From positions 189,593 through 253,592 of IMG/VR virus record IMGVR_UViG_3300020577_007233: a DNA stretch of 64,000 nucleotides; one strand, 5' to 3'. Origin of the DNA: a virus (lineage: Duplodnaviria > Heunggongvirae > Uroviricota > Caudoviricetes). Shown here one piece after another: positions 1-64,000 of the stretch. The notes beneath the pieces are model-generated. The model worked only from the letters and a program-made list of their open reading frames with translations. It was not told where the DNA came from and ran no database searches. Each line of letters opens with the position of its first letter. The first letter of the stretch is position 1. Made by a program: the position numbers and the translations under genes.

Positions 1-3000
1 ATCAATAACACCAAAGGATACGTTCTTATATGCTGTGTTTTGGTTAATGTCAAGCTTTGCTCTCAAAGCCCTACAATGCGAAGTATTAGCCTCTTGAGGA
101 GTAAACTCGACAAGGTTTCTTACGTTTGCATTAATCTTCTTCTGTACTGGCTTTGGAACAAGCTGGAAATTGCTATCAAACGTCTGCGTAGCAGGATCTG
201 TAATGCTTACAAAGATGTTTTGAGCAGCAGGAGGGGTCCATCCGGCTTCTGCAACTCTTGTTCTTGAAACAGTTGATGAAGTTACTGTAAATGAAGAGGC
301 AGATGGAGTAAAGGAAACAAGAGGCCTTGCCGCTCCGACCCCATAGTATGTTGACGTATTTCTAGCCTCGTCATTAAAGTCTTTCGAAACAGCAGGATGG
401 AAGTAAGAGTTAGACTGTATCTGAGGATACGTTCCAATGAGCAATTTGTTTGCGTACATTCCAATCATGTCTTCAACAATAACATCTACTTGCTGACTGT
501 TTGAGTCAACAGCAGAGGCAGCCCACTGGTCCCATGTTTTTACGCTTCCTCCTATGTATGCAAAATCCATAGAACCGAGACGAAGAGGCCATATGTTGTG
601 AGAAAAATCGCTAAACTGAGTAGATGTTGAACTGCCAACAGAAACCCACCTTAGCATGCAGATGCCTGAGTTTTCGACGTTCAGATTGTTGACAAATACA
701 GAATCTGCAATGGCCGTTCCTGTAGGAGCGGTCAAATTCCAAACAGCGTTTGTGTAGATTAGATTACTTCTGGCAACAACGTTGTTGTTTAGTATCTTGA
801 TGTTGTTTATCAATCCGCTCGTTCCTGCGAATCTCAAAACTCCACAGTTATTGCCACGACTATGTATGTTGAATCTATTGCTTGCAAAGGTAATATCGCT
901 AATAGGAGCCTTTACAATAACGCCATAATCGTAACCGCCCGTATTTATGATGTTAGAATCGAATCTAACCGCAAAGCTGTCGTCAACGTAGTTAGAACCA
1001 GAATGCAACACCGATCCGTATACCGTTACATATCTGGCGTTTTGTAGGTAAACCGAGCCAGCAGAACTGTTTGAGCCAAGTTCTCCGTTGTAACGGAAGT
1101 CGCAGAAGTTCATCGAGAACAATTCCGCCATTCCGCTTGACGATCCAAAGTGAACAATGCAATCAGTCTGATTGTGGGTTCCTATAACTTGCGTTGTATT
1201 AACCTTGCTATGATTGCATGCGTTCATAACAACGCTTTGCCCAATGAGATCAAATGTCTTGATTTTAGTTTGCTGTGACAAACATTGGTTGAAGTAAAGA
1301 CCGCTTACGAAATGCTCGGACTTCACAGCTTGATGCAAAGAAACAAACGAACACCTTGTGAAAGTAATGTTTCTAAACGACATTGAACCTTGGGCAGGAG
1401 GTTTGATTGTGCATCCAATAAGATTGGAAGTCGATGCGCTTTCTGATGTCTTACCAAAAGCCATGTCCATAAAATGAACATTAGAGGCTGTTGGAGAAAT
1501 CTCTATCAAAGATGTTGCTGATGGTCTTGAGAAGCTTCCGTCAGCCTCAATATAGGCTAGGTTTTGGTTTAGCCCCTTGAATATCACGTTAGGCTTGGTA
1601 ATTGTAACCTTAGCGCTAATCGGGAAATTAACAAGACCAAACAAGGCTCCTGATAGGAATTCAAACACAACCTTACCTTCAGGCTTGCTTGCGTTCATCC
1701 AAGATATAGCAGAAGCAAGGGTCTGGAAGGCGTTTGGATAAGCAGTTCCAGATGGGCTAAGATTGTTAGCCATTATCTGAACCTTAGTCCACTGTCCCGT
1801 CACAACTGTAGGATAGTTATTGACTACGGGGTTGGAGATAGTAACCCTCTTAACGATAGTATCGCTAGCAACGCCATTATGCCAAACCTTAAGCGTAATA
1901 GTAAATGGAGTCCCATTGTTGTTGTGATAGTAAGTATATGCGGCGTTTATGCCTCTTTGCTTGCTAGAAAGAGAGGTTGCTCTATAAGGCGATCCGTTGG
2001 CATCGCAATCATTGTTGACTCTATGATCTGAAATGTATGTTCTATTTGCTACGCTTGATGTTGGGTTTGGATCTCCAAAATCCCATTCAAATACACAGTC
2101 TTGAGGGTCAATACCGTTGAACCAAGAAGCAGATGCGTTTACATGAACAGTAAACGGAGCTTCGCCTGAAGTTTCTGATATTTCAATATGAGGAACAACT
2201 CTGTTTGAAAGATTCGTACCAAAAGTTCCGTATGCAAATGACTTGTAAGAGTTCCACCACTCTGAGCCTTCTGCCCATCTTTCGTATTCGGTGGTATTGT
2301 CTGTCGCTGCTATTGTTGCGTCAGTCCAAACAGAGTGGTTGCCAATCCATTCGGCTGTTCCAAGATCCGTTCCAGGCAAAGCTCCGTGACTGCTTCCCCA
2401 GTCCGCCCAGGCCTTGATAACAAAGAATGACTTTTCAAAATCCGGTGGGAAATTGTGTCCAGACGGAGTTTTTGCTGTACCTCTTGCGGAATTCATAATG
2501 AACTTAGAAGTAGCGTTATCCCAAGTTACAGTTACATCACCTATGTTTCTTGGGGCCGTAGGAGAGCCGGTCCACCACACTCCATAAGCTGAAGGATTAA
2601 TGGTTATCGTTGCTATCTTTGCGTTGATCCCGTTCTGTATAACAGAGCAAACATCATTCATAGAAGCAACAGCACTAAAGTTTAAGCCTGTAACCATAAC
2701 AGGGAAACAATCAACCCCAAGAACGAAGCAACCATTAGTAATCGCTTGCCACTGAGGAATCGTTTTTACTGCCGTTGGAGTAAATCTATGATTAGTGTAA
2801 CGGGTGCTTGCTCTAACTCCATACCACATAATAGCACCATCTGCTTCGGATTCGAAACATTGTCTATTAAGTCTTTGTGCAAGAGTGCCTTTATGGACCA
2901 TTCCTGTCAAAGGATTCAGTGCCCCTGCTTCAAAGAAGGTTGGCATAACGAAGGGGTATATTGGTCTGTTATGACCGTAAACCTCTATGATTTTAGTCAT

Positions 3001-6000
3001 AGCTCCCTTGATTGCATCTGCTTCTTGAATGTCTGCGGCATTCCAACCGCCGTATTGTGGATAGAATGATGGAGCGTAAAAGTCGTTGTAATCTTCAAAT
3101 GGAGTTGTTACATACGTTCCGTTTGAATATCTCTGGTTCGTCCTAACCAAACTGTTTGCAAACTGAGCGCCCGCCGTTGCGTGAGCGGCGTATGTAACAG
3201 GATCTGCCCAATAAAGAGCGCCGTAATAAGTGTTTGCAGCAAAAGGAGTTCCGTAGTAACCAACCCTAACATCAGTTCTGCCTAGTGCGGCTAATTGAGC
3301 CTTTGTTCTATTGTATAGGCTTCTAAACTGCTCTAGATTTGCGTCCGCCTGTGCTTCTGAAACTCCAAAAGACCAAACAGCAGTAGTTGTAACATTGCAG
3401 TAATCACCCTCAACGTCCCAAACAAACAGAGTACAATTCTGTGAAAGGCATTGTGCTATATGAGCAGCTATGTAGCTATCAGTAAATTGCGCCCACCCCT
3501 CTCCTGTGTAAGCAGTATATGCCCTATCAATATTGTTGACAGCCTTCATTTCCGTAAACGTAGGCTTACCAGTCCAGTTATTTATGCTCTCTGTAATGTA
3601 TAGAGATCTTTCTTTCGAGTATTTGTGAGCCAAAGCCATAGACGAATACGCATGGAACCAATTCGTGTTTATTACCCATCCGTTGTTGAATTCGTCGGAG
3701 TTGAAATCTGCGCCAGAGTAGTAGTTACTATCATACTCTTGGTCAGTGTATGTATAGGTTCCAATCCAGTCGGCGGTTCCAATGTCGGTAGCTCCGCCAG
3801 GAAGCGATGCTGAAGCTGTGTAAGTAAAGCAGTACGCATGCTCTCTTCCGTTATAGGAGTTGAAATCAGGAGGACACACCAAAGAGGGATCAGTGTAAGA
3901 AATTTCAAAACACGGAACTCTTGAGTATGAATTTGGAGAGTTGTTAGAAGTGTCAGAGTTGTAGTTTACAACAACTGTTCCGAGTTGATATGGAACCGAA
4001 AAAACCAAGCCTGGAATGGTTGTTGCTGGGCTTCCATAGTAAAACGTATTCAAATAGTACAAATCATCGTTGAAAGCTTTTTCAATGATATTTGCAACGC
4101 TTGTTGACTCGCTCCCTCCAACACTTGTTGCCGAAGAGAAATTAACGCCCGTAACTGAGTGACGAAGGCCACCGGCAGAATAAGAAAAACATCCATTCGT
4201 TATTGTCTGCCAGTCAGACAAACTCTTGGTCGGAACAGAGGGAGGACCGCCAGATGCAGTCATAAAATGTCTTTGTCTTGCCCCTCTGTAGCTAGGACGA
4301 TAAGCCGTCCAAAGAACGCATCCGTCAGCAATCCTTTTGACCCAAGAAACTGTTTTTCTCATGTAATTGCCAGAAACAACCTTACCATTCCAGGCGGACG
4401 AAGGATGAAAAGCTGATTCAATGAAAACATACAAAGGCTTATTACCAGCAACATATCTTACTGCTTGCAAAATGTTCTCTTTGAAATACGCATCATCATA
4501 AATGTCGTTTTCGCCGTAGAACGGATAAACTTCACAAGTAACGAAGTCTGCGTTATCAGAAAACTTCTTAGTTATGTAACTGCTTCCAGATTTTCTTAGG
4601 TTTATTCTTCTGTACTTGTTCTGCCAAGTATCGTAGTCAGTCAACTCAGTAGAGTTGTTGCCCCTTGTGTAATGATACATAACAGGATCATAGTAAGACT
4701 TAAACGAAGGTGTTAGGTAGAATCCAACTTTAACATCTGTTATCCCTCTTGCTGCAAGAAGTTCTTTTGTTCGATTGTACGCCAGAATATAAGACTCTAG
4801 CATGTTATCAATAATAGTGTCGCTGTACTGTGTATTGTCCATGAAAGAGATGTACAACTCTAAGTCGTAGCAGTAATATTTTGACTGACTATCGCCCAGA
4901 GATGGATCAAGATATGTTGAAATCAGCGAGTTAATCGCTGCGTCATTTACAGTCAATGTTCCTGCGGAAAGTATGGGAACAAGAACGGCTGGATCGTATG
5001 AGGTAACTGTAAAAGGACTAAAGCCTCCGCCAACATTCATGAACTCAAGACCGTAGGTATTTCTGAATGTCGTTACATTTGGCTGTCCTGACATTGCCGA
5101 CCAATAGAAAAACTTGAAGTCCTTAATGTCTGCGGTCAAGAGAGACTGTTCGCTGAAAACGGTCCACCAGCTTTGATTCTCTGCATACTCTTCCCACTCT
5201 CTTTGAGAACTAGAATTAGTGTAAACCCATTGCTTATTAGCAGGAGCAGAAGCATTGTTTACTGTAATGTCTCCAATAAACTGAGAGACAGCCAAATCAG
5301 TACCAGCAACGCTTGAGTTCCAGTCGTTTTTGCTTGATATAGTAAAAGCGCTTCCTTGGTAATTTCTGTGAAGATACGGAGGTTGAGGCGTTGCTGCTCC
5401 GTTTGTTGTCATAGAAAACAAGAAGCTTTTCTGAGTTGCGTTCCATGTAACGGTAACAGTTCCAAGAGGAAGCGGATACACTCCATCAAACGTGCCAGCC
5501 AAACCTGCGGATATCTTCGACTGTATTGCGCTCTGAAGAGTTGATGCAACGGCAGTCATGCTAAGAGCAGCAGAAGTGTTGATGCCGGTTATCTTGTACC
5601 TAACGCCAGCTATGGATAGACTGAAAGAACCGCTAGAAATAGTTCTCCAAGAAGCCAAATCAGCAGCCTCGTTAGCGCCGGATGGTCTCCATCTAAAATT
5701 GCCGTATTTGTAACTAGACCCAAGCCCGCCCTTAAGAACGACGCCATCAGAATATGTCTTGAACAAAGAAATGGCTTCAGTCATGTGATTTGAAGATATT
5801 GGAACACCAATATAGTATGAAGAAGCATCGTAAGTTGAGGCAAACGAGGCATAAAGAGGCTTTCCTCCTGCAACTCTTGATCTCATTTCCTGCAACGTTC
5901 TTCTTGCGAAAAGTTTCCATTCAGAAACTGCTGTTGAGGAAGTTCCTGAAACTCCATTTACTTTGGGACAAATGAAGTCAAAACTGGCACTAAAAGGAGT

Positions 6001-6498
6001 TGTTACAAAAACGCCGTTTATCTTTCGCTTGTTAAGTCTATCCATCCAGGCCGTCCAACTTTGGAAATTCTGAAGATATGTTGGATTGGCTGGACTTTGC
6101 TCATACTGAAGGGGAGTGCTATAGCTGCTTGAAAATCCGCCTGGGATGTCGTCAAAGCCAACAAATAGGTCTGAACGACCTCTTGCGTTAGCTCTTGCCT
6201 TACTTTGATCGTATACGCTCTTTATGGCATCTAGAATAGCATCAATCTCTACGTCCGTTATGCCTGCTCTTGCCATTTCGAGATTTGAGCCAGTTTCATT
6301 CCACGCTATAGCGTCATAGCCGCCATCTATGCACGCATCAACTAGCTGATTGATTTTTGTTGTATCAATCGCAAGACTTGTTGTATTTACAAAGGCTCCG
6401 CTTGCTGGGTAAACGGAGAAAAGATTGAAGGCCGAACGGAATTGCGATACACTAGGCTGTCCTAGAAATCCCATTGACTGGAAGAACTTAAACGACAT
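1..6498 (-). CDS. Giant virion structural protein (tail fiber/tailspike-like), N-terminal part only; continues past the window start
   Basis: Hand translation of the minus strand from the ATG at 6498 (RBS GGGAG 10 nt upstream) gives an open frame of more than 2100 aa with no stop before position 1. The ORF track omits it because it has no in-window stop. It contains right-handed beta-helix-like repeats (...NIKILNNNVVARSNLIYTNAVWNLTAPTG...). It also has an internal duplication of a module of about 350 aa (LESYILAYNRTKELLAARGITDVKVGFYLTP and LEQFRSLYNRTKAQLAALGRTDVRVGYYGTP). Confidence 0.7.
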   Translation of the reverse strand, partial: MSFKFFQSMGFLGQPSVSQFRSAFNLFSVYPASGAFVNTTSLAIDTTKINQLVDACIDGGYDAIAWNETGSNLEMARAGITDVEIDAILDAIKSVYDQSKARANARGRSDLFVGFDDIPGGFSSSYSTPLQYEQSPANPTYLQNFQSWTAWMDRLNKRKINGVFVTTPFSASFDFICPKVNGVSGTSSTAVSEWKLFARRTLQEMRSRVAGGKPLYASFASTYDASSYYIGVPISSNHMTEAISLFKTYSDGVVLKGGLGSSYKYGNFRWRPSGANEAADLASWRTISSGSFSLSIAGVRYKITGINTSAALSMTAVASTLQSAIQSKISAGLAGTFDGVYPLPLGTVTVTWNATQKSFLFSMTTNGAATPQPPYLHRNYQGSAFTISSKNDWNSSVAGTDLAVSQFIGDITVNNASAPANKQWVYTNSSSQREWEEYAENQSWWTVFSEQSLLTADIKDFKFFYWSAMSGQPNVTTFRNTYGLEFMNVGGGFSPFTVTSYDPAVLVPILSAGTLTVNDAAINSLISTYLDPSLGDSQSKYYCYDLELYISFMDNTQYSDTIIDNMLESYILAYNRTKELLAARGITDVKVGFYLTPSFKSYYDPVMYHYTRGNNSTELTDYDTWQNKYRRINLRKSGSSYITKKFSDNADFVTCEVYPFYGENDIYDDAYFKENILQAVRYVAGNKPLYVFIESAFHPSSAWNGKVVSGNYMRKTVSWVKRIADGCVLWTAYRPSYRGARQRHFMTASGGPPSVPTKSLSDWQTITNGCFSYSAGGLRHSVTGVNFSSATSVGGSESTSVANIIEKAFNDDLYYLNTFYYGSPATTIPGLVFSVPYQLGTVVVNYNSDTSNNSPNSYSRVPCFEISYTDPSLVCPPDFNSYNGREHAYCFTYTASASLPGGATDIGTADWIGTYTYTDQEYDSNYYSGADFNSDEFNNGWVINTNWFHAYSSMALAHKYSKERSLYITESINNWTGKPTFTEMKAVNNIDRAYTAYTGEGWAQFTDSYIAAHIAQCLSQNCTLFVWDVEGDYCNVTTTAVWSFGVSEAQADANLEQFRSLYNRTKAQLAALGRTDVRVGYYGTPFAANTYYGALYWADPVTYAAHATAGAQFANSLVRTNQRYSNGTYVTTPFEDYNDFYAPSFYPQYGGWNAADIQEADAIKGAMTKIIEVYGHNRPIYPFVMPTFFEAGALNPLTGMVHKGTLAQRLNRQCFESEADGAIMWYGVRASTRYTNHRFTPTAVKTIPQWQAITNGCFVLGVDCFPVMVTGLNFSAVASMNDVCSVIQNGINAKIATITINPSAYGVWWTGSPTAPRNIGDVTVTWDNATSKFIMNSARGTAKTPSGHNFPPDFEKSFFVIKAWADWGSSHGALPGTDLGTAEWIGNHSVWTDATIAATDNTTEYERWAEGSEWWNSYKSFAYGTFGTNLSNRVVPHIEISETSGEAPFTVHVNASASWFNGIDPQDCVFEWDFGDPNPTSSVANRTYISDHRVNNDCDANGSPYRATSLSSKQRGINAAYTYYHNNNGTPFTITLKVWHNGVASDTIVKRVTISNPVVNNYPTVVTGQWTKVQIMANNLSPSGTAYPNAFQTLASAISWMNASKPEGKVVFEFLSGALFGLVNFPISAKVTITKPNVIFKGLNQNLAYIEADGSFSRPSATSLIEISPTASNVHFMDMAFGKTSESASTSNLIGCTIKPPAQGSMSFRNITFTRCSFVSLHQAVKSEHFVSGLYFNQCLSQQTKIKTFDLIGQSVVMNACNHSKVNTTQVIGTHNQTDCIVHFGSSSGMAELFSMNFCDFRYNGELGSNSSAGSVYLQNARYVTVYGSVLHSGSNYVDDSFAVRFDSNIINTGGYDYGVIVKAPISDITFASNRFNIHSRGNNCGVLRFAGTSGLINNIKILNNNVVARSNLIYTNAVWNLTAPTGTAIADSVFVNNLNVENSGICMLRWVSVGSSTSTQFSDFSHNIWPLRLGSMDFAYIGGSVKTWDQWAASAVDSNSQQVDVIVEDMIGMYANKLLIGTYPQIQSNSYFHPAVSKDFNDEARNTSTYYGVGAARPLVSFTPSASSFTVTSSTVSRTRVAEAGWTPPAAQNIFVSITDPATQTFDSNFQLVPKPVQKKINANVRNLVEFTPQEANTSHCRALRAKLDINQNTAYKNVSFGVID

Positions 6499-6622
6499 AT
6501 CCTTTTCACTCCCACTCACGTTGGTTTTTATATGTGAGGATGGTATAAAACAATAATACCATAGATTACTCTATGGTACTATCGGATTTACCAATCTCCT
6601 CTATGTACTCAGCAAAATCGAA

Positions 6623-7093
6623 TCAATTACCAGAAGAACCAAAACCACCAATTCCTCTAGCCGTTTGACCCAACTCGGCAACTTCAATAAGTGTTGCCTC
6701 AACAGTTTGAGAAACCACAAGCTGAGCTATTTTGTCGCCCTTCTTGTATTTCTTCAACGGAACAGGAAGAGTTGCAAAAACAGTTCCTGTCTTATCCTGA
6801 TTGAATCTTAATGCTGGCTTAAACCTCACCAGAAGCTCTCCTCGGTATCCGTTATCAACAAGACCAACACTGTTCGCTAGCACTAGGTCGTATTTGCTGA
6901 TACTTGAACGAGGCCAAATTTCAGTGTTGTAACCCTTTGGTGGCTCAATACTAAGACCTGTCTTGTACTGTATGAAACCTTCTTGATCAACAACACCGTC
7001 GTCAATAGCAACAAGATCAAATCCTGCGTCAGAGACATTAGCTTTTTGAGGAATTACCGCTTCAGATGAAAGTTTTTTTACCGAAATATGCAT
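6623..7093 (-). CDS. dut: dUTP diphosphatase (dUTPase)
   Basis: 156 aa carrying the dUTPase motifs AGFDL, GLVDNGYRGEL and a C-terminal RGIGGFGSSG. Confidence 0.85.
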   Translation of the reverse strand: MHISVKKLSSEAVIPQKANVSDAGFDLVAIDDGVVDQEGFIQYKTGLSIEPPKGYNTEIWPRSSISKYDLVLANSVGLVDNGYRGELLVRFKPALRFNQDKTGTVFATLPVPLKKYKKGDKIAQLVVSQTVEATLIEVAELGQTARGIGGFGSSGN

Positions 7094-7102
7094 TGCATCT
7101 CC

Positions 7103-9610
7103 TTATGAACACTTACTGCTTCCACAGTCTTTACACGTTGCACAGCCTTCTTGTCGGATAACATTTACGCTACCGCAAGCCTCGCAAGAATATCCTGTAA
7201 CCTTTGTTCCGTCTTTGATGTATTTCTTGAGAACCCTGGCCATAGCCTTACCAAAATTAGTCATGTCGCCAGGACTCTTCTCAAGTTGATCAACAACAAA
7301 GGTAATATCTGAGCCGTGTCTAAGCGATAGACTAATCATTCTAGTTATTACCGCCTGCTCGTCGGTAAGTAAGTCGCAAATATCCTTAACGGTCGTTCCG
7401 TCTTCTGCGTCAAGAACGTAGTGACCTCTTTGGTGCTTGCTGATCTTACCTTTCTTTGCGTGAGTTATGCAACCGTTGCGACCAGCAAAGACTTCATAAG
7501 GATGACCGTCAAGAAGGCCGACGATAACAAAGAAATCTTCTCCCTTAGACTTTGTGTGGTGAATGTCGCATTCAAGGGTTTTGGGCCTCTTGGGAGCGGT
7601 TGTCTTTTGCAAGCTTGCTTTCTTTTCAGAATCAGTTGCAACAAGAACACCATCTCTGCATCCGTCTCTGTAGACAGTAAAACCCTTGCATCCTTGTTCC
7701 CAAGCTCTCATGTAGACTTCTGCAATGACTTCCTTCGGGCAGTCCTTGGGAACGTTGCATGTCTTGCTTATAGCATGGTCTATCCACTTCTGAGCAGCAG
7801 CTTGAATATCAACGCTAGCTACCCAGTCAACATCGTTTGATGTTGCCTTGTAGTATGGAGAGTCCTTATAGAAAGGCAAATCGTCAATGCTCTTTGGGGG
7901 AGCGTTTTCGTCTATCTTGTGACCGTTTGCTTCCATCCAAGTCTTGAAGTGATGATGGAAGACTGGGTAGCATTGCCACTTATCTCCAAGTTCATCAACC
8001 CTATCAACCCTTGTGTAGTGATCGTTAGGATTGATCTTCTTCCAACGGAGATAGAAAATCAAGAATGCAGGCTCAACGCCAGACGTTGTTTGGGTTTGAG
8101 TTGAAACGGAACCCGTTGGAGCGGTTGTTGTGTTTGCGATGTTTCTGCGACCGTACTTCTTGTAAAGCTCATAAACATCAGGTGCTGCATTCCAAATTCT
8201 TTCAAGAAATGGGTGGTTCTTTTCAAGATTAGCATTCCATATAGGGAACGCTCCTCTTTCCTTAGCCATAACACAAGAAGAACGATAAGACCCAATAGCA
8301 AGAGCCTTGTAGATTTGCTCGGTCAGAACGATAGACTCCTTAGAGCCGTAACGAACATTTAGAGCAGCGATAGCGTCTCCAAGAGCCGTAATTCCAAGAC
8401 CTGTTCTTCTTCCATTGATGCAAGCTGTTTTGATGTTGTTCCAAAGCTTTCGCTCAGCATACTTGGCGTCATCGCTTTCTGGATCTGAATCAATCTTTGC
8501 AAGAATCTTATCAATCTGCTCAATTTCAATATCAATCATGTCGTCCATGAGTCTTTGAGCGATACCAGAAATCTTCTCCATCTTCTCAAAGTCAAAGCGA
8601 GCTTTGCTTGTAAACGGATCTGTAACAAATGAGAACAGATTCACGCAAAGAAGCCTACAAGAGTCGTATGCGCTGAGAATAATTTCTCCGCAAGGATTGG
8701 TCGCAATGCTTTCGTATCCGAAATCCTTATAGATGTCGGATGGAGTGTATTTCTGAGCGGTGTCCCAAAAAAGAAGTCCTGGCTCTGCGCTTTGCCAAGC
8801 TGCCTCAATAATCTCTTTCCATAGCTCTCTTGCGTCAACCATTTGACGCATCTTTGCGTTTTCTTCACTAACCGGCCAACGCAATTCGACTTCTGTTCCG
8901 TTCTTAACAGCTTTCATGAATTCATCTGTTAGACGAATGGAGATATTAGCGCCTGTAACTCTCTTGCGGTCTTTCTTGATGTTTATGAACGTTCTAATTT
9001 CTGGATGATGGCACGAAATAGTCAACATCAAAGCGCCTCTGCGACCATTCTGTGCAACTTCTCGACAGGTGTTGGAGAAGCGATCCATAAAAACGCCTAT
9101 ACCATCAGTGGTTCTTGCGGCGTTTTTTGTTTCAAGACCTCTTGGGCGGATATGGCTTATGTCAAAACCAACGCCACCGCGTCTCTTCATAATCTGTGCT
9201 TGTTCTTGATCTGTCTTCATAATTCCGCCGTAGCTATCTTCCGGCGAAGGAATAACAAAGCAGTTGGAACACGATTGAACTTGGAACGGATTTCCAACAG
9301 CGCTCATTGGAGAGCCTTGCGGAATAATCCAATTGTAGTGTTCAAAGTAATCAAAAATCTCTTCTTCAGAGATTGGGTTTGGATAGTTCTTTTCAATCCT
9401 TGCAAACTCAGCAGCTAGTCTTCTGTGCATGTCAGAAGGAGTTGCTTCAATAATCCTGTTCTTGTTATCTCTCAATGCATACTTGCTAACAAACACTGAA
9501 GCCGCCAAATCATCTCCGTTGAAGTATTTAAGCGATCTTTGTAGTGCATCTTCTTCCGAATAGAAAACCGTTGACATCTGTTGTTCTCTCCCTTTTTCCG
9601 TAATTAACAT
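7103..9610 (-). CDS. Ribonucleotide reductase large subunit with C-terminal Cys4 zinc ribbon (class II NrdJ-like or class I alpha)
   Basis: 835 aa with the active-site NPCGEI motif of NrdA/NrdJ-type enzymes. The C-terminus is a zinc ribbon (CEACGS...CATCKDCGSSKC). No small-subunit gene is visible in the window. Confidence 0.75.
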   Translation of the reverse strand: MLITEKGREQQMSTVFYSEEDALQRSLKYFNGDDLAASVFVSKYALRDNKNRIIEATPSDMHRRLAAEFARIEKNYPNPISEEEIFDYFEHYNWIIPQGSPMSAVGNPFQVQSCSNCFVIPSPEDSYGGIMKTDQEQAQIMKRRGGVGFDISHIRPRGLETKNAARTTDGIGVFMDRFSNTCREVAQNGRRGALMLTISCHHPEIRTFINIKKDRKRVTGANISIRLTDEFMKAVKNGTEVELRWPVSEENAKMRQMVDARELWKEIIEAAWQSAEPGLLFWDTAQKYTPSDIYKDFGYESIATNPCGEIILSAYDSCRLLCVNLFSFVTDPFTSKARFDFEKMEKISGIAQRLMDDMIDIEIEQIDKILAKIDSDPESDDAKYAERKLWNNIKTACINGRRTGLGITALGDAIAALNVRYGSKESIVLTEQIYKALAIGSYRSSCVMAKERGAFPIWNANLEKNHPFLERIWNAAPDVYELYKKYGRRNIANTTTAPTGSVSTQTQTTSGVEPAFLIFYLRWKKINPNDHYTRVDRVDELGDKWQCYPVFHHHFKTWMEANGHKIDENAPPKSIDDLPFYKDSPYYKATSNDVDWVASVDIQAAAQKWIDHAISKTCNVPKDCPKEVIAEVYMRAWEQGCKGFTVYRDGCRDGVLVATDSEKKASLQKTTAPKRPKTLECDIHHTKSKGEDFFVIVGLLDGHPYEVFAGRNGCITHAKKGKISKHQRGHYVLDAEDGTTVKDICDLLTDEQAVITRMISLSLRHGSDITFVVDQLEKSPGDMTNFGKAMARVLKKYIKDGTKVTGYSCEACGSVNVIRQEGCATCKDCGSSKCS

Positions 9611-9720
9611 TCATTCTTCCTTTACTGTTTCAAATTGCGTAAACCATAATTTCAGCAACAAAGAATCGCTTCCTTCTATAGAAGTTATGAAAATCGTTTT
9701 TGATTCTTGACATCTCAACT

Positions 9721-11076
9721 TTACAGCATATCTTCGCTGTCTTCGATGAAATCTTCTAGAGATGGAGAAGGAGCTTCTTGCCCAAAACCAAGGGGTTTTT
9801 TCTTACTTTGAGTTTCCATATACGATGAATAATCTTTGTCTTTCACTTCTTTAATTGCTTCTGTAAAGTGAGACTTTTTAAGAAGGAGTTTTCCTTCTCT
9901 GTTAGAGTCTTCTTTTACAGCAAACAAAGCAGACGTTGTACAAAGATCTCGAATATGAGCGCCAGTTAGTCCCTTAAGGGACGTAGACAATTTCTTCAGA
10001 TCCACGCTTTCGTCAATAACAAATCTGTTTGTGAATCTGAGAATCATCTTCTCAATTTCTTTTTCTGCTGGCTTGTTTACTTTGATGATTCTATCAAACC
10101 TACCCGGACGATTCTTGACTGCGACTTCGAGATCTTTCAAGCAGTTTGTCGTTCCAAGGGTTATGATATCGCCAAAACTCTCGATACCATCAAGTTGATT
10201 CATAAGTTCCATAACAAAGGATGCGTTTCCGCTTGAGCGGTCAAGAGCAATCCAATCAATGTCTTCAATTATCAGAAGACAAGGCGCTAGGTCTTTTGCC
10301 ATTGAACAAACCTGCTTGATGCCTGTTATTCTGGTAAAATCAGAAGGAAGAGCGTACAAAACTGAACAGTCAAGGTCTTTTGCCAAGCACTTGCAAAGAT
10401 TCGTTTTGCCGACTCCTGGCTCTCCGTGAAGAATCACGCCCCTCTTGATGGAAAGGCCGTATGCTCTAAGTTTATCCCTGAGACTAAAGCTATCATTTAT
10501 GTTTGCTTTTACAACATCAATAACAGCTTTTGGCAGAATGACATCTTCCCAAGTAACATTGTCAAGCTCTAAAAACCTACAGTCGCAATCAATCTTCTTC
10601 CCTTTGTAAAGGTTATTCTCTGAAGCATACTTAAGAAGGTCTTGAAAAAGATTACCCTCTTTCTCTGTTGTTTGTATGCTGTAGTAAAACCCTCCTCTAG
10701 GGCCTTGGGTTATGGTGATGACCATTTTATTTTGGTCATTCACATAATAAAGAGTTGCAGACTTGTACCCCTTGATATATTTCTTGGGTTCAACTTCAAT
10801 ATCCATGAGGGTAGGAGGAACTTCGTTTAGATAACCATAGTCTGTGGCTTTTTGAAGCTTCCAGCCTCGGTCATTGAAGAAACGCTCCCAAACATATTGG
10901 AGCTTTCTGTGGGTATAGTGATCTGCCGCCTCAGAATCGCTTAGAGTTCTTTCAGCTTTGCTGAAAAACTCATCTAGGTGAAATTCTCTGAGCGAATCTG
11001 AATCAGCGGACATCAACGCTTGCGCGTAGTCGTGCAAGGTTGCGTCTTTGAGCTTTATTTTTTGGAGATCTGCCAT
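9721..11076 (-). CDS. Classical AAA+ ATPase with N-terminal domain
   Basis: Walker A GEPGVGKTN and Walker B LLIIEDID. A second region of homology (TNCLKDLEVAVKNRPGRFDR) is typical of FtsH/Cdc48-type AAA proteins. Confidence 0.8.
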   Translation of the reverse strand: MADLQKIKLKDATLHDYAQALMSADSDSLREFHLDEFFSKAERTLSDSEAADHYTHRKLQYVWERFFNDRGWKLQKATDYGYLNEVPPTLMDIEVEPKKYIKGYKSATLYYVNDQNKMVITITQGPRGGFYYSIQTTEKEGNLFQDLLKYASENNLYKGKKIDCDCRFLELDNVTWEDVILPKAVIDVVKANINDSFSLRDKLRAYGLSIKRGVILHGEPGVGKTNLCKCLAKDLDCSVLYALPSDFTRITGIKQVCSMAKDLAPCLLIIEDIDWIALDRSSGNASFVMELMNQLDGIESFGDIITLGTTNCLKDLEVAVKNRPGRFDRIIKVNKPAEKEIEKMILRFTNRFVIDESVDLKKLSTSLKGLTGAHIRDLCTTSALFAVKEDSNREGKLLLKKSHFTEAIKEVKDKDYSSYMETQSKKKPLGFGQEAPSPSLEDFIEDSEDML

Positions 11077-11123
11077 GCTACCATATCGGCAGTATGGCTA
11101 AAAAGAATTGACCTAATTCACAG

Positions 11124-12275
11124 TTAGTTGTTGTTCTTCTCTTCTTTAGTTTTGTCTGCGTAGAATTGAAAGAACGGACTAACAAATGTTTCAAGCTCTT
11201 TTTCGGAATCTGGGTGCTGTCTGCGAATAAAGTCAATCACAGAACAAACCCTATCATCCAGAGGAATCTTTGATGCACCAGCGCCTCGACGACCGCCTCC
11301 GTATTTCTTGCCAAAGATTTTCTGTATGAACTGGTGAACATTTATACTAAGAACGCCGGTCCTGAAAGAGGAAATTAGGTACTTGGGTCTATCAATACCC
11401 TCATCAACAATTCCCATAACCAGAGCGCTGTCGATAGACTCAATCTGAAGCATTTCTTCACAAAGCTTAGCAAGCAAGGCTCTTTGTTGAGCGTTTACAA
11501 AGCCAACATTTGATATGGTCAGATTGTTTCCGCAAACAAAGAAGTTGCTATACGCTCTTCTTCTAAGTTCAAGCAGCGCAAGAGGCTTGGGGTAGTCGTA
11601 AATCTTGCGAAGCAACTCAACATCCATCATTGATCTCAGCAAATCAATCGCTGCTGCATCGTTAGGAGTTGTTCCTTCTGATTTCAAATCTGCGGTATCG
11701 GTTGAAATGCCAAGATAAAGAGCCGTGGCAAGCCCTTTATCAATCCCAATTCCTAAAGTATTGAGCATTTCGAACAGTATTGTCGAACATGAGCCATATT
11801 GCTTGTTTATGTAGTTTGGGCAATCAAGATATGGATTTGAGGTATGATGGTCAATAACAACGTCGGGTTTTCTGTCCTTGTCAAGGAAAGGAAAAGCTCC
11901 TGTGTTGTTTTCTTTTCCAAAGCAACAGCTAGTATCAACAACAACAATCAAGCTTTTCTCAAGATTGCTTTTTATCTGCTGCAATGATTCTTCTTCGTTA
12001 TCTTCATCTATCTCAAGCTTCACTGCTGTTATGTTGAGAACATTCATCATAACACTGTTTTGAGTGTATGGAATTTCTCCGCCGTAATAGATTGTTGACG
12101 TTTTCCCAACAGATTCAACAACCGATTGTACAGCAAGGGCAGACGCCAGGCAATCTGGATCTGGCTGATCGTGACAAATGATAGCAACATTGTCTTTGCC
12201 TTTTTCTTTCAAGGCAGAAATCAATTTTTCAGACAGCTTACTATCAATGACTTGAATACCGTCTTGTTCGCTCAT
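11124..12275 (-). CDS. DHH/DHHA1 phosphoesterase (NrnA-like nanoRNase/pAp phosphatase family)
   Basis: Motifs HDQPDPDCLAS, VVVDTS and VIDHHTS, plus a C-terminal GGGRRGAGAS that fits the DHHA1 GGGH motif. Confidence 0.8.
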   Translation of the reverse strand: MSEQDGIQVIDSKLSEKLISALKEKGKDNVAIICHDQPDPDCLASALAVQSVVESVGKTSTIYYGGEIPYTQNSVMMNVLNITAVKLEIDEDNEEESLQQIKSNLEKSLIVVVDTSCCFGKENNTGAFPFLDKDRKPDVVIDHHTSNPYLDCPNYINKQYGSCSTILFEMLNTLGIGIDKGLATALYLGISTDTADLKSEGTTPNDAAAIDLLRSMMDVELLRKIYDYPKPLALLELRRRAYSNFFVCGNNLTISNVGFVNAQQRALLAKLCEEMLQIESIDSALVMGIVDEGIDRPKYLISSFRTGVLSINVHQFIQKIFGKKYGGGRRGAGASKIPLDDRVCSVIDFIRRQHPDSEKELETFVSPFFQFYADKTKEEKNNN

Positions 12276-12282
12276 AAAAACC

Positions 12283-12954
12283 TCAGGTCAGTTTGTTCAA
12301 CCATTCAAGATGAGTTTTCTTGTTGGGTCGAACCAATCCAATAGCTGCCTCTAAATCCACCCGAGGCCAAAAGGGTGCATCGCCACAATTGATAACAGGA
12401 ATCGGGCATTCACGGCTAACCCAATCCATCGCTGCCAAGAAATTGTCAACAGTTGTTATAGTGTGATTCTTGTTGTTTCCATAGAAATCTGTTTGTCCGT
12501 TTTTGTAGCCACAATCACACCCAAGAAGTATGATTGCCGAAAAGCCCATAGAAACAGCAAGTTGTACAGAAAGAGCAGCGGTTGAGCCTCCTCCGTACAA
12601 GACAGCAGGGTTGTTGCCAAATCTAAAAGAACCATGCTCAAGCGTAAAATGAGTGAACTGGTTTTTGGAGTCTATGGATTCTTTTGTGATTTTTGCGCAT
12701 GGAAGCTTGACGATATCTTCGTAACAGTCTGCGTACAAAGACTCATCCTGCCATATCAGTATCTTGGGAAGAATAACCCTGAATGCTCGATTGATTCCAA
12801 TAGTAAAACAATCCTCGATAAGCTTCAGATTGTTCTCAAGCAAAGATGGACCGTTCCCAACAATAAAAGCAACCTCCCCAGCCATTCGACCGGACCAGGC
12901 GTTGATGGGAAATTTTGATTTTGCTCGAAAAATCATAACAAGAACTGACTCCAA
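12283..12954 (-). CDS. GT42 sialyltransferase / MptE(DUF115)-like protein, paralog 1
   Basis: N-terminal FIVGNGPSL, as in Cst-II IAGNGPSL. Also GINRAF and ILLGCDCG. It is a tandem paralog of the next gene. Confidence 0.5.
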   Translation of the reverse strand: MESVLVMIFRAKSKFPINAWSGRMAGEVAFIVGNGPSLLENNLKLIEDCFTIGINRAFRVILPKILIWQDESLYADCYEDIVKLPCAKITKESIDSKNQFTHFTLEHGSFRFGNNPAVLYGGGSTAALSVQLAVSMGFSAIILLGCDCGYKNGQTDFYGNNKNHTITTVDNFLAAMDWVSRECPIPVINCGDAPFWPRVDLEAAIGLVRPNKKTHLEWLNKLT

Positions 12955-13622
12955 TACTCCCTTGGCTGCTTATGTTTGTTATCTATTGTTGATAGTACGC
13001 TGTCGAGATTTTCTCTATCAAAGACGGCATTATCTGAACAACTTACTATTCGACGTACCCCTTTGTCGTGAATCTCGCTTTTGATCCAAATCAAACCTGC
13101 CAAGCAGTTATCCATTGTTTTGTTGTTATGAAACTTGTTTTTGCCATAGAAGTCGGTGTCTTCTCCTCTTGGGCGACAGTCGCAACCAAGAAGAATAATA
13201 GGGTCGCAACCTAGAACATACGCAAGCTGAACAGCAAGCGGCGAGCTTGCTCCGCTTCCGCAAAGAATTGTAGAATCTGATGGCAAATCAAATTTACCAG
13301 CCTTTATCTTGTATCTTAGAAATCTGTTTTCTGGATCTCCGTGAGATGTGCTGAACTTGATGGCTTTAGTTTCCAGTAGTTTTCTTCGCTCGGTAAACCA
13401 AAGACTTGCATCTTGCCAAAGAAGAATGGTTGAATCAAGCTTATAGAACGAGCGATTTATTCCAATAGTGAAGTAATTGGACAAAGGGGCAATGTCTTCG
13501 TCGTTTAAGGAAGGTCCGTTGCCCAGTATGAATACCGGAACACCGAGCAATCTATCCTTCCACTTTCGGACATCGCCCCTTTGTCTTACAGATGAATACC
13601 TGATTCTTTTGACTGTCATCAA
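12933..13622 (-). CDS. GT42 sialyltransferase / MptE(DUF115)-like protein, paralog 2
   Basis: FILGNGPSL, GINRSF and ILLGCDC. Collinear similarity to 12283..12954, which it overlaps by 22 nt. Confidence 0.5.
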   Translation of the reverse strand: MMTVKRIRYSSVRQRGDVRKWKDRLLGVPVFILGNGPSLNDEDIAPLSNYFTIGINRSFYKLDSTILLWQDASLWFTERRKLLETKAIKFSTSHGDPENRFLRYKIKAGKFDLPSDSTILCGSGASSPLAVQLAYVLGCDPIILLGCDCRPRGEDTDFYGKNKFHNNKTMDNCLAGLIWIKSEIHDKGVRRIVSCSDNAVFDRENLDSVLSTIDNKHKQPREYWSQFLL

Positions 13623-14233
13623 GCTGGCTCTCCAAATGGATTACCGTCAACCTTGATGAACTTTGACCATGAAGGAGGAACCGCAGAAGAAGCAAGTCTA
13701 GCAAATCTTGCATAGACAGGATTCCACTTTGGTCTCTCAGGCTTCTTCAAAAGCTTGAGACCTGCTTCGTCAGGAGTTCTGTCTGCCTTCTTTGCGTTGA
13801 TGTCAAGGCAGCACATGACAAGGTTCTCCCAGGTAGAGCCTCCGCCCTTTGACCTTGGGATAACGTGGTCCATTGTTGCAGTATCCATAGTGATTCTCTT
13901 ACCCGTGTACTGACACGTGTAATTGTCTCGAATCAACAGGTTTCTACGGCTGAGCTTTACTTCCCTTTGAGGAAGCTTCTCGTATTCCTGCAACACAATG
14001 ATTTCAGGAACTCTAACCTTCGAATGAGAAGTCGAGATAAAAAGATCTCCCTCCTTTACAGAAAGGTTCATCCAGTCCTCAAAGGTGTAAAGCTGATAGT
14101 CGTCTGGATCAACAATGCGTGCAAGATCGCTCATCACCTTAGTAATCGCCTTCTTGACAGGCATGATTGAAATAGGCGTCCAGCCCTTATTCAGGACCAG
14201 CGTTGGGAGAGTGATTGTTGATCGCTGCTTCAT
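13619..14233 (-). CDS. HNH endonuclease
   Basis: C-terminal H-N-H signature: TMDHVIPRSKGGGSTWENLVMCCLDINAKKADRTP. Confidence 0.75.
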   Translation of the reverse strand: MKQRSTITLPTLVLNKGWTPISIMPVKKAITKVMSDLARIVDPDDYQLYTFEDWMNLSVKEGDLFISTSHSKVRVPEIIVLQEYEKLPQREVKLSRRNLLIRDNYTCQYTGKRITMDTATMDHVIPRSKGGGSTWENLVMCCLDINAKKADRTPDEAGLKLLKKPERPKWNPVYARFARLASSAVPPSWSKFIKVDGNPFGEPA

Positions 14234-14765
14234 TTGTTACTTCTGCTTTTATGCTCAGGTTATCAAGAAAGGCCTTGATAAACTCTTCGCTTGTGTCTAT
14301 GACCGTTATTTCGATTTGTGCATCGTAATCCTGAGAAATGTGAGCCATTCTCTTCGCTACTTCTTGCTTGCTAAGTCTTCCTATTCCACATCCTAAACCA
14401 CCAAACGCAATTGACTTCTGACCTGTAGAAACCGCTGTATCAAGAACCTTTCGAAGCAGATTCCCTATCGTGCCTAAAGAAGTATGACCTCCTGGGAACT
14501 TCATAGTTACTGCGTGATAGACAAGGTTTACACCTCTACGCTTCAGTAATCCTGCGTCTGAAACGTATAGATCGCCCGCTTCGTATGGACCACCCTCATC
14601 AACCACCTTCTTGACGTTCGCTCTCAGCAAATCTCCACCAGAACGAGCAATAGCTCCCGCTACGCCAGCGCCCATGACGCCAATACCATTGGCCGCGTTG
14701 ACAATAACATCAATGTTTTCGACCTTGGTAATGTCGCCTTGGATGACTTTCATGGATGCTCTCAA
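14187..14765 (-). CDS. Macro domain protein (ADP-ribose binding/processing)
   Basis: VIQGDITKVENIDVIVNAANGIGVMGAGVAGAI with SIAFGGLGCGIG match the macro-domain signature. Confidence 0.8.
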   Translation of the reverse strand: MRASMKVIQGDITKVENIDVIVNAANGIGVMGAGVAGAIARSGGDLLRANVKKVVDEGGPYEAGDLYVSDAGLLKRRGVNLVYHAVTMKFPGGHTSLGTIGNLLRKVLDTAVSTGQKSIAFGGLGCGIGRLSKQEVAKRMAHISQDYDAQIEITVIDTSEEFIKAFLDNLSIKAEVTNEAAINNHSPNAGPE

Positions 14766-14781
14766 ATAGGGGAAACAACTT

Positions 14782-15636
14782 TCACGACTGAAGTATAGCC
14801 TCCAAATCGCTCATGTACGAGGGATTGAGTGCCACTTTTTTCTGCAAACGCTCAAGAATCTTTGCATGCATTTGGCTTATTCTGGATTCAGAATAACCAG
14901 TCTTTTCTGCAATCTCTTTCATGGTCATATTTTCGTAATAGTGCATGTGAACGATTTTGCGCTCAAGAGGAATGAAATTCCTTCCCATCAACTTCTTGAA
15001 CATCTCTTCTTTGACAACGCTACCGAGAGGCTGCTCTTCGCTAGACTCATAGCTCTCAATCTGAAGTTCTTCACCGTCTTCTTTACCTGAAGAATTGCTG
15101 TAGATGCTCACACAAGAAACAGGATTAGCCTTTGCCTCTATCTCCGTAAACTCTTCCAGCGTCATGCCAAGATGGTTAGCCATCTCTTCGGAAGTTGGAA
15201 TTCTTCCAAGATCGCACTCTAAGGCATGGCGAGCCTTTTGCAGCTTGTTGTGTCTTTGTCTAACAAGACGAGGAACCCAGTCAACCTGTCGAATGTTGTC
15301 AAGTATAGAACCCTTGATTCTATGAATTGCAAAGGTTTCAAACTTATTCTCAAGGGTTGGATCGAAACGATCAATAGCATGAAACAGACCGTCAGTTCCC
15401 CATGCAACCAGGTCGTCGATATCAACCTCTCTAATCTTCTTGTGCATCCTGTCAGCCACCTTGCTAACAAGTGGGTAGTACAGTTCGAGTAGTGAGTTTC
15501 TGGCTTTCTCGTAGTCTTTTTGTGACTTCTTGTAATCTTCAGTTTCTTTCACAGAATCAGAGGCGTTTTTGTCAAACTTGTTTCTAATCTCGACGAAGTT
15601 ATTCCACTTCGTCTTGAGTGCTTCGTTACTTATCAT
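14782..15636 (-). CDS. Sigma-70 family sigma factor (FliA/sigma-28-like)
   Basis: Region 2 (DLVAWGTDGLFHAIDRFDP...FETFAIHRIKGSI) and region 4 helix-turn-helix (TMKEIAEKTGYSESRISQMHAKILERL). Confidence 0.8.
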   Translation of the reverse strand: MISNEALKTKWNNFVEIRNKFDKNASDSVKETEDYKKSQKDYEKARNSLLELYYPLVSKVADRMHKKIREVDIDDLVAWGTDGLFHAIDRFDPTLENKFETFAIHRIKGSILDNIRQVDWVPRLVRQRHNKLQKARHALECDLGRIPTSEEMANHLGMTLEEFTEIEAKANPVSCVSIYSNSSGKEDGEELQIESYESSEEQPLGSVVKEEMFKKLMGRNFIPLERKIVHMHYYENMTMKEIAEKTGYSESRISQMHAKILERLQKKVALNPSYMSDLEAILQS

Positions 15637-15704
15637 TCTAACGTCCTTTCTTGTTTCAACCGCTTAAGTATACAACGTTTGCGCTACACTATATTGCTTT
15701 GATT

Positions 15705-16769
15705 TCAACCCAATATCGTCTTGGGAGAGGCAGTCGCCACAGGAACCGTAGCGGTTACTACTACGGGTGCAGAAGGAACCGTCGCTGTGGAAGACGGATT
15801 TACTAGTGCGGGAACTTGAATTATAGAGGGCGATGGAGCTAAGCCATAACCTCTCTTGGTTTTATCAAGTGAACGAACTCTGTTCACAAGTTGCATTGTG
15901 GCACCAGACTGAATCTGGTGAGCAACGCCTGGCTCGACTGCGTTACCAAATATCTTCTCTCTAACGGTTGGAGGAAGATAGGTCTTAGCAACTTCACCAG
16001 TATGAACAAGTTCCTTGACGGCTGTATCCCTGTTCTTGATCTGAAAGAATACATAAACAACGGCTCCTAGGAAACCTAAGCCAAGGACGGCCAAAGCAAC
16101 CCAAGCAATCTGTTGTAGGTAAAGAGTTACAGCAACAGCTATACCCATAGTCGCAACGCAACCGGCGGCAACCATAAAGGCTGCTGGTGTCTTGAAAAAG
16201 AAGCCTATAACCAAGCTAGCTCCTATACCTATAACACAAACTACAACAATCCATGACAGCATAGTTCTCAACATCTTCGCATTGGAAGATTCCAATTCTT
16301 TGATCTTATCTTGGAGCTTTTGCCTCTGAGTTTCTGATTCTTTGGCAAAGGCGGTATAGTTCTGAATCTTTTGTTGCTGCTCTAGTAACTGTGTTTGTGT
16401 ATCTTTGAGTTTCTGTTCGACAGCAATAAGAGTGGCCGAATCTTCTCTTAAACCTTTCGTTTCTGTTCTTATGCCCGAGATTTCGGGGCCAAAAACTTCC
16501 TTGGTTTCAGGTGGAGCTTTGGTTTCGATGTTCGTTGTATGCTCATCAATTTTTTCGGCTCTAGTTGCTACATCCTTTCCTGTTTCACCAACGGTCTTGG
16601 CCGCTTCACCAACCTTCTCTCCTTCCTTCAATACGGTTGGAGTTTCAGGTGGGGTTTTTGTTGAACTTGTGTTGTCACCAGAACTTGTGCATGATGTGAT
16701 AACAAAACTCCAACTCATAACAGTCAAAAAGATTGCTATGCCCCAAAAAAGCTTACTTGCGTTCGTCAT
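15705..16769 (-). CDS. Membrane protein with N-terminal signal/lipoprotein-like segment, coiled coil and several TM helices
   Basis: Hydrophobic N-terminus ending ...VITSC. A Q/E/K-rich coiled coil is followed by three or four hydrophobic segments. Confidence 0.5.
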   Translation of the reverse strand: MTNASKLFWGIAIFLTVMSWSFVITSCTSSGDNTSSTKTPPETPTVLKEGEKVGEAAKTVGETGKDVATRAEKIDEHTTNIETKAPPETKEVFGPEISGIRTETKGLREDSATLIAVEQKLKDTQTQLLEQQQKIQNYTAFAKESETQRQKLQDKIKELESSNAKMLRTMLSWIVVVCVIGIGASLVIGFFFKTPAAFMVAAGCVATMGIAVAVTLYLQQIAWVALAVLGLGFLGAVVYVFFQIKNRDTAVKELVHTGEVAKTYLPPTVREKIFGNAVEPGVAHQIQSGATMQLVNRVRSLDKTKRGYGLAPSPSIIQVPALVNPSSTATVPSAPVVVTATVPVATASPKTILG

Positions 16770-16974
16770 TTTCTTCTCCTAATATGCTGTTTATAGTGAC
16801 TTGGATTTCTTCAGACGTAAATGATCGATATGAGTAGGCAACGTAGAATCCATTCTCTATTTTCAGCGTTTTGGCATGAAATCCTACCTCACAGAGCTTT
16901 TCTTTGTACAGCATAGCGTACCGCTCGTTCCAATCACAACCAAGTCCTGCTATCTTAATTGGAGGGGTTTTCAT
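16753..16974 (-). CDS. Hypothetical small protein
   Basis: 73-aa ORF packed tightly in the minus-strand operon. Confidence 0.35.
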   Translation of the reverse strand: MKTPPIKIAGLGCDWNERYAMLYKEKLCEVGFHAKTLKIENGFYVAYSYRSFTSEEIQVTINSILGEENDERK

Positions 16975-17293
16975 GATTACGAGAATTGTCTAAGGCGTTC
17001 AAAAATTCTATAACAACCCATGTAACACCTAGGGCTATTACTCCGGTAAAAGGCCATAGGAACAACTTCGTAATCCAAATATTCAAACAGACTTCGCCTA
17101 TTAGCGTTGTCCAAAAACTAGCGCAAACCGTACATTCTAATAACTCAGGCAGTTTCTTATATATTTTGCCAAATAGGAATTTGAGAGGCCTTGTGATAAG
17201 ACTTACAGGCCAATCGTCGCCCTTTTCTACTAGCAATACGGCCAAAGAGCAACCAAACAAGACTGAAAATATCAAGTGAATCAAGAGTTCCAA
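16955..17293 (-). CDS. Small membrane protein (holin candidate)
   Basis: 112 aa with two or three hydrophobic helices, lying close to the lysozyme-like gene. Confidence 0.4.
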   Translation of the reverse strand: MELLIHLIFSVLFGCSLAVLLVEKGDDWPVSLITRPLKFLFGKIYKKLPELLECTVCASFWTTLIGEVCLNIWITKLFLWPFTGVIALGVTWVVIEFLNALDNSRNHENPSN

Positions 17294-17517
17294 AAGTCAA
17301 CCTCCGGAAAATCGAATATGTACCTGTATTCGTTCAGATACCTAAGAATCTCATCAAAGCCGTTTATCTGCCTGGTCTTCTGGATCGACTGTAACACAAA
17401 AAAGTAATCATCAGAAATGACGAAATCATGCTTTATGTCCCTGCTTATCAGCAAATAGGATATCCTATTGCCTCTCGGCGAAACATCTCCGTAAAAAATG
17501 GAGACATATTGAGTCAT
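17281..17517 (-). CDS. Hypothetical protein
   Basis: 78-aa ORF whose start overlaps the previous gene's stop. Confidence 0.35.
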   Translation of the reverse strand: MTQYVSIFYGDVSPRGNRISYLLISRDIKHDFVISDDYFFVLQSIQKTRQINGFDEILRYLNEYRYIFDFPEVDFWNS

Positions 17518-17518
17518 A

Positions 17519-17911
17519 TCACTTTTTCTTAGTTCGTCTGTCCTTCTTTTCCTCTGAATCTAGCTTTTCTTTTTCTTTACTTGCCCGTTCTAGGGCTGAC
17601 TGAATAATCTGCCATTTACCCTTTTGGTCTTGTTTTACATACGAATCCGAAACGGTAACATTGCTGGCGTGTTTGCTCAAATGCATTGCAATTAGAACAA
17701 TGTAGAGCCATTTACTGTCTGGATCTGTTACTTTGTACTTTTCAATAAAACCCCAATCAGCCAATTCGTTGTAAATTTCAAGAGTTTTGCCCGAAATAGC
17801 CCTGTCGGGACGAGTACAAGCCTGGAATATTTCGTCAAACGTTTGAACAGCCTCTTCAACAACTTGCATTTTTGGGGTCATTGTAATCTTCATTTTAAGT
17901 CTCCTGGACAA
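17519..17911 (-). CDS. Hypothetical protein, K/E-rich C-terminus
   Basis: 130-aa ORF. Confidence 0.45.
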   Translation of the reverse strand: MSRRLKMKITMTPKMQVVEEAVQTFDEIFQACTRPDRAISGKTLEIYNELADWGFIEKYKVTDPDSKWLYIVLIAMHLSKHASNVTVSDSYVKQDQKGKWQIIQSALERASKEKEKLDSEEKKDRRTKKK

Positions 17912-17976
17912 TAGAGGATATCGTCATTTTCTGTTCGATATAGTAGTAGATTGTTTCACTAAGAGGAACTGGCTAA

Positions 17977-18708
17977 ATGAAAAACGGATGGTACTACAGG
18001 GCCGCTAAAAACGACATAGCTCTTGCAAAAGAAGCTATCAACTGGAAAGATGTAAGAAAAGGACTTGGCTGGGGAGCAGGTCTTGGGGCTGTCCCTCTCG
18101 CTGTCGGTCTTATGACAGGGCCTCACGGCAAACCTCAAGTAGAGCAACCTCAAAAACCAGCAATCACTCAGCAAATGCCAGCAAATATGCCAAAGCAGCC
18201 AGTCACAACACCTTCTCCAAAAACTGAACAGCCAAAGCCTCAGCCAGCAAAAGCTGAGCAACCAAAACCTCAGCCACAAACTGCTACAAAGACTCAACCA
18301 ACAAAGGCTAGCCCAACAAAGAATCATGCTGACCTAGACAGGATTATGAACGTTATCCACCAACTAGAATCCAATGGCGGAATAAACGCAAAAGCTCGAT
18401 TTGAGCCTGAGTTTCTTGAAAACTACGGCGACAAAGGACTTATGCCTACCTTAAGAAAAAGATATGGAGACAAAGCGGCAGCAAGCAGCTATGGTCCCTA
18501 TCAAGTAATGCTTTTGAAGGCATGGGAAATGGGTTTTAGAGTGTCACCAGAAGAACTCGCAGATCCAGAAACCAATAGAAAGGTTGCTGAAAGCATTGTT
18601 GTTCGTTATCTCGACAAGGGATATAAGCCTTGGCAGGTGTTCAAAAGATATAATGGCGGCGACGAGTACGCAGACAGAGCCATTAATCTCTTAGAAGAAT
18701 CTAAGTAG
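17977..18708 (+). CDS. Lysozyme-like / lytic transglycosylase-like protein with N-terminal TM anchor and Pro-rich linker (endolysin candidate)
   Basis: An N-terminal TM (GLGWGAGLGAVPLAVGLMTG) and a PQP-rich linker precede a C-terminal domain containing QLESNGG...SYGPYQVM, which resembles the GH23 ES...GLMQ motif. The overlapping minus ORF 17959..18327 is treated as spurious. Confidence 0.5.
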   Translation: MKNGWYYRAAKNDIALAKEAINWKDVRKGLGWGAGLGAVPLAVGLMTGPHGKPQVEQPQKPAITQQMPANMPKQPVTTPSPKTEQPKPQPAKAEQPKPQPQTATKTQPTKASPTKNHADLDRIMNVIHQLESNGGINAKARFEPEFLENYGDKGLMPTLRKRYGDKAAASSYGPYQVMLLKAWEMGFRVSPEELADPETNRKVAESIVVRYLDKGYKPWQVFKRYNGGDEYADRAINLLEESK

Positions 18709-19282
18709 TCTTTTCTGGTGGTATTAGATCCCTACCAATTGAAAGATACACAGATTGAGCAATCTTAACTGTTGCTGTTGCATCGCTAAGGCCTCGATGA
18801 AGCTTGTCGGCAAAGACAATACCTTCTCTTACTAAGACTTCTTTTACAGAAAGCTTATCTGCCTTTTCGCAGTTTCTCTCAACAAAGTAAATGTCTTTGA
18901 GATTGCGATGTTCTCCAAAAGGAAGAACAACGTTATTGCGAAAGCAATCTCCCTTTAGGCATTTTAGATCCCAACTGCCCCAAGTAAACCAAACAACTTC
19001 TTTAGTTGTTAAGTTGAACTTATCCAAATACCATTTATGGAACGATTCTATTACTTCAGCCAAGTATGGAGCGCCATCGACATCTGACTGCTTAATTGTA
19101 GTAAGCCTTCTGCAATAGGAAGATAGTTTTGTGTTTATCTTTGGCCTAACAAAGCTTGTCCAACTATCGAGAATGTTATAGTTGTCATCAGCAACAACAA
19201 TGCCAATGTCTATGATTTCATTTAGGTCGGGTACTTTTGGTATCTCCCAACATGTGGCTTCTAAATCTACAATTAGCTTCAT
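18701..19282 (-). CDS. DEDDh 3'-5' exonuclease (ERI-1/3'hExo-like)
   Basis: Motifs LIVDLEATCWE and HRGLSDA. The start is taken at internal Met (MKLIVDLEAT), so the gene abuts the ThyX stop. Confidence 0.65.
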   Translation of the reverse strand: MKLIVDLEATCWEIPKVPDLNEIIDIGIVVADDNYNILDSWTSFVRPKINTKLSSYCRRLTTIKQSDVDGAPYLAEVIESFHKWYLDKFNLTTKEVVWFTWGSWDLKCLKGDCFRNNVVLPFGEHRNLKDIYFVERNCEKADKLSVKEVLVREGIVFADKLHRGLSDATATVKIAQSVYLSIGRDLIPPEKTT

Positions 19283-19283
19283 G

Positions 19284-20210
19284 TCATATTCTATCGTTTG
19301 GTAGTAGTTTACTAAGAGTTGCTGCAAACTCTTTTTTCTTTCGCTCGCTCCACTTGTTTTCTGTCGCAATGAGGTCAAGTCGCATCAAAACGTCATGAGG
19401 GTTGATCGTTAGAATCTTCTGCATTGTCTCAATCTCATCGCCAGAGAATGTTACAGATTTCATCCTGTGATTTTCGAAAGCCTCTGTTGCAAGAGGAGCC
19501 AGAGATCTGCATGTTTCTAACATCTTTTCGGCAAAAACTCGGATTTCATATTGAGCGTGAGAGTCAGCCCTCAACGACAAGAAGTGAAACAGATTGTGCA
19601 AGTCAATCTTCCAATACCACTCTGTGTAAAAGTTGACAGAAAGAAGAGTTCTTGCAATCTCTCTTGAAACGCCCTTCCTTAAGAAACTCTCGTATTCATT
19701 ATGAGATTCCCTAGAATTATTGCTAAGTAGTTCAACAAATTCTCTTCTTACCGCTTCGTCAAGTTCTCCGTCAGAAGCCTGCTTGTTAAGTTTGCTCTGC
19801 CCAAGGACTTTAGCGGTATCAGGAATGTAGGCTATTTCAGGCACTTCCGAATATCTTGCGGAATACTCGTTGACGCTAGCTGTTCTATGACGAATCCACT
19901 GTCTTGCAACAAACATAGGCATTCGACAATGGAATTTCATTTCAACCATTTCAAATGGAGTTGTATGCCTATGCTTCATCAAGTAATTGATGAGACCCTT
20001 ATTCTCGTTAACTGTCTTTGTTCCCTTACCATAGCTTACTCTAGCTGCTTGAGCTATAGCATCATCTGCTGATATAGAATGAGGGTCCGTAGGGCTTGGC
20101 ATTGCGTCTACGAGACGAACAAAACCATAATCCAAAACCTTATGAACATCAAAGGCTGGATGCGGCTTTTCTTGATCTGGATACAGAACTAATGTTTTGG
20201 TTGCTTCCAT
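19284..20210 (-). CDS. thyX: Flavin-dependent thymidylate synthase ThyX
   Basis: ThyX signature RHRTASVNEYSARYS (RHRxxSxxxxSxRY). Confidence 0.9.
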   Translation of the reverse strand: MEATKTLVLYPDQEKPHPAFDVHKVLDYGFVRLVDAMPSPTDPHSISADDAIAQAARVSYGKGTKTVNENKGLINYLMKHRHTTPFEMVEMKFHCRMPMFVARQWIRHRTASVNEYSARYSEVPEIAYIPDTAKVLGQSKLNKQASDGELDEAVRREFVELLSNNSRESHNEYESFLRKGVSREIARTLLSVNFYTEWYWKIDLHNLFHFLSLRADSHAQYEIRVFAEKMLETCRSLAPLATEAFENHRMKSVTFSGDEIETMQKILTINPHDVLMRLDLIATENKWSERKKKEFAATLSKLLPNDRI

Positions 20211-20260
20211 CTATCTTCCTCGACAAAAGAGTATGGATGGAATTCGACTAAATTGAGGGT

Positions 20261-20617
20261 TTAATCGCCATCTTCACGACCCGTAGCCGTAATGTATTGT
20301 ATCGCTTGGCTACACAGATTAGACGTTTTGTTGGAAACAAATGAAAACTGCTCGGAAATAGAGTCTCTCCGAGCAAGCCACTTCTTTGTTATTTCGCCCT
20401 GCTTGCAGTGGTTTTCGATAAAAGAAGATATACGATTCCTAGTTACTCGTATGTCTCTTTCAATCTCAAGCATCTGATTAATGTGCTTAGACGTTTCTGT
20501 AGAGGTAGGCTTTTCAGCTAATTGCTCTTTGAGCAGCGAAACGGCACTCTGGGCCTTATCCAAATGCCTTTGGTGTCTCTCGAAAGCCGAAGCGATAGCC
20601 TTCCAATTCGTTGCCAT
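20261..20617 (-). CDS. Hypothetical protein
   Basis: The ORF is trimmed to Met43, which has an AAGG RBS, to avoid overlapping the divergent plus-strand gene. Confidence 0.4.
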   Translation of the reverse strand: MATNWKAIASAFERHQRHLDKAQSAVSLLKEQLAEKPTSTETSKHINQMLEIERDIRVTRNRISSFIENHCKQGEITKKWLARRDSISEQFSFVSNKTSNLCSQAIQYITATGREDGD

Positions 20618-20692
20618 GTATGACCTTACTTCGACTACTACTTGCATATTTAGAGCCGATTTCACCAAACCCCAAACTACTTGTAGATACAA

Positions 20693-21370
20693 GTGAAAGA
20701 GGAATGTTTCACATATATCCGAAACACTGTAGTAGGATTTCATAATGGAAAGTTTACTATGAGATGGTACGATAGAGCAATACCCAAGATAAATGACATC
20801 ATGCCTTACCTAAAGGAGGCTGCTAAGTCTATTTCTGGAAGCAAGCAAGTGAAAAACGTATATGCTTGGGGTTCTGTCGCAGAAAACTTCGAGAACAAAG
20901 AATCTAGAGTGAAAGACATTGACATACTGATTGAATGTAACTTTGATTCTGGAGATTTACTGGCAATAGACAATAGCTATAACGGCGCTTTGAAGATCGC
21001 AAAATCTGAACTTGAAGATTTGGGATTCAACCCAGATGCCGTTTCTTTTACACAATCCCTACTAAAACTCAAGGCTCCATCCATTGATTTTTGGGCTATT
21101 TCCAAAGACAAAAAACTTCTTCACTGGGGTCCAATTACAGAAACCATTGAAGAATGGAAGCAGGTTAGAAAAGAAGCTGAGGTTAGAGCAGAAGAAACTA
21201 CTAAGCTTACAAAGAAAGAAGTCTTAGCAGCATCTGAATTTGATCGCAAGAAGTGGCACGAAGCCTACGAAAAGTACATTCAAGATTATGCAAATGGATG
21301 TCCGCAAGGATGGTACGCCTCTCAGAACAATGTCGATAAAGTCTTCGAGAAAACAACAAAACTCTCGTAA
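20693..21370 (+). CDS. Nucleotidyltransferase-fold (Pol-beta superfamily) protein
   Basis: A minimal NTase motif, AWGSVAENFENKESRVKDIDILIE, of the form hG[GS]x9-13DhD. The true start may be the internal Met at 20759. Confidence 0.4.
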   Translation: MKEECFTYIRNTVVGFHNGKFTMRWYDRAIPKINDIMPYLKEAAKSISGSKQVKNVYAWGSVAENFENKESRVKDIDILIECNFDSGDLLAIDNSYNGALKIAKSELEDLGFNPDAVSFTQSLLKLKAPSIDFWAISKDKKLLHWGPITETIEEWKQVRKEAEVRAEETTKLTKKEVLAASEFDRKKWHEAYEKYIQDYANGCPQGWYASQNNVDKVFEKTTKLS

Positions 21371-21376
21371 GTCAAT

Positions 21377-21796
21377 ATGACAAAGCATTTCTGTCCAATT
21401 TGCTCTTCTAAAGAAGTTTCAATAGTAAATAGTCATCTCTTTTCATCTATAAGATGCAAAGAGTGTCTTCATGAAACAATCTTAGCAAAAGAAGAGAATT
21501 TGCATAAATTCGTAGCCAAAACGCTCAAGAACAACAATATATGCCCCAAGGCGTCTCCTCAAGCCGAAGACATTATCGAATATTCATACTGCCCATATTG
21601 GGCAACAATGAAAGCGTTTAGAAATCTTTCAACTATACGCATAAGAAAAAGAACGCCCAACCTACTAATGATTCAAACGTTCTCTGATAAAAGCGTGAAA
21701 ATCTTTGCCAACAACCTCAAGGTTCCGTTTACAATGACTGAGACTGAAGATTTCTACTACATAGACATTCAGTTATCGTCTTCATCTTCGTCGTAA
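21377..21796 (+). CDS. Cys-rich (zinc-binding) hypothetical protein
   Basis: CPICSS...CKEC pairs. Confidence 0.4.
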   Translation: MTKHFCPICSSKEVSIVNSHLFSSIRCKECLHETILAKEENLHKFVAKTLKNNNICPKASPQAEDIIEYSYCPYWATMKAFRNLSTIRIRKRTPNLLMIQTFSDKSVKIFANNLKVPFTMTETEDFYYIDIQLSSSSSS

Positions 21797-22125
21797 CTAT
21801 CTGAGTATATGTCATCTTCCTCAGACTTTAGTATGTATCTGTTTTGCCAGTCGGTTTCAAGAAAACCAACATGCTCATCTGTTATGAACTCAAGAACTAT
21901 ATCATTGATGTAAAAAGCCATCTCTTCATTAGTTGTGTAGCATGATACTTCTGGAATACCAACACAACCTCGTCTTTCAGAGAAATAGCCAAGGACTAGA
22001 TTGTTGATAGCTTTGGACTTTTCTAACCCTGACTGCTCAGAACCCTCCAATTGAAGAAAGTAGTCCCGCAACCGGATCAAAGCAACAATGAATTCTTTTT
22101 CCCACTCTATTCTTGTTTTAGCCAT
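21769..22125 (-). CDS. Hypothetical acidic protein
   Basis: 118-aa ORF with an acidic C-terminus. Confidence 0.4.
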   Translation of the reverse strand: MAKTRIEWEKEFIVALIRLRDYFLQLEGSEQSGLEKSKAINNLVLGYFSERRGCVGIPEVSCYTTNEEMAFYINDIVLEFITDEHVGFLETDWQNRYILKSEEDDIYSDSYDEDEDDN

Positions 22126-22201
22126 ATCTCATTATCGAACAAAGAAAGTGTAGGGCTTTAGTTGGTAGGGAAATTGTCGATAGAACAATACAGGAAACGC
22201 C

Positions 22202-22690
22202 ATGATTACAAACTTTGTCTCATCAACGTTAAGCCTTGTAAAGGCCATTTTTCTCAAGAACCAACCTTCTCAAAAGGATCAGCCTATTCAAGAGGTTCAA
22301 CTCCCTGAAGAGAAGCTCATAGAGCCTGTGTCTATTGCGGAAATCGCTCAGGAGTTGCCGCATAAAGACAAGGTTATGTTTCAACCGAATACCCTCATCG
22401 CTACCAATAGCCATGATTTTCCCAACAACGAAAGAACCAATCTTGGTCCTCAACCACCATCTCAGCCTCAACAAAAGCATGTAATAACCATAGAATGCGA
22501 TTCTGACGCAGTTAGGCACATACAAAATCTTTGCAGGTTCTTTGAAATCAATGAGCTAGATGCATTGGCTAAAGGGCTTTGGCTCCTAACGGTCGCAAGA
22601 GATGTAGAAATCAATAATAAGAAGCTTGGGGTTATCTCTGTAGACAAAAACGGTCTTATTGTTGAGGTTTCTCCTATTAACATAGTATGA
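22202..22690 (+). CDS. Hypothetical protein
   Basis: 162-aa ORF. Confidence 0.4.
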   Translation: MITNFVSSTLSLVKAIFLKNQPSQKDQPIQEVQLPEEKLIEPVSIAEIAQELPHKDKVMFQPNTLIATNSHDFPNNERTNLGPQPPSQPQQKHVITIECDSDAVRHIQNLCRFFEINELDALAKGLWLLTVARDVEINNKKLGVISVDKNGLIVEVSPINIV

Positions 22691-23355
22691 ATCTTCAATT
22701 CTCAACATGCGCTATGTGTAGACCAGAGGTAATTGAAGAGACCTACCGTTCATGGACAAGTAAAATGAAAGGCGTCTCTTACAAAGAAATGACGCTCTTT
22801 CTTGATGTCGCTCCAATACCAAAAGAAGACATAATGAAAAGGGAGACCGTTGTAGAAATTGCCAAAAGCTACTTCGGTAATGTTATCGTAAACCTACCAG
22901 AGGAAAGAAATTTCTCTAAGGCTATGAAATGGTGCTGGTCTTCCGCAAACGCAGACTATCTTTTTCATCTTGAAGACGATTGGCGTCTTGAAAGAGAATT
23001 TCACATCAACGAACTCTTCTCTATAATGGAGAACAATCCTAAGATTTTACAAGTTTCTATTAGACATCACTCGGCTGATTGGAGAGGAGTGACTTTTTGC
23101 CCAGGACTTCTCAAAAAAGCCTATTACAAAACATTTGCCGACAAGTTTGTTGACAAGAAGGACGAAAAGGTATACATGAGTTACGAGGCAAATCCTGAAG
23201 CTCTAATGAGAAGAATTCAGTGGGATGTTGGTATATCTTATGACAATGCCGTACTATACCCTGAAGAAGTTATCGTTAGAGACATAGGTGAGGCCTGGAA
23301 AAAGCAAAGAGCCTTTTTCAGTCAAACGTATCTGTCTCAGTATAAGAGCGAATAA
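22687..23355 (+). CDS. Hypothetical protein (possible GT-A-like glycosyltransferase)
   Basis: 222 aa. An HLEDDW motif is faintly DXD-like, which is weak evidence. Confidence 0.35.
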   Translation: MNLQFSTCAMCRPEVIEETYRSWTSKMKGVSYKEMTLFLDVAPIPKEDIMKRETVVEIAKSYFGNVIVNLPEERNFSKAMKWCWSSANADYLFHLEDDWRLEREFHINELFSIMENNPKILQVSIRHHSADWRGVTFCPGLLKKAYYKTFADKFVDKKDEKVYMSYEANPEALMRRIQWDVGISYDNAVLYPEEVIVRDIGEAWKKQRAFFSQTYLSQYKSE

Positions 23356-24027
23356 ATGAGAAGGCAGTTCGACTTTATCATTACTGGAACGCCGTTTTGC
23401 GGGTATGCTGCAACCGCTAAAGTTCTCAACGATATTGGTATTGGCTGTTCTGTTGAAAAGAGCATAAACGATTGGTGGGCAATGATGGACCTTGATCCCA
23501 AGAACGAAATCGAAGGCGATTGCTCTTGGTTTGCAGCGCCATATCTTGACTTTTTCAAAGACTCAACAATCATTCTTCATCAAACAGTAAATCCCTCAAG
23601 GTTTATTGAAGAGGCTGAACGATCTAGGCTTTTTAACAACTGGGAAACAGACTATCTCTACTCGCACAAAACAGACTTCTCTGCCAATAAGTTCATCAAG
23701 TACCAGGGACGGGAATGGAATTGGCCCAACAGCACAAGAGAGCGAATAGAACTCTTCTACACTAAGTGGAACCTTCTAATAGAAGAAAAGGCCCAAGGCA
23801 AAAAGTACATGAGATATCGAGTAGAAGACTTCGGAGAAGAACTTCTTGAAAGAATCTGCTGGTTTCTAGGTACTAGCTTCTCAGGAAAGAACGTGGGAAG
23901 ATTCGCAAAAAGTTCTTCCCTAGACATAAGCAAAGCTCTTGAAACCAATCAAGAACTCAAGAACATTTGCTTTAGATACGATTATTTGCCGTTCTCTGAC
24001 AAGAGCTTGCCATTCAATACAGCATAA
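23356..24027 (+). CDS. Hypothetical protein
   Basis: 223-aa ORF that abuts the previous gene. Confidence 0.4.
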   Translation: MRRQFDFIITGTPFCGYAATAKVLNDIGIGCSVEKSINDWWAMMDLDPKNEIEGDCSWFAAPYLDFFKDSTIILHQTVNPSRFIEEAERSRLFNNWETDYLYSHKTDFSANKFIKYQGREWNWPNSTRERIELFYTKWNLLIEEKAQGKKYMRYRVEDFGEELLERICWFLGTSFSGKNVGRFAKSSSLDISKALETNQELKNICFRYDYLPFSDKSLPFNTA

Positions 24028-24566
24028 CATAGCTCAACAAAACGAAGCATTGAAAAATCTGATTTCATTTTGTTTATATCCTTATGAACCCATTGTATAT
24101 TTGACTTTGTGTAGCCTTTAGAAGAATCTATCCTATCCAAAGAAGCTGTTGTATACCCGTTTTTATGTTCTTCTATAGAATTTGCAAAAACAATAGGCAA
24201 TCCCGATATTCCACATTTCTTATTTTGTTTCTCGTATATTGATTGTAAATAGTCTCTGTCTATATCTTTATCAAACTCTATTTTTCTTAACTTTGCGCTG
24301 TGTTTAATATGAGCATAAAAAACGCTAGATATTTTCCCATTTAGTTTGCGTTCTTTTGCTTTACACTTTCTGCATTGACTACTTTTACCAGACAATAAAT
24401 GATCTTGTATAACAATTCTTTTTAACCCACACTGACACTGGCATTCCCATTGTTGTGTATATCTTGTTTTTTGGCGTCTTTTATCAAAAGACTCTAAAGG
24501 CTCTACCTTTTTCAGAACACTCCATTTCCCGTATTTTTTGCCCAATAAATTCTTAGCCTTACTCAC
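23982..24566 (-). CDS. HNH homing-endonuclease-like protein with N-terminal Cys cluster
   Basis: An HNH core (TASLDRIDSSKGYTKSNIQWVHKDINKMK) plus CQCQCG...CRKC. Confidence 0.7.
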   Translation of the reverse strand: MSKAKNLLGKKYGKWSVLKKVEPLESFDKRRQKTRYTQQWECQCQCGLKRIVIQDHLLSGKSSQCRKCKAKERKLNGKISSVFYAHIKHSAKLRKIEFDKDIDRDYLQSIYEKQNKKCGISGLPIVFANSIEEHKNGYTTASLDRIDSSKGYTKSNIQWVHKDINKMKSDFSMLRFVELCYAVLNGKLLSENGK

Positions 24567-24609
24567 TGTAGTCTCCTATCAACACAAAGCTTATAGTGAG
24601 ATTACAAGT

Positions 24610-25077
24610 CTAGTGCTGAGAATCCTTCTTTGAGTGGCTGGAAAGCAAAATTCCCTCCAAATGATCGATTTCGTGCTGAGCGCAGCGAGCCTCAAGTTCT
24701 TTCATGTGTTCTTGAACGATTTTGCCTTCAAGATCTGTATACTTGATAAGAATGAACTTATCCCTGGTTACGCTCTGAGTAAGACCAGGCTCAGATAAGC
24801 AGCCCTCGTTTTCAGTGTAAGGGTGACACCGATGAATAATGACAGGATTGATGCAAACTTTGGGCTTCTTCATCTTCCCTAGCTGCATAACAAACATACG
24901 AAGAGAAACTCCCGCTTGGTTGGCTGCCAAACCAATACCACCATGATTCTTCATGATTTCAAGCATCTTCCCAGCGATGTCTTTCACATTATCTGACGAT
25001 TGCACCTCAGCGCAACGAGTCTGAAGGATATCGGCAGGCGCGTAAACAAGAGCCATCTTTGATGTGTCTGTTTCCAT
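24610..25077 (-). CDS. def: Peptide deformylase
   Basis: All three PDF motifs are present: GIGLAANQ, EGCLS and HEIDHL. Confidence 0.85.
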   Translation of the reverse strand: METDTSKMALVYAPADILQTRCAEVQSSDNVKDIAGKMLEIMKNHGGIGLAANQAGVSLRMFVMQLGKMKKPKVCINPVIIHRCHPYTENEGCLSEPGLTQSVTRDKFILIKYTDLEGKIVQEHMKELEARCAQHEIDHLEGILLSSHSKKDSQH

Positions 25078-25125
25078 GATTTTGTTCCAGTTTGCCGATA
25101 CCTTCTTTGGTTAGTCGCAAAAAGG

Positions 25126-25923
25126 TTGCGACTTGTTCAAAGGAGTATAGGTATGCTTACAGTTCGTTGTCCAATTAGGTTTCCACAATTAGTCTTCGTC
25201 GAAGAGATCAACTTCCCAACAAATGACAGTAAGGCACCGCTTTATCGTCTTGACTGGTCGAAGTTTGAAGACCACCACAAAGAAAAACATGAGGCTTGGA
25301 ACAAGAAATGGTATCCATCGCAAACGATACCAGCGGCAGATTTCGTGCCTGAAGAGTACAGAACTATTGACTCCATGCACTATTTGCTTGATGGCAAGTA
25401 TATAGATGAGATCAATCGTTGCTTCCGTCAAGCATTCGATGAGTGGCAACAAAACAAACCGTTTGATACAGTCATAAGATTAGTTACTCTTGATATACAA
25501 AAAGCCTACTTGTATGTAGGGTTCAAGCTGCTTTGCGACTGTATGTTCAGCAAGAAAACAGATTTCTATGAAAGAGGAGTTCTAAAGACTATTGCTCCTC
25601 ACTATTTTCTTGTCCGTTTTTGGCAGCACAATGTTGGAACGAGTCACGTTTACGATTTCTCGATGCTTAACAAGCTAAAAGAAAGAAAGTCCTCAGACGT
25701 TGATGGTATCGTAATAAACAACTTCGTAAATGAAGTTGAAAAGAAGATACTTGAAAGAGAAACCAACGTTTATTCTCTAATAGTACCCGAAAACCAAAGG
25801 GCTGACATAGATAAGAGTCTGGAAGCTGTAAAACAAGAGTTCTACGAACAGGGTATCATCTCGTATTCAAACTCTCGCGGTTCAACAGGTTCGAAAAACG
25901 CAAAATCAAAGGCTAAGAAGTAA
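25126..25923 (+). CDS. Hypothetical protein
   Basis: 265-aa ORF followed by a terminator hairpin. Confidence 0.45.
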   Translation: MRLVQRSIGMLTVRCPIRFPQLVFVEEINFPTNDSKAPLYRLDWSKFEDHHKEKHEAWNKKWYPSQTIPAADFVPEEYRTIDSMHYLLDGKYIDEINRCFRQAFDEWQQNKPFDTVIRLVTLDIQKAYLYVGFKLLCDCMFSKKTDFYERGVLKTIAPHYFLVRFWQHNVGTSHVYDFSMLNKLKERKSSDVDGIVINNFVNEVEKKILERETNVYSLIVPENQRADIDKSLEAVKQEFYEQGIISYSNSRGSTGSKNAKSKAKK

Positions 25924-25927
25924 CAAA

Positions 25928-25958
25928 GAAGGCATCCGAAAGGGTGCCTTCTTATTTT
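25928..25958 (+). terminator. Intrinsic terminator hairpin (may also act on the convergent minus-strand gene)
   Basis: Stem GAAGGCA-loop-TGCCTTC followed by TTATTTT. Confidence 0.6.
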
Positions 25959-26143
25959 CCCTTATTGTTTTGTTGTTGATTTACGAAACCCCAAAGACTT
26001 TTGGGATGTTCGTTTTTATTGCTTTGGTTTAGATGCTTGCGAAGCGTTTCCCAATTGATGTTTGATGGCGTGTTCTGATTAACCTTGTTTATCGTTGAAC
26101 GGTTAAGGTTTCTAACTTCTTCATGCTGGTCTTTGTTGTCCAT
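25952..26143 (-). CDS. Hypothetical N/Q-rich small protein
   Basis: 63 aa. A strong RBS, GGAG, sits 7 nt before the ATG. Confidence 0.4.
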   Translation of the reverse strand: MDNKDQHEEVRNLNRSTINKVNQNTPSNINWETLRKHLNQSNKNEHPKSLWGFVNQQQNNKGK

Positions 26144-26848
26144 AGAATTTCTCCTTATACCATCAATTCGTCATTATTGTAAGAATTCCTACACCAATGT
26201 TTATTCGATTTTTCTTTATAGGCGCACTTTTTCATTGATGCAGGGAGTTGTCTTCCATTGCGTTGTTGCTTTGTTGCTTCATTGCAATATTGGCTCGCCT
26301 TGCGGCTCGCAGTTGTCATCATGCGTTGCATGATTCCAACTCAACATTTTCTTATTGCTTGTTGCTCAATGTTTCTTTGCAATGCGCCAATGCGCTTTGC
26401 GCCATGCGCAAGCCCCTTTCAGTCGATTCTAGAATCTTCAATAAAAAGAAACCAGAATCAACTGAAAGTTTCCCTACCAGCCAAGGTAGGTTGCTAAGTT
26501 GATCTTTTAAGGTCGGCGTTAAGACTTAGCTTTCATTCAGTCTACCGTCTTCTTACGTCTAAATAGCTCATGAAATGGGGGACAAAGTGAGCTAAGCAAC
26601 TAGCCTATTACGGCTGAAGAAACAGAAAACAGAGCTTCTATATTGACTGTTACCGCCCTTTGTGGGGCAATCTCAACTCTTCGACGGAGGCCAGAGTCAG
26701 CCTAATCATTTGTCCAGCACCCATAGGTGAGCGGTAGGGATGATTACCCTTTTGACAATCAGAGGCTGTTTTAGAAGAAGACCGCCTCTTGCTTAGAGCG
26801 AGGTATCGGCACAATCCTGTCTAAAACTCCACCTTCACACCAAAAACA

Positions 26849-26875
26849 AAAACCCCGCAAACAGCGGGGTTGTGT
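26849..26875 (-). terminator. Intrinsic terminator after the acidic-peptide gene
   Basis: On the minus strand, the hairpin CCCCGCTGTTTGCGGGG is followed by TTTTTGTTTTT. Confidence 0.65.
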
Positions 26876-27037
26876 TTAGATATCGTCATCGTCTTCGTCG
26901 TCATCAAATTCGTCGTAACTGTCGTCGTCACCAAAGTCATCAAACTCTTCGTCATCTTCGAAGTCGTCGAGTTCATCATCAAACTCGGAATCTTCCATCT
27001 CTGCGTCATTCTCTTCATCAAAAGGCTTCTTTCCCAT
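26876..27037 (-). CDS. 53-aa hyper-acidic protein (about 60% Asp/Glu)
   Basis: Hand translation gives MGKKPFDEENDAEMEDSEFDDELDDFEDDEEFDDFGDDDSYDEFDDDEDDDDI. A GGAG RBS lies 7 nt upstream. It is absent from the ORF track because it is under 60 aa. Confidence 0.5.
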   Translation of the reverse strand: MGKKPFDEENDAEMEDSEFDDELDDFEDDEEFDDFGDDDSYDEFDDDEDDDDI

Positions 27038-27049
27038 TGCTTTCTCCTT

Positions 27050-27769
27050 TCAGTCTTGTTGTAACCGGGACAACTCTCCATTGATATTTACAAGAGCAAC
27101 AGAGTTCAGTTTTTCGAATTGCGGGCTTAGGAAGATTTTTCCTTTCTTCATTTCCAAGAATTTCTTAAGGAAATCGGCTCTTCCTTTTCTCCATTGTTCG
27201 TCTGTATACATGCTGTATTCAGCACGAACCCCTTCAACAAGTTTCATGTAGGCATCAAAATCGTCAACCCCGAACCGTTGAAGATCAACGTCCACCAACA
27301 AATTTGCTTCTAAATCTTCCGGCGGCGGAGGGCTGTTGTGTTTGGTAAAGAGAATCAGTTCCGAGATTCTAGAAGCTTGAACAGAAGTCCAACCTGCGTC
27401 CATTAGATCGTTATAGCAGAGAACTGCGCTGCTCTTTTCGTTATCTATATTGCTAACGGCTTTATATACTCTATCGTGGTTGAACCATGCAAGAAGAACA
27501 TGGTTCATGTTCCCCTTAAAAGAAGACTCAACATCGACTAGGGCCTTCACTCCTTCTCTGATGTGTTCAAAATCATGCCACTTTCTAGGAGTCCCTTCAG
27601 CAATTGGTTCCTCATATTCCCTAGTAAGGACATTGTACATTCTTACGGTGTGACTTATTTTGTTGAGATGCAATCCTGCATTCACTGCTCTATCAAAAAC
27701 GTAGTACAAGAAACCGTTTTCGTAAAACGTTTCAATAAGAGGGTGAGATTTCTTTTCAAGCATTCTCAT
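27050..27769 (-). CDS. HD-domain-like phosphohydrolase (tentative)
   Basis: H...HD...D spacing (ISHTVR; AWFNHDRVY; DVDLQRFGVDD). Its start overlaps the stop of the CoaD-like gene. Confidence 0.4.
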   Translation of the reverse strand: MRMLEKKSHPLIETFYENGFLYYVFDRAVNAGLHLNKISHTVRMYNVLTREYEEPIAEGTPRKWHDFEHIREGVKALVDVESSFKGNMNHVLLAWFNHDRVYKAVSNIDNEKSSAVLCYNDLMDAGWTSVQASRISELILFTKHNSPPPPEDLEANLLVDVDLQRFGVDDFDAYMKLVEGVRAEYSMYTDEQWRKGRADFLKKFLEMKKGKIFLSPQFEKLNSVALVNINGELSRLQQD

Positions 27770-28275
27770 TTTCTGTGTTTTGATTCAAGTGCTTCAGCGA
27801 TTCGTTCAGGAACGTACTGCCTTATTTCTTTTTGCCAACCTTCGTAACCGATAAGGCTTTTCACGAAGCTGCTGGAAACAACAGAAAGATGATGAGGCGG
27901 CGTTACCATGATTGTCTCAACATCAAAACCCCTACTGTTTGCCATTTTCCTGTTGATCTCAGCCATTGTTGATTCAACAGAAAAGTCTTCGGCATTTCGG
28001 ACTCCTCTCAACAAGTGAGTCGCTCTTTCTTGCCGGATAAAATCAACCAAGTAGTTCGGTCCAATCGTCTTGACTACAGCGCCTTTGGGAACGCAAGACG
28101 TAGCCATAGACGCTCTTTCTTCGGCTGTAAAGAGGTATCTTCCAACCTTGCTGGGATTTACGGCAATACAGACAATAAGCTCATCAAAAAGCTCAAGGCC
28201 TTGCTGAACAACCCAAAGATGACCAAAGGTTATGGGGTCAAGACTTGCGGCGTAAATGGCTTTTGTTCTGCTCAT
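27766..28275 (-). CDS. coaD: Phosphopantetheine adenylyltransferase-like nucleotidyltransferase (CoaD family)
   Basis: Collinear with E. coli CoaD: AIYAASLDPITFGH matches AIYPGTFDPITNGH. Further matches are IAVNPSK...FTAEERA, ATHLLRGVRNAEDF and VSSSFVKSL. Confidence 0.75.
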   Translation of the reverse strand: MSRTKAIYAASLDPITFGHLWVVQQGLELFDELIVCIAVNPSKVGRYLFTAEERASMATSCVPKGAVVKTIGPNYLVDFIRQERATHLLRGVRNAEDFSVESTMAEINRKMANSRGFDVETIMVTPPHHLSVVSSSFVKSLIGYEGWQKEIRQYVPERIAEALESKHRK

Positions 28276-28309
28276 TCCCTATTTTAGAGCAGAATTTCTT
28301 CACAAAAAA

Positions 28310-29224
28310 CTACAGCAAAGCTTCATCATCTGGAAACTCGGACGTTTCAGAAGCAGGAGTGTAGCAGATTATGCCTGCATCCAGAGCCTCGCCTGCAACA
28401 ACCGTATACAGTGCTATTGCCTTGACTTTTGCAGAACCAGTTATAGAGCGATATGACTCAACCATCCATTTGATAGAAAGGTCTAGTTCTCTCATGGAAG
28501 AGAATCGCACGCTGTTTATCTCAAAAAAGCTTCCAGGAGGAACAACATCTCCTGCTTTTGACATAGTACCATGATAGCTATTTCTAGTTGGAGCGGTATA
28601 GTGACTAGCATTAAACCCCTCGCTAGCAGGAAGCATAATAAGAACGTTTTTGCTTGAGTTTGGAATAGGAACTTTCCTTCTCTCAAACTGCATAACCTCG
28701 TTCTTTTCGATCTCGCAAAGACCAACCTCTTTAGGGTTGAGAGACATTTCCTCAGCTACGGCTTCCCATAGGTCATAAGCAATCGGTTGTTGCGGTTCAG
28801 TTCTTATTGTTTTGATTCCAAGACTATGAAAGATGGGATGCTTTGGGCGACCGTTCGTTGCTCCGACAGCAAAAGAGCGAACACCAGAAGCGTCCACAAA
28901 GCGGTAGACAAAAATTCGAACAAACGGAGCAGGTTCCGCTCCGATTGAGGCCTTTATCATTGATGAGAGCTTTTGAGCAAGATTGGTCATTCTTTTCATA
29001 AGCTGCTCTGCGTCTCTGCACTTTATGAACGGTGCATAAAAACAGCCAGCCGTAGATTCCCTGTTGGAATGAATGACAGTATTACTGTCATCAAGAACTG
29101 TTCCAAAAAAAGTAGTGTCAAAGCTGATTGGGATCTCTTTGTATCCCTCGCCAACAGAATCAACATCGGTGTAAATCTGTTCGCTATTAACGCCAGCTAT
29201 CTCTTTGTACTGCGTTGTACTCAT
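28310..29224 (-). CDS. Hypothetical protein (operon partner of ABC ATPase)
   Basis: The start is taken at Met28 (MSTTQYKEI), giving an ATGA overlap with the upstream gene's stop. Confidence 0.45.
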   Translation of the reverse strand: MSTTQYKEIAGVNSEQIYTDVDSVGEGYKEIPISFDTTFFGTVLDDSNTVIHSNRESTAGCFYAPFIKCRDAEQLMKRMTNLAQKLSSMIKASIGAEPAPFVRIFVYRFVDASGVRSFAVGATNGRPKHPIFHSLGIKTIRTEPQQPIAYDLWEAVAEEMSLNPKEVGLCEIEKNEVMQFERRKVPIPNSSKNVLIMLPASEGFNASHYTAPTRNSYHGTMSKAGDVVPPGSFFEINSVRFSSMRELDLSIKWMVESYRSITGSAKVKAIALYTVVAGEALDAGIICYTPASETSEFPDDEALL

Positions 29225-29733
29225 GACACTCTCCCATATTCGTTGATTGCAACAGAATCGAGATTGTTGGTAACTTCTTTTTCGCAACTCGCAAAAAAGA
29301 TACACAGAGATCTCATTAACATCTGCTTAGCCGCTTCGTCTGAGTTTGTTCTAAGTAGCTCTATCTTTGAGTATTTGGAAGTCGCAAAGATAGTGTCTTC
29401 AACAAGTTCCAGTTTAACTGTAACACCAGAACACAGGAACTCTTGAAGTTTTTCAGAGAAGTCAGAATCAATGTCGCTTTCGCAATTAACCTTTTTCCCA
29501 AGATAAGCCAAACCAGCGGCAACAATTGTCTGCGCCCTAGTCTTGTCAAAATATGAAGGAGCAACAAGAAAAACCAACGGATTGTGGCCCGTTTTCTCTG
29601 AATAGACCTTCAAAACCATGTTTTTGACAGACGAGCAGATGCTGAACTCGTTTCGAGCAGCAAAAGCATCTTTATAGGCGTAAATCAGCTTGTTTAGGCT
29701 TTCAAAACGGTCTTTGGTCATATATCGCCTCAA
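29221..29733 (-). CDS. Hypothetical protein (operon partner)
   Basis: 170 aa with 4-nt overlaps on both ends. Confidence 0.45.
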   Translation of the reverse strand: MRRYMTKDRFESLNKLIYAYKDAFAARNEFSICSSVKNMVLKVYSEKTGHNPLVFLVAPSYFDKTRAQTIVAAGLAYLGKKVNCESDIDSDFSEKLQEFLCSGVTVKLELVEDTIFATSKYSKIELLRTNSDEAAKQMLMRSLCIFFASCEKEVTNNLDSVAINEYGRVS

Positions 29734-30734
29734 TCAACAAGGGGTTGACCCTTGATGACTGGGATATCGAACAAACAGTCCTCTCCATACAAGTCTCTCA
29801 CGTGTTCAATCATTACGGAGCTATGGCTTGTCACAATAAACTGCTTGTCAGGAAAGCACTCGATAAGCTTGTCTATCATTTTTCTGTGTCTCTTGAAATA
29901 CACATGCATTTCAATATTGTCAACCATTACGATATCGCTTTTGTCTATTAGCGACGGGTCGCAAAGGCTTCTTAGGAGAGTTGCTATCTTCTTTTCGCCA
30001 GCACTCATTGATTTGTAGTGAACTTTGACGTTTCCTTTTTCGATAACGAAACCTTGATAGAAGGCATTCTTGTCTTCTTTTACGCTTTGAGTGATGTTAT
30101 CGTAGATCTCGTTTTTGGTCATGGTAGGCGCTTCTATCTTTTCTTTGCCGTAGTTTTTAGCAAGAGCCTTGATAGCCTCTCTTAGGGACTCGTTCCCTCC
30201 TTCGACACCTTCTGATGATACAAGCTTTTCTGCGTAACACTTGTACCCGTATATGGCTCTCGCCAAATCAAGAAAGAGTTCGATTCTTTCTGCTGGTATT
30301 TGGAACTTACTTGTATTGAGAGGGTTGTCTGCGTCAATAAACACTGAGTTTATTGCCCCTCTGTCGATTAGGTCGTTTTGAATGACATCATCATCCTTAA
30401 CGTGAACTATCAGATCTTTTTGACCATCATAGAAAATGCCCTTAATTTCCATTTGGTCCGAAAACTTAGTGAATCCAGCATAGCTTGGATCGTAATCTGG
30501 ATGATATTGAAGCTTTCTGAGCAGAAGGTTATCGTCAGAAGGGTTTCTTTTTGCGTAGGCTTTTGACCTGCCAAGGAGACCGATAGCATTCAATCCTGTG
30601 CTTTTGCCGCATCCGTTTGGACCAAAGAACATATTTACAGGTTTGAATGAACCATCTGCTCTTGTAAAATCAAAAACACAAGGATCTTGAAAGCCAGCAT
30701 AGTTACGAAGAAGCAAGGACTTAATTTTGAGCAT
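29730..30734 (-). CDS. ABC-type (AAA_21/SMC-RecF-like) ATPase
   Basis: Walker A FGPNGCGKST, signature-like MSAGEKK, Walker B IVMVDNIE and H-loop TSHS. The start is set at MLKIKSL, where a GGGAGG RBS lies 8 nt upstream. Confidence 0.7.
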   Translation of the reverse strand: MLKIKSLLLRNYAGFQDPCVFDFTRADGSFKPVNMFFGPNGCGKSTGLNAIGLLGRSKAYAKRNPSDDNLLLRKLQYHPDYDPSYAGFTKFSDQMEIKGIFYDGQKDLIVHVKDDDVIQNDLIDRGAINSVFIDADNPLNTSKFQIPAERIELFLDLARAIYGYKCYAEKLVSSEGVEGGNESLREAIKALAKNYGKEKIEAPTMTKNEIYDNITQSVKEDKNAFYQGFVIEKGNVKVHYKSMSAGEKKIATLLRSLCDPSLIDKSDIVMVDNIEMHVYFKRHRKMIDKLIECFPDKQFIVTSHSSVMIEHVRDLYGEDCLFDIPVIKGQPLVD

Positions 30735-30922
30735 GAAAAAACCTCCCGGTAATGCTGTTATCGGCATACCGAGAGGTCTGGAAAGAAAAGACAAGCTAGC
30801 GACTACCGAAAATTCTCTTCCATCCCCTTGCTATCTTAAAGCATGCCCAAGAGATTATCGCGAGGATAACCATTCCCATAACGTGCTTTTGATGCATTAG
30901 GCTGCAACGTCGAGATTCTTCC

Positions 30923-31333
30923 TCAATATCTTTGCGAGTCAGCAATTCGTATCTCCCGAATAGAGTTAATTTTGGAAGAAAGCCTCCACGGAAACTTTGT
31001 AGCAGATGGGTACGAATCCATTCCTGTTACAATATACTTTGTCTCAAGAGGATGCCGACCAGGAGGAAGATCAAGCAACACGGAAGCCACAACAACAGCG
31101 TTCTTTTTGAGAGCTTTGCTTTCTGCGTATTTCTCAACCTCAACCGCAATCGTTTTTGGTAGATTTGCTATCAACAGTTGACGCTCTTCTCCGTCAACAA
31201 CGCAATTGCAAGCAAAGCGTCTAAGCAATTTCGTGTTGCCACGGAATGTCCAGCTTTGAACAAACTCAACAAACGGCCTATGAAAATGAACGATATGACG
31301 TTCATTGCGTTTTGGCTTGAAAAATACGTTCAT
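30923..31333 (-). CDS. Hypothetical protein
   Basis: 136-aa ORF. Confidence 0.4.
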   Translation of the reverse strand: MNVFFKPKRNERHIVHFHRPFVEFVQSWTFRGNTKLLRRFACNCVVDGEERQLLIANLPKTIAVEVEKYAESKALKKNAVVVASVLLDLPPGRHPLETKYIVTGMDSYPSATKFPWRLSSKINSIREIRIADSQRY

Positions 31334-31372
31334 AAAACAAGTCCCCGCCCGTTAGAGCAGGGACTGTTGGTA

Positions 31373-32611
31373 TTACTTGGACGAAGGAATGAGCATTGTT
31401 GACGCAGGAGCAGTGGTGCTTGCGTTTACAGGAGTGTTAGGACGAGCAGAAGGCTGTCCAAGCGCAGTCCTGATAGCTCCCATGAAGTCGCCAGAAAGCG
31501 AAGTGAAGTTCATGTTCTGAGGAAGGAAGCCGTTGAAGTTCTGGAAGGCCGTTCCCATGCTTCGAGAAATCTCGATCTGAGCAAAGGTTTGACCACCAAT
31601 ACCTTCATAAGCGGCGTACAAGAGTTTCTGCGCCTCAGCCTTAGCTCTACCCTCAGCAAGGATGGCGGCAGCGCGATTTTCAGCAGCAGCCTTTTCAGCC
31701 TCAGATGCAATCTTCAAACGAGAAGCATCAGCTTCGGCGGCAAGAATGGTCTGCTGCTTCTGCGCCTCAGCAGCGGTCAAGGTAGCAGCCGCAACCTGCT
31801 CAGCCTTAAGCTTAGCAACTTCCTTGTCTCTCTGAGCTTCAACAACCGCTCTGTTCAGGTCAGCCTGAGCAACGGCTCTTGCCTTCAATGCATCAGCCTC
31901 TGCTGCCTTGGTTTCTTCATCAGCGCGAAGCTTCTTCTGCTGAGCAATCTGACGAGCCTTGATTTCGGCGACATAGTTAGGATCAAGAGCAATCTTCTCG
32001 ATTACGAAGTTCTCGACAATAACACCCTTTTCCCGAAGTTCGCCATTCGCAGCGGCCAAGTCCTGCTCAATTTCGGTTTGCAGTCTAACAAGGCCCTCAC
32101 CAGAGTATGCGTCAGCGGCCTTCATTTTGGTGGCATGATTCTTGACGATCAACTGAACGCTATTGCGAAGCAGCCTTTCCTCAATCAAGCCAGAAGGGGC
32201 ATCAACGTGAGAGTGATATCCCTTGTGAATATCAACAACCTTGGTCGGGTCATAGCGCCAGCGAACGCTCAGGTTGATGTGCATGTCCTGCTGATCCGCG
32301 GACTGCACAAGATAGGGATCATAATCTCTGCCTCTTCCAGATTCGCCGGAGCCAGCAGGCGTATCGTTCATAACAAAGACCTGGCTGGTCATGTCGTAAC
32401 GATAGATTGTGGTGGTTACTCTGTTGCGAGAGTAAACGCCAGGGCCAAGAGAATTCGAGTCAACGCCGCTCATTGTCTCTCGAACGCCAATCTCGCTACC
32501 GCCAACCGTTTCAAGGTCAAAGGTAGCAAAACCAGCAATGGCGAGAATAGCAATTACAACAACTGAGGCAATCGCTTTGAACGGAACGGAACTTTCTGAA
32601 TGGTAAGCCAC
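31373..32611 (-). CDS. SPFH (band-7/flotillin-like) membrane protein
   Basis: An N-terminal TM is followed by an SPFH core (GVRETMSGV...LGPGVY...DMHINLSVRWRYDP...KGVIVENFVIEKIALDP). A long Ala/Glu/Lys coiled coil resembles flotillin EA repeats. Confidence 0.65.
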   Translation of the reverse strand: MAYHSESSVPFKAIASVVVIAILAIAGFATFDLETVGGSEIGVRETMSGVDSNSLGPGVYSRNRVTTTIYRYDMTSQVFVMNDTPAGSGESGRGRDYDPYLVQSADQQDMHINLSVRWRYDPTKVVDIHKGYHSHVDAPSGLIEERLLRNSVQLIVKNHATKMKAADAYSGEGLVRLQTEIEQDLAAANGELREKGVIVENFVIEKIALDPNYVAEIKARQIAQQKKLRADEETKAAEADALKARAVAQADLNRAVVEAQRDKEVAKLKAEQVAAATLTAAEAQKQQTILAAEADASRLKIASEAEKAAAENRAAAILAEGRAKAEAQKLLYAAYEGIGGQTFAQIEISRSMGTAFQNFNGFLPQNMNFTSLSGDFMGAIRTALGQPSARPNTPVNASTTAPASTMLIPSSK

Positions 32612-32649
32612 TATAAACTCCTTGCGTCATTGACGCTTGTTTGAGAACG

Positions 32650-33159
32650 TTACTTCATCATTGAATTAAGCCGCTCAAGACGTTCAGCTTGAGCAAGCAC
32701 GGTGTCTGTTTCTGCCTGCATTCTTTTGCGAAGCCGTTCAGCTTCTTTTCTTTTCTGGCTTTGCCAGATTACAATACCAAAGGTGACAAAGCCAACAAGA
32801 GCAACTACTGGTACAACAAACTCAAGAAGATAAAGCCTTCTTGAAAAGATACCAACAAAAGCAACAAGACCGCAAATCGCCCAAATAGCAAGATTGATCG
32901 TGCCTGTCGTGTCTTTTTCTTTTCTTATTTCGGGAGGCAATGTTGGCCCCAGCTTGCTAGCAAGAAGCTCGACTTGCTCGCTTTTGTAGACTTTATTGGG
33001 ACCGTCAAGGAAGATTTGCAAATGACCTGCCTCTGCTATTCGGTCAACTTCAGCTTCCTCAATACCCAGAAAGTCTGCTGTCTGCTTGGAAGTGACAAAC
33101 ATATTGTGGGTGGAAAGGACTCTTGGCGTACCGACAGATGGAATAGTTTTTGTGAGCAT
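32650..33159 (-). CDS. Two-TM membrane protein (putative partner of the SPFH protein)
   Basis: Two hydrophobic helices, then a charged tail. It sits immediately upstream in the same operon. Confidence 0.45.
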   Translation of the reverse strand: MLTKTIPSVGTPRVLSTHNMFVTSKQTADFLGIEEAEVDRIAEAGHLQIFLDGPNKVYKSEQVELLASKLGPTLPPEIRKEKDTTGTINLAIWAICGLVAFVGIFSRRLYLLEFVVPVVALVGFVTFGIVIWQSQKRKEAERLRKRMQAETDTVLAQAERLERLNSMMK

Positions 33160-33204
33160 ATAGGTTTTCCTCAGTCAGAATGATAGGAGGGCGGTTCTTC
33201 ACAT

Positions 33205-34074
33205 TCAAATACTGAAAGAAGAGAAGTTCAGCGGCTTGTCAAGGTTTTCGTTGTAGAAATAGCAGCCAACATACTGCTGACCATGATAGTCGTGAACAAC
33301 TACAACAGCCTTTGTGCAGGCAAACTGAAGTTCTGGGCACTGATCTCCCCCAACATCTGTATTCAAGATAGTGGGAACCAATACAGCCCTAACCAGTGCA
33401 TCATAATTGATGTCTGCTCTTGTCCATCCAGCGTTCATTGCTCTTTGAAATTCTGGCGACTTTTGTAGCTCAAATTCGGTAGACATCTTGTTCATCAAAG
33501 TAGATGATCTCAGAGCAATCATCTTGCTGCGAATTTTTCCTGTAACCTCGCACTGCATGTTTATGTGTGTTGTTCTGTAGAAATTCTCGTACTTTTCTTC
33601 TTGAGGAAGATTGAGGTTTTCGGTATCTTCTATATAGCGTATTTCTACATCAAGAAAGCCAATCTTCGGCGGAGTAAGAGCCGCAATCCTTTCAACAACA
33701 TTTGACGGCAGTTCTTTGTAGACTCGCATAAAAGATCCATTATTCACTGTCGATTCTATTTCGGTAATTTCGGCAAATACCTGATTGTTGAACGTCTTAT
33801 TGACCGTTTCAATAAACCTGTTTGCTGACTTTTTTGATGAAAAAGAGTAGTCGCAGCAAAGAGGTTCCCAGTCTGCAAATGAGCCTTTGAATTGTTTGGC
33901 TATTTCCTGAACTTTGTCTTGAGTTGGCCCAAGAGAAAAGCCCGGTCCATGAAGAATCTCTTCAATGGAATCCGGGCAGTTTTCTGTGAGACAAACTCGG
34001 ACATTGTACATCTTCTGTGACATCCGCATAATCCTCGCGATAGGTTTCTTGCCTATCGAGAAAAACGGTCTCAC
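33205..34074 (-). CDS. Hypothetical protein
   Basis: 289-aa ORF. Confidence 0.45.
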   Translation of the reverse strand: MRPFFSIGKKPIARIMRMSQKMYNVRVCLTENCPDSIEEILHGPGFSLGPTQDKVQEIAKQFKGSFADWEPLCCDYSFSSKKSANRFIETVNKTFNNQVFAEITEIESTVNNGSFMRVYKELPSNVVERIAALTPPKIGFLDVEIRYIEDTENLNLPQEEKYENFYRTTHINMQCEVTGKIRSKMIALRSSTLMNKMSTEFELQKSPEFQRAMNAGWTRADINYDALVRAVLVPTILNTDVGGDQCPELQFACTKAVVVVHDYHGQQYVGCYFYNENLDKPLNFSSFSI

Positions 34075-34099
34075 ATTAAAGCCTTACACCAAAAAGACG

Positions 34100-37000
34100 T
34101 TATCCGATTATTCTTCTATACCAAGTACCAAAAGCTTGACGAGGTTGATTTGGATCATTCTCGCCTCCCTCATTGAGTTCTCTTTCTTCTTCCCAAAGAT
34201 CAGGATTGAGATTATCTTGGAAAGCTGCATCTTTACCAGCTTGTCTCAAGATTTCGTTCAAGTCAGCAGCAAGTTGCGCCTGATTTGCACGATCTTCAGC
34301 CCTTGCTTCCTTAAGCTGCTGCTGAACTTCGGTATCATCCATACCTGCAAGCAACGTTTCTTCTGCTTTTGCATCAAGATCTTGAACAATACCTGCAATG
34401 CGGATCTTGTTCCTAACGAATCTGTAGAAAACCTCGTCAGGATTAAGCTTCTTGTTTCCGTTAGCATCTACCCCTTCGGCTCTGACAACCATATATCTTG
34501 TGTTTACGGGCATGAAGTTATTGATACGGAAAGCTCTACCCTCAGCCTGCTCGCAAACCCTAGGCGTCCAGTCAAAGTCGTTCATAAGAACGTGTTGAGT
34601 GGAGTTTTCCATACTGATACCAGTACCACCCTTGAGTGCAGCAACAACCATAGCCCTTGCCATAGTGTCTTCTCTTTTGAACTCATCAACAGCGGCTTGG
34701 ATGTTTGCGCCCTTGTCGCCGTCCATAACGTGTACAACCTTTAGGTCTGGGTCTATGCCAGCAAGATGTTCCTGTAGGCCTCTAACCAGATCTCGGCATG
34801 TATCCTTAAAGCAGGAGAAGATAAGAACCTTTTCTCCTTGATCAATCAAGGCAGTAGCGTCAGCAAGTGTCTTTGGAACTTTTCTCTTAGCTAGAACAAG
34901 CCTTGATGCTGTTAGATTACAAATTGCCGCATTTGGGTTCTTGTAGGCGTTGAGTTTGTTCTGAAGCTCAACAGCAAAGCCGTCCATATCAAAATCAGCT
35001 TCGTCAATATACTCTTCTCCAATAGTGTGTTGAGGAATGTCTGGATTCATGGACTTTTGAGACCTGCTCAAATATGCGCCAGACAAGGTTAGCCATTTAC
35101 GAAGATTGTAAGCTCCCTTTTCTTGAGCCTCAATAGCTTCCTTGACGTTCATGTTTTTCATGGTCGCCTTAGAGCCAATAAACTCATTGGTAAAGTCTCT
35201 TGTTGAAAGCTCTCCAAGGGTGTGTCCTGTTATTCTTAGGACATTATGAATGTCAGCCGCTGTGTTTGCTGCTGGCGTTGCAGAAGCCGCCCACTTAAAG
35301 GGAATCTTTGGAGCCAGATCAGAAAGGTTCTTAGCGATACTTGTAGTTTCGTTCTTAAGCATATGTGCTTCGTCAAACACAACAACAGTCCACTGACCTG
35401 TATACAAAGCGTCGAGATAAGCTTGAGAAGTTGCTCTTGCAACCGTTGGAGCGCCGCTCGGTCTTCTTATTGCTCCCTCTGGTCCCTTCTTTACGTTGGA
35501 TGAGATATCAGAATATGACATAATAACCCATTTTGCATTAGACGCAGGATTCGTGCTTACTTGAGCAGGATCTTCTCCTAGCTTTTGCACGATTTCTCTC
35601 ATCCACTGTGTTTGGGTATTTTTGAGCGTGAAGATAAGGATTCTTCCGCCGCTTTGAGCAACTCTCATCTTTGCTGCTGCAATGGTGGAGAGAGTCTTAC
35701 CTGTACCAGTCTTGTCTCCAAGAATGGCACTGTTTCTTTGATACAACCAAGCAACACCTTGCTTCTGTTTTTTGAAGAGTTTAGCTCCAGGAACGGCAGC
35801 GTCCGTTTCATTAAAGAAACGGTTATAGTCCCATTCAAGTTCACCATTCTTCCTTTTCTGAACACCATCTTCAATAACAGCATAGCCATCTAGCTCGCCG
35901 GTATATCTTGTTCTTTCAAGCTTCTTGTCATTCAGTAAGCGAGCCAAAAGAATTCGAATGCTATTAACGTCCCATTGGCTCTTCTTCAAAAGAAGACTAA
36001 ACCTAACGAAGTCGTCGAAAGAACCCCAAATAAACCAACCGTTGTTCTGTTCAAGTCTCATTCCTGTTGGCTTATGTCTTTCAGGCTTTGGTTGCTCTTG
36101 AGGGTTTGCAGGGTTATCCTGATTGCCTCCCATAGGAAGCTGAGGTTGCTGAGGAATGAATCCTCCCCTAATATCGTCGTATTTTTCTGGTCGCAAGTCA
36201 GTAAGATTGCCCTTACTTGGGAAAGAGAATTTGATGAAATCTCCAAGCTCTTCTCTAGAGCCAGGAGTCTGAGGACTTCGCACAAACATGAAGAACTTTG
36301 TTCTTACGCTTGCATCTTCAACTACGAGAATCTTGTTAGGGTCGAGCTTCGCTATATTCTTCTCAGTTAGCTGTTGATCGTACTTATCAATAGCATCAAT
36401 GAAGTCTTGTACATTATACTCTCTCTTCCTCATAAAAGAGGCGAGAGCATGAAGTTGCGATGGAACTGTTCCTTTTTGTCTCGAAAAGACATAGGAAGCG
36501 ATAGGTCTAATAGAAACCTCTTGACCGCCGATACGCTCTTGGCGTATGTAGTTCATAATTTCTTGATTATAGTTGAAGCGAATGGCAATAGCGTCCCAAG
36601 TTGGAACCTTAACTTCAACAGTCTTTTCGTCAGCAAGAGGTTGTTGCCCGGCTTGATCTTCTCCGCCAGCGGCAACTTGCATAGCAACTTCTTCAAGGGG
36701 TGCGGTATTGAAACCAATACCCTTAAGAGCAGCGTTCATTGCGTCAAAAGCTCCCTTGTCGCTAATCATAACATGGAAGTAGGGGCCGTCAATTTGAGCC
36801 TTAGAGAAAACAAAGAACGGAGCAGGCTCAATCTTGTTTCGATTCTTAGTGTTTTTCCATGTTGCCCATTCAGGATACTTACCGTTTCCGTCTTTAAGTC
36901 CATCAACAAACTTCTTGGCTATGCCTTGAAGCTTTTTGAATTCAACCTCAGTAAGGCCTTCCAATCTAACAATGGCTGTAATTCTTCCGGTTTTACCCCA

Positions 37001-37270
37001 AGCGTGATTCTGTAGAACAGCTAGTTGCCTTTGTCCTTGCGGAGCCTGATTATCAGCGGGCGCAACTGCGGGAGCAGCGGGGACAGCCGCTTGATTTGCG
37101 GGAGCAGCGGGAGCAACAGGAGCAGCCGGTTGAACCTCATTAACAGGAGGTTGAACTGGTTGTTCAGGATTGCCGTCTCCCAAAGGATCGCCATTATTCA
37201 GAGGATCTGGATTTCCTCCGTTTTGAGACAATCTAACTAGCCTATCAATTTTGAAGTAGCTTGATAACAT
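34100..37270 (-). CDS. SNF2-family helicase with large N-terminal extension
   Basis: Motif I GDKTGTGKTLSTIAAA, motif II VVFDEAHMLKN and motif VI QAEGRAFRIN. The N-terminal region of about 500 aa includes a Pro/Ala/Gln-rich low-complexity tract. Confidence 0.85.
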   Translation of the reverse strand: MLSSYFKIDRLVRLSQNGGNPDPLNNGDPLGDGNPEQPVQPPVNEVQPAAPVAPAAPANQAAVPAAPAVAPADNQAPQGQRQLAVLQNHAWGKTGRITAIVRLEGLTEVEFKKLQGIAKKFVDGLKDGNGKYPEWATWKNTKNRNKIEPAPFFVFSKAQIDGPYFHVMISDKGAFDAMNAALKGIGFNTAPLEEVAMQVAAGGEDQAGQQPLADEKTVEVKVPTWDAIAIRFNYNQEIMNYIRQERIGGQEVSIRPIASYVFSRQKGTVPSQLHALASFMRKREYNVQDFIDAIDKYDQQLTEKNIAKLDPNKILVVEDASVRTKFFMFVRSPQTPGSREELGDFIKFSFPSKGNLTDLRPEKYDDIRGGFIPQQPQLPMGGNQDNPANPQEQPKPERHKPTGMRLEQNNGWFIWGSFDDFVRFSLLLKKSQWDVNSIRILLARLLNDKKLERTRYTGELDGYAVIEDGVQKRKNGELEWDYNRFFNETDAAVPGAKLFKKQKQGVAWLYQRNSAILGDKTGTGKTLSTIAAAKMRVAQSGGRILIFTLKNTQTQWMREIVQKLGEDPAQVSTNPASNAKWVIMSYSDISSNVKKGPEGAIRRPSGAPTVARATSQAYLDALYTGQWTVVVFDEAHMLKNETTSIAKNLSDLAPKIPFKWAASATPAANTAADIHNVLRITGHTLGELSTRDFTNEFIGSKATMKNMNVKEAIEAQEKGAYNLRKWLTLSGAYLSRSQKSMNPDIPQHTIGEEYIDEADFDMDGFAVELQNKLNAYKNPNAAICNLTASRLVLAKRKVPKTLADATALIDQGEKVLIFSCFKDTCRDLVRGLQEHLAGIDPDLKVVHVMDGDKGANIQAAVDEFKREDTMARAMVVAALKGGTGISMENSTQHVLMNDFDWTPRVCEQAEGRAFRINNFMPVNTRYMVVRAEGVDANGNKKLNPDEVFYRFVRNKIRIAGIVQDLDAKAEETLLAGMDDTEVQQQLKEARAEDRANQAQLAADLNEILRQAGKDAAFQDNLNPDLWEEERELNEGGENDPNQPRQAFGTWYRRIIG

Positions 37271-37296
37271 TCATCTTTCCCTTGTTATTCAGTTAT

Positions 37297-40047
37297 TCAA
37301 CCAAATACCCCTAATTTCCTATACCAACTAGAAGAAGCTTGTTTTCCTTGCTTAGCGGCCCTTCTGTTGCAAAGATCGACAACTCTAGCGTCAGCCATAG
37401 CAACAGGATCAATTTCTTCGCACCTCAAATATCCAGAACTACCAGGCAGGGCAGAGGTTAGGAGCATGATAACAACATTGACATACTTCTCCTTAACATC
37501 TTCTCTAGCCTTTACAAAAGCAGGAAGTTTGGGATACTCTTTAGCCAAAAGACTGTAAGATATGGCAGCGTTTGTGTTTACTCTTTTTCTTAGATATGCG
37601 TCCAAGATTTCTGGCAACTGCTGTTGCTCTGGGTTTAGACTCAAATATACAGCAGGCTTCAAATTGATTGTCTTTACAATCTGTGGTATGTTTTCTTGAG
37701 CGTTATCAACGGCTTTTCTAAAATCAGGATCTTGCTGAAGCCTTGGATCAAAATACCCCTGACCGTCCAAAAGTTGTCTTTTGAGTGGGTCGCTCTTTAG
37801 AACGTGAGCCTTGTATGCGTCAAAAAGACCAGGATCGTTTCTGTACTCTTCATCAAACTTGACAAACTTACCAATGTTCATGTTAAGAACTTTTCTCTTG
37901 GTAATCGCAGCAAGCTGCTGAAAGGACGGAAGTTTGCGAACCCATCCAGGAGCAATGGAGTTGATTTCTCTGTCCATAAACTCATTGAGGAATATCGTGT
38001 CTTCCGTTTGTCTCTTATACGGAAGCTTGTGAGCGCCGCTAATTCTCTTAGCGTACTCGTCGCTTATTCTTTCAATGTTCTGCGCATTCTGAAAGAAGGC
38101 CTCAACAGACTGTCTTGGCATGTCTTGAGAGAAAAATCCAGCTTCAATAGCAGGACCGGCACTTTCTAACTTAGCCTGCTCTCTGTCCATTTCAAAGGCT
38201 CTGTCTTCGTTAAGTTCAGGCAGATACTTACCAATAGCTTCTTGCATCTTTTCAAGTTGCATATTGGCTATGTTGATTCTTCTTCTTTCTTCCTTAGTCT
38301 TTCTTGTTGCTCCGTGAGCGCTAGCTATCCAGTGTATGCCGCCCCTGTACTTAGCAAGGACAGCTTCTTTGAACATCTCTTTTCCTCTTGGGAAGATTTG
38401 CCAGTGATTAGGAACTCGATCCAAAACCTGTCCAACGTTTTCAGGAGCGTTCTGGTACATAACAGCAAGCCTACCATGAACATTGTCAGTAAAGGCAGGA
38501 TCATTCAACACAAAGTCAGGCATCTGTTGCGCATTGTTGGCAAGATTCTCAGCCAAAGCAAAAGCGTCATTACCGCCCAAGGCTTCAACTCTCTTAAACC
38601 AACCCTTCTTGCACGCATCTTGCATTGACTTAACGACAGCAGGATACTTGGCGAAGTTTTCGTTTTCTGTAACCCTGTTATAGAGTTCAGGACTTCTCTC
38701 AAGCTCGTTTTTGAACCACTCAAGCTCTTCGAGATTAGGAGTACCGTCTTCGTTGAAGAAGCTCTTGTTGAGGTTTCTTTCTTTGAGAATTCTGTCCCAG
38801 TGAGACCTAGCACTGCCGGTTATCTTAGGCTCAAGACCTTCTCTATATATCAAGTCAGTAATTTCGCGCCAATAAGCAGTAGGACAAGAACGACTAACTC
38901 CGTCTGCAAAGCTTTGATCGCCAGCTATCTCGTAAATTTGCTGATTTTGATTACCAAAGCGTATACCAACGTGACCCTTTCCATTGTCAACAAGAATCCA
39001 AAAATCTCCATCTGATAGATAGATTGGACCATTACTATTCTTCTTTGTACACCAAGAATTAGGGACAGAGAAGTTGTGAAGAATATCAAGGTTTCTGTCG
39101 TAAACTTGCTCTGCTGTTAGGGGATTGCCCTTTTCGTCTACTCCTGGCTTGGTGTTAGCCTTCATAGGAAGCTTAAGCCATCCAGATTGATTGTCCTTAC
39201 TAAACTCTTTCCTACCAGCCTCAATACTGTGATCAACAAGGTCTTTCTGATAGTCCTTGATTATGTCAATTCTAGAAGAGCCATTTTGATCAATAGCTCC
39301 TTGAACCTGATCAACAGGAATTCCTGTTTCGGCAGATATCTGTTCGGTAGTCTTGCCTTCCTTATTAAGAGCAAGAATCTTCTTGTAAGCGGCTTCGTCC
39401 TTAATGGGGCCGTCATACTTGAATCTAACTCTCTTGAGCTTTTGAAACATCTGTCCAATAACAGCAGGATTCGCTGCTGGCGGAGGGTTGACTGTTTTGG
39501 CTTGAGAAGTTTCAACAACAGGATTCAAAAGCATGTAGATAAAGGCTGGATTGGCAGCATAGTCAGGATTCTCTATAAGATACTGCTTCCACCCATCATA
39601 TGTCTGTTGCTTCTGTCTATTGATAACGTTGAGATAGAATTTCTCAGCCCCTTCAGGGTTGTTTATGTACATCAAGTGAGCGTGTTCAAGCTCAGGATTG
39701 AAGATGTTATTTCTCTTGGCAAACTCATACTCTTTCTCTACGTCAAACTTCTTAGCAAAGTAGTTGTCAGGGTTCTCTGGATCCATTTTGGCAAAAAGCT
39801 TTGGAAGAACCATTAGCTGAATGTACTCTTGTATGTCTTTTTCGCCGTTCTTTGGGTCTATTTTCTTGGCAACGTCTTGCCCCGTCTCTTCGTTCTCAAC
39901 GTTATATCCACCCCACTTTATCATGGAGTCGAACTTCATAATGAAAAGTTGAAGGATTGGATCAACAACCTTATACTGTTGGATCTTCTCTTTCGGTCCT
40001 GCAACTTTTATCAATGGCCTTGCGGCAACATACCAATTCATCAGCAT
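37297..40047 (-). CDS. Large hypothetical protein (916 aa)
   Basis: Long uninterrupted ORF in the operon. No recognizable motif. Confidence 0.5.
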   Translation of the reverse strand: MLMNWYVAARPLIKVAGPKEKIQQYKVVDPILQLFIMKFDSMIKWGGYNVENEETGQDVAKKIDPKNGEKDIQEYIQLMVLPKLFAKMDPENPDNYFAKKFDVEKEYEFAKRNNIFNPELEHAHLMYINNPEGAEKFYLNVINRQKQQTYDGWKQYLIENPDYAANPAFIYMLLNPVVETSQAKTVNPPPAANPAVIGQMFQKLKRVRFKYDGPIKDEAAYKKILALNKEGKTTEQISAETGIPVDQVQGAIDQNGSSRIDIIKDYQKDLVDHSIEAGRKEFSKDNQSGWLKLPMKANTKPGVDEKGNPLTAEQVYDRNLDILHNFSVPNSWCTKKNSNGPIYLSDGDFWILVDNGKGHVGIRFGNQNQQIYEIAGDQSFADGVSRSCPTAYWREITDLIYREGLEPKITGSARSHWDRILKERNLNKSFFNEDGTPNLEELEWFKNELERSPELYNRVTENENFAKYPAVVKSMQDACKKGWFKRVEALGGNDAFALAENLANNAQQMPDFVLNDPAFTDNVHGRLAVMYQNAPENVGQVLDRVPNHWQIFPRGKEMFKEAVLAKYRGGIHWIASAHGATRKTKEERRRINIANMQLEKMQEAIGKYLPELNEDRAFEMDREQAKLESAGPAIEAGFFSQDMPRQSVEAFFQNAQNIERISDEYAKRISGAHKLPYKRQTEDTIFLNEFMDREINSIAPGWVRKLPSFQQLAAITKRKVLNMNIGKFVKFDEEYRNDPGLFDAYKAHVLKSDPLKRQLLDGQGYFDPRLQQDPDFRKAVDNAQENIPQIVKTINLKPAVYLSLNPEQQQLPEILDAYLRKRVNTNAAISYSLLAKEYPKLPAFVKAREDVKEKYVNVVIMLLTSALPGSSGYLRCEEIDPVAMADARVVDLCNRRAAKQGKQASSSWYRKLGVFG

Positions 40048-40271
40048 ATCTCTCCAAACGTTAGAAGATACTCACATATTCCCTGAAAATCGTCCCTATC
40101 CTTCTCTTTCTTGCTCATGATATTAGAATCGACAAACTTTCGCACAAAAGAAAACCGCCGACTCAGCCAAAGACCAAATCGGCGGGAAGTTTATCTCTAT
40201 TCTCGCTTCTCCCAACACTCTACTTTGGTGTAAAAACATCTCTGTTTCTACAAGACTATAACATAGTCTCT

Positions 40272-42401
40272 TTAGCCCTCTCGTAGAAAATCTTGAGGCT
40301 TGTTAATCCTGGCATACCAGCCAGATGCCCTGGTCCTAGGACGTACTACCTTCTTTTTGATTTTATTAGCCTTTTCCTCTTCTTTTCTTTTGTATTCCAT
40401 ATGTCTAACTACCTGAAGCATCTCTGGAGTGTAATCAGTTGTTTTTGCAAAAAACTTGACTATCCAAGAAGGCACCTTGAAGTTTTGCTTTGTTATTTCT
40501 CTTCTTATATGCTCTTCAACGTCCATGTCCATGTTGTAAGGGAAAGAATCTCTTCTTGCTTCGGTCTCTGCGTAATCTCTTGCCTTTTGAGACTCTTCTT
40601 CCCATTCGGAATAAGCAGCTTGATATTCTTTCGTGGTAAGAAAGTCGCTTTCGTCAGGCTCCGGTCCAACACCAAGATCGCTATCGTCCCAATAGAAGTT
40701 CGAATCAAACTCCTCATTGTTCTTTTGTATCTTTTCTCTAGCAACACCTATTTGAGAAATCGCATCTATCGCCCTGCTCATGTACTTTCTTTGAAGTTCA
40801 GGAGGCAATTCATCAATACTCTTAATTCCGCTCGGAAATACTCTTTCTGATTGTCTGTTCTCAAAAGCTTGCATTCTAATCTGTTCTCTTTGAGCGACAG
40901 GATCGAACGGCATTCCCATGTTCTCAAGCCTTTGTCTTACGATCTTTTCGGCTCCAGGCAAATAGTCCTTAAGCATTGTGTCCATGTACTCTGGTCGAGT
41001 CTTCTTGTAATCCGTTGGATAGTGCTTTTTGTCTCCGTTAGCAATCTGAGTTGCTTTGGCTTTCATCTTTCGTACATCAAAGTCACCAGCCTTGATGCCC
41101 GCAATATCAGACAACACGGCTGTTCTACCAAGAACCTCTCCACAACCTCTTGCTGCATAACCAGAACCATCTCTAGACCTTCTGCTGACATAGTTTTCAA
41201 CAGCATCATAAGCGTCATCAAAAACCCACTTCTCCAAAGGCGTTGGTCCATACATCCCGTTTCCATAGATGATTTCTTCCAAATCTTCATCTAAAGAATT
41301 ACTTCTTCCAAGGTCGTAATCAAACTCGCCTCTCATTCTTTTGGCGTTGTCCTCAAACCCATCAATAGCCATAACTCTTTCAGAAGCATACTGAAGAGCG
41401 TCTTCTCCTCCAACCTTATTGGCGTCCATCATAAACTGAGGATCATCTTTAAGTTGATCGGAAGCCAAAACGGTTGCTCTAGGATTCTCTTTGATGGCCT
41501 TGAAAAGAAGAATCTGATCGTTTGCACTTTCCTCCGTAGAAAACTGCATCAACATCTTGTAAGGAATGCCAAGCTTCTTGGCGTACCTTTCTCCAAGAAT
41601 ATCAAACAAACCTCTAGGCAAAGAAGTTGGCTCGTCATTGATATCCATAACTTGATTTAGTTGAGGGTCCATCTGTAGTACAGGTCTACCACCTTTAGTC
41701 ACGATGTAAAGATATCCATACTCTTTGATATAGCGGTCTGCTTGACAGTGAGGATAATCAGCCCTTGTACACCATTTCGTTCCTACTCCAAGCTTGGCTA
41801 CAGACTTCGGATCACTGACTTGATAAACCATAGAACCGTCTTCAAGGCTCTTAACAACTTTGACGCCTGGCATTCTAGCTGGATCGTTTTCTATTACACC
41901 AGCTTTAGGTCCGCTTTCAACGTACTTTTCAAGCTCTCGCTCAAGCGCAAGCAAATCAGGATACTTGTTGATATCCTTTTCCAAAGGAATGCCAGGTCTA
42001 TTCCTGAGCATCTGAAAGTTCTTCAAAGCAGCAAACATTCTAGGACCGTCTTCTGCTGGTATGAACGAAAATCTTGGATTGTTAAGTAGGCCGTTTACCC
42101 AAGGAACAAACTCCTTGGGAATCTTCGCATAAAAGACACCCTTTTCCCCAGGTTTCTTGAATCTCTCCTCAAGAACAGGCATCGCCACTTGTTTAGGTTG
42201 TTTTTCAGGAATTGGCTGAGTTAGAAGAGTTTGTATTCTTCTTCGAAGCCAAGATTCGTCAAGGCCAGGAGTTCTGTTAAGCTCAGTACCTATGGCTTTT
42301 TGCACATGCTTTGGTAAAGTCATAACGTAACTAATAAAGTCAGGGCTGTAACCCTGTTGAGTAAGAAAGACATTAAGTTGCGCAAAAACATACCAACTCA
42401 T
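40272..42401 (-). CDS. Large hypothetical protein (709 aa), paralog-domain protein A
   Basis: It shares a segment with the next gene (KLGVGTKWCTRADYPH versus ELGKGTKWCTNADVDG). Confidence 0.5.
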   Translation of the reverse strand: MSWYVFAQLNVFLTQQGYSPDFISYVMTLPKHVQKAIGTELNRTPGLDESWLRRRIQTLLTQPIPEKQPKQVAMPVLEERFKKPGEKGVFYAKIPKEFVPWVNGLLNNPRFSFIPAEDGPRMFAALKNFQMLRNRPGIPLEKDINKYPDLLALERELEKYVESGPKAGVIENDPARMPGVKVVKSLEDGSMVYQVSDPKSVAKLGVGTKWCTRADYPHCQADRYIKEYGYLYIVTKGGRPVLQMDPQLNQVMDINDEPTSLPRGLFDILGERYAKKLGIPYKMLMQFSTEESANDQILLFKAIKENPRATVLASDQLKDDPQFMMDANKVGGEDALQYASERVMAIDGFEDNAKRMRGEFDYDLGRSNSLDEDLEEIIYGNGMYGPTPLEKWVFDDAYDAVENYVSRRSRDGSGYAARGCGEVLGRTAVLSDIAGIKAGDFDVRKMKAKATQIANGDKKHYPTDYKKTRPEYMDTMLKDYLPGAEKIVRQRLENMGMPFDPVAQREQIRMQAFENRQSERVFPSGIKSIDELPPELQRKYMSRAIDAISQIGVAREKIQKNNEEFDSNFYWDDSDLGVGPEPDESDFLTTKEYQAAYSEWEEESQKARDYAETEARRDSFPYNMDMDVEEHIRREITKQNFKVPSWIVKFFAKTTDYTPEMLQVVRHMEYKRKEEEKANKIKKKVVRPRTRASGWYARINKPQDFLREG

Positions 42402-44740
42402 TTGTTTTTTCCAATAACTTGAATCTGCTCAGGAAACCAAGCAACAACCCATTGTTCATTTTTCTTGCTTGGGTCTATGTTGTTTCCGTGATTTACAACG
42501 ATACCGTCATATCCTGTTGCCTTGCTAATGAACCTAAGAACCTTTTCAAAGTTACTCTTATTGAAAAGATCGTACAGAATGAAAGCCGAAGACTTACCGA
42601 TGTATACTCTTGCCATACTCTCAAAAACAACCCTTTCGCCTTCAGTTGCAACATCTCCAAAGTTGTCTAGAATCTGCTTGCCTTCTAACTGTACGGCCAA
42701 CTTTAGAAGACCCCTTGTTTGATTAGCGGTTAGAGAAGGAAAAATATCAAAAGCACTTGACTGTTCAATATGTCCAGACGAAATTTGAATAGGCTTCTTT
42801 AGGTTTACCTTTGCCTGCATAACTCCAGGAGACGGTCCTCCTTGTCCATAATTGCCTGCTGTTTCTCGTCTGCTTGTGAAATAAAAACCAGGACCGTATT
42901 GGTCATTGCCTTGTCCTATGTAGTCATAAACAAAGCCTCTTTCTTGTATAGAGTTTTGGTCGCCAGTTCCGTGAAATACATTGTACTCAGGAAAGTCCGC
43001 TCTTTTGTACCAACCTCTTTTCGAGGTGCTTACACCAAGAAAACCAAAGTTTGATTGATAGTAATTGGAAACAGAGCTATCTTTGCTTGAAAGAATGAGG
43101 CGTTCCATTTCGGGCCATCTTGCTTTCATTATATGAACAGCATACTGACCGGCTGCCCAGCCGTTCTTAAGTTCCATGATTCTTTTTTCAAGCTCAGTCC
43201 ATCTCTGTCTTACAACATCTCTTGCGTAATACAACGCTTCGCTTAAGCCTCCCCATCTGTCATTGAGTAAGTAGTTCTCAACTTCAGGCCATCTTCCCTT
43301 GATAACTTCTTTGGCATATTCATACATATCCCAGATCTTGCCGCTATCAATAATGGCTTTTTCAAGCTCAGGCCATCTGAGGTTACAATTCTTCGCATAC
43401 TCTATAGCGTATTCCTGCGAGTAGTGCTGCTTGCCAGTTTCTAAGAGATAGTCTTCAAACCTCTTCTCTGCTCTTTGAGAACCATTCAAATACCAAAGAT
43501 ACCCAACAAGCTCTTCAGCACGATTCGGGTTCTTCATTATGGCCGCTTCATACTCGGGCCAAGGAGTGAAATCTCCACCTCCTGGCTTGCCCTGTCCATA
43601 ATTGTAGTCCGAATATCTGTCTTTCCAGTATTCAAAAGCATATGATGAATTGATGATTTTGGCTTCTTGATTTGGGTCTCTCCAACGAAGACCTTGCTGA
43701 CTAACTGCGTCTAGGTACTCTGCTATCCTGTTACCATCTGTAACTCCATAGTTCTTGAGTTTTTTCGCGTCAGAAGGAAGTTGGTTAAAGATGATCTTAT
43801 CTTCAACAGCCTTAAGTCTGCCAAATTTCTTTGCGTATTCTAGCATGTCATCAAAAGCATAACTTGGGAATTTGCCATCGTCTTCTTCTTTAACCTTTTC
43901 CATGAAGAAGTTCGCAAGATCCACATCTGCTCCCTCATAAGAAATGTTGAAAGCGTAGTTCTGAAGGAAGTCGTCCTTTTTGATGCTGCCTCTTTGTATA
44001 AGCTCTCTAATCAGAGAAATGAAAGATGGAGTAGGCTTTTTGATGGGCCTGTCAAGAATATCCATGACCTGATCAAGAGAAGACGTTGCTTGAGCATACT
44101 TTTCCCACTTGCCGCCATTGTTATGCAGAAACAACAAAAGAGGACCGCCCTCTAAATACATTTGAGCGTTTTCGTAGCCGTCAACATCTGCGTTTGTACA
44201 CCACTTGGTTCCCTTACCAAGCTCACAAACAGCTTCAGGAGTTGTCATCTCAAGAACTCGCCATTCGTTATCTCGAAAAATCTCCCTACTACCCTGCATC
44301 TTGATGTTTTTGGCAACCTGTCTTTTGCTTGCTTCGTCCTTGACGCCAAGAACCTTTCCAACAGCAACTTCAAGATCTCCAAGAGAAGGATATTGCTGTA
44401 GGTTTTTAAGCTCAAACTTGTTGTTCTGTTGAGTAAAGATAGTTAGAGCATTCGTAAGTCTTCCAAGGTCTTCTGGTAGCCTTATTTGACCGTTAACAAG
44501 CCACCCATATATGAAGAACAGAAAACGATTGGGGATTCTACCTTGAACAGTATGAAGGTATGCCTTGTAGTTGTTGAGATGGTACTCAAGCCTCGAAGCT
44601 CCTTTTTCGTTTGTAAGCTTTGATAGCTCAACCGCCGTTCCACGGTCCCAGTCGTTTAGGTTTCTTAAATAGGTTTCAGCGCTTGGGCTAAACCCCAACG
44701 CTTGATAGTTGATATCAGCTATGCGAACGAACCAATTCAC
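42398..44740 (-). CDS. Large protein (780 aa) with shared GTKWCT domain, four tandem RWPExE helical repeats and C-terminal ART/PARP-like motif block
   Basis: Four repeats in a row: NLRWPELEKAII, KGRWPEVENYLL, RQRWTELEKRIM and KARWPEMERLIL. The C-terminal NVFHGTGDQNSIQERGF...GPGFYFTS...FILYD resembles the PARP/Tpt1 H-G-[ST] ... Y-F-x signature. Confidence 0.5.
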   Translation of the reverse strand: MNWFVRIADINYQALGFSPSAETYLRNLNDWDRGTAVELSKLTNEKGASRLEYHLNNYKAYLHTVQGRIPNRFLFFIYGWLVNGQIRLPEDLGRLTNALTIFTQQNNKFELKNLQQYPSLGDLEVAVGKVLGVKDEASKRQVAKNIKMQGSREIFRDNEWRVLEMTTPEAVCELGKGTKWCTNADVDGYENAQMYLEGGPLLLFLHNNGGKWEKYAQATSSLDQVMDILDRPIKKPTPSFISLIRELIQRGSIKKDDFLQNYAFNISYEGADVDLANFFMEKVKEEDDGKFPSYAFDDMLEYAKKFGRLKAVEDKIIFNQLPSDAKKLKNYGVTDGNRIAEYLDAVSQQGLRWRDPNQEAKIINSSYAFEYWKDRYSDYNYGQGKPGGGDFTPWPEYEAAIMKNPNRAEELVGYLWYLNGSQRAEKRFEDYLLETGKQHYSQEYAIEYAKNCNLRWPELEKAIIDSGKIWDMYEYAKEVIKGRWPEVENYLLNDRWGGLSEALYYARDVVRQRWTELEKRIMELKNGWAAGQYAVHIMKARWPEMERLILSSKDSSVSNYYQSNFGFLGVSTSKRGWYKRADFPEYNVFHGTGDQNSIQERGFVYDYIGQGNDQYGPGFYFTSRRETAGNYGQGGPSPGVMQAKVNLKKPIQISSGHIEQSSAFDIFPSLTANQTRGLLKLAVQLEGKQILDNFGDVATEGERVVFESMARVYIGKSSAFILYDLFNKSNFEKVLRFISKATGYDGIVVNHGNNIDPSKKNEQWVVAWFPEQIQVIGKNK

Positions 44741-47115
44741 TTGGCTTTCTTTCCTTTTGCCTTAATGTACCAACCCTTCCTTGTCTTTTTCTTTTTCGCA
44801 GATGCATCAACCTCTCGACCCTTCTTTTTCTTGTCTTCACTAGGAGCAAGAACATGAAGCTGTTTCATGGCTCTTGTAAATGCAACATACTTGGCATTCT
44901 CTTCTTGATCCAAAGCATCTGGTGTTTTGGACTTAGGGTGAGGGAAAAGATTTGGCTCAAGAATGTAAACTCGATCAAACTCCAAACCCTTAGATCTGTG
45001 AGCGGATGTCAAAGTTACATATGACAATGGATCTTTGTTACGCAACTTCTCAGCTTCGCCCGCATCGTCAATGTTGACGCCAGCAAACTTGCTCTTGATG
45101 AAATTGATGAACGTTTCGCTATCAGTAACCCTCATATTCAGACCACGATCAGTAAAGCCGTTAGCCTCCAAGTGACCAACGATATTACCCAAAGCCTCCG
45201 TAACCGCCTTCATATCCTTAAGCTCAGCTTCTTTGCTGATCTTGTTGCGCCATTTTGCCTCAGTCTCTGTATAGAAAGAGTCCAAAACCTGTCCAAGCTG
45301 CTGAATAGGAACCCTTCTAGAGTTTCTGCCGCTTCCTACAACCTTCTTAAGATGGTCAATAAGCTCTTTTGAGAAGTCTCTTCCAATGATAACGAAATCA
45401 ACATTCGACTTCATCAATGACAATGCTGTGTTTACCAATGGAGCATTTGTTCGCGCAAGGAATGCAGTCTGAGCCGACAACCTTCCAGTTCGAGCTTTTT
45501 CATTAGCAATGCCCCCTAAAGCGTCCTCGGCTTTAGTGCCTTCCGTTACTTGGCCGTCAAAGTCCCTACCAGCAACCAAGTTCTTAACCTTAGTCTTCTG
45601 ATTGACATACTGAATAATGTTGCGACCGCTACGGTAGTTGACAGGAAGCTCATGGGGGACATTTCCGTTTGGAGCATTACCCAAAACGCCCTGAACCTTA
45701 TTGAAAGCCTGAGCATCAGCGCCTCTAAACATATAGATAGCCTGATTAGGGTCGCCTACTGCAACAATTCTTGCGCCAGCCTCAGATAGCTTTTGCAACA
45801 TAATTGTTTGACAAGTATTGAAGTCCTGAACTTCATCAGCCAAGACTACATCATACTTTGGGAACTTGACATCAGGGCTTATTGCAGAATACCACAAAGT
45901 ATCATCATGGTCTCTCATTCCCTCGCACTGAGGAACATTGCAATTTCCGGGCAAACAATAATACAGAAGATCTAGAACCTTGTCTATAATCTGAGGCTTG
46001 AACGTTTGAGCATTATTCGCCGGTTTTGAGTTGTTTGTTGTAAGGTCCGTATCAATGCTGTACTTTGTAATGATTGAGTCAATGTCTGTTGCGGCAGTTT
46101 GAGACTTAGGATGAACGGCAAAAGCCTTTGCAAGGCTTGCAACTTGCTTGATTGTTTGCTTTGCTGCGTACTTGACCGAGTTAGGAAACGTATTGTCTCC
46201 GTCCATCATAGCGTCTGCCATGATAGCTATTCTTTCCCCACCCTGATTCCATAAGTCTGTAAACTGAACCGCACCCAACTCTGCGCTTCGACCTAATACT
46301 TGTCCCAAAAAGCTGTGACTCGTCTTAACTTCAACGCCATTAGGAAACTTACCCTTACCCGTAGAGGCCTCGACTTGATTCTTCTTGTTGAAGACCAAGT
46401 AAAGCCATTTCTGATTTGGGTCTTTGAAAGATGCTAAGTGACGAAGCATCGTTGTCTTACCTGAACCAGCAAGAGCGTTAATCATTATGCTTTGAGGAGT
46501 ATTGAGGAATGATTCTTCTATTTCTTTTTGTTGCGGGCTTATTCTTTCAGCAGGAATTCGTCCCTGTACCTTATTGGGATCTTCCGCAACCGCCTCTTCC
46601 GCCTTCGCCCCTTCGTCGCCCCCAACTTGATTGTTAAGCTCACGGAATTTTTTGAAGAGCATAGACGGGACTTCGCCAGAAATTTTTTGGCCCCTATCAT
46701 CCGCGACACTTTTTACGACCTTCGCTATTTCCGCGGCTGGGATCTCCGCTCCCGTTCCGTCTTCCTTCATGTACTCCCAATAGTTGCCCTTTTTCGATAC
46801 AACCACCGGAATGCCCCCATCTAACATTGTAGCCAAAAACCAAGTTTTTCGCGCAATAGGTTGAACAACAGCATTGGGAGGCTGATTTTGCGGCTGCTGA
46901 ACTTGAGGCTGATTAGGACGAGGCATAGGAGCCTTCGGAACCTGATTCTTAGGAGCGTCAACAAGATTTACAAGACCCTTGCAACCAGGATAGTTGCTGC
47001 AACCATAGAACTCCCCATACGGACCCTTACGCAACTTCATGGTTGCTCCGCACTTCGGGCAATATACCTCTGCGGTTACAGTCTTCGAATGCTTTGTCAT
47101 CTTGTACCAACTCAT
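44737..47115 (-). CDS. UvrD/PcrA-like SF1 helicase with N-terminal topoisomerase-type C4 zinc ribbon
   Basis: The N-terminus has CPKCGATMKLRKGPYGEFYGCSNYPGCKG. Helicase motifs follow: NALAGSGKTTML (I), VLADEVQDF (II), YRSGRNII (IV) and TSAHRSKGLEFDRVYIL (VI). Confidence 0.85.
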   Translation of the reverse strand: MSWYKMTKHSKTVTAEVYCPKCGATMKLRKGPYGEFYGCSNYPGCKGLVNLVDAPKNQVPKAPMPRPNQPQVQQPQNQPPNAVVQPIARKTWFLATMLDGGIPVVVSKKGNYWEYMKEDGTGAEIPAAEIAKVVKSVADDRGQKISGEVPSMLFKKFRELNNQVGGDEGAKAEEAVAEDPNKVQGRIPAERISPQQKEIEESFLNTPQSIMINALAGSGKTTMLRHLASFKDPNQKWLYLVFNKKNQVEASTGKGKFPNGVEVKTSHSFLGQVLGRSAELGAVQFTDLWNQGGERIAIMADAMMDGDNTFPNSVKYAAKQTIKQVASLAKAFAVHPKSQTAATDIDSIITKYSIDTDLTTNNSKPANNAQTFKPQIIDKVLDLLYYCLPGNCNVPQCEGMRDHDDTLWYSAISPDVKFPKYDVVLADEVQDFNTCQTIMLQKLSEAGARIVAVGDPNQAIYMFRGADAQAFNKVQGVLGNAPNGNVPHELPVNYRSGRNIIQYVNQKTKVKNLVAGRDFDGQVTEGTKAEDALGGIANEKARTGRLSAQTAFLARTNAPLVNTALSLMKSNVDFVIIGRDFSKELIDHLKKVVGSGRNSRRVPIQQLGQVLDSFYTETEAKWRNKISKEAELKDMKAVTEALGNIVGHLEANGFTDRGLNMRVTDSETFINFIKSKFAGVNIDDAGEAEKLRNKDPLSYVTLTSAHRSKGLEFDRVYILEPNLFPHPKSKTPDALDQEENAKYVAFTRAMKQLHVLAPSEDKKKKGREVDASAKKKKTRKGWYIKAKGKKAK

Positions 47116-47220
47116 TTCTTTTGTTCTCTCAAAGGTTACTCTATATTATCGTATTTCACAGCAATCTTCCTTTGTAAGATATACAAGGAAAAGACTCGTT
47201 CTTTCGATAATTGATAAAGT

Positions 47221-48291
47221 ATGAACTGGTTCCGTCTTGCAAAGTTTGGACAAATATGGAACGTTGAGTATCACACCGATTCTCTCGAAGCCTGCCTCTC
47301 CGCCCTCTACCAACTAACCTATAAATACCAACAACTTCAAATCCATAAGTTCAAAGGCCACCCTAAACGTCACGAAAACATTCTTCTCGGAATAGAACAA
47401 AGAGCAAGACAAGTCATACAAGATACAATCAATATTCTCGAACCAGCCTTCTCTAAATGGTTAGCTCAACACGCTATCACCAATCCCGTTGCATGGGGAA
47501 CTAACCACATAGACCAACAATTCGAAATGGCAGAAGGTTCGCCAGATGCCCTTGGAACAATGTTCAATAACTTCACGCTTTGGACTGGAGAGAATAGAAA
47601 GATTGTTATACCGCCAGATACGGTAGCTGAACACCTTGATGCTCCCCTTCGAAATGGACAAATGCCATATCTTGCCCAATGGTTCAAAGCCGTCAAAGCT
47701 GAAATGGCCGAAGGAGACAAAGAAAATCAAGGCGAGCTTGATACTCGTCCAGAAGAACAAATAGATGAATATTATGAACAGCTTGACTTTTCAGATTACT
47801 TTGCTGAGTTCTATGAAAACAACTGGGTCTATATGATGGAGCAAATAGCCCAACATCAAGATATCTACGAAGTAGCGAAAGAAATTGCATCCTACGGTCT
47901 ATTCCCAGAATGGTTCGGCTATTGGAGAAGCGTAGGTATAGAACAAACAAGAGAAAATGTAGAGCAAGCCTATGCCCTCATCCATCAACTCAAATCGCAA
48001 CCTATAGATAAAGCTCTTGCTAATATCAATATCATCATCAATACATGCCACCAGAATGGCGATATGCTCGAATACATAACAGAAGAAACAAGCGAAAGCG
48101 TTTCTCATCTCAAAGAAGTTATGTCCTATTACTCCAATCTCTCAGATAGCTCGCCTGAAATGAAAGATTGGAATAAACAACTTCGTGGCGTTGGTACAAA
48201 GTTTCCTGTTGTTCGTAGGCCAAAACAGCCTACAGAGCCGATTGTGCCGCAGCAAGAAGCAACGCCGCAAAACCCCAATGAAGCTTTGTAA
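47221..48291 (+). CDS. Hypothetical protein
   Basis: 356-aa plus-strand ORF, first gene of a two-gene plus-strand island. Confidence 0.5.
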   Translation: MNWFRLAKFGQIWNVEYHTDSLEACLSALYQLTYKYQQLQIHKFKGHPKRHENILLGIEQRARQVIQDTINILEPAFSKWLAQHAITNPVAWGTNHIDQQFEMAEGSPDALGTMFNNFTLWTGENRKIVIPPDTVAEHLDAPLRNGQMPYLAQWFKAVKAEMAEGDKENQGELDTRPEEQIDEYYEQLDFSDYFAEFYENNWVYMMEQIAQHQDIYEVAKEIASYGLFPEWFGYWRSVGIEQTRENVEQAYALIHQLKSQPIDKALANINIIINTCHQNGDMLEYITEETSESVSHLKEVMSYYSNLSDSSPEMKDWNKQLRGVGTKFPVVRRPKQPTEPIVPQQEATPQNPNEAL

Positions 48292-48343
48292 CTCTTGCGC
48301 GACTTTTTATTTCTAAGTCAAGAAAGGTAAGCTAGCTCTGCTC

Positions 48344-48907
48344 TTGCAATTACAGAGTATGAGAAAAGCATTCACACTGATCGAGCTTCTTGTTGTTATA
48401 GCTATCATTGCTTTGTTGCTTTCTATACTCATACCATCCCTTGCTAAAGCAAGAGACACAGCTAAGAGTATTGTATGCACTACAGGCCTAAAGCAAATCG
48501 CAACAGGCATTGCTATGTATGTTAACACTCATAGAGACTATCCAGATGCATATGGCAACCAATCTGTTGTTTCAGGTATCAACCTTCCTGATAAACTTGA
48601 ACCATACCTAGATGCTCCATTGCCAGTACCAGGCCAAAAGCTTAGTCCTTGGGTATGCCCCTTTGATAAAGAAATGTATCCTATTACGGGCGGTAGCTAT
48701 ATGTATGCCCCATACTACTATAGAATATGGTTCAAGCCCTCAATCACAACAATCTTTGAAACAGTCCCGCTGCTTCCAATGATAAGAGACTTCTATCCAA
48801 GAAGAAATAACCTAGTTCATATTGCTAGAGTTGATACATCTACTGATGAAGTTGACCAAACAACCTACGCTCCCGGCGCAAGCTGGCTTAATGCTAATCG
48901 TAGATAA
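48344..48907 (+). CDS. Prepilin-type N-terminal cleavage/methylation domain protein (type IV pilin/pseudopilin-like)
   Basis: MRKAFTLIELLVVIAIIALLLSILIPSLAKARDTAKSIVCTTGLKQIATG is a classic class-III signal. It resembles the DUF1559 (H-X9-DG) pseudopilin-like proteins of Planctomycetes and Verrucomicrobia. Confidence 0.7.
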   Translation: MQLQSMRKAFTLIELLVVIAIIALLLSILIPSLAKARDTAKSIVCTTGLKQIATGIAMYVNTHRDYPDAYGNQSVVSGINLPDKLEPYLDAPLPVPGQKLSPWVCPFDKEMYPITGGSYMYAPYYYRIWFKPSITTIFETVPLLPMIRDFYPRRNNLVHIARVDTSTDEVDQTTYAPGASWLNANRR

Positions 48908-49324
48908 TTACTTAGGTTTGCCAGGGTTCAACTTACGAGCAATGCCATTAACAACATCAACAGCCTCTTTGCTTGCTGGCATTCCCTTAACTCTGTTGTA
49001 CTCTTCGTGAGTACCTATCCAATACCATACATAGTAAGACTGATACTTCAAAGCTAAAGCTCTATGACCGCCGCCTACCTGAGCAGACCATATAGGTATC
49101 TTGAAGCCGTTTTCAACCATTGGCTTGATGCCAACTTGTTGAGGATTGGATAGCAACATTTGATACTTTTCGTTTGCAAGCTTCTGTATCTGAGGCGGCA
49201 ATTTTCTAAGCAAATCCCTAAAGCCCTTTGTCTGCCAATGACCAGTGCCAAAGCCAGCAGCCTTTGTTAGGCCATACTCGGCTCCTAGCTTGTCTTCATA
49301 TGATTGTGAAAAGATAACTTTCAT
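48908..49324 (-). CDS. RelE/HigB-superfamily-like protein (tentative)
   Basis: The C-terminal ...FKIPIWSAQVGGGHRALALKYQSYYVWYWIGTHEEYNRV resembles the HigB C-terminus (...HKIFVKHIVSHAEYDKL). Confidence 0.35.
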   Translation of the reverse strand: MKVIFSQSYEDKLGAEYGLTKAAGFGTGHWQTKGFRDLLRKLPPQIQKLANEKYQMLLSNPQQVGIKPMVENGFKIPIWSAQVGGGHRALALKYQSYYVWYWIGTHEEYNRVKGMPASKEAVDVVNGIARKLNPGKPK

Positions 49325-49758
49325 CAGAACTCCACTATCCTACCGCCAGGAAACTTGTTATACAAAAGCCTATGCACAAGAGACTGCGCTCTATCTAAAG
49401 CCGGACTCTTAACTACAGATATAATGCGATTCTTCGCATCATACCTTCCTTTGATGGCATTGAGCCTGCCACCAAACTCCGCTCCAAAAATCTCATCATG
49501 AACAAACGAATAACCCCTGTTGCCCTTCTTATACCACTCGCCAGCAGTCTCTGACTCTATCTGACCATTCCTAAAAATCCAAATAGCATCGTTCGGATTC
49601 GGAGGAGGTAGCTTGGCATTCCTATCGTCATGAGGATCAGGGTCGGCGCTAGTCCAACTATGACCTTGAGCAAGATAACCATGCCTCCACCAGGGATCTT
49701 CAGATGCTTTAAGTAGCTTATACCACATTGTTGGGCTGCTCTCCTGAGCGATTAGCAA
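49324..49758 (-). CDS. Hypothetical protein
   Basis: 144-aa ORF with a 1-nt overlap. Confidence 0.4.
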   Translation of the reverse strand: MLIAQESSPTMWYKLLKASEDPWWRHGYLAQGHSWTSADPDPHDDRNAKLPPPNPNDAIWIFRNGQIESETAGEWYKKGNRGYSFVHDEIFGAEFGGRLNAIKGRYDAKNRIISVVKSPALDRAQSLVHRLLYNKFPGGRIVEF

Positions 49759-50044
49759 TCATCTGCTGAAGCTGTTCTCTACTGAGAGGACCAGAGCCTT
49801 GCCTGTCAGGATATCCCGCATCAATCCACATGTTAACAGTTTTGGGATTTGTGTCATATGGGCTTATGTCAGCAAGTTGCTCTTGTCCATTAGGTATTCT
49901 AACATAATGGTAAGCCTTTACAACGTCTACAGAACCATCAGGGTTTCGCTCGTAGTCAAGCTCTATCCTGCACTGATGTCCCTTGTAGTCCCACTGCGAC
50001 TCATGCATAGCCGCCTTGTAAGATTTGCTAAATATACTCTTCAT
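49718..50044 (-). CDS. Hypothetical protein
   Basis: 108-aa ORF. Confidence 0.4.
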   Translation of the reverse strand: MKSIFSKSYKAAMHESQWDYKGHQCRIELDYERNPDGSVDVVKAYHYVRIPNGQEQLADISPYDTNPKTVNMWIDAGYPDRQGSGPLSREQLQQMIANRSGEQPNNVV

Positions 50045-50076
50045 TACACAACCTCCCTGCTCTGCATTAACTATTA

Positions 50077-50409
50077 CTAAAGAGGCCTATACCCTTCTAA
50101 TCTTGCTCTACTTACTCTTACTTCTCCACCATTCACACTGTCGCCTCCTGATACTATATCAGATTCATCATATGAATAGGTAAGCAAAAGCTCTTGATCA
50201 TCTGTCATTCCGCTGTAGTAATCGGTTGCGAACTGTTCGGTTGTTCCTAGAAAGGTATCGCCAGTAGTGCTGCCAACTTCTAAGCTATACTGTATCTTGT
50301 GATTAGCCAAAGAATAAGCAACGCCGTTGGCAAAGCCAACAACCTTAAACCCCGTTCTTCTACTTTGCGCGAATTTATACCACATTGCGTTTTTTGTACT
50401 CTTGTCCAA
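50077..50409 (-). CDS. Hypothetical protein
   Basis: 110-aa ORF. Confidence 0.4.
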   Translation of the reverse strand: MDKSTKNAMWYKFAQSRRTGFKVVGFANGVAYSLANHKIQYSLEVGSTTGDTFLGTTEQFATDYYSGMTDDQELLLTYSYDESDIVSGGDSVNGGEVRVSRARLEGYRPL

Positions 50410-51328
50410 GCCATCTCAAGGCTGCTGGCAACTGCTTAGGCCATACATACCTATATAGTTCGTTCTTCATAATTTGAACGCTCTTGTTGCCAAAGCCTCT
50501 CACCAAAGCTTTCTTTGCTTCTTCAAAAGTCCATCTGCCGCCATACCTATCAACAAAGTGTTGAACAAACTTGTTGGGATCAAAGTCTTCATCAACCCTA
50601 AATACTCTTCTCGTTGCATGATGAGACTCTCTATTGGCGCTGCCCTTAAACTCGTAATCCTTATTGCTCGCCAAGAACTGCTGTCTTGATACATTTGTAA
50701 GTTGACCGTTACGATTGTCTCGTAACCATACTCTTGTAATACGGTTAGGATTCAAGTGACCAACAAACAAGGCTTGGCTTTCGCCAAATCCTAATAGAGT
50801 ATTCGCAAGCTCTGGTCTTTCGCTTTGAGAGATAGGCGGAATGTTACGATCAACCGCTCGTTGCCTTGCCTTCATTCTCTCTTCTTCTCTTTTGGCCTTA
50901 CTGTTGCCAAAGTATTCAGCCATTTGTCCTTGAACGGTATATGAGCCGCTAGGCCATACGGGAGCCTCAAGCTCGTTCATGTACGCATGAAACTCAATTA
51001 TCCAAGCTCCAAACTCCGAAGCAGTCTTAGGATTGGTTGCTACAAATAAGCCTTGAGGATTGTTGTCGGCTTCGTAAGAGTATACTCGCCCAACCCTTGC
51101 TTTACCAGATAAGCCATGACGACATGCAGATATCGCATCCTCTAAATCACGAAAACCGTGAAACAATCTTACAGAGTCGTTGCTCTTGATAAGCGGTCTT
51201 TCTTCAGGGCTGCGACCAGGAGGTAATGTAAACCTGTCCGCTTCCTTCTGAAGCTCCATAGCCGTAATGTAAGAGTTGCTGTAAATCTTCTTCATTGTCA
51301 AAAGTCTCTTAGCTGTCAAAAATGTCAC
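50375..51328 (-). CDS. Hypothetical protein
   Basis: 317-aa ORF. Confidence 0.45.
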   Translation of the reverse strand: MTFLTAKRLLTMKKIYSNSYITAMELQKEADRFTLPPGRSPEERPLIKSNDSVRLFHGFRDLEDAISACRHGLSGKARVGRVYSYEADNNPQGLFVATNPKTASEFGAWIIEFHAYMNELEAPVWPSGSYTVQGQMAEYFGNSKAKREEERMKARQRAVDRNIPPISQSERPELANTLLGFGESQALFVGHLNPNRITRVWLRDNRNGQLTNVSRQQFLASNKDYEFKGSANRESHHATRRVFRVDEDFDPNKFVQHFVDRYGGRWTFEEAKKALVRGFGNKSVQIMKNELYRYVWPKQLPAALRWLGQEYKKRNVV

Positions 51329-52124
51329 GTTTCAAACAACTGTTGCAGTTGATGAAAGCAATGTATTCGCTACGTTCTGTATTCTCTTTCTTGACATTAC
51401 CAACCTTCTTGGACTTGACAAACTTCCAGTCATACATCGGGAAAACTTCTTTTGCTGTAGAACCATAGCAAAAGATGATCGGAGCTTTGATTCTTCCTAT
51501 TAGGTCAACAGTTGTTTGCGGATTGTAAGATTTGTCTTTGTAGAGCATGTGCGAAATTTCTTTCTTCTTCAAATCCAAGTACGGCGGATCTAAAAACACC
51601 AAATCCCCATCCTGCTCAACATAATCCGTAGCTTCGCCTAGTTCAAATCTTGAGCTTTGTAGCTTTGGAAGACACGCTATCGTCCTATCTACCGGCAAAA
51701 ACTTCTTCCCATACATCTTGTAACTTTGAAAGTCGCCAGCTATCAAACCACAACAGTTCACACGAATGTAGTTCAAAGCTCCTGCACACAACTCAGTCCA
51801 AGGTTCTAACCCAATCTCTAACATATCAAGCTTGCGTATGTCTGTAATGCCTTTTTCAAGGCTTCTGAGCCTAAATTTCTCAAGGTTGACTATATCTTCA
51901 GGTTTGCTTCTATGGAGATAGTAATAGATGGATATAACTAAAGGATTGCGGTCAATTCCGTATCCCTCAGTAGTCGTATTGAATATCATGCTAGCTGAGC
52001 CGCAATAAAGCTCGCAAAGCCTTTTATGAGATGGAAGGTCTTCGAGATAAGGAATGAGCCATCTCTTGCTGCCTGAATAGCAAAAAGCCATGTTCTCTTT
52101 GTGCGTGAAAATTGATTCGTTCAT
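51309..52124 (-). CDS. dam: N6-adenine DNA methyltransferase, Dam-like (D12 class)
   Basis: FLDPPYL (the DPPY motif) and an N-terminal FCYSGSKRWLIPYL like the Dam AdoMet-binding region. Confidence 0.8.
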   Translation of the reverse strand: MNESIFTHKENMAFCYSGSKRWLIPYLEDLPSHKRLCELYCGSASMIFNTTTEGYGIDRNPLVISIYYYLHRSKPEDIVNLEKFRLRSLEKGITDIRKLDMLEIGLEPWTELCAGALNYIRVNCCGLIAGDFQSYKMYGKKFLPVDRTIACLPKLQSSRFELGEATDYVEQDGDLVFLDPPYLDLKKKEISHMLYKDKSYNPQTTVDLIGRIKAPIIFCYGSTAKEVFPMYDWKFVKSKKVGNVKKENTERSEYIAFINCNSCLKRDIFDS

Positions 52125-52142
52125 CCTCGTAATATCGGATGA

Positions 52143-52820
52143 TTACTTGACCAAGTACGGCCAACGATAAGCAAAGAAGTTTGCCTTGAACTTTTCTAGC
52201 TGACCCGGAGTGATTGCTTTTCTATCAAATCCGTTAGCATAGTTCATGATGTTTTCATTCATAGATGAATCAGCAACATCTTCGTATGTGGGCTTAGGAG
52301 TGTCTTCAACCCCATCGTCAGGATCAAAGACATGCTCTAAACCTCCACCCCAATGCCCCATCTCATGAGCCAACACCCATTTGTTTGAGTGCTGCCTAGC
52401 AATAAGAATTACATTCTCTCCCTGAGATGCCATACTCGCTAAACCACAAATGTTGCGTTCCAGACCCTTATGCATCTCAGGCGCTATGTAAACATAGTAG
52501 ATGCTCAAAGTGTTGTAATACCTTTCTGCATCATCTCGGTAATAACTGAAGTCCTTATTGTCTTCTACGCACTCCACAATGGTGATGTCAAACTTGATCT
52601 TTACGTCACTAAACAAGTCTTCGCACGCTTTCAACTCTTTTTGAATCTCTTCCATGCTGCGAACTTGACAGCCATCCTTTTCTGCTATGGCAATCCTTGT
52701 TCGTATATGCAAATAACCATCAGAAGCTTTGAGAGAATCAACAAACCTATCGGTAGGGGCAGATACGCAACCCGCTATGCAGGTCAACATAATGCACAAG
52801 ATTGCAGCAATTTTTTTCAT
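52143..52820 (-). CDS. Metzincin-type zinc metalloprotease lipoprotein
   Basis: A signal peptide with lipobox (LTCIAGC) and HEMGHWGGGLEH, which matches HExxHxxGxxH. Confidence 0.65.
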   Translation of the reverse strand: MKKIAAILCIMLTCIAGCVSAPTDRFVDSLKASDGYLHIRTRIAIAEKDGCQVRSMEEIQKELKACEDLFSDVKIKFDITIVECVEDNKDFSYYRDDAERYYNTLSIYYVYIAPEMHKGLERNICGLASMASQGENVILIARQHSNKWVLAHEMGHWGGGLEHVFDPDDGVEDTPKPTYEDVADSSMNENIMNYANGFDRKAITPGQLEKFKANFFAYRWPYLVK

Positions 52821-52911
52821 ATACTGCCACCCCTTTTGTCCCCAAAATGTTTACAAAGCCTCCAAAACTGTTACCAGCGGATGCTTTGTCGTATTTTCAT
52901 ATATTCACTAA

Positions 52912-53187
52912 CTATTTTATGAGAGGCAATATGCGAGCAAATACCTGTTCATATCCTCTTGGATTCATGCTATCGTATTGAGTGTCCCAAAAATGACGAA
53001 CTACGGATTGAAGATTACGAAGTTTTGGGTGACCAACTACTCCATACTTTTTAGCCACATCGTCTTCTAATAAAGCAATATTCACTCTTCTGTCTGGCAT
53101 TTCATATTTGGCATATGGATCAGTGCTTTTGCCCTGAATATCAGCCGCTGATTTGTTCAAATAACTTTGAGTTTTTAGACTTTTCAT
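52912..53187 (-). CDS. Hypothetical protein
   Basis: 91-aa ORF lying downstream, in the minus direction, of the direct-repeat region. Confidence 0.4.
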   Translation of the reverse strand: MKSLKTQSYLNKSAADIQGKSTDPYAKYEMPDRRVNIALLEDDVAKKYGVVGHPKLRNLQSVVRHFWDTQYDSMNPRGYEQVFARILPLIK

Positions 53188-53214
53188 TTACATTCCTATT
53201 GTATAGACCGCACT

Positions 53215-53345
53215 ATTTCATTCATACATCCGCTAAGGTATCCCTCTGTGCGCAAATTTTAAGTGACGGCATAGAGTGCCAAGGTATCCCCTATTGGCGA
53301 AAATTAAAGTGACGTATACCCTTTGGGTTTATTCCCTATTAGCGA
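53215..53345. repeat. Two and a half direct repeats of about 45 bp (AAGGTATCCC...GCGMAAATTTTAAAGTGACG)
   Basis: Copy 1 CTAAGGTATCCCTCTGTGCGCAAATTTTAAGTGACGGCATAGAGTG. Copy 2 CCAAGGTATCCCCTATTGGCGAAAATTAAAGTGACGTATACCC. A partial third copy TTCCCTATTAGCGAAAAAAG. All lie between the HNH gene and the gene at 52912..53187. Confidence 0.5.
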
Positions 53346-53358
53346 AAAAAGTTTTCTG

Positions 53359-54219
53359 CTAACTAAAAATGTCATACACATCTTTAGAAGATTCTGTATC
53401 AAATCTTTCTTTCCAATGAAGCATCGTATGACAGTTATGACAGAGAACGTCACATTTATTAATTTCTTGTTGTATAGATTTTATGCTTTTGCCTTTTGCC
53501 ACTAATCTTCCTATTTCACTTGTTTTCTCTTTGGGATCTCGATGGTGAAAACATAAAACAGCCGGATGACTTTCTCCGCAGTCTTTACAAGGATGGTTAA
53601 GTTTGTATTCCCAAATATATTCCATTGCTTTATATTTTCTTCGAGTTAGGTTTTTTCGAATATCTAGTTTTTTGTTTTTGCATACTTGTTCTATTGTAGG
53701 AACTGAACTTTTTAACTTATTTTGCCTCTTTTTGAAATAATAGTGCTGAGCATTAGTGTACTTGTATTGCGTCTTCAAAAATGTTTGTTTCTCAAGTTCT
53801 TTGATTTCCGATAAGAGTCTTTCTTTTTCTTTTAGCCGACTCTCATGTTGTTCTAGAAAAATAGATTCTTGTTTATCTCTAAGATTTTCTATTTCTTTTC
53901 TTATTATTTCTTGCTCTAATTTCCGTTTTGCTTCGTTTTGTAGATTGATTTTCTGATTTTCTAATTCTACTAACTCACTTTGTTCTTTTTGAGCCTTTTC
54001 AAGATTCTTTAATAGAAGATCATATCGTTGCTGATTTTCTTCGCTCATCCCTTCGAGGGATATCTTTTTGATTTCTCTTCTAATAGAACCAAGATATTGT
54101 TCTAAGCGATATCTTTCTTTATTCTGAGACCGCCATTTTTTCTTGTATTCTCTTTGTTTTTGTTTATCTTTGTATGGCATATAGCTAGTTATCGTGTGTT
54201 TTACTATTCTACGTTTCAA
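53359..54219 (-). CDS. HNH endonuclease with K/E-rich coiled-coil N-terminus
   Basis: C-terminal CKDCGESHPAVLCFHHRDPKEK...CDVLCHNCH. A TTG start is inferred. It sits at the composition boundary. Confidence 0.7.
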   Translation of the reverse strand: MKRRIVKHTITSYMPYKDKQKQREYKKKWRSQNKERYRLEQYLGSIRREIKKISLEGMSEENQQRYDLLLKNLEKAQKEQSELVELENQKINLQNEAKRKLEQEIIRKEIENLRDKQESIFLEQHESRLKEKERLLSEIKELEKQTFLKTQYKYTNAQHYYFKKRQNKLKSSVPTIEQVCKNKKLDIRKNLTRRKYKAMEYIWEYKLNHPCKDCGESHPAVLCFHHRDPKEKTSEIGRLVAKGKSIKSIQQEINKCDVLCHNCHTMLHWKERFDTESSKDVYDIFS

Positions 54220-54395
54220 TCTTCACACTAATAGGAAAAAGGCCGTAGCTGTGTATACTTTAGGCTACCACTGGCGAATATAGATATCTTACTTTTCCTG
54301 AAGACCCCCCCTATGGGGTACGGGGTACTCCTTTTATCATTATGAGTGGGAAATAACAACTCCCATTCTTCCACTGCGCCAGGCCCCCACCCCTC

Positions 54396-54578
54396 CTAAG
54401 AAAGTCTAGCCCTTCTTAAGCTGCTCCTCAGTTCCTTAAGCTTTGCCTTGAACTTGGCATGGATGGATGGGTCATCCTTGCAGCCTGCGTATCCGCCAGC
54501 GGCAACGTCTCTGCGCCATTGCGAGTAGTCGTCCTCTGTCTTATCAATCTGCTGTTGGATGGTCATGGGCTTGTTCAT
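54396..54578 (-). CDS. Small hypothetical protein (60 aa)
   Basis: Minus ORF directly downstream of motif copy 54597. Confidence 0.45.
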   Translation of the reverse strand: MNKPMTIQQQIDKTEDDYSQWRRDVAAGGYAGCKDDPSIHAKFKAKLKELRSSLRRARLS

Positions 54579-54685
54579 ACCTACAACCTTTGCGCAGAAA
54601 GTCTAGCCTCCTTAACTTGGTACGGAACCCATACCCTTGCGGGCTAGGTTAGGTTGGCTCAACCCTTTACCCGTACCGTGCGCCG

Positions 54686-54892
54686 TTAGCCCTTCTTGGG
54701 CTTTGTTACCTTGAGGCTGATGCGTCCCTTGTTGTTGGAGGCGAAGGCGAGGACTCGGTTGAGCATATGGTTGGCCTTCTTCCAACCGGCGACTCGGACA
54801 ACATCATCGACTTCGAGGGAAACGTCGATGTTAAGACGAGTCTGCTTGCTTGAGCGGGACTTGGTTGCCTTGACTGTTTTGGTTGCTGCCAT
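54686..54892 (-). CDS. Small basic protein (68 aa), possible DNA-binding
   Basis: Downstream of motif 54911, after an AAGGA RBS. Confidence 0.45.
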   Translation of the reverse strand: MAATKTVKATKSRSSKQTRLNIDVSLEVDDVVRVAGWKKANHMLNRVLAFASNNKGRISLKVTKPKKG

Positions 54893-54916
54893 GTTCCTTG
54901 TTTCCTTTGAGGAAGT

Positions 54917-55405
54917 CTAGCCCTCAACCCAATACGCTCGGCTGCTTTCGGTGACGTAGTTATTTTCCGTCATCTGCCAAGCCTTTCCATTGTGACGAAT
55001 GGAGTTTGTAAAGTATTTCGGCTTGTTGTTTTCGTCGAGGATGGCGATGCTGTAATCGCCAGCGGTCTTGGGAGGGTCAGTAAAGACGCAACGAAGTTTT
55101 GCCTTGAAACTGACAGGCTTGTAGGCTTTCTTCTTTCTCGGCTTGTCCAGCCGAACGAGGTCGGTAAAGACTTTGCCGTAGGGAAGGGGAGGATGGCCCT
55201 CCTTGTCGGTCGGAGCCTTGACTGAGGCGACAACCGCATACTCCTTAATATGACGATTGTAGGCTTCCCATTGCTTTGCGATTTCGGTTGCTTCGGCAAT
55301 GGTTTTTGGTTCTGGACCGCTGGGGCCAAAGTTGCCCTGCCAAGTTCCATCAACTTTGTTGCCGTTCGTTTTTTCGACTTCGATGATGGAGTAGTTCATG
55401 TTCAT
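54917..55405 (-). CDS. Hypothetical protein (162 aa)
   Basis: Downstream of motif 55418. Its TAG stop is the CTAG core of motif 54911. Confidence 0.5.
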   Translation of the reverse strand: MNMNYSIIEVEKTNGNKVDGTWQGNFGPSGPEPKTIAEATEIAKQWEAYNRHIKEYAVVASVKAPTDKEGHPPLPYGKVFTDLVRLDKPRKKKAYKPVSFKAKLRCVFTDPPKTAGDYSIAILDENNKPKYFTNSIRHNGKAWQMTENNYVTESSRAYWVEG

Positions 55406-55428
55406 TACGAAGGGTCAGGAAGTCTAGC

Positions 55429-55557
55429 CTACCGCTGAGAGTTCTTGGGCTGCCGCTGCTTGTTGCGTTCTCTCCGCCGTTCGTTCCTCCGCTGTTTGCG
55501 CTCTTGTTCGGCTGCCCAGCGTTGGATGGCGTTCGCATCTCTTTCAAAGTCGCTCAT
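55429..55557 (-). CDS. Small Arg/Gln-rich protein (42 aa)
   Basis: Hand translation gives MSDFERDANAIQRWAAEQERKQRRNERRRERNKQRQPKNSQR. It lies downstream of motif 55576. The 65-aa ORF listed in the track is in another frame and crosses a motif, so it was rejected. Confidence 0.35.
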   Translation of the reverse strand: MSDFERDANAIQRWAAEQERKQRRNERRRERNKQRQPKNSQR

Positions 55558-55637
55558 GCTTATGAGTTGTTGTTAGAAAGTCTAGCCTTGTTAAATGACA
55601 AACCCCCTTACGGGGGTTGTTTGGGGTTGGGGTTGAC

Positions 55638-56006
55638 TTAGGCGACCGCTGCCGCTTTGGGCTTGGGCGGGAGGCTGATGCGCCCGCCGCGACGGATGAC
55701 GTAGGGGATGGGGCTGTCGTTGGGGACGGTGATGCCGTAGATGCTGCTGAGCATCCCAGTCGCCTGCTTGTCGCCGCCGAGGTCGCGGATGGTCTTGGCG
55801 GCGATTCGGATGGTCTGGCGAGTGCCGCTGGCGATGGTTGCGCGGCCCTTGGTCATGATCGTTCCGATGAGGCTCTTGACTTCGGCATCGGAGAGGTTGG
55901 GGTTGGCGGCGCGGACGGCGTTGATAGCGAAATCGACGCTGTGGATGCTGCTATTGAGGATGGTGAGGGTGAAGGGCTTGGCGGTCTTCTTGGTCTTGGT
56001 CGTCAT
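55638..56006 (-). CDS. Hypothetical protein (122 aa)
   Basis: RBS AAAAGGAAAC. Downstream of motif 56071. Confidence 0.5.
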   Translation of the reverse strand: MTTKTKKTAKPFTLTILNSSIHSVDFAINAVRAANPNLSDAEVKSLIGTIMTKGRATIASGTRQTIRIAAKTIRDLGGDKQATGMLSSIYGITVPNDSPIPYVIRRGGRISLPPKPKAAAVA

Positions 56007-56087
56007 TGGGCGTTTCCTTTTCTTTGTTAGGGGCGAGGCATTCGTCCCTTATGGCTCTTGGAAGTTGCGAGAAAGTCTAGCCTTGAA

Positions 56088-56381
56088 TTACCCCTGCCTC
56101 AAACTGAGTTGAGGGATAACAATGCGGCTGGCGATGGCGGCTGTTTCCTTGACGATGTGCCGAGTTCCCTTAAGTTCGGCTGTCTTGGAGTTGCCTTCGA
56201 GTTGGCGGTTCTGCTTGGCGATTCTGCGCCCGAGGGTTTGGGGCGTAACTTCGTTGACCTTGAAGAAACGGCGAGCGTTGCCTTGCCGTTCTGCTTCTTC
56301 ATCGAGGGAATCGAGGCCGCTACCCTTTTGGGCTGCGGCTCGTTGACGGTTGAGGTTGCGGAGGGCTTTTTCGTTGAACAT
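56088..56381 (-). CDS. Hypothetical protein (97 aa)
   Basis: RBS AAAGGA. Downstream of motif 56416. Confidence 0.5.
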   Translation of the reverse strand: MFNEKALRNLNRQRAAAQKGSGLDSLDEEAERQGNARRFFKVNEVTPQTLGRRIAKQNRQLEGNSKTAELKGTRHIVKETAAIASRIVIPQLSLRQG

Positions 56382-56461
56382 TGGGCTGGTCCTTTCTGCT
56401 GCCTATTTCTGGCGAGAAAGTCTAGCCTTGCCTTTCGGCAACGATGAAAGCCTTGCCTTTG

Positions 56462-56950
56462 TTAGCCCTTTGCCTTGCCGACCTTGACCACCTTGAGGAG
56501 AAAGCGAGCGCGACGGCCTGCGTGCTGTCCAGGCTTGCGGTTGAAAACGATGTCGGCCCTTGCCTTGCTCATGCCAGCATCGCGCCGCTTCTTGCGGTTG
56601 ATGACGGTTTGCTTCTTGATGGGGGTGATGCTGATGGGGTGGCCGAGGTCGAACACCGTACCGGCGGCTTCGGGCTGTCCTGCGTCAAACTGCTTGGCGG
56701 ACACAAACTGCTGAGCGTTGGGCGAGAAAACGAGGCGGTGGCCGTTGGCGATGGCTCGGATTTCGAGGCGGTCATTCTGAAAGACGACGGGATCTCCGTA
56801 GCCAGCGAGGCGCATGCCTTCGGCGTGTTGGCAATGCCGAGGGTCTTGGAGTTTGCACTCCTTCGCATCGGGCAGCGAGTAGAGGCGAGGCATCTTCTTG
56901 TTGCCCACCTTGAAATACTTGTGCTTGGGATTGGGCTTGGTCGTGGTCAC
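56462..56950 (-). CDS. Basic hypothetical protein (162 aa)
   Basis: GTG start with an AGGA RBS. Downstream of motif 57003. Confidence 0.45.
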   Translation of the reverse strand: MTTTKPNPKHKYFKVGNKKMPRLYSLPDAKECKLQDPRHCQHAEGMRLAGYGDPVVFQNDRLEIRAIANGHRLVFSPNAQQFVSAKQFDAGQPEAAGTVFDLGHPISITPIKKQTVINRKKRRDAGMSKARADIVFNRKPGQHAGRRARFLLKVVKVGKAKG

Positions 56951-57008
56951 TTCTTCTGTCCTTTCATGGAATGGGGTTGACGATGGGGCTTGTTATTTGC
57001 GCGAAAGT

Positions 57009-57431
57009 CTAGCCGATTGCCTGTGCCTTGCGTGCTTCGTATTCCTCTTTGGCCTTCACCCACTTGTCGAGGGTTTCGATTGCTGCCTCTGGCACGCCTT
57101 CGCGGAAGTTGTCTGACCAAAGGCGGCAATACGCTCCGTCGCTGTATTCGCTGAGGCCAATCCATTGAACGTGGTTGTTCTCATCGAGGAACATGCAACC
57201 ACCAAAGCGGCTGAATGTGCTTGCCTTGGGCTTGTTCCAAACTTCGCCTGCCACCTTGGGGTTGGTTGTCTGGCTCCAGAATCGCACGCCCTTGTTGGGG
57301 CTGTATTCGAGCCAGTACCGAATCTTGCAGCGAAGTCGGAACCCAAAGGGGTAATCATCGACGACGTATGCGGTTTCGGGTGAGATGTGTCCCTTGAGGA
57401 GTTTCGTGACGGTTGGGAGGGTATTGGGCAT
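57009..57431 (-). CDS. Hypothetical protein (140 aa)
   Basis: Downstream of motif 57449. Its stop TAG lies inside motif 57003. Confidence 0.5.
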   Translation of the reverse strand: MPNTLPTVTKLLKGHISPETAYVVDDYPFGFRLRCKIRYWLEYSPNKGVRFWSQTTNPKVAGEVWNKPKASTFSRFGGCMFLDENNHVQWIGLSEYSDGAYCRLWSDNFREGVPEAAIETLDKWVKAKEEYEARKAQAIG

Positions 57432-57454
57432 GGTTCTTGTTTCTTGCGCGAAAG

Positions 57455-57586
57455 TCTAACCCTGCCTTGCGCCTCTGCGATTGAGGAGTTCGGTTGTGAT
57501 GGCGAGCATGGCCTCAACGTCGCCTTCCATCTTGGCGAGTTCGTAGGCATCGCGGAGGTGATTGAACGTCATTTGGTCGAGTCGCA
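57455..57586 (-). CDS. Small protein (43 aa)
   Basis: Hand translation gives MRLDQMTFNHLRDAYELAKMEGDVEAMLAITTELLNRRGARQG. The stop TAG lies inside motif 57449. Downstream of motif 57627. Confidence 0.35.
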
Positions 57587-57844
57587 TGGGTCGAGTCCTT
57601 TCGTTGTTACATATAATAAGTTGCCAGAAAGTCTAGTCGTTGGCGGCTCGGAGAGTTCCACTCATAACGATTACCGCTAGTTAAGCTCAACAAGGCCCTC
57701 AAAGGGCCTTGTGAGCTGCCGTTGGATGATTCGCTTGTTTGGTTGGGGTTAGTTCTGTTTCATGGTTTGTTCTCCCTTGGTTTGTCGGAGTTGACTTGTC
57801 TGATGACTCTTAACAAGGGGCTGAAAGTCTAGCCCCCTTGTCTC

Positions 57845-58195
57845 TTACCATCCGAGTTCCTTCGGGCGGTTGGTATTCTCTACCCTCTTGCGTTGGGGCT
57901 GAGGGTTGCGATTCTGAGCGGCGGCAACCGCTGCGCCGAGGAATCCTTCGATATTGGCGACGCGCTGGCCGAGTTCTTCGGCATCCTTCTTCTTCTTCCG
58001 TTCGTCCATGATAGCGTTCATGGCGAGGGAGCGAAGTCCTTGCGCTTCCGCCCGTTCCAACAAAACTCGTTCGAGTTCTGTCAGTTCGTCGTAGGCGAGG
58101 AATTGTTGGGGGGCTGGCTTGTCCAGACCGCCGTATTGTTCGGCGGCAAGGATGAGCATGGGGTCCATTCGACGGAGTTGGTTGGGGTTGGGCAT
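57845..58195 (-). CDS. Hypothetical protein (116 aa)
   Basis: Downstream of motif 58214. Confidence 0.5.
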   Translation of the reverse strand: MPNPNQLRRMDPMLILAAEQYGGLDKPAPQQFLAYDELTELERVLLERAEAQGLRSLAMNAIMDERKKKKDAEELGQRVANIEGFLGAAVAAAQNRNPQPQRKRVENTNRPKELGW

Positions 58196-58232
58196 GACTC
58201 TTATTTCCTTTGGGAAAGTCTAGCCCTTCGAT

Positions 58233-58526
58233 TTAACGACCTGCTTTGGCTTGGATGCGGACGTTGTAGAAGTTGCCCTCTCGTTGGTCGCTCTGTACGT
58301 TCCCAAAATGAACGATCCAATTCCTCTCGTCAAACTCCTTGACAGTCCTTCTGATGACTCTCTCATTGACAAGGGAAGTGGCAATGGTTGTATCTACCGT
58401 GCTGCCAGTAACGTATTGGCGAGTGAGAGTCTGAATGAGGGAATCGACCACCTTGACGAACATGGCTTCGTCTTGGTCTTGCTGAATCTTGTCGAGTTTG
58501 CTTGGCGTTGGGATGTTGATGTTCAT
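58233..58526 (-). CDS. Hypothetical protein (97 aa)
   Basis: Translationally coupled to the upstream gene. Confidence 0.45.
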   Translation of the reverse strand: MNINIPTPSKLDKIQQDQDEAMFVKVVDSLIQTLTRQYVTGSTVDTTIATSLVNERVIRRTVKEFDERNWIVHFGNVQSDQREGNFYNVRIQAKAGR

Positions 58527-58714
58527 TAGATTCTCCCTGTTGCAGTAAACTCCACCTTGAGGCCGTTAGAAAGGGTCACGATGCCCTCAAGGGCTGCTGC
58601 GAACGATGAGGGATGAAGGTTGCGAGAGTTGTTGCACTTGCTGCATGGTCCTCCCTTGAGGCCGCTGTGCTTGCCGCAGTCTTTCTTAACAAGTTTGATG
58701 GGCGGTTGTTCCAT
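58526..58714 (-). CDS. Small Cys-containing protein (62 aa)
   Basis: CGKHSGLKGGPCSKCN. Downstream of motif 58733. Confidence 0.45.
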   Translation of the reverse strand: MEQPPIKLVKKDCGKHSGLKGGPCSKCNNSRNLHPSSFAAALEGIVTLSNGLKVEFTATGRI

Positions 58715-58771
58715 GCGTTCTACTTCTTGCGCGAAAGTCTAACCCTTGCGCAGTGGTGGCGCAGTGTTGCA

Positions 58772-59020
58772 TTACTGATTTGCTTCGAGTTGCGCCTTGT
58801 ACCGCTGAAAGTTGTGACGTTGTGTTGCTTGGGCTGCTCGGTACTCAACTTGACAACTGATGCAGCGAATCTCTGCGCTGCTTGTTCGTTCGAGTTTCTC
58901 AAAGGGCTGATGGCAGTCGTAACAAATGCCGACGATTCTTCTTGCGATGCAAGTATCGCAAGCAACAACGGTGGGGATTTCTTCCCCTTTGCAGAATCCG
59001 CATTTGTCGTTGCTGGGCAT
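58772..59020 (-). CDS. Cys-rich zinc-ribbon-like protein (82 aa)
   Basis: CGFC...CDTC...CYDCH...CISC. Downstream of motif 59039. Confidence 0.5.
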   Translation of the reverse strand: MPSNDKCGFCKGEEIPTVVACDTCIARRIVGICYDCHQPFEKLERTSSAEIRCISCQVEYRAAQATQRHNFQRYKAQLEANQ

Positions 59021-59044
59021 GACTCTATCTTCCGTTCTGGAAGT

Positions 59045-59356
59045 CTAGCCCTTGATGCGAATACTTCCCTTCATGCGTTCATCATCGCACCAACAACCGC
59101 AGACTCCTCCGCAACCTGGGCAACCACCCTTGATTGTGACATCGGCTTCGAGAGCGTAGGCTGCATTGCCGATGATTCGAGCGGTCTGATTCCAAATGGC
59201 TTGACTGGTGCCGTCAAGTTCCTTTGCTGACTTGTCCGAAACCATTTGGCAGGCTTTGGCAGTCGCCTTAAGCATGCGCTCGCCGTATTGCTCGATGAAA
59301 ACGAACATTGACAGAGCGAGTTCATCGTCGGAAAGTTGTTTGGGAGGGTTGGGCAT
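59045..59356 (-). CDS. Cys-rich protein (103 aa)
   Basis: GGCPGCGGVCGCWC. Its stop TAG lies inside motif 59039. Downstream of motif 59375. Confidence 0.5.
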   Translation of the reverse strand: MPNPPKQLSDDELALSMFVFIEQYGERMLKATAKACQMVSDKSAKELDGTSQAIWNQTARIIGNAAYALEADVTIKGGCPGCGGVCGCWCDDERMKGSIRIKG

Positions 59357-59390
59357 GGCTTTTACTTCCTGCGAGAAAGTCTAGCCCTTA

Positions 59391-59669
59391 TTAGTTGGGC
59401 ATCTTATGTCTTGCCGCTGCTGCGAGTTCAGGCGAGACAACGAATCCCATGCCAAGCCAGTTACGGTCGGCGAGAGAGGTGAACGCTTCCATCTTGGCCG
59501 CCTCAATTGGCCGCTTCTTCATTCGCTCAAAAGCGATCCAAATGCGCTTGATGGTTCGAGGAGTCGGTCGTTTGGGATGATGAAGCAGAGCGTAAACGTG
59601 GACGATGCTTGGCAGGTGCATCATGCGACGGATGCTCATGTTATTCGGATTGGGGCAGTCCGTTGTCAT
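59391..59669 (-). CDS. Hypothetical protein (92 aa)
   Basis: Downstream of motif 59687. Confidence 0.45.
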   Translation of the reverse strand: MTTDCPNPNNMSIRRMMHLPSIVHVYALLHHPKRPTPRTIKRIWIAFERMKKRPIEAAKMEAFTSLADRNWLGMGFVVSPELAAAARHKMPN

Positions 59670-59881
59670 TGCTTTTGTTTATTGAGCGAAAGTCTAGTCT
59701 TTGGGGCATTGGGCTGGAAGGACGTTCACTCATAATGATTACGATGTTTAAGTAGCCAGAGCGGCTTAGGGGCATTGAGTTCCCTATCCGCTGCTCCCTG
59801 CAATGCTCCCCTCGGAACGTGTCCGAGAGGCAGGTCGCCTGGCTTTTCCCATTGTAAGGCTTTGACCCGAAAGTCTAGCCC

Positions 59882-60070
59882 TTAGATTCTGTTTCCCTTG
59901 CTGTCGCAAGGTCCGAGCGTAACCCAATGAGCGTCGTAGGGTTGGGGCTTGACAAGGGGTGGCCCCTTCCAAGTTCCGTTCCTCCGTTGCTCCATCTCAT
60001 GCGCCCATGAGCCTTCGTAGCGGCTGATGGGTTCGTACTTGCCGTTCGGTTTCTTCTTTCCAAGTCCCAT
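59882..60070 (-). CDS. Small protein (62 aa; start moved to ATG at 60070)
   Basis: Starting at MGLGKKKPNGKY places the ATG 18 nt from motif 60089. The track's TTG start would be only 6 nt from the motif. Confidence 0.4.
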   Translation of the reverse strand: MGLGKKKPNGKYEPISRYEGSWAHEMEQRRNGTWKGPPLVKPQPYDAHWVTLGPCDSKGNRI

Positions 60071-60099
60071 GCTTCTTAACAAGGGTTGGAAAGTCTAGC

Positions 60100-60513
60100 C
60101 TACAGTTTGCTGACTCTTTCGCCGTCCCCAACGAGGTCGTACTCGGGAAATTCCTTGCTGAGTTTGGTAAGGCGTTCGCCGAGTTCGTTGGCTTCGAGTT
60201 CCCTTCTGTCCCAAAAGCCAGCCCCATGACCGTTGCGAGTGAGCCAAAAGTCGTGGCCGTACTGAGCGGCATCCGCTTCTTCGAGTTCCTCGGTGGTAAG
60301 TTCTTCGAGCATCATGGTTGCAAACTGAGCGCAGTCGGCAACCATATCAAAGTAAGTCGCCGGCTCGATATCATCGCCGTCGTACTGACCGTCCAAGTTC
60401 TCTGAGGTGGCTTGATCGCCTTCGTTGGTACTTGACCAAAGGGCGCAAACGATGTACGCCTTCACAAAGTTGTCAAACCAATTCGAGGGGTTGGAGTTGA
60501 AGTTCTTACTCAC
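60100..60513 (-). CDS. Acidic hypothetical protein (about 137 aa)
   Basis: Start inferred at a GTG that overlaps the upstream small gene's TGA (GTGA coupling). The 249-aa track ORF crosses motif 60708 and is treated as an artefactual extension. Confidence 0.4.
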   Translation of the reverse strand: MSKNFNSNPSNWFDNFVKAYIVCALWSSTNEGDQATSENLDGQYDGDDIEPATYFDMVADCAQFATMMLEELTTEELEEADAAQYGHDFWLTRNGHGAGFWDRRELEANELGERLTKLSKEFPEYDLVGDGERVSKL

Positions 60514-60689
60514 GCCTTCTCCCCTTCTGGCACGCCCGCCGCTTCGAGGAGTTCGGTATCGCTTGCGTCGATGTGCTTTGCGAGGGATTGGAGTTCCGAA
60601 AGTTCTCCGTAAGAGATACGTTCGGCTCGGAGTTCCTTGCGAAGATACTCCAATCTGTCTCGGATGCTTTGAGGGGTTGAGTTGGGCAT
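60510..60689 (-). CDS. Small protein (59 aa)
   Basis: Hand translation gives MPNSTPQSIRDRLEYLRKELRAERISYGELSELQSLAKHIDASDTELLEAAGVPEGEKA. The ATG is 18 nt downstream of motif 60708 with an AAAGG RBS. Confidence 0.4.
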   Translation of the reverse strand: MPNSTPQSIRDRLEYLRKELRAERISYGELSELQSLAKHIDASDTELLEAAGVPEGEKA

Positions 60690-60713
60690 GACCTTTATTT
60701 CTGGCGCGAAAGT

Positions 60714-61046
60714 CTAGCCGACGATGCTGGTGTATGCGTCTGGCTTGGTTTCGCCCTTCTTGCGCAAAAACCAACCTCTCGTTGAGATGTGGATGATTTC
60801 GTAACCCTCGGCAATCTGAGGGAAGGGGCGGTACTCGCCTTGCCACCATTCGTCATTACGAACGCATCCGCCGTTGTAACGGGTTGACCCATAGGCTGAG
60901 GGAATGGACGCTGATGACCCCATGTAACCCTTGCCGTAACCATCCCCAAAGGCGTTCTTAGGATTGGCTTTGGCAACCTTGGCGCATTTCGCTGCATCCC
61001 AAACCTCTTGCGGATGCTGAAACAATGGAAGGTTGGGGTTGACCAT
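60714..61046 (-). CDS. Gly/Tyr-rich hypothetical protein (110 aa)
   Basis: Downstream of motif 61065. Its stop TAG lies inside motif 60708. Confidence 0.45.
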   Translation of the reverse strand: MVNPNLPLFQHPQEVWDAAKCAKVAKANPKNAFGDGYGKGYMGSSASIPSAYGSTRYNGGCVRNDEWWQGEYRPFPQIAEGYEIIHISTRGWFLRKKGETKPDAYTSIVG

Positions 61047-61146
61047 GCTTAAGGATTTGCTGATGAAAGTCTAGCCGATTGCGTTGCACTCATAACGATT
61101 ATGGTCGCTTGTTATTTCCTTGCACTCATAACGATTTCGGTTAGTT

Positions 61147-61186
61147 AAAAGCCAAACGGCAAGGGATTCGTCCCTTACCGTTGGCT
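61147..61186 (-). terminator. Intrinsic terminator (hairpin plus T-run) preceding a promoter-like cassette
   Basis: On the minus strand the stem AAGCCAACGGTAAGGGA/TCCCTTGCCGTTTGGCTT is followed by TTTTAAC. Confidence 0.55.
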
Positions 61187-61223
61187 TGCCCAATGTTCGT
61201 TTGGAAAGTCTAGCCCTCGGCTT

Positions 61224-61949
61224 TCAGACCTTCATCATGCTGCGCTCGCCGATGAGGTACGCTTCGGCAATGTCCCAAATTCGCTCCCTCATTTCCATCG
61301 GACGCTCGGTAAAGTTGTCGGTAATCCGATACCGTTCGCCGCCGATGGCGATTTCGACGATGTTCTCAATACCGTAGACAACGAACCGAACCGCATCATC
61401 CCCAAGCCCCTGATTGGAGTAGTCGGAGCGAGGGGCAAGGTACGGCTCGACGTTTTCGGTCGGCTCGGTCGTTCCGTCCGCGAGTCGGAGATACTCGGGC
61501 GTTCCAACCGCCTTGAAGATGAAGCGGAGATAGGCCGCGCCGTCGTCGCCCTTGTCCTTCTTGTTGACGCTGAGGCAAGTCGGACCATCCTCGGCCATGA
61601 TAGGCCGATGCCATGATTCGCCCTTGCGGAAGCGGTCTTGAATTTCCGCCTCAAGTTCCTCGGCTGAGAGGGGGGCAAGGTTCGCCGCCGCCCGTTCCGC
61701 CTCAATCGCCTTTGCGAGTCGGTTCTCGACAACGCGCTCGTAACGGCCCGCGATGGTTCCGTTGACCTTTGTGACCTTGCCGATGGTCAAACCATCCTTC
61801 ATGGTACGGCCCGCCTTGAAGGGGTTGGGAAGGCCGTTGGTTCCGTTCGCCCTCGTATCGGGTTCGGTAACAACCACCATGCTGATGATGGTATTGGCGG
61901 TAACGCCAAGCAGAAGGGTTCGGAGTTGGTTGCGAGAGATGAGTTTCAT
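61224..61949 (-). CDS. Secreted hypothetical protein (241 aa, N-terminal signal peptide)
   Basis: Hydrophobic N-terminus. Downstream of motif 61987. Confidence 0.5.
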   Translation of the reverse strand: MKLISRNQLRTLLLGVTANTIISMVVVTEPDTRANGTNGLPNPFKAGRTMKDGLTIGKVTKVNGTIAGRYERVVENRLAKAIEAERAAANLAPLSAEELEAEIQDRFRKGESWHRPIMAEDGPTCLSVNKKDKGDDGAAYLRFIFKAVGTPEYLRLADGTTEPTENVEPYLAPRSDYSNQGLGDDAVRFVVYGIENIVEIAIGGERYRITDNFTERPMEMRERIWDIAEAYLIGERSMMKV

Positions 61950-62128
61950 TGGGCAGAGTTCCTTTCTGTCTACTGAAAGTTCCTTGAAAGTCTAGCCCCA
62001 AAGTTCATTGGTTGGGGTTGCTTTCGATGCTACTGGAAATTCCGTTGAAAGTCTAACCCTTGCGCCGAATCAGGAAGTTCACTCATAACGATTATGCTGC
62101 AATCATTATAGGTGAGATTGTTCGATGC

Positions 62129-62155
62129 AAAAACGAAAGCCGCAGTTGGCTTTCG
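62129..62155 (-). terminator. Strong intrinsic terminator immediately after motif copy 62156
   Basis: On the minus strand the stem CGAAAGCC-AACTGC-GGCTTTCG is followed by TTTTTGC. Confidence 0.65.
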
Positions 62156-62171
62156 GAAGTCTAGCCCTGTT

Positions 62172-62489
62172 TCAGCCAGCCGCAATGGTCGCTTCAAGGG
62201 GGACGTTTGGTGCGCCTGCTTCAATGGCGACGTTATCCCTCTTGGTCTGAATCTGCTCAACCTTGAGTTCGCAGAGTTCAAGATGCCCTCTCCAAACAAC
62301 CGCCTTACCTTTTTCGTGGACCTCGATGGTTGTTTTGACTGCATCCTTTTCGCTCATCTTGCAAACCTCCATGAGAAGGTTAGCAACGAAGTCGGGCGTA
62401 TGAACGTCGGAGTTCCAAAGGAGAACAACATGGGGAGGAAGATGGTCAACCTTGGTTTCGGTTGCTTGTTCAAGGGTTGCGTTGGGCAT
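62172..62489 (-). CDS. clpS: ClpS-like ATP-dependent Clp protease adaptor
   Basis: VVLLWNSDVHTPDFVANLLMEVCKMSEKDAVKTTIEVHEKGKAVVWRGHLELCELKVEQI is collinear with E. coli ClpS ([23 protein letters not shown]...[22 protein letters not shown]). Confidence 0.7.
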   Translation of the reverse strand: MPNATLEQATETKVDHLPPHVVLLWNSDVHTPDFVANLLMEVCKMSEKDAVKTTIEVHEKGKAVVWRGHLELCELKVEQIQTKRDNVAIEAGAPNVPLEATIAAG

Positions 62490-62559
62490 CTGATTCTTTT
62501 CGACATCGCCTATTTCGGCTCTGAAAGTCTAGCCGCCGTTTTTTTCCACATCGAAGTTC

Positions 62560-62950
62560 AGCGGTCTTGACTCCGCCTCGTCTTTTGGGGTCTTGCACAG
62601 TGCAAACAGTGTGAGTTCAGTGCCTCTTGTGTGCCTTTTGTGTGCAGTTCAGTGGTCCTTGCTGCGCCTGCCTCCGCCTCGGCTGCCTCGGAGCGGCTCC
62701 TCTTCTTTTGGGGTCTTTATGATCTTTCAAGATCGCCCTTGTTTTTGGGCCTTTTTGCACCTCGGAGGTGATCGTCTTTGGGGGTCTTGACGGTCAAATG
62801 ACCGCTTTGACCGCCATCTGATCCATGCTCTTTTGGGTCGTTGGACAAATCTATTTGTATCGGCTTCTGTTTGGGGGTCTTTGGTCTGGGTGCTGCTTCC
62901 CCGATCTTTCCGGGTTTGCCGGGTCTTTGACCCAGATCTGGGTCTCGTTT
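62560..62950. repeat. Non-coding iteron/palindrome region: about five copies of TTTGGGGTCTT plus two perfect palindromes (GATCTTTCAAGATC and GACCCAGATCTGGGTC); GATC-rich
   Basis: Iteron copies lie at about 62581, 62705, 62774, 62829 and 62867. The palindromes are at 62721-62734 and 62929-62944. At least six GATC sites fall within about 260 bp. No credible ORF is present. Confidence 0.6.
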
Positions 62951-63178
62951 ACCCTGCGACGGAAAAGGTCACTCATAACGATTATATGCTAGCGCAAACA
63001 TAAGGGCGGCTTGTTTAGGGCCGCCCGTTGATTCGTACCTCCCGATTCTCTTTCGGGTTCCGAATAGCAGAGTTCCGTCCGCTCGGGGTAACTAAGGCTC
63101 GCAACCATACACTGACCAGTCGCCCGGTCTATCCTGTTGCTTTTACCATTCCATGCCTTTTGTTTTCGGCGCGAAAGT

Positions 63179-63364
63179 CTAGCCGACTTTCAGAGTCAGA
63201 GGATGCTTGAATGAGGGGCGAGAAACAATCCGATTGGGCTTCTCGGCGTTCTGAACCTCAAGGGTTCCTCGGAGCCAAATGGGAACCTTTGAGTGAACGG
63301 TGGGGTTCTTGGGCCGCTGTGCGGCTTCTGCTGCTCTCTTGGCTTCTTTGCTTGCTCGGCTCAT
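63179..63364 (-). CDS. Small basic protein (61 aa)
   Basis: RBS AAAGGAAAAG. Its stop TAG lies inside motif 63173. Confidence 0.45.
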   Translation of the reverse strand: MSRASKEAKRAAEAAQRPKNPTVHSKVPIWLRGTLEVQNAEKPNRIVSRPSFKHPLTLKVG

Positions 63365-63520
63365 GGGCTTTTCCTTTTCAACAAAGGGCGAGAAAGGCGA
63401 GGACGCAGAGAACGAAACGGTCTCGGTTGCTCATGCTTATGACTTCTTACTTAGAAGTCTAGTCTCCTTAAAGCAGAGCGGAGGACCAACGGCCCTCTAC
63501 GCCCTGCTGCCCAAGTTTCA

Positions 63521-63709
63521 TTACCACTTCTTCGTGGCTGTCTGCTGAACGGTTGCCTTGTTGCCGTTGCTTCCGAACGCCTGCCTTGCTGCGTCGGCTG
63601 CGTTGTTCGCCCCAGTCACGGTCTTGGTTTGACCGCTGTGAGTGACTTGGAACGAGTTATGGGAACCTTGCTGCATTGGCTGGAACGGGGTGTTATTCGA
63701 GTTTGTCAT
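63521..63709 (-). CDS. Small protein (62 aa)
   Basis: Downstream of the double motif at 63728 and 63744. Confidence 0.45.
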   Translation of the reverse strand: MTNSNNTPFQPMQQGSHNSFQVTHSGQTKTVTGANNAADAARQAFGSNGNKATVQQTATKKW

Positions 63710-63748
63710 GCCTATTGAAATGACCCCGAAAGTCTATCCCCAAAAAGT

Positions 63749-63958
63749 CTAGCCCTGACTCTTGGTTGGCGTCAGAAGAAAAGGCTCGTTTGCTTCTTCA
63801 GGACGGTTGGGCCAAGAGCGAAGCCGCTTCATCTCAGGGTCGGCGTGCTTCAGATCCCAAACGCTCTTGGGGTCGATGGTGCCAGGGTAGGGCCAGTCGT
63901 TGGGACTGACGCCCCGCCACATTACCGCTGCCTTGCTGAAGCCTTGGCAGTAACCCAC
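63749..63958 (-). CDS. Small protein (69 aa as listed; N-terminus uncertain)
   Basis: Its stop TAG lies inside motif 63744. Confidence 0.4.
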   Translation of the reverse strand: MGYCQGFSKAAVMWRGVSPNDWPYPGTIDPKSVWDLKHADPEMKRLRSWPNRPEEANEPFLLTPTKSQG

Positions 63959-64000
63959 AAGGTCTTGGTAGGCATTGCGGTTGCCGCTGACTCGCTGAAT

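Follow-up and report, generated by a model that had tools for sequence, protein, structure and literature searches.

A partly conserved ORF-free spacer upstream of a ClpS-like gene in a hypervariable phage gene array: a candidate cis-regulatory, protein-binding region

In phage T5, the untranslated repeat regions and the injection stop signal are surrounded by small early genes of poor conservation, whose ORFs are less conserved than these regions themselves, and the DNA transferred in the first step is restriction-sensitive (10.1101/866236). In the hyperplastic regions of T4-type phages, PeSL (promoter-early/stem-loop) cassettes, which consist of a terminator stem-loop and a conserved early promoter, are repeated in blocks of variable small genes, and close relatives differ by indels at the motifs (PMC2839356, PMC4122927). 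Here we analyzed an ORF-free spacer in a stretch of 64,000 nucleotides of viral DNA from IMG/VR (the window), which the original prediction had read as a candidate replication origin or regulatory hub. The gene content of the window is phage-like (ribonucleotide reductase, SNF2 and UvrD helicases, a D12-class methyltransferase, and an HNH endonuclease), and an ORF of at least 2190 aa runs off its start. The nearest ribonucleotide reductases are those of 460–630-kb uncultured phages and of crAss-like phages.

The base composition of the window shifts at about 54.3 kb, where the GC content goes from 42% to 53% and the plus strand turns strongly T-rich relative to A. Between 54.3 and 64 kb, all genes are small and on the minus strand, and the window genes are all transcribed away from the array end. 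When the spacer is left out, this 9.25-kb array is depleted 5- to 8-fold of GATC (6 sites vs about 30 expected), AGCT (4 vs about 30), and CCGG (4 vs about 34). By analogy with the first-step-transfer DNA of T5, this depletion of restriction sites was taken as a likely sign that the array DNA is exposed before protective functions act. Because its genes are small, restriction sites are avoided, and its content is hypervariable, the array would be expressed early, and we infer that it is a hypervariable block of early, host-takeover genes of an uncultivated huge phage. No DNA-binding or replication domain was found in the array proteins or in the opposite-strand ORFs of the relatives (Pfam, PHROG). 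The spacer and the elements that flank it are the following (window coordinates, strand, description, and basis):

62535–62969, minus strand: ORF-free candidate control spacer, the element proper; no conserved ORF, retained in all ClpS-carrying relatives
62517–62534, minus strand: P2, the promoter-like motif GGCTAGACTTTC that precedes the ClpS-like gene; TAGACTT repeated through the array
62172–62489, minus strand: ClpS-like gene (105 aa), downstream of the spacer; Pfam ClpS, 2.4e-19
62128–62155, minus strand: terminator-like hairpin and T-tract closing the ClpS unit; terminator scan
62970–62984, minus strand: P1, conserved 15-mer TAATCGTTATGAGTG found after intrinsic-terminator hairpins; repeat copies and relatives
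62995–63026, minus strand: intrinsic-terminator-like hairpin GGGCGGC-CCTAAACAA-GCCGCCC followed by TTATGTTTG; invariant in relatives
63035–63147, minus strand: candidate structured small RNA; RNAalifold -47.6 kcal/mol, 6 pairs kept by compensatory change

The TAGACTT motif, usually in the form GGCTAGACTTTC, is present in 29 copies in the array, and in 13 of them an ORF-opening ATG lies exactly 27 nt past the first T. Because the same type of motif precedes a tRNA gene and a structured RNA, P2 is probably a signal for transcription and not for translation; the position of P1 and P2 suggests that both could act as promoters. No sigma-70-type promoter was found, and neither P1 nor P2 matches the sigma-70 early-promoter consensus. 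In a distant relative (L005), of which the P1 15-mer retrieved IMG/VR contigs of 494 kb and 370 kb with the same architecture, the per-gene motif is GACTAAACTT(T/C)C, and TAAACTT stands 27 nt before an intron-containing tRNA. A tRNA/tmRNA scan of the window found none. The candidate structured RNA at 63035–63147 has a multi-stem fold, a P2 motif upstream (63162–63184), and a 3-codon ORF (ATG GAA TGG TAA, 63143–63154). Its identity is 97%–99% where ClpS third-codon positions are 72%–91% identical, and it has no match in Rfam. The ClpS-like protein also matches the NCBIfam ClpS models, with scores below their cut-offs. Between strains that are 94%–99% identical elsewhere, whole cassettes of the array are replaced by unrelated ones or deleted and a one-gene indel was seen, with breakpoints at or near P2 motifs.

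P1 is present in 6 copies on the minus strand, each a few tens of bases past a hairpin and T-tract, and in a single inverted copy on the plus strand at 54334, which is the composition boundary. Among the relatives, 31 non-redundant copies were found with the core AATC(G/A)TTATGAGTG invariant, and L087 carries P1 as a 14-7-14 inverted pair. The 15-mer may resemble a Fur box or T7-type promoters. The CACTCATAACGATTA copy with which the region had been said to end is present at 62970–62984. Scanning 61900–63300 for intrinsic terminators on the plus strand gave 5, which is not significant (2.5 ± 1.5 expected).

The spacer is thus flanked upstream by the terminator and the P1 15-mer (62984–62970) and downstream by P2 (62534–62517) of the ClpS-like gene. 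The ORF list and the alignment with relatives showed no conserved ORF in 62535–62969, only unconserved ORFs of at most 65 aa, and every reading frame is broken between relatives because they differ by indels of 2, 55, and more nucleotides. The ORF-free stretch of about 400 bp was therefore predicted correctly, and a coding reading, including one that starts from the ATG inside P1, was ruled out by the 2-nt and 55-nt indels. On the sense strand the spacer is poor in U (10%) and rich in A, C, and G, and it has the highest density in the window of both GATC and short palindromes. Three other readings were dismissed upon sequence inspection: a CRISPR-like array (repeats too short and irregular), a protelomerase site (palindromes too short), and a G-quadruplex (G-runs too far apart).

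The repeats in the spacer had been described as five or six copies of an 11-mer at spacings of 60–120 bp. The exact 11-mer TTTGGGGTCTT has only 2 copies in the region (62584 and 62707), and allowing 1 mismatch raises this number to 4 (62584, 62707, 62778, and 62871; 8 in the whole window vs 1.64 expected), at irregular spacings of 123, 71, and 93 bp. The true repeat unit is longer, a 16-mer that reads CGTCTTTTGGGGTCTT on the plus strand and AAGACCCCAAAAGACG on the minus strand. It is found with at most 1 mismatch at 62579, 62702, and 62773 (1 exact copy and 2 with one mismatch), and 3 weaker copies are at 62738, 62827, and 62866. All repeat copies in the spacer have the same orientation. Co-oriented repeats (3 strong and 3 weak) thus exist as 16-mers, and five or six copies of the 11-mer were not found. 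The repeats, the words that accompany them, and the segments of the spacer discussed below are:

62579–62594, minus strand: 16-mer AAGACCCCAAAAGACG, exact, starting 63 nt upstream of the TAGACTT of P2; aligned and conserved in six lineages
62702–62717, minus strand: 16-mer copy AAGACCCCAAAAGAAG with 1 mismatch; repeat search
62773–62788, minus strand: 16-mer copy AAGACCCCCAAAGACG with 1 mismatch, at the edge of a lineage-specific insertion; repeat search
62866–62881, minus strand: degenerate 16-mer copy AAGACCCCCAAACAGA; repeat search
62827–62842 and 62738–62753, minus strand: further weak 16-mer copies; repeat search
62593–62700, minus strand: promoter-proximal conserved block with GGAGCCGCTCC (62690–62700), CACTGAAC words, two copies of GCACACAA (62627–62634 and 62638–62645), and TTGCAC-T-GTGCAA (62593–62605); alignments
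62539–62553, minus strand: CGATGTGGAAAAAAA word directly upstream of P2, with the DnaA-box-like TTTTCCACA on the plus strand (62542–62550); word counts and alignment
62829–62874, minus strand: most conserved island of the distal half, CCAAACAGAAGCCGATACAAATAGATTTGTCCAACGACCCAAAAGA; alignments A1 and A3
62775–62828, minus strand: 54/55-nt segment restricted to the window, L088, and L089, in which the palindrome CGGTCA-AA-TGACCG and the GATC at 62820 are located; alignments

The words of the promoter-proximal block do not occur in the 21.9 kb of array coding sequence. Five words (AAAGACC, AGACCCC, GCACACA, GATGTCC, and GGAGCCG) were found in 3 to 4 independent spacers and likewise never in these 21.9 kb. 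The motif words recur in further ORF-free spacers of the phage group, and at every locus they are on the sense strand.

Besides the distant relative retrieved with the P1 15-mer, ClpS homologues and a conserved neighbour protein gave contigs of at least seven lineages, with ClpS identities from 98% down to 60%, and seven lineages were compared (the window, L079, L080, L081, L087, L092, and L093). Searching IMG/VR for related loci with ClpS or the methyltransferase as query returned no relatives, and neither megablast with the array nor tblastn with the conserved 241-aa neighbour produced a match among deposited phages. A long ORF-free stretch upstream of ClpS is kept in all 7 lineages. The promoter-proximal half, with GGAGCCGCTCC, the CACTGAAC words, the two GCACACAA copies, the 16-mer, and CGATGTGRAAAAA, is conserved even at 60% ClpS identity; at this distance (L092), the 16-mer is still exact. 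In 5 of the 7 lineages a 16-mer copy starts 56–63 nt before TAGACTT (outputs read by eye), and in L092 and L081 the exact 16-mer is at about 100–118 nt from TAGACTT and a degenerate copy at about 52 nt. This conservation argues that the spacer element is functional.

In the distal half, the island at 62829–62874 holds the palindrome ACAAAT-NN-ATTTGT (62845–62858), of which the centre varies (AG, CT, CC) and the arms are fixed. Between the window and L081 the island is about 92% identical (hand count on alignment A3), against 57% at ClpS third-codon positions. Beyond the island, the distal half is riddled with indels, and when gaps are included, the spacer overall is less identical than ClpS third-codon positions. 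The segment at 62775–62828 looks like a repeat-mediated indel because it is bounded by two 16-mer-like copies.

The palindromes of the spacer include three that carry or adjoin GATC sites:

62929–62944, unstranded: perfect 16-bp palindrome GACCCAGATCTGGGTC carrying the GATC at 62935; palindrome scan
62721–62734, unstranded: inverted repeat GATCTT-TC-AAGATC (GATCTTTCAAGATC) with two GATC sites; 6-bp arms, asymmetric 2-bp centre
62758–62773, unstranded: palindrome CACCTC-G-GAGGTG plus ATC, reading GATCACCTCC on the minus strand (62764–62773); palindrome scan

With arms of at least 6 bp and a spacer of at most 3 bp, 6 distinct palindromes were counted in 436 bp, which is the maximum of the window (mean 0.6); their arms are 6–8 bp and their centres 0–2 bp. 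The 16-bp palindrome named by the original prediction is indeed perfect, and the 14-bp one turned out to be imperfect, with 6-bp arms around an asymmetric 2-bp centre. One arm of GACCCAGATCTGGGTC is mutated in L087, and the palindrome is missing from L080 and L081. GATCTT-TC-AAGATC is kept in L079, L080, and L087 (with a changed centre in L087) and deleted in L081. The GATCACCTCC sequence, which is identical to the 3′ end of 16S rRNA, has a counterpart in L005, where AGATCACCTCG occurs twice in one spacer.

Six GATC sites (62721, 62731, 62770, 62820, 62903, and 62935) are present within 218 bp, most of them in the extended context (A)AGATC, and no other 391-bp stretch of the window is as dense. 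About 1.0 site is expected by base composition or by the window average of 2.56 per kb (P ~6e-4), and 0.25 by the local background of 0.65 per kb (P ~3e-7). The cluster of at least six sites against about one was thus confirmed, and the density is truly high, not at the genome average that had been set beforehand as refuting it. Counts per lineage fall with distance from the window (6) through L079 (5), L087 (4), L080 (2), and L092 (1, partial spacer) to L081 and L093 (0 in each, the latter a partial spacer), and the individual sites are therefore not conserved. Clusters are found in other spacers as well. In the sister strain L084, a second ORF-free spacer about 6.4 kb upstream has a 16-mer abutting P2 and two more 16-mer copies near 5 GATC sites within 75 bp (5 AAAGATC). 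Another spacer of L079 has 4 GATC sites at 9–10-bp spacing, and L005 has 3 downstream of a P1. Reading the sequence by eye, we counted 2 CCGG sites in the spacer of the window.

The ORF at 51309–52124, which had been called a Dam-type GATC methylase, encodes an N6-adenine methyltransferase of the D12 class (Pfam 1.4e-11), and its best solved relatives are DpnM and T4 Dam (E ~1e-5). The Dam part of the name fared less well, with a score of 39 bits against the Dam subfamily model (cut-off 114.85). If this D12-class enzyme truly targets GATC, the distal half of the spacer could make the switch methylation-sensitive.

Altogether, we consider it about an even chance (probability roughly 0.5) that the spacer is a non-coding cis-regulatory, protein-binding region upstream of the P2 that precedes the ClpS-like gene, within a hypervariable array of early genes. 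The "regulatory hub" of the original prediction is partly supported in this respect: the spacer is kept in 7 of 7 lineages, the islands and 16-mers are better conserved than synonymous sites of the adjacent gene, and the same vocabulary recurs in other spacers. The AAGACCCCAAAAGACG 16-mers and the words CACTGAAC, GCACACAA, CGATGTGRAAAAA, and GGAGCCGCTCC would be linear sites for at least one sequence-specific protein of the phage or the host. The -10-like TAGACT follows the start of the proximal 16-mer by about 60 nt, so that this 16-mer would be placed as is typical of an activator site or operator, and the distal copies would permit cooperative binding or looping. P2 would drive the ClpS-like gene, with transcript starts associated with TAGACTTTC, and the bound sites would govern the timing of ClpS-unit transcription or the choice of its template; alternatively, they would insulate this unit from P1 read-through. 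The distal half, with its palindromes and GATC cluster, would be a lineage-specific elaboration that evolves fast via repeat-mediated indels. Palindromes with centres of 0–2 bp would fit dimeric DNA-binding proteins better than RNA hairpins, and the absence of a stable or covarying RNA fold (values below) also speaks for this reading. Domain scans recognised no DNA-binding domain in the neighbouring small proteins. Six different palindromes would imply several binders, or none, and much of the distal half is poorly conserved; both points speak against protein binding.

Because the motifs are all on the sense strand, they may equally be read on an unstructured transcript. P1 would then be the promoter, and a 435-nt untranslated, largely unstructured leader would act as RNA, its words binding an RNA-binding protein or a small RNA, modulating Rho or antitermination, or controlling translation or stability of ClpS; the anti-Shine-Dalgarno mimic GAUCACCUCC could belong here. 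The sense orientation at every locus agrees with this leader, as do the place of P1 directly after terminators, where a promoter would be, the strong depletion of U, and the recurrence of GATCACCTC in the leaders of the window, L087, and L005. The spacer shows no stable fold, which would suit a platform bound in single-stranded form: its MFE z-scores are -1.0 (sense) and -1.7 (antisense), and RNAalifold gave -17.3 kcal/mol with a positive covariation term over its entire length, against -0.07 kcal/mol when only the proximal half was folded. A structured cis-regulatory RNA such as a riboswitch or structured leader was rejected on the same grounds, with no stable fold relative to shuffled sequences, no covariation, and no Rfam match (an Rfam search of 11 kb and of a 721-bp region at lax thresholds gave only sub-threshold noise). 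The absence of covariation and of an Rfam match also counts against the unstructured leader, and the palindromes with 0–2-nt centres would make poor hairpins. In addition, a promoter role of P1 is unsupported, and P1 is also found inverted (at 54334 on the plus strand and in the 14-7-14 pair of L087), and the shared orientation may merely reflect common descent of the spacers. Such a leader seems to us a doubtful, if serious, candidate. Common descent by itself could go further, in that the spacer could be mostly non-functional recombination debris, in which promoter and leader remnants were left by cassette shuffling and repeats were spread by slippage or unequal exchange. Indels bounded by repeat copies are frequent, cassette swaps among strains of the array break at or near P2, and ClpS third-codon positions are more identical than the spacer with its gaps included, all of which would be expected of debris. 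We nevertheless give this account the least credence of all, since synonymous sites are far less conserved than the islands and 16-mers, none of the 7 lineages has lost the spacer, the proximal 16-mer keeps its position relative to P2, and the motif words are absent from coding sequence.

Other readings assign the spacer a role in the replication or the entry of the phage DNA. Iteron-type origins have at least three direct repeats of about 17–22 bp that are close, regular, and in helical phase, and transcription-activated phage origins have a promoter-like element upstream. In the origin first predicted here, a phage initiator would bind the 16-mers as iterons, with Dam/SeqA-type control through the GATC cluster as at oriC or P1 oriR, or the P1 transcript would prime replication. 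Its ingredients are real: the repeats of one orientation, the palindromes, and the crowding of GATC sites are statistically exceptional, a D12-class adenine methyltransferase is encoded at 51309–52124, one DnaA-box-like site is at 62542, and a promoter-like element lies upstream. However, the 16-nt copies are spaced irregularly and out of helical phase (123, 71, and 93 bp for the 11-mer), and a 55-nt indel alters this spacing between near-identical strains. There is no AT-rich unwinding element, the spacer having 46% AT, equal to the array mean, and a richest 40-bp window of 62.5%, below several other places in the array. The single DnaA-box-like site has no partner and is within chance expectation, with 12 such sites in 64 kb. 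The neighbours of the spacer have no match to Rep, DnaA, O-type, or helicase-loader proteins, with the replication genes 15–28 kb away (helicase genes at 34–47 kb). The cumulative GC skew, computed over 64 kb of a much larger genome, is flat across 62–63 kb, and its only minimum, at about 54.4–54.8 kb, coincides with the change in base composition and not with a gene-strand switch; the skew inversion proposed as a check is thus absent at 62.7 kb. The GATC sites are unconserved (0 in L081 and L093), the motif set is present at two or more loci per genome, and transcription from P1 would yield a C-rich RNA, so that a persistent R-loop would be disfavoured. The predicted replication origin therefore found no support, and we regard it as quite unlikely. 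A DNA-entry or DNA-end site of the first-injected region, analogous to the untranslated repeat regions and injection stop signal of T5 (a nucleoprotein anchor, a target of programmed cleavage, or a Chi-like cluster that attenuates exonucleases), would account for an array purged 5- to 8-fold of GATC, AGCT, and CCGG in which the spacer is the exception (6 GATC and 2 CCGG), and for window genes that all point away from the array end. In the 494-kb relative, however, the array is internal to the contig; paired DnaA boxes are missing, the array carries similar spacers at several positions, and no sequence similarity to T5 or any deposited phage was found, which makes such a site very unlikely. A bolder combination of these ideas, which we hold to be unlikely, is that the spacer is a DNA-level checkpoint of the first-entering, restriction-purged block, telling the incoming, fully modified genome from its replicated copies or pausing or anchoring entry, with the only GATC/CCGG cluster of the block as sensor or cleavage point; it would be a T5-iss-like or methylation-gated early switch and possibly a transcription-activated origin.

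To our knowledge, what is known of huge uncultivated phages comes almost solely from lists of their genes, and the logic of their cis-regulation has hardly been mapped. Elements that can be tested are available at this locus, namely a promoter-like motif for each gene, a terminator-linked 15-mer, a positioned, operator-like 16-mer repeat, and a GATC-rich spacer in a GATC-purged block. With these elements, the expression of early genes could be timed and dissected, among them the gene of the ClpS-like protease adaptor, through which host proteolysis may be redirected. An ordinary operator region would still be useful for annotating such arrays; a methylation- or entry-linked checkpoint, if true, would mean that a new clade without a cultured member shares a mechanism so far confined to T5-like or Mu/P1-like phages.

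When compared with known systems, the spacer shares with E. coli oriC, P1 oriR, and lambda ori the clustered GATC sites and co-oriented repeats in non-coding DNA, and here an adenine methyltransferase is also encoded in the genome. It differs from these origins in its irregular, unconserved spacing and unconserved GATC sites and in having no AT-rich element, adjacent initiator, or skew signal. The tight GATC cluster near a promoter-like element, together with a phage-borne adenine methyltransferase, recalls the GATCs upstream of Mu mom and the hexamer repeats of P1 pac, whereas the GATC sites are lineage-specific here and no terminase or mom-like gene is nearby. The likeness to PeSL cassettes concerns the flanks and not the repeat-rich spacer itself: a hairpin and T-tract followed by P1 is present at six sites, P2 motifs recur, and strains replace cassettes with indels at or near P2. 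Unlike in PeSL cassettes, P1 and P2 have no sigma-70 early-promoter consensus, and the composition of the array differs from that of the rest of the genome. With T5, the spacer has in common its place among small variable genes, a similar density of repeats and palindromes, and a surrounding block that avoids restriction sites. It shares neither sequence nor paired DnaA boxes with T5, it measures 435 bp against 0.2–1.2 kb, and a fixed distance separates its repeats from the promoter-like motif downstream, while the terminal-repeat location is a feature of T5. The spacer is thus akin in type to the untranslated repeat regions of T5 and, in its flanks, to the PeSL cassettes, with no sequence shared with deposited phages.

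The block of small minus-strand genes that forms the array (54300-64000) begins at an abrupt change in composition at 54200-54450, where the GC content goes from 0.42 to 0.53 with the AT skew reaching about -0.3, and past which every gene is small and lies on the - strand. Because the same junction, ATATAGATATCTTACTTTTCCTGAAG ... followed by an inverted copy of the P1 15-mer, was found again in two independent assemblies, the related locus L079 and the distant relative's locus L005 (IMG/VR contig 3300005681_000225, 494 kb), we ruled out an assembly chimera at this boundary. P1 (TAATCGTTATGAGTG), the conserved 15-mer that follows terminator hairpins, occurs at the following positions:

62984, 62094, 61137, 61101, 59741 and 57673, - strand: copies of P1
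54334, + strand: inverted copy of P1, marking the array boundary

A hairpin and T-tract always precede this 15-mer by approximately 15 to 25 nt, and in the related locus L087 P1 is arranged as a 14-7-14 inverted pair. P1 may act as a promoter, as a site of recombination or as a binding site.

A second repeated element, P2, is a promoter-like motif that contains TAGACTT (n = 29, 54400-63760, - strand; consensus aAGGGCTAGACTTTC), and in 13 of these 29 copies an ORF-opening ATG lies exactly 27 nt downstream. P2 probably represents a phage-specific class of promoter that has only a -10 element and stands ahead of almost every array gene. In L005, its place is taken by GACTAAACTT(T/C)C, which is also found ahead of a tRNA. 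The tRNA gene at L005 1372-1510, flanked by a P2-type motif and by a terminator with P1, has 67 nt inserted in its anticodon loop; it was recognized by Rfam (tRNA, 38.8 bits) and not detected by ARAGORN.

P2 also precedes a candidate small structured RNA beside the ORF-free spacer, together with a 3-codon ORF, ATG GAA TGG TAA (MEW*), that reads MDW* in the related locus L081:

63035-63147, - strand: candidate small structured RNA, whose fold retains 6 base pairs through compensatory changes
62995-63026, - strand: terminator 3' of the candidate RNA

The candidate RNA is 97% to 99% identical across relatives and had no match in Rfam, and the element (62995-63184) could be a small RNA or attenuator-like. 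Related words identical to the 16S rRNA 3' end, i.e., the anti-Shine-Dalgarno sequence, occur as follows:

62764-62773, - strand: GATCACCTCC, followed in the window by its own complement GAGGTG
L087 about 6932-6942: GGATCACCTCC, the counterpart of GATCACCTCC
L005 1596-1620: two copies of AGATCACCTCG

Palindromic tetramers are strongly avoided in 54300-64000 minus 62535-62984: GATC occurs 6 times (approximately 30 expected), AGCT 4 times (approximately 30) and CCGG 4 times (approximately 34), whereas the part of the genome with 42% GC avoids all three far less strongly. The pattern suggests that the array is a block exposed early and selected to escape restriction.

Elsewhere in the window, 1-6570 on the - strand holds an ORF of 2190 aa or more that extends past the window start and had no match in a PHROG search; it may encode a giant protein, either of the virion or polymerase-like. 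The window also encodes a protein with a polyvalent-protein-type ADP-ribosyltransferase domain (42398-44740) and a ClpS-like protease adaptor (62172-62489), both plausibly with host-takeover functions.

Several small, mutually unrelated proteins of the array share the N terminus MPN, with P, S, A or T as the next residue (ATGCCCAAC...), which suggests either a 5' coding signal common to their genes or the footprint of recombination:

62489, 60689, 59356, 58195, 57431 and others: MPN-type gene starts

Between strains, kilobase-sized small-gene cassettes (60753-57432 versus L079 3212-8147) have no relationship to each other and the presence of a single 61-aa gene (63188-63370) varies, in both cases within flanks of 94% to 99% identity, and the breakpoints of both lie at or near P2 motifs. 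These strain differences look like the modular shuffling of the PeSL (promoter-early/stem-loop) cassettes in the hyperplastic regions of T4-type phages.
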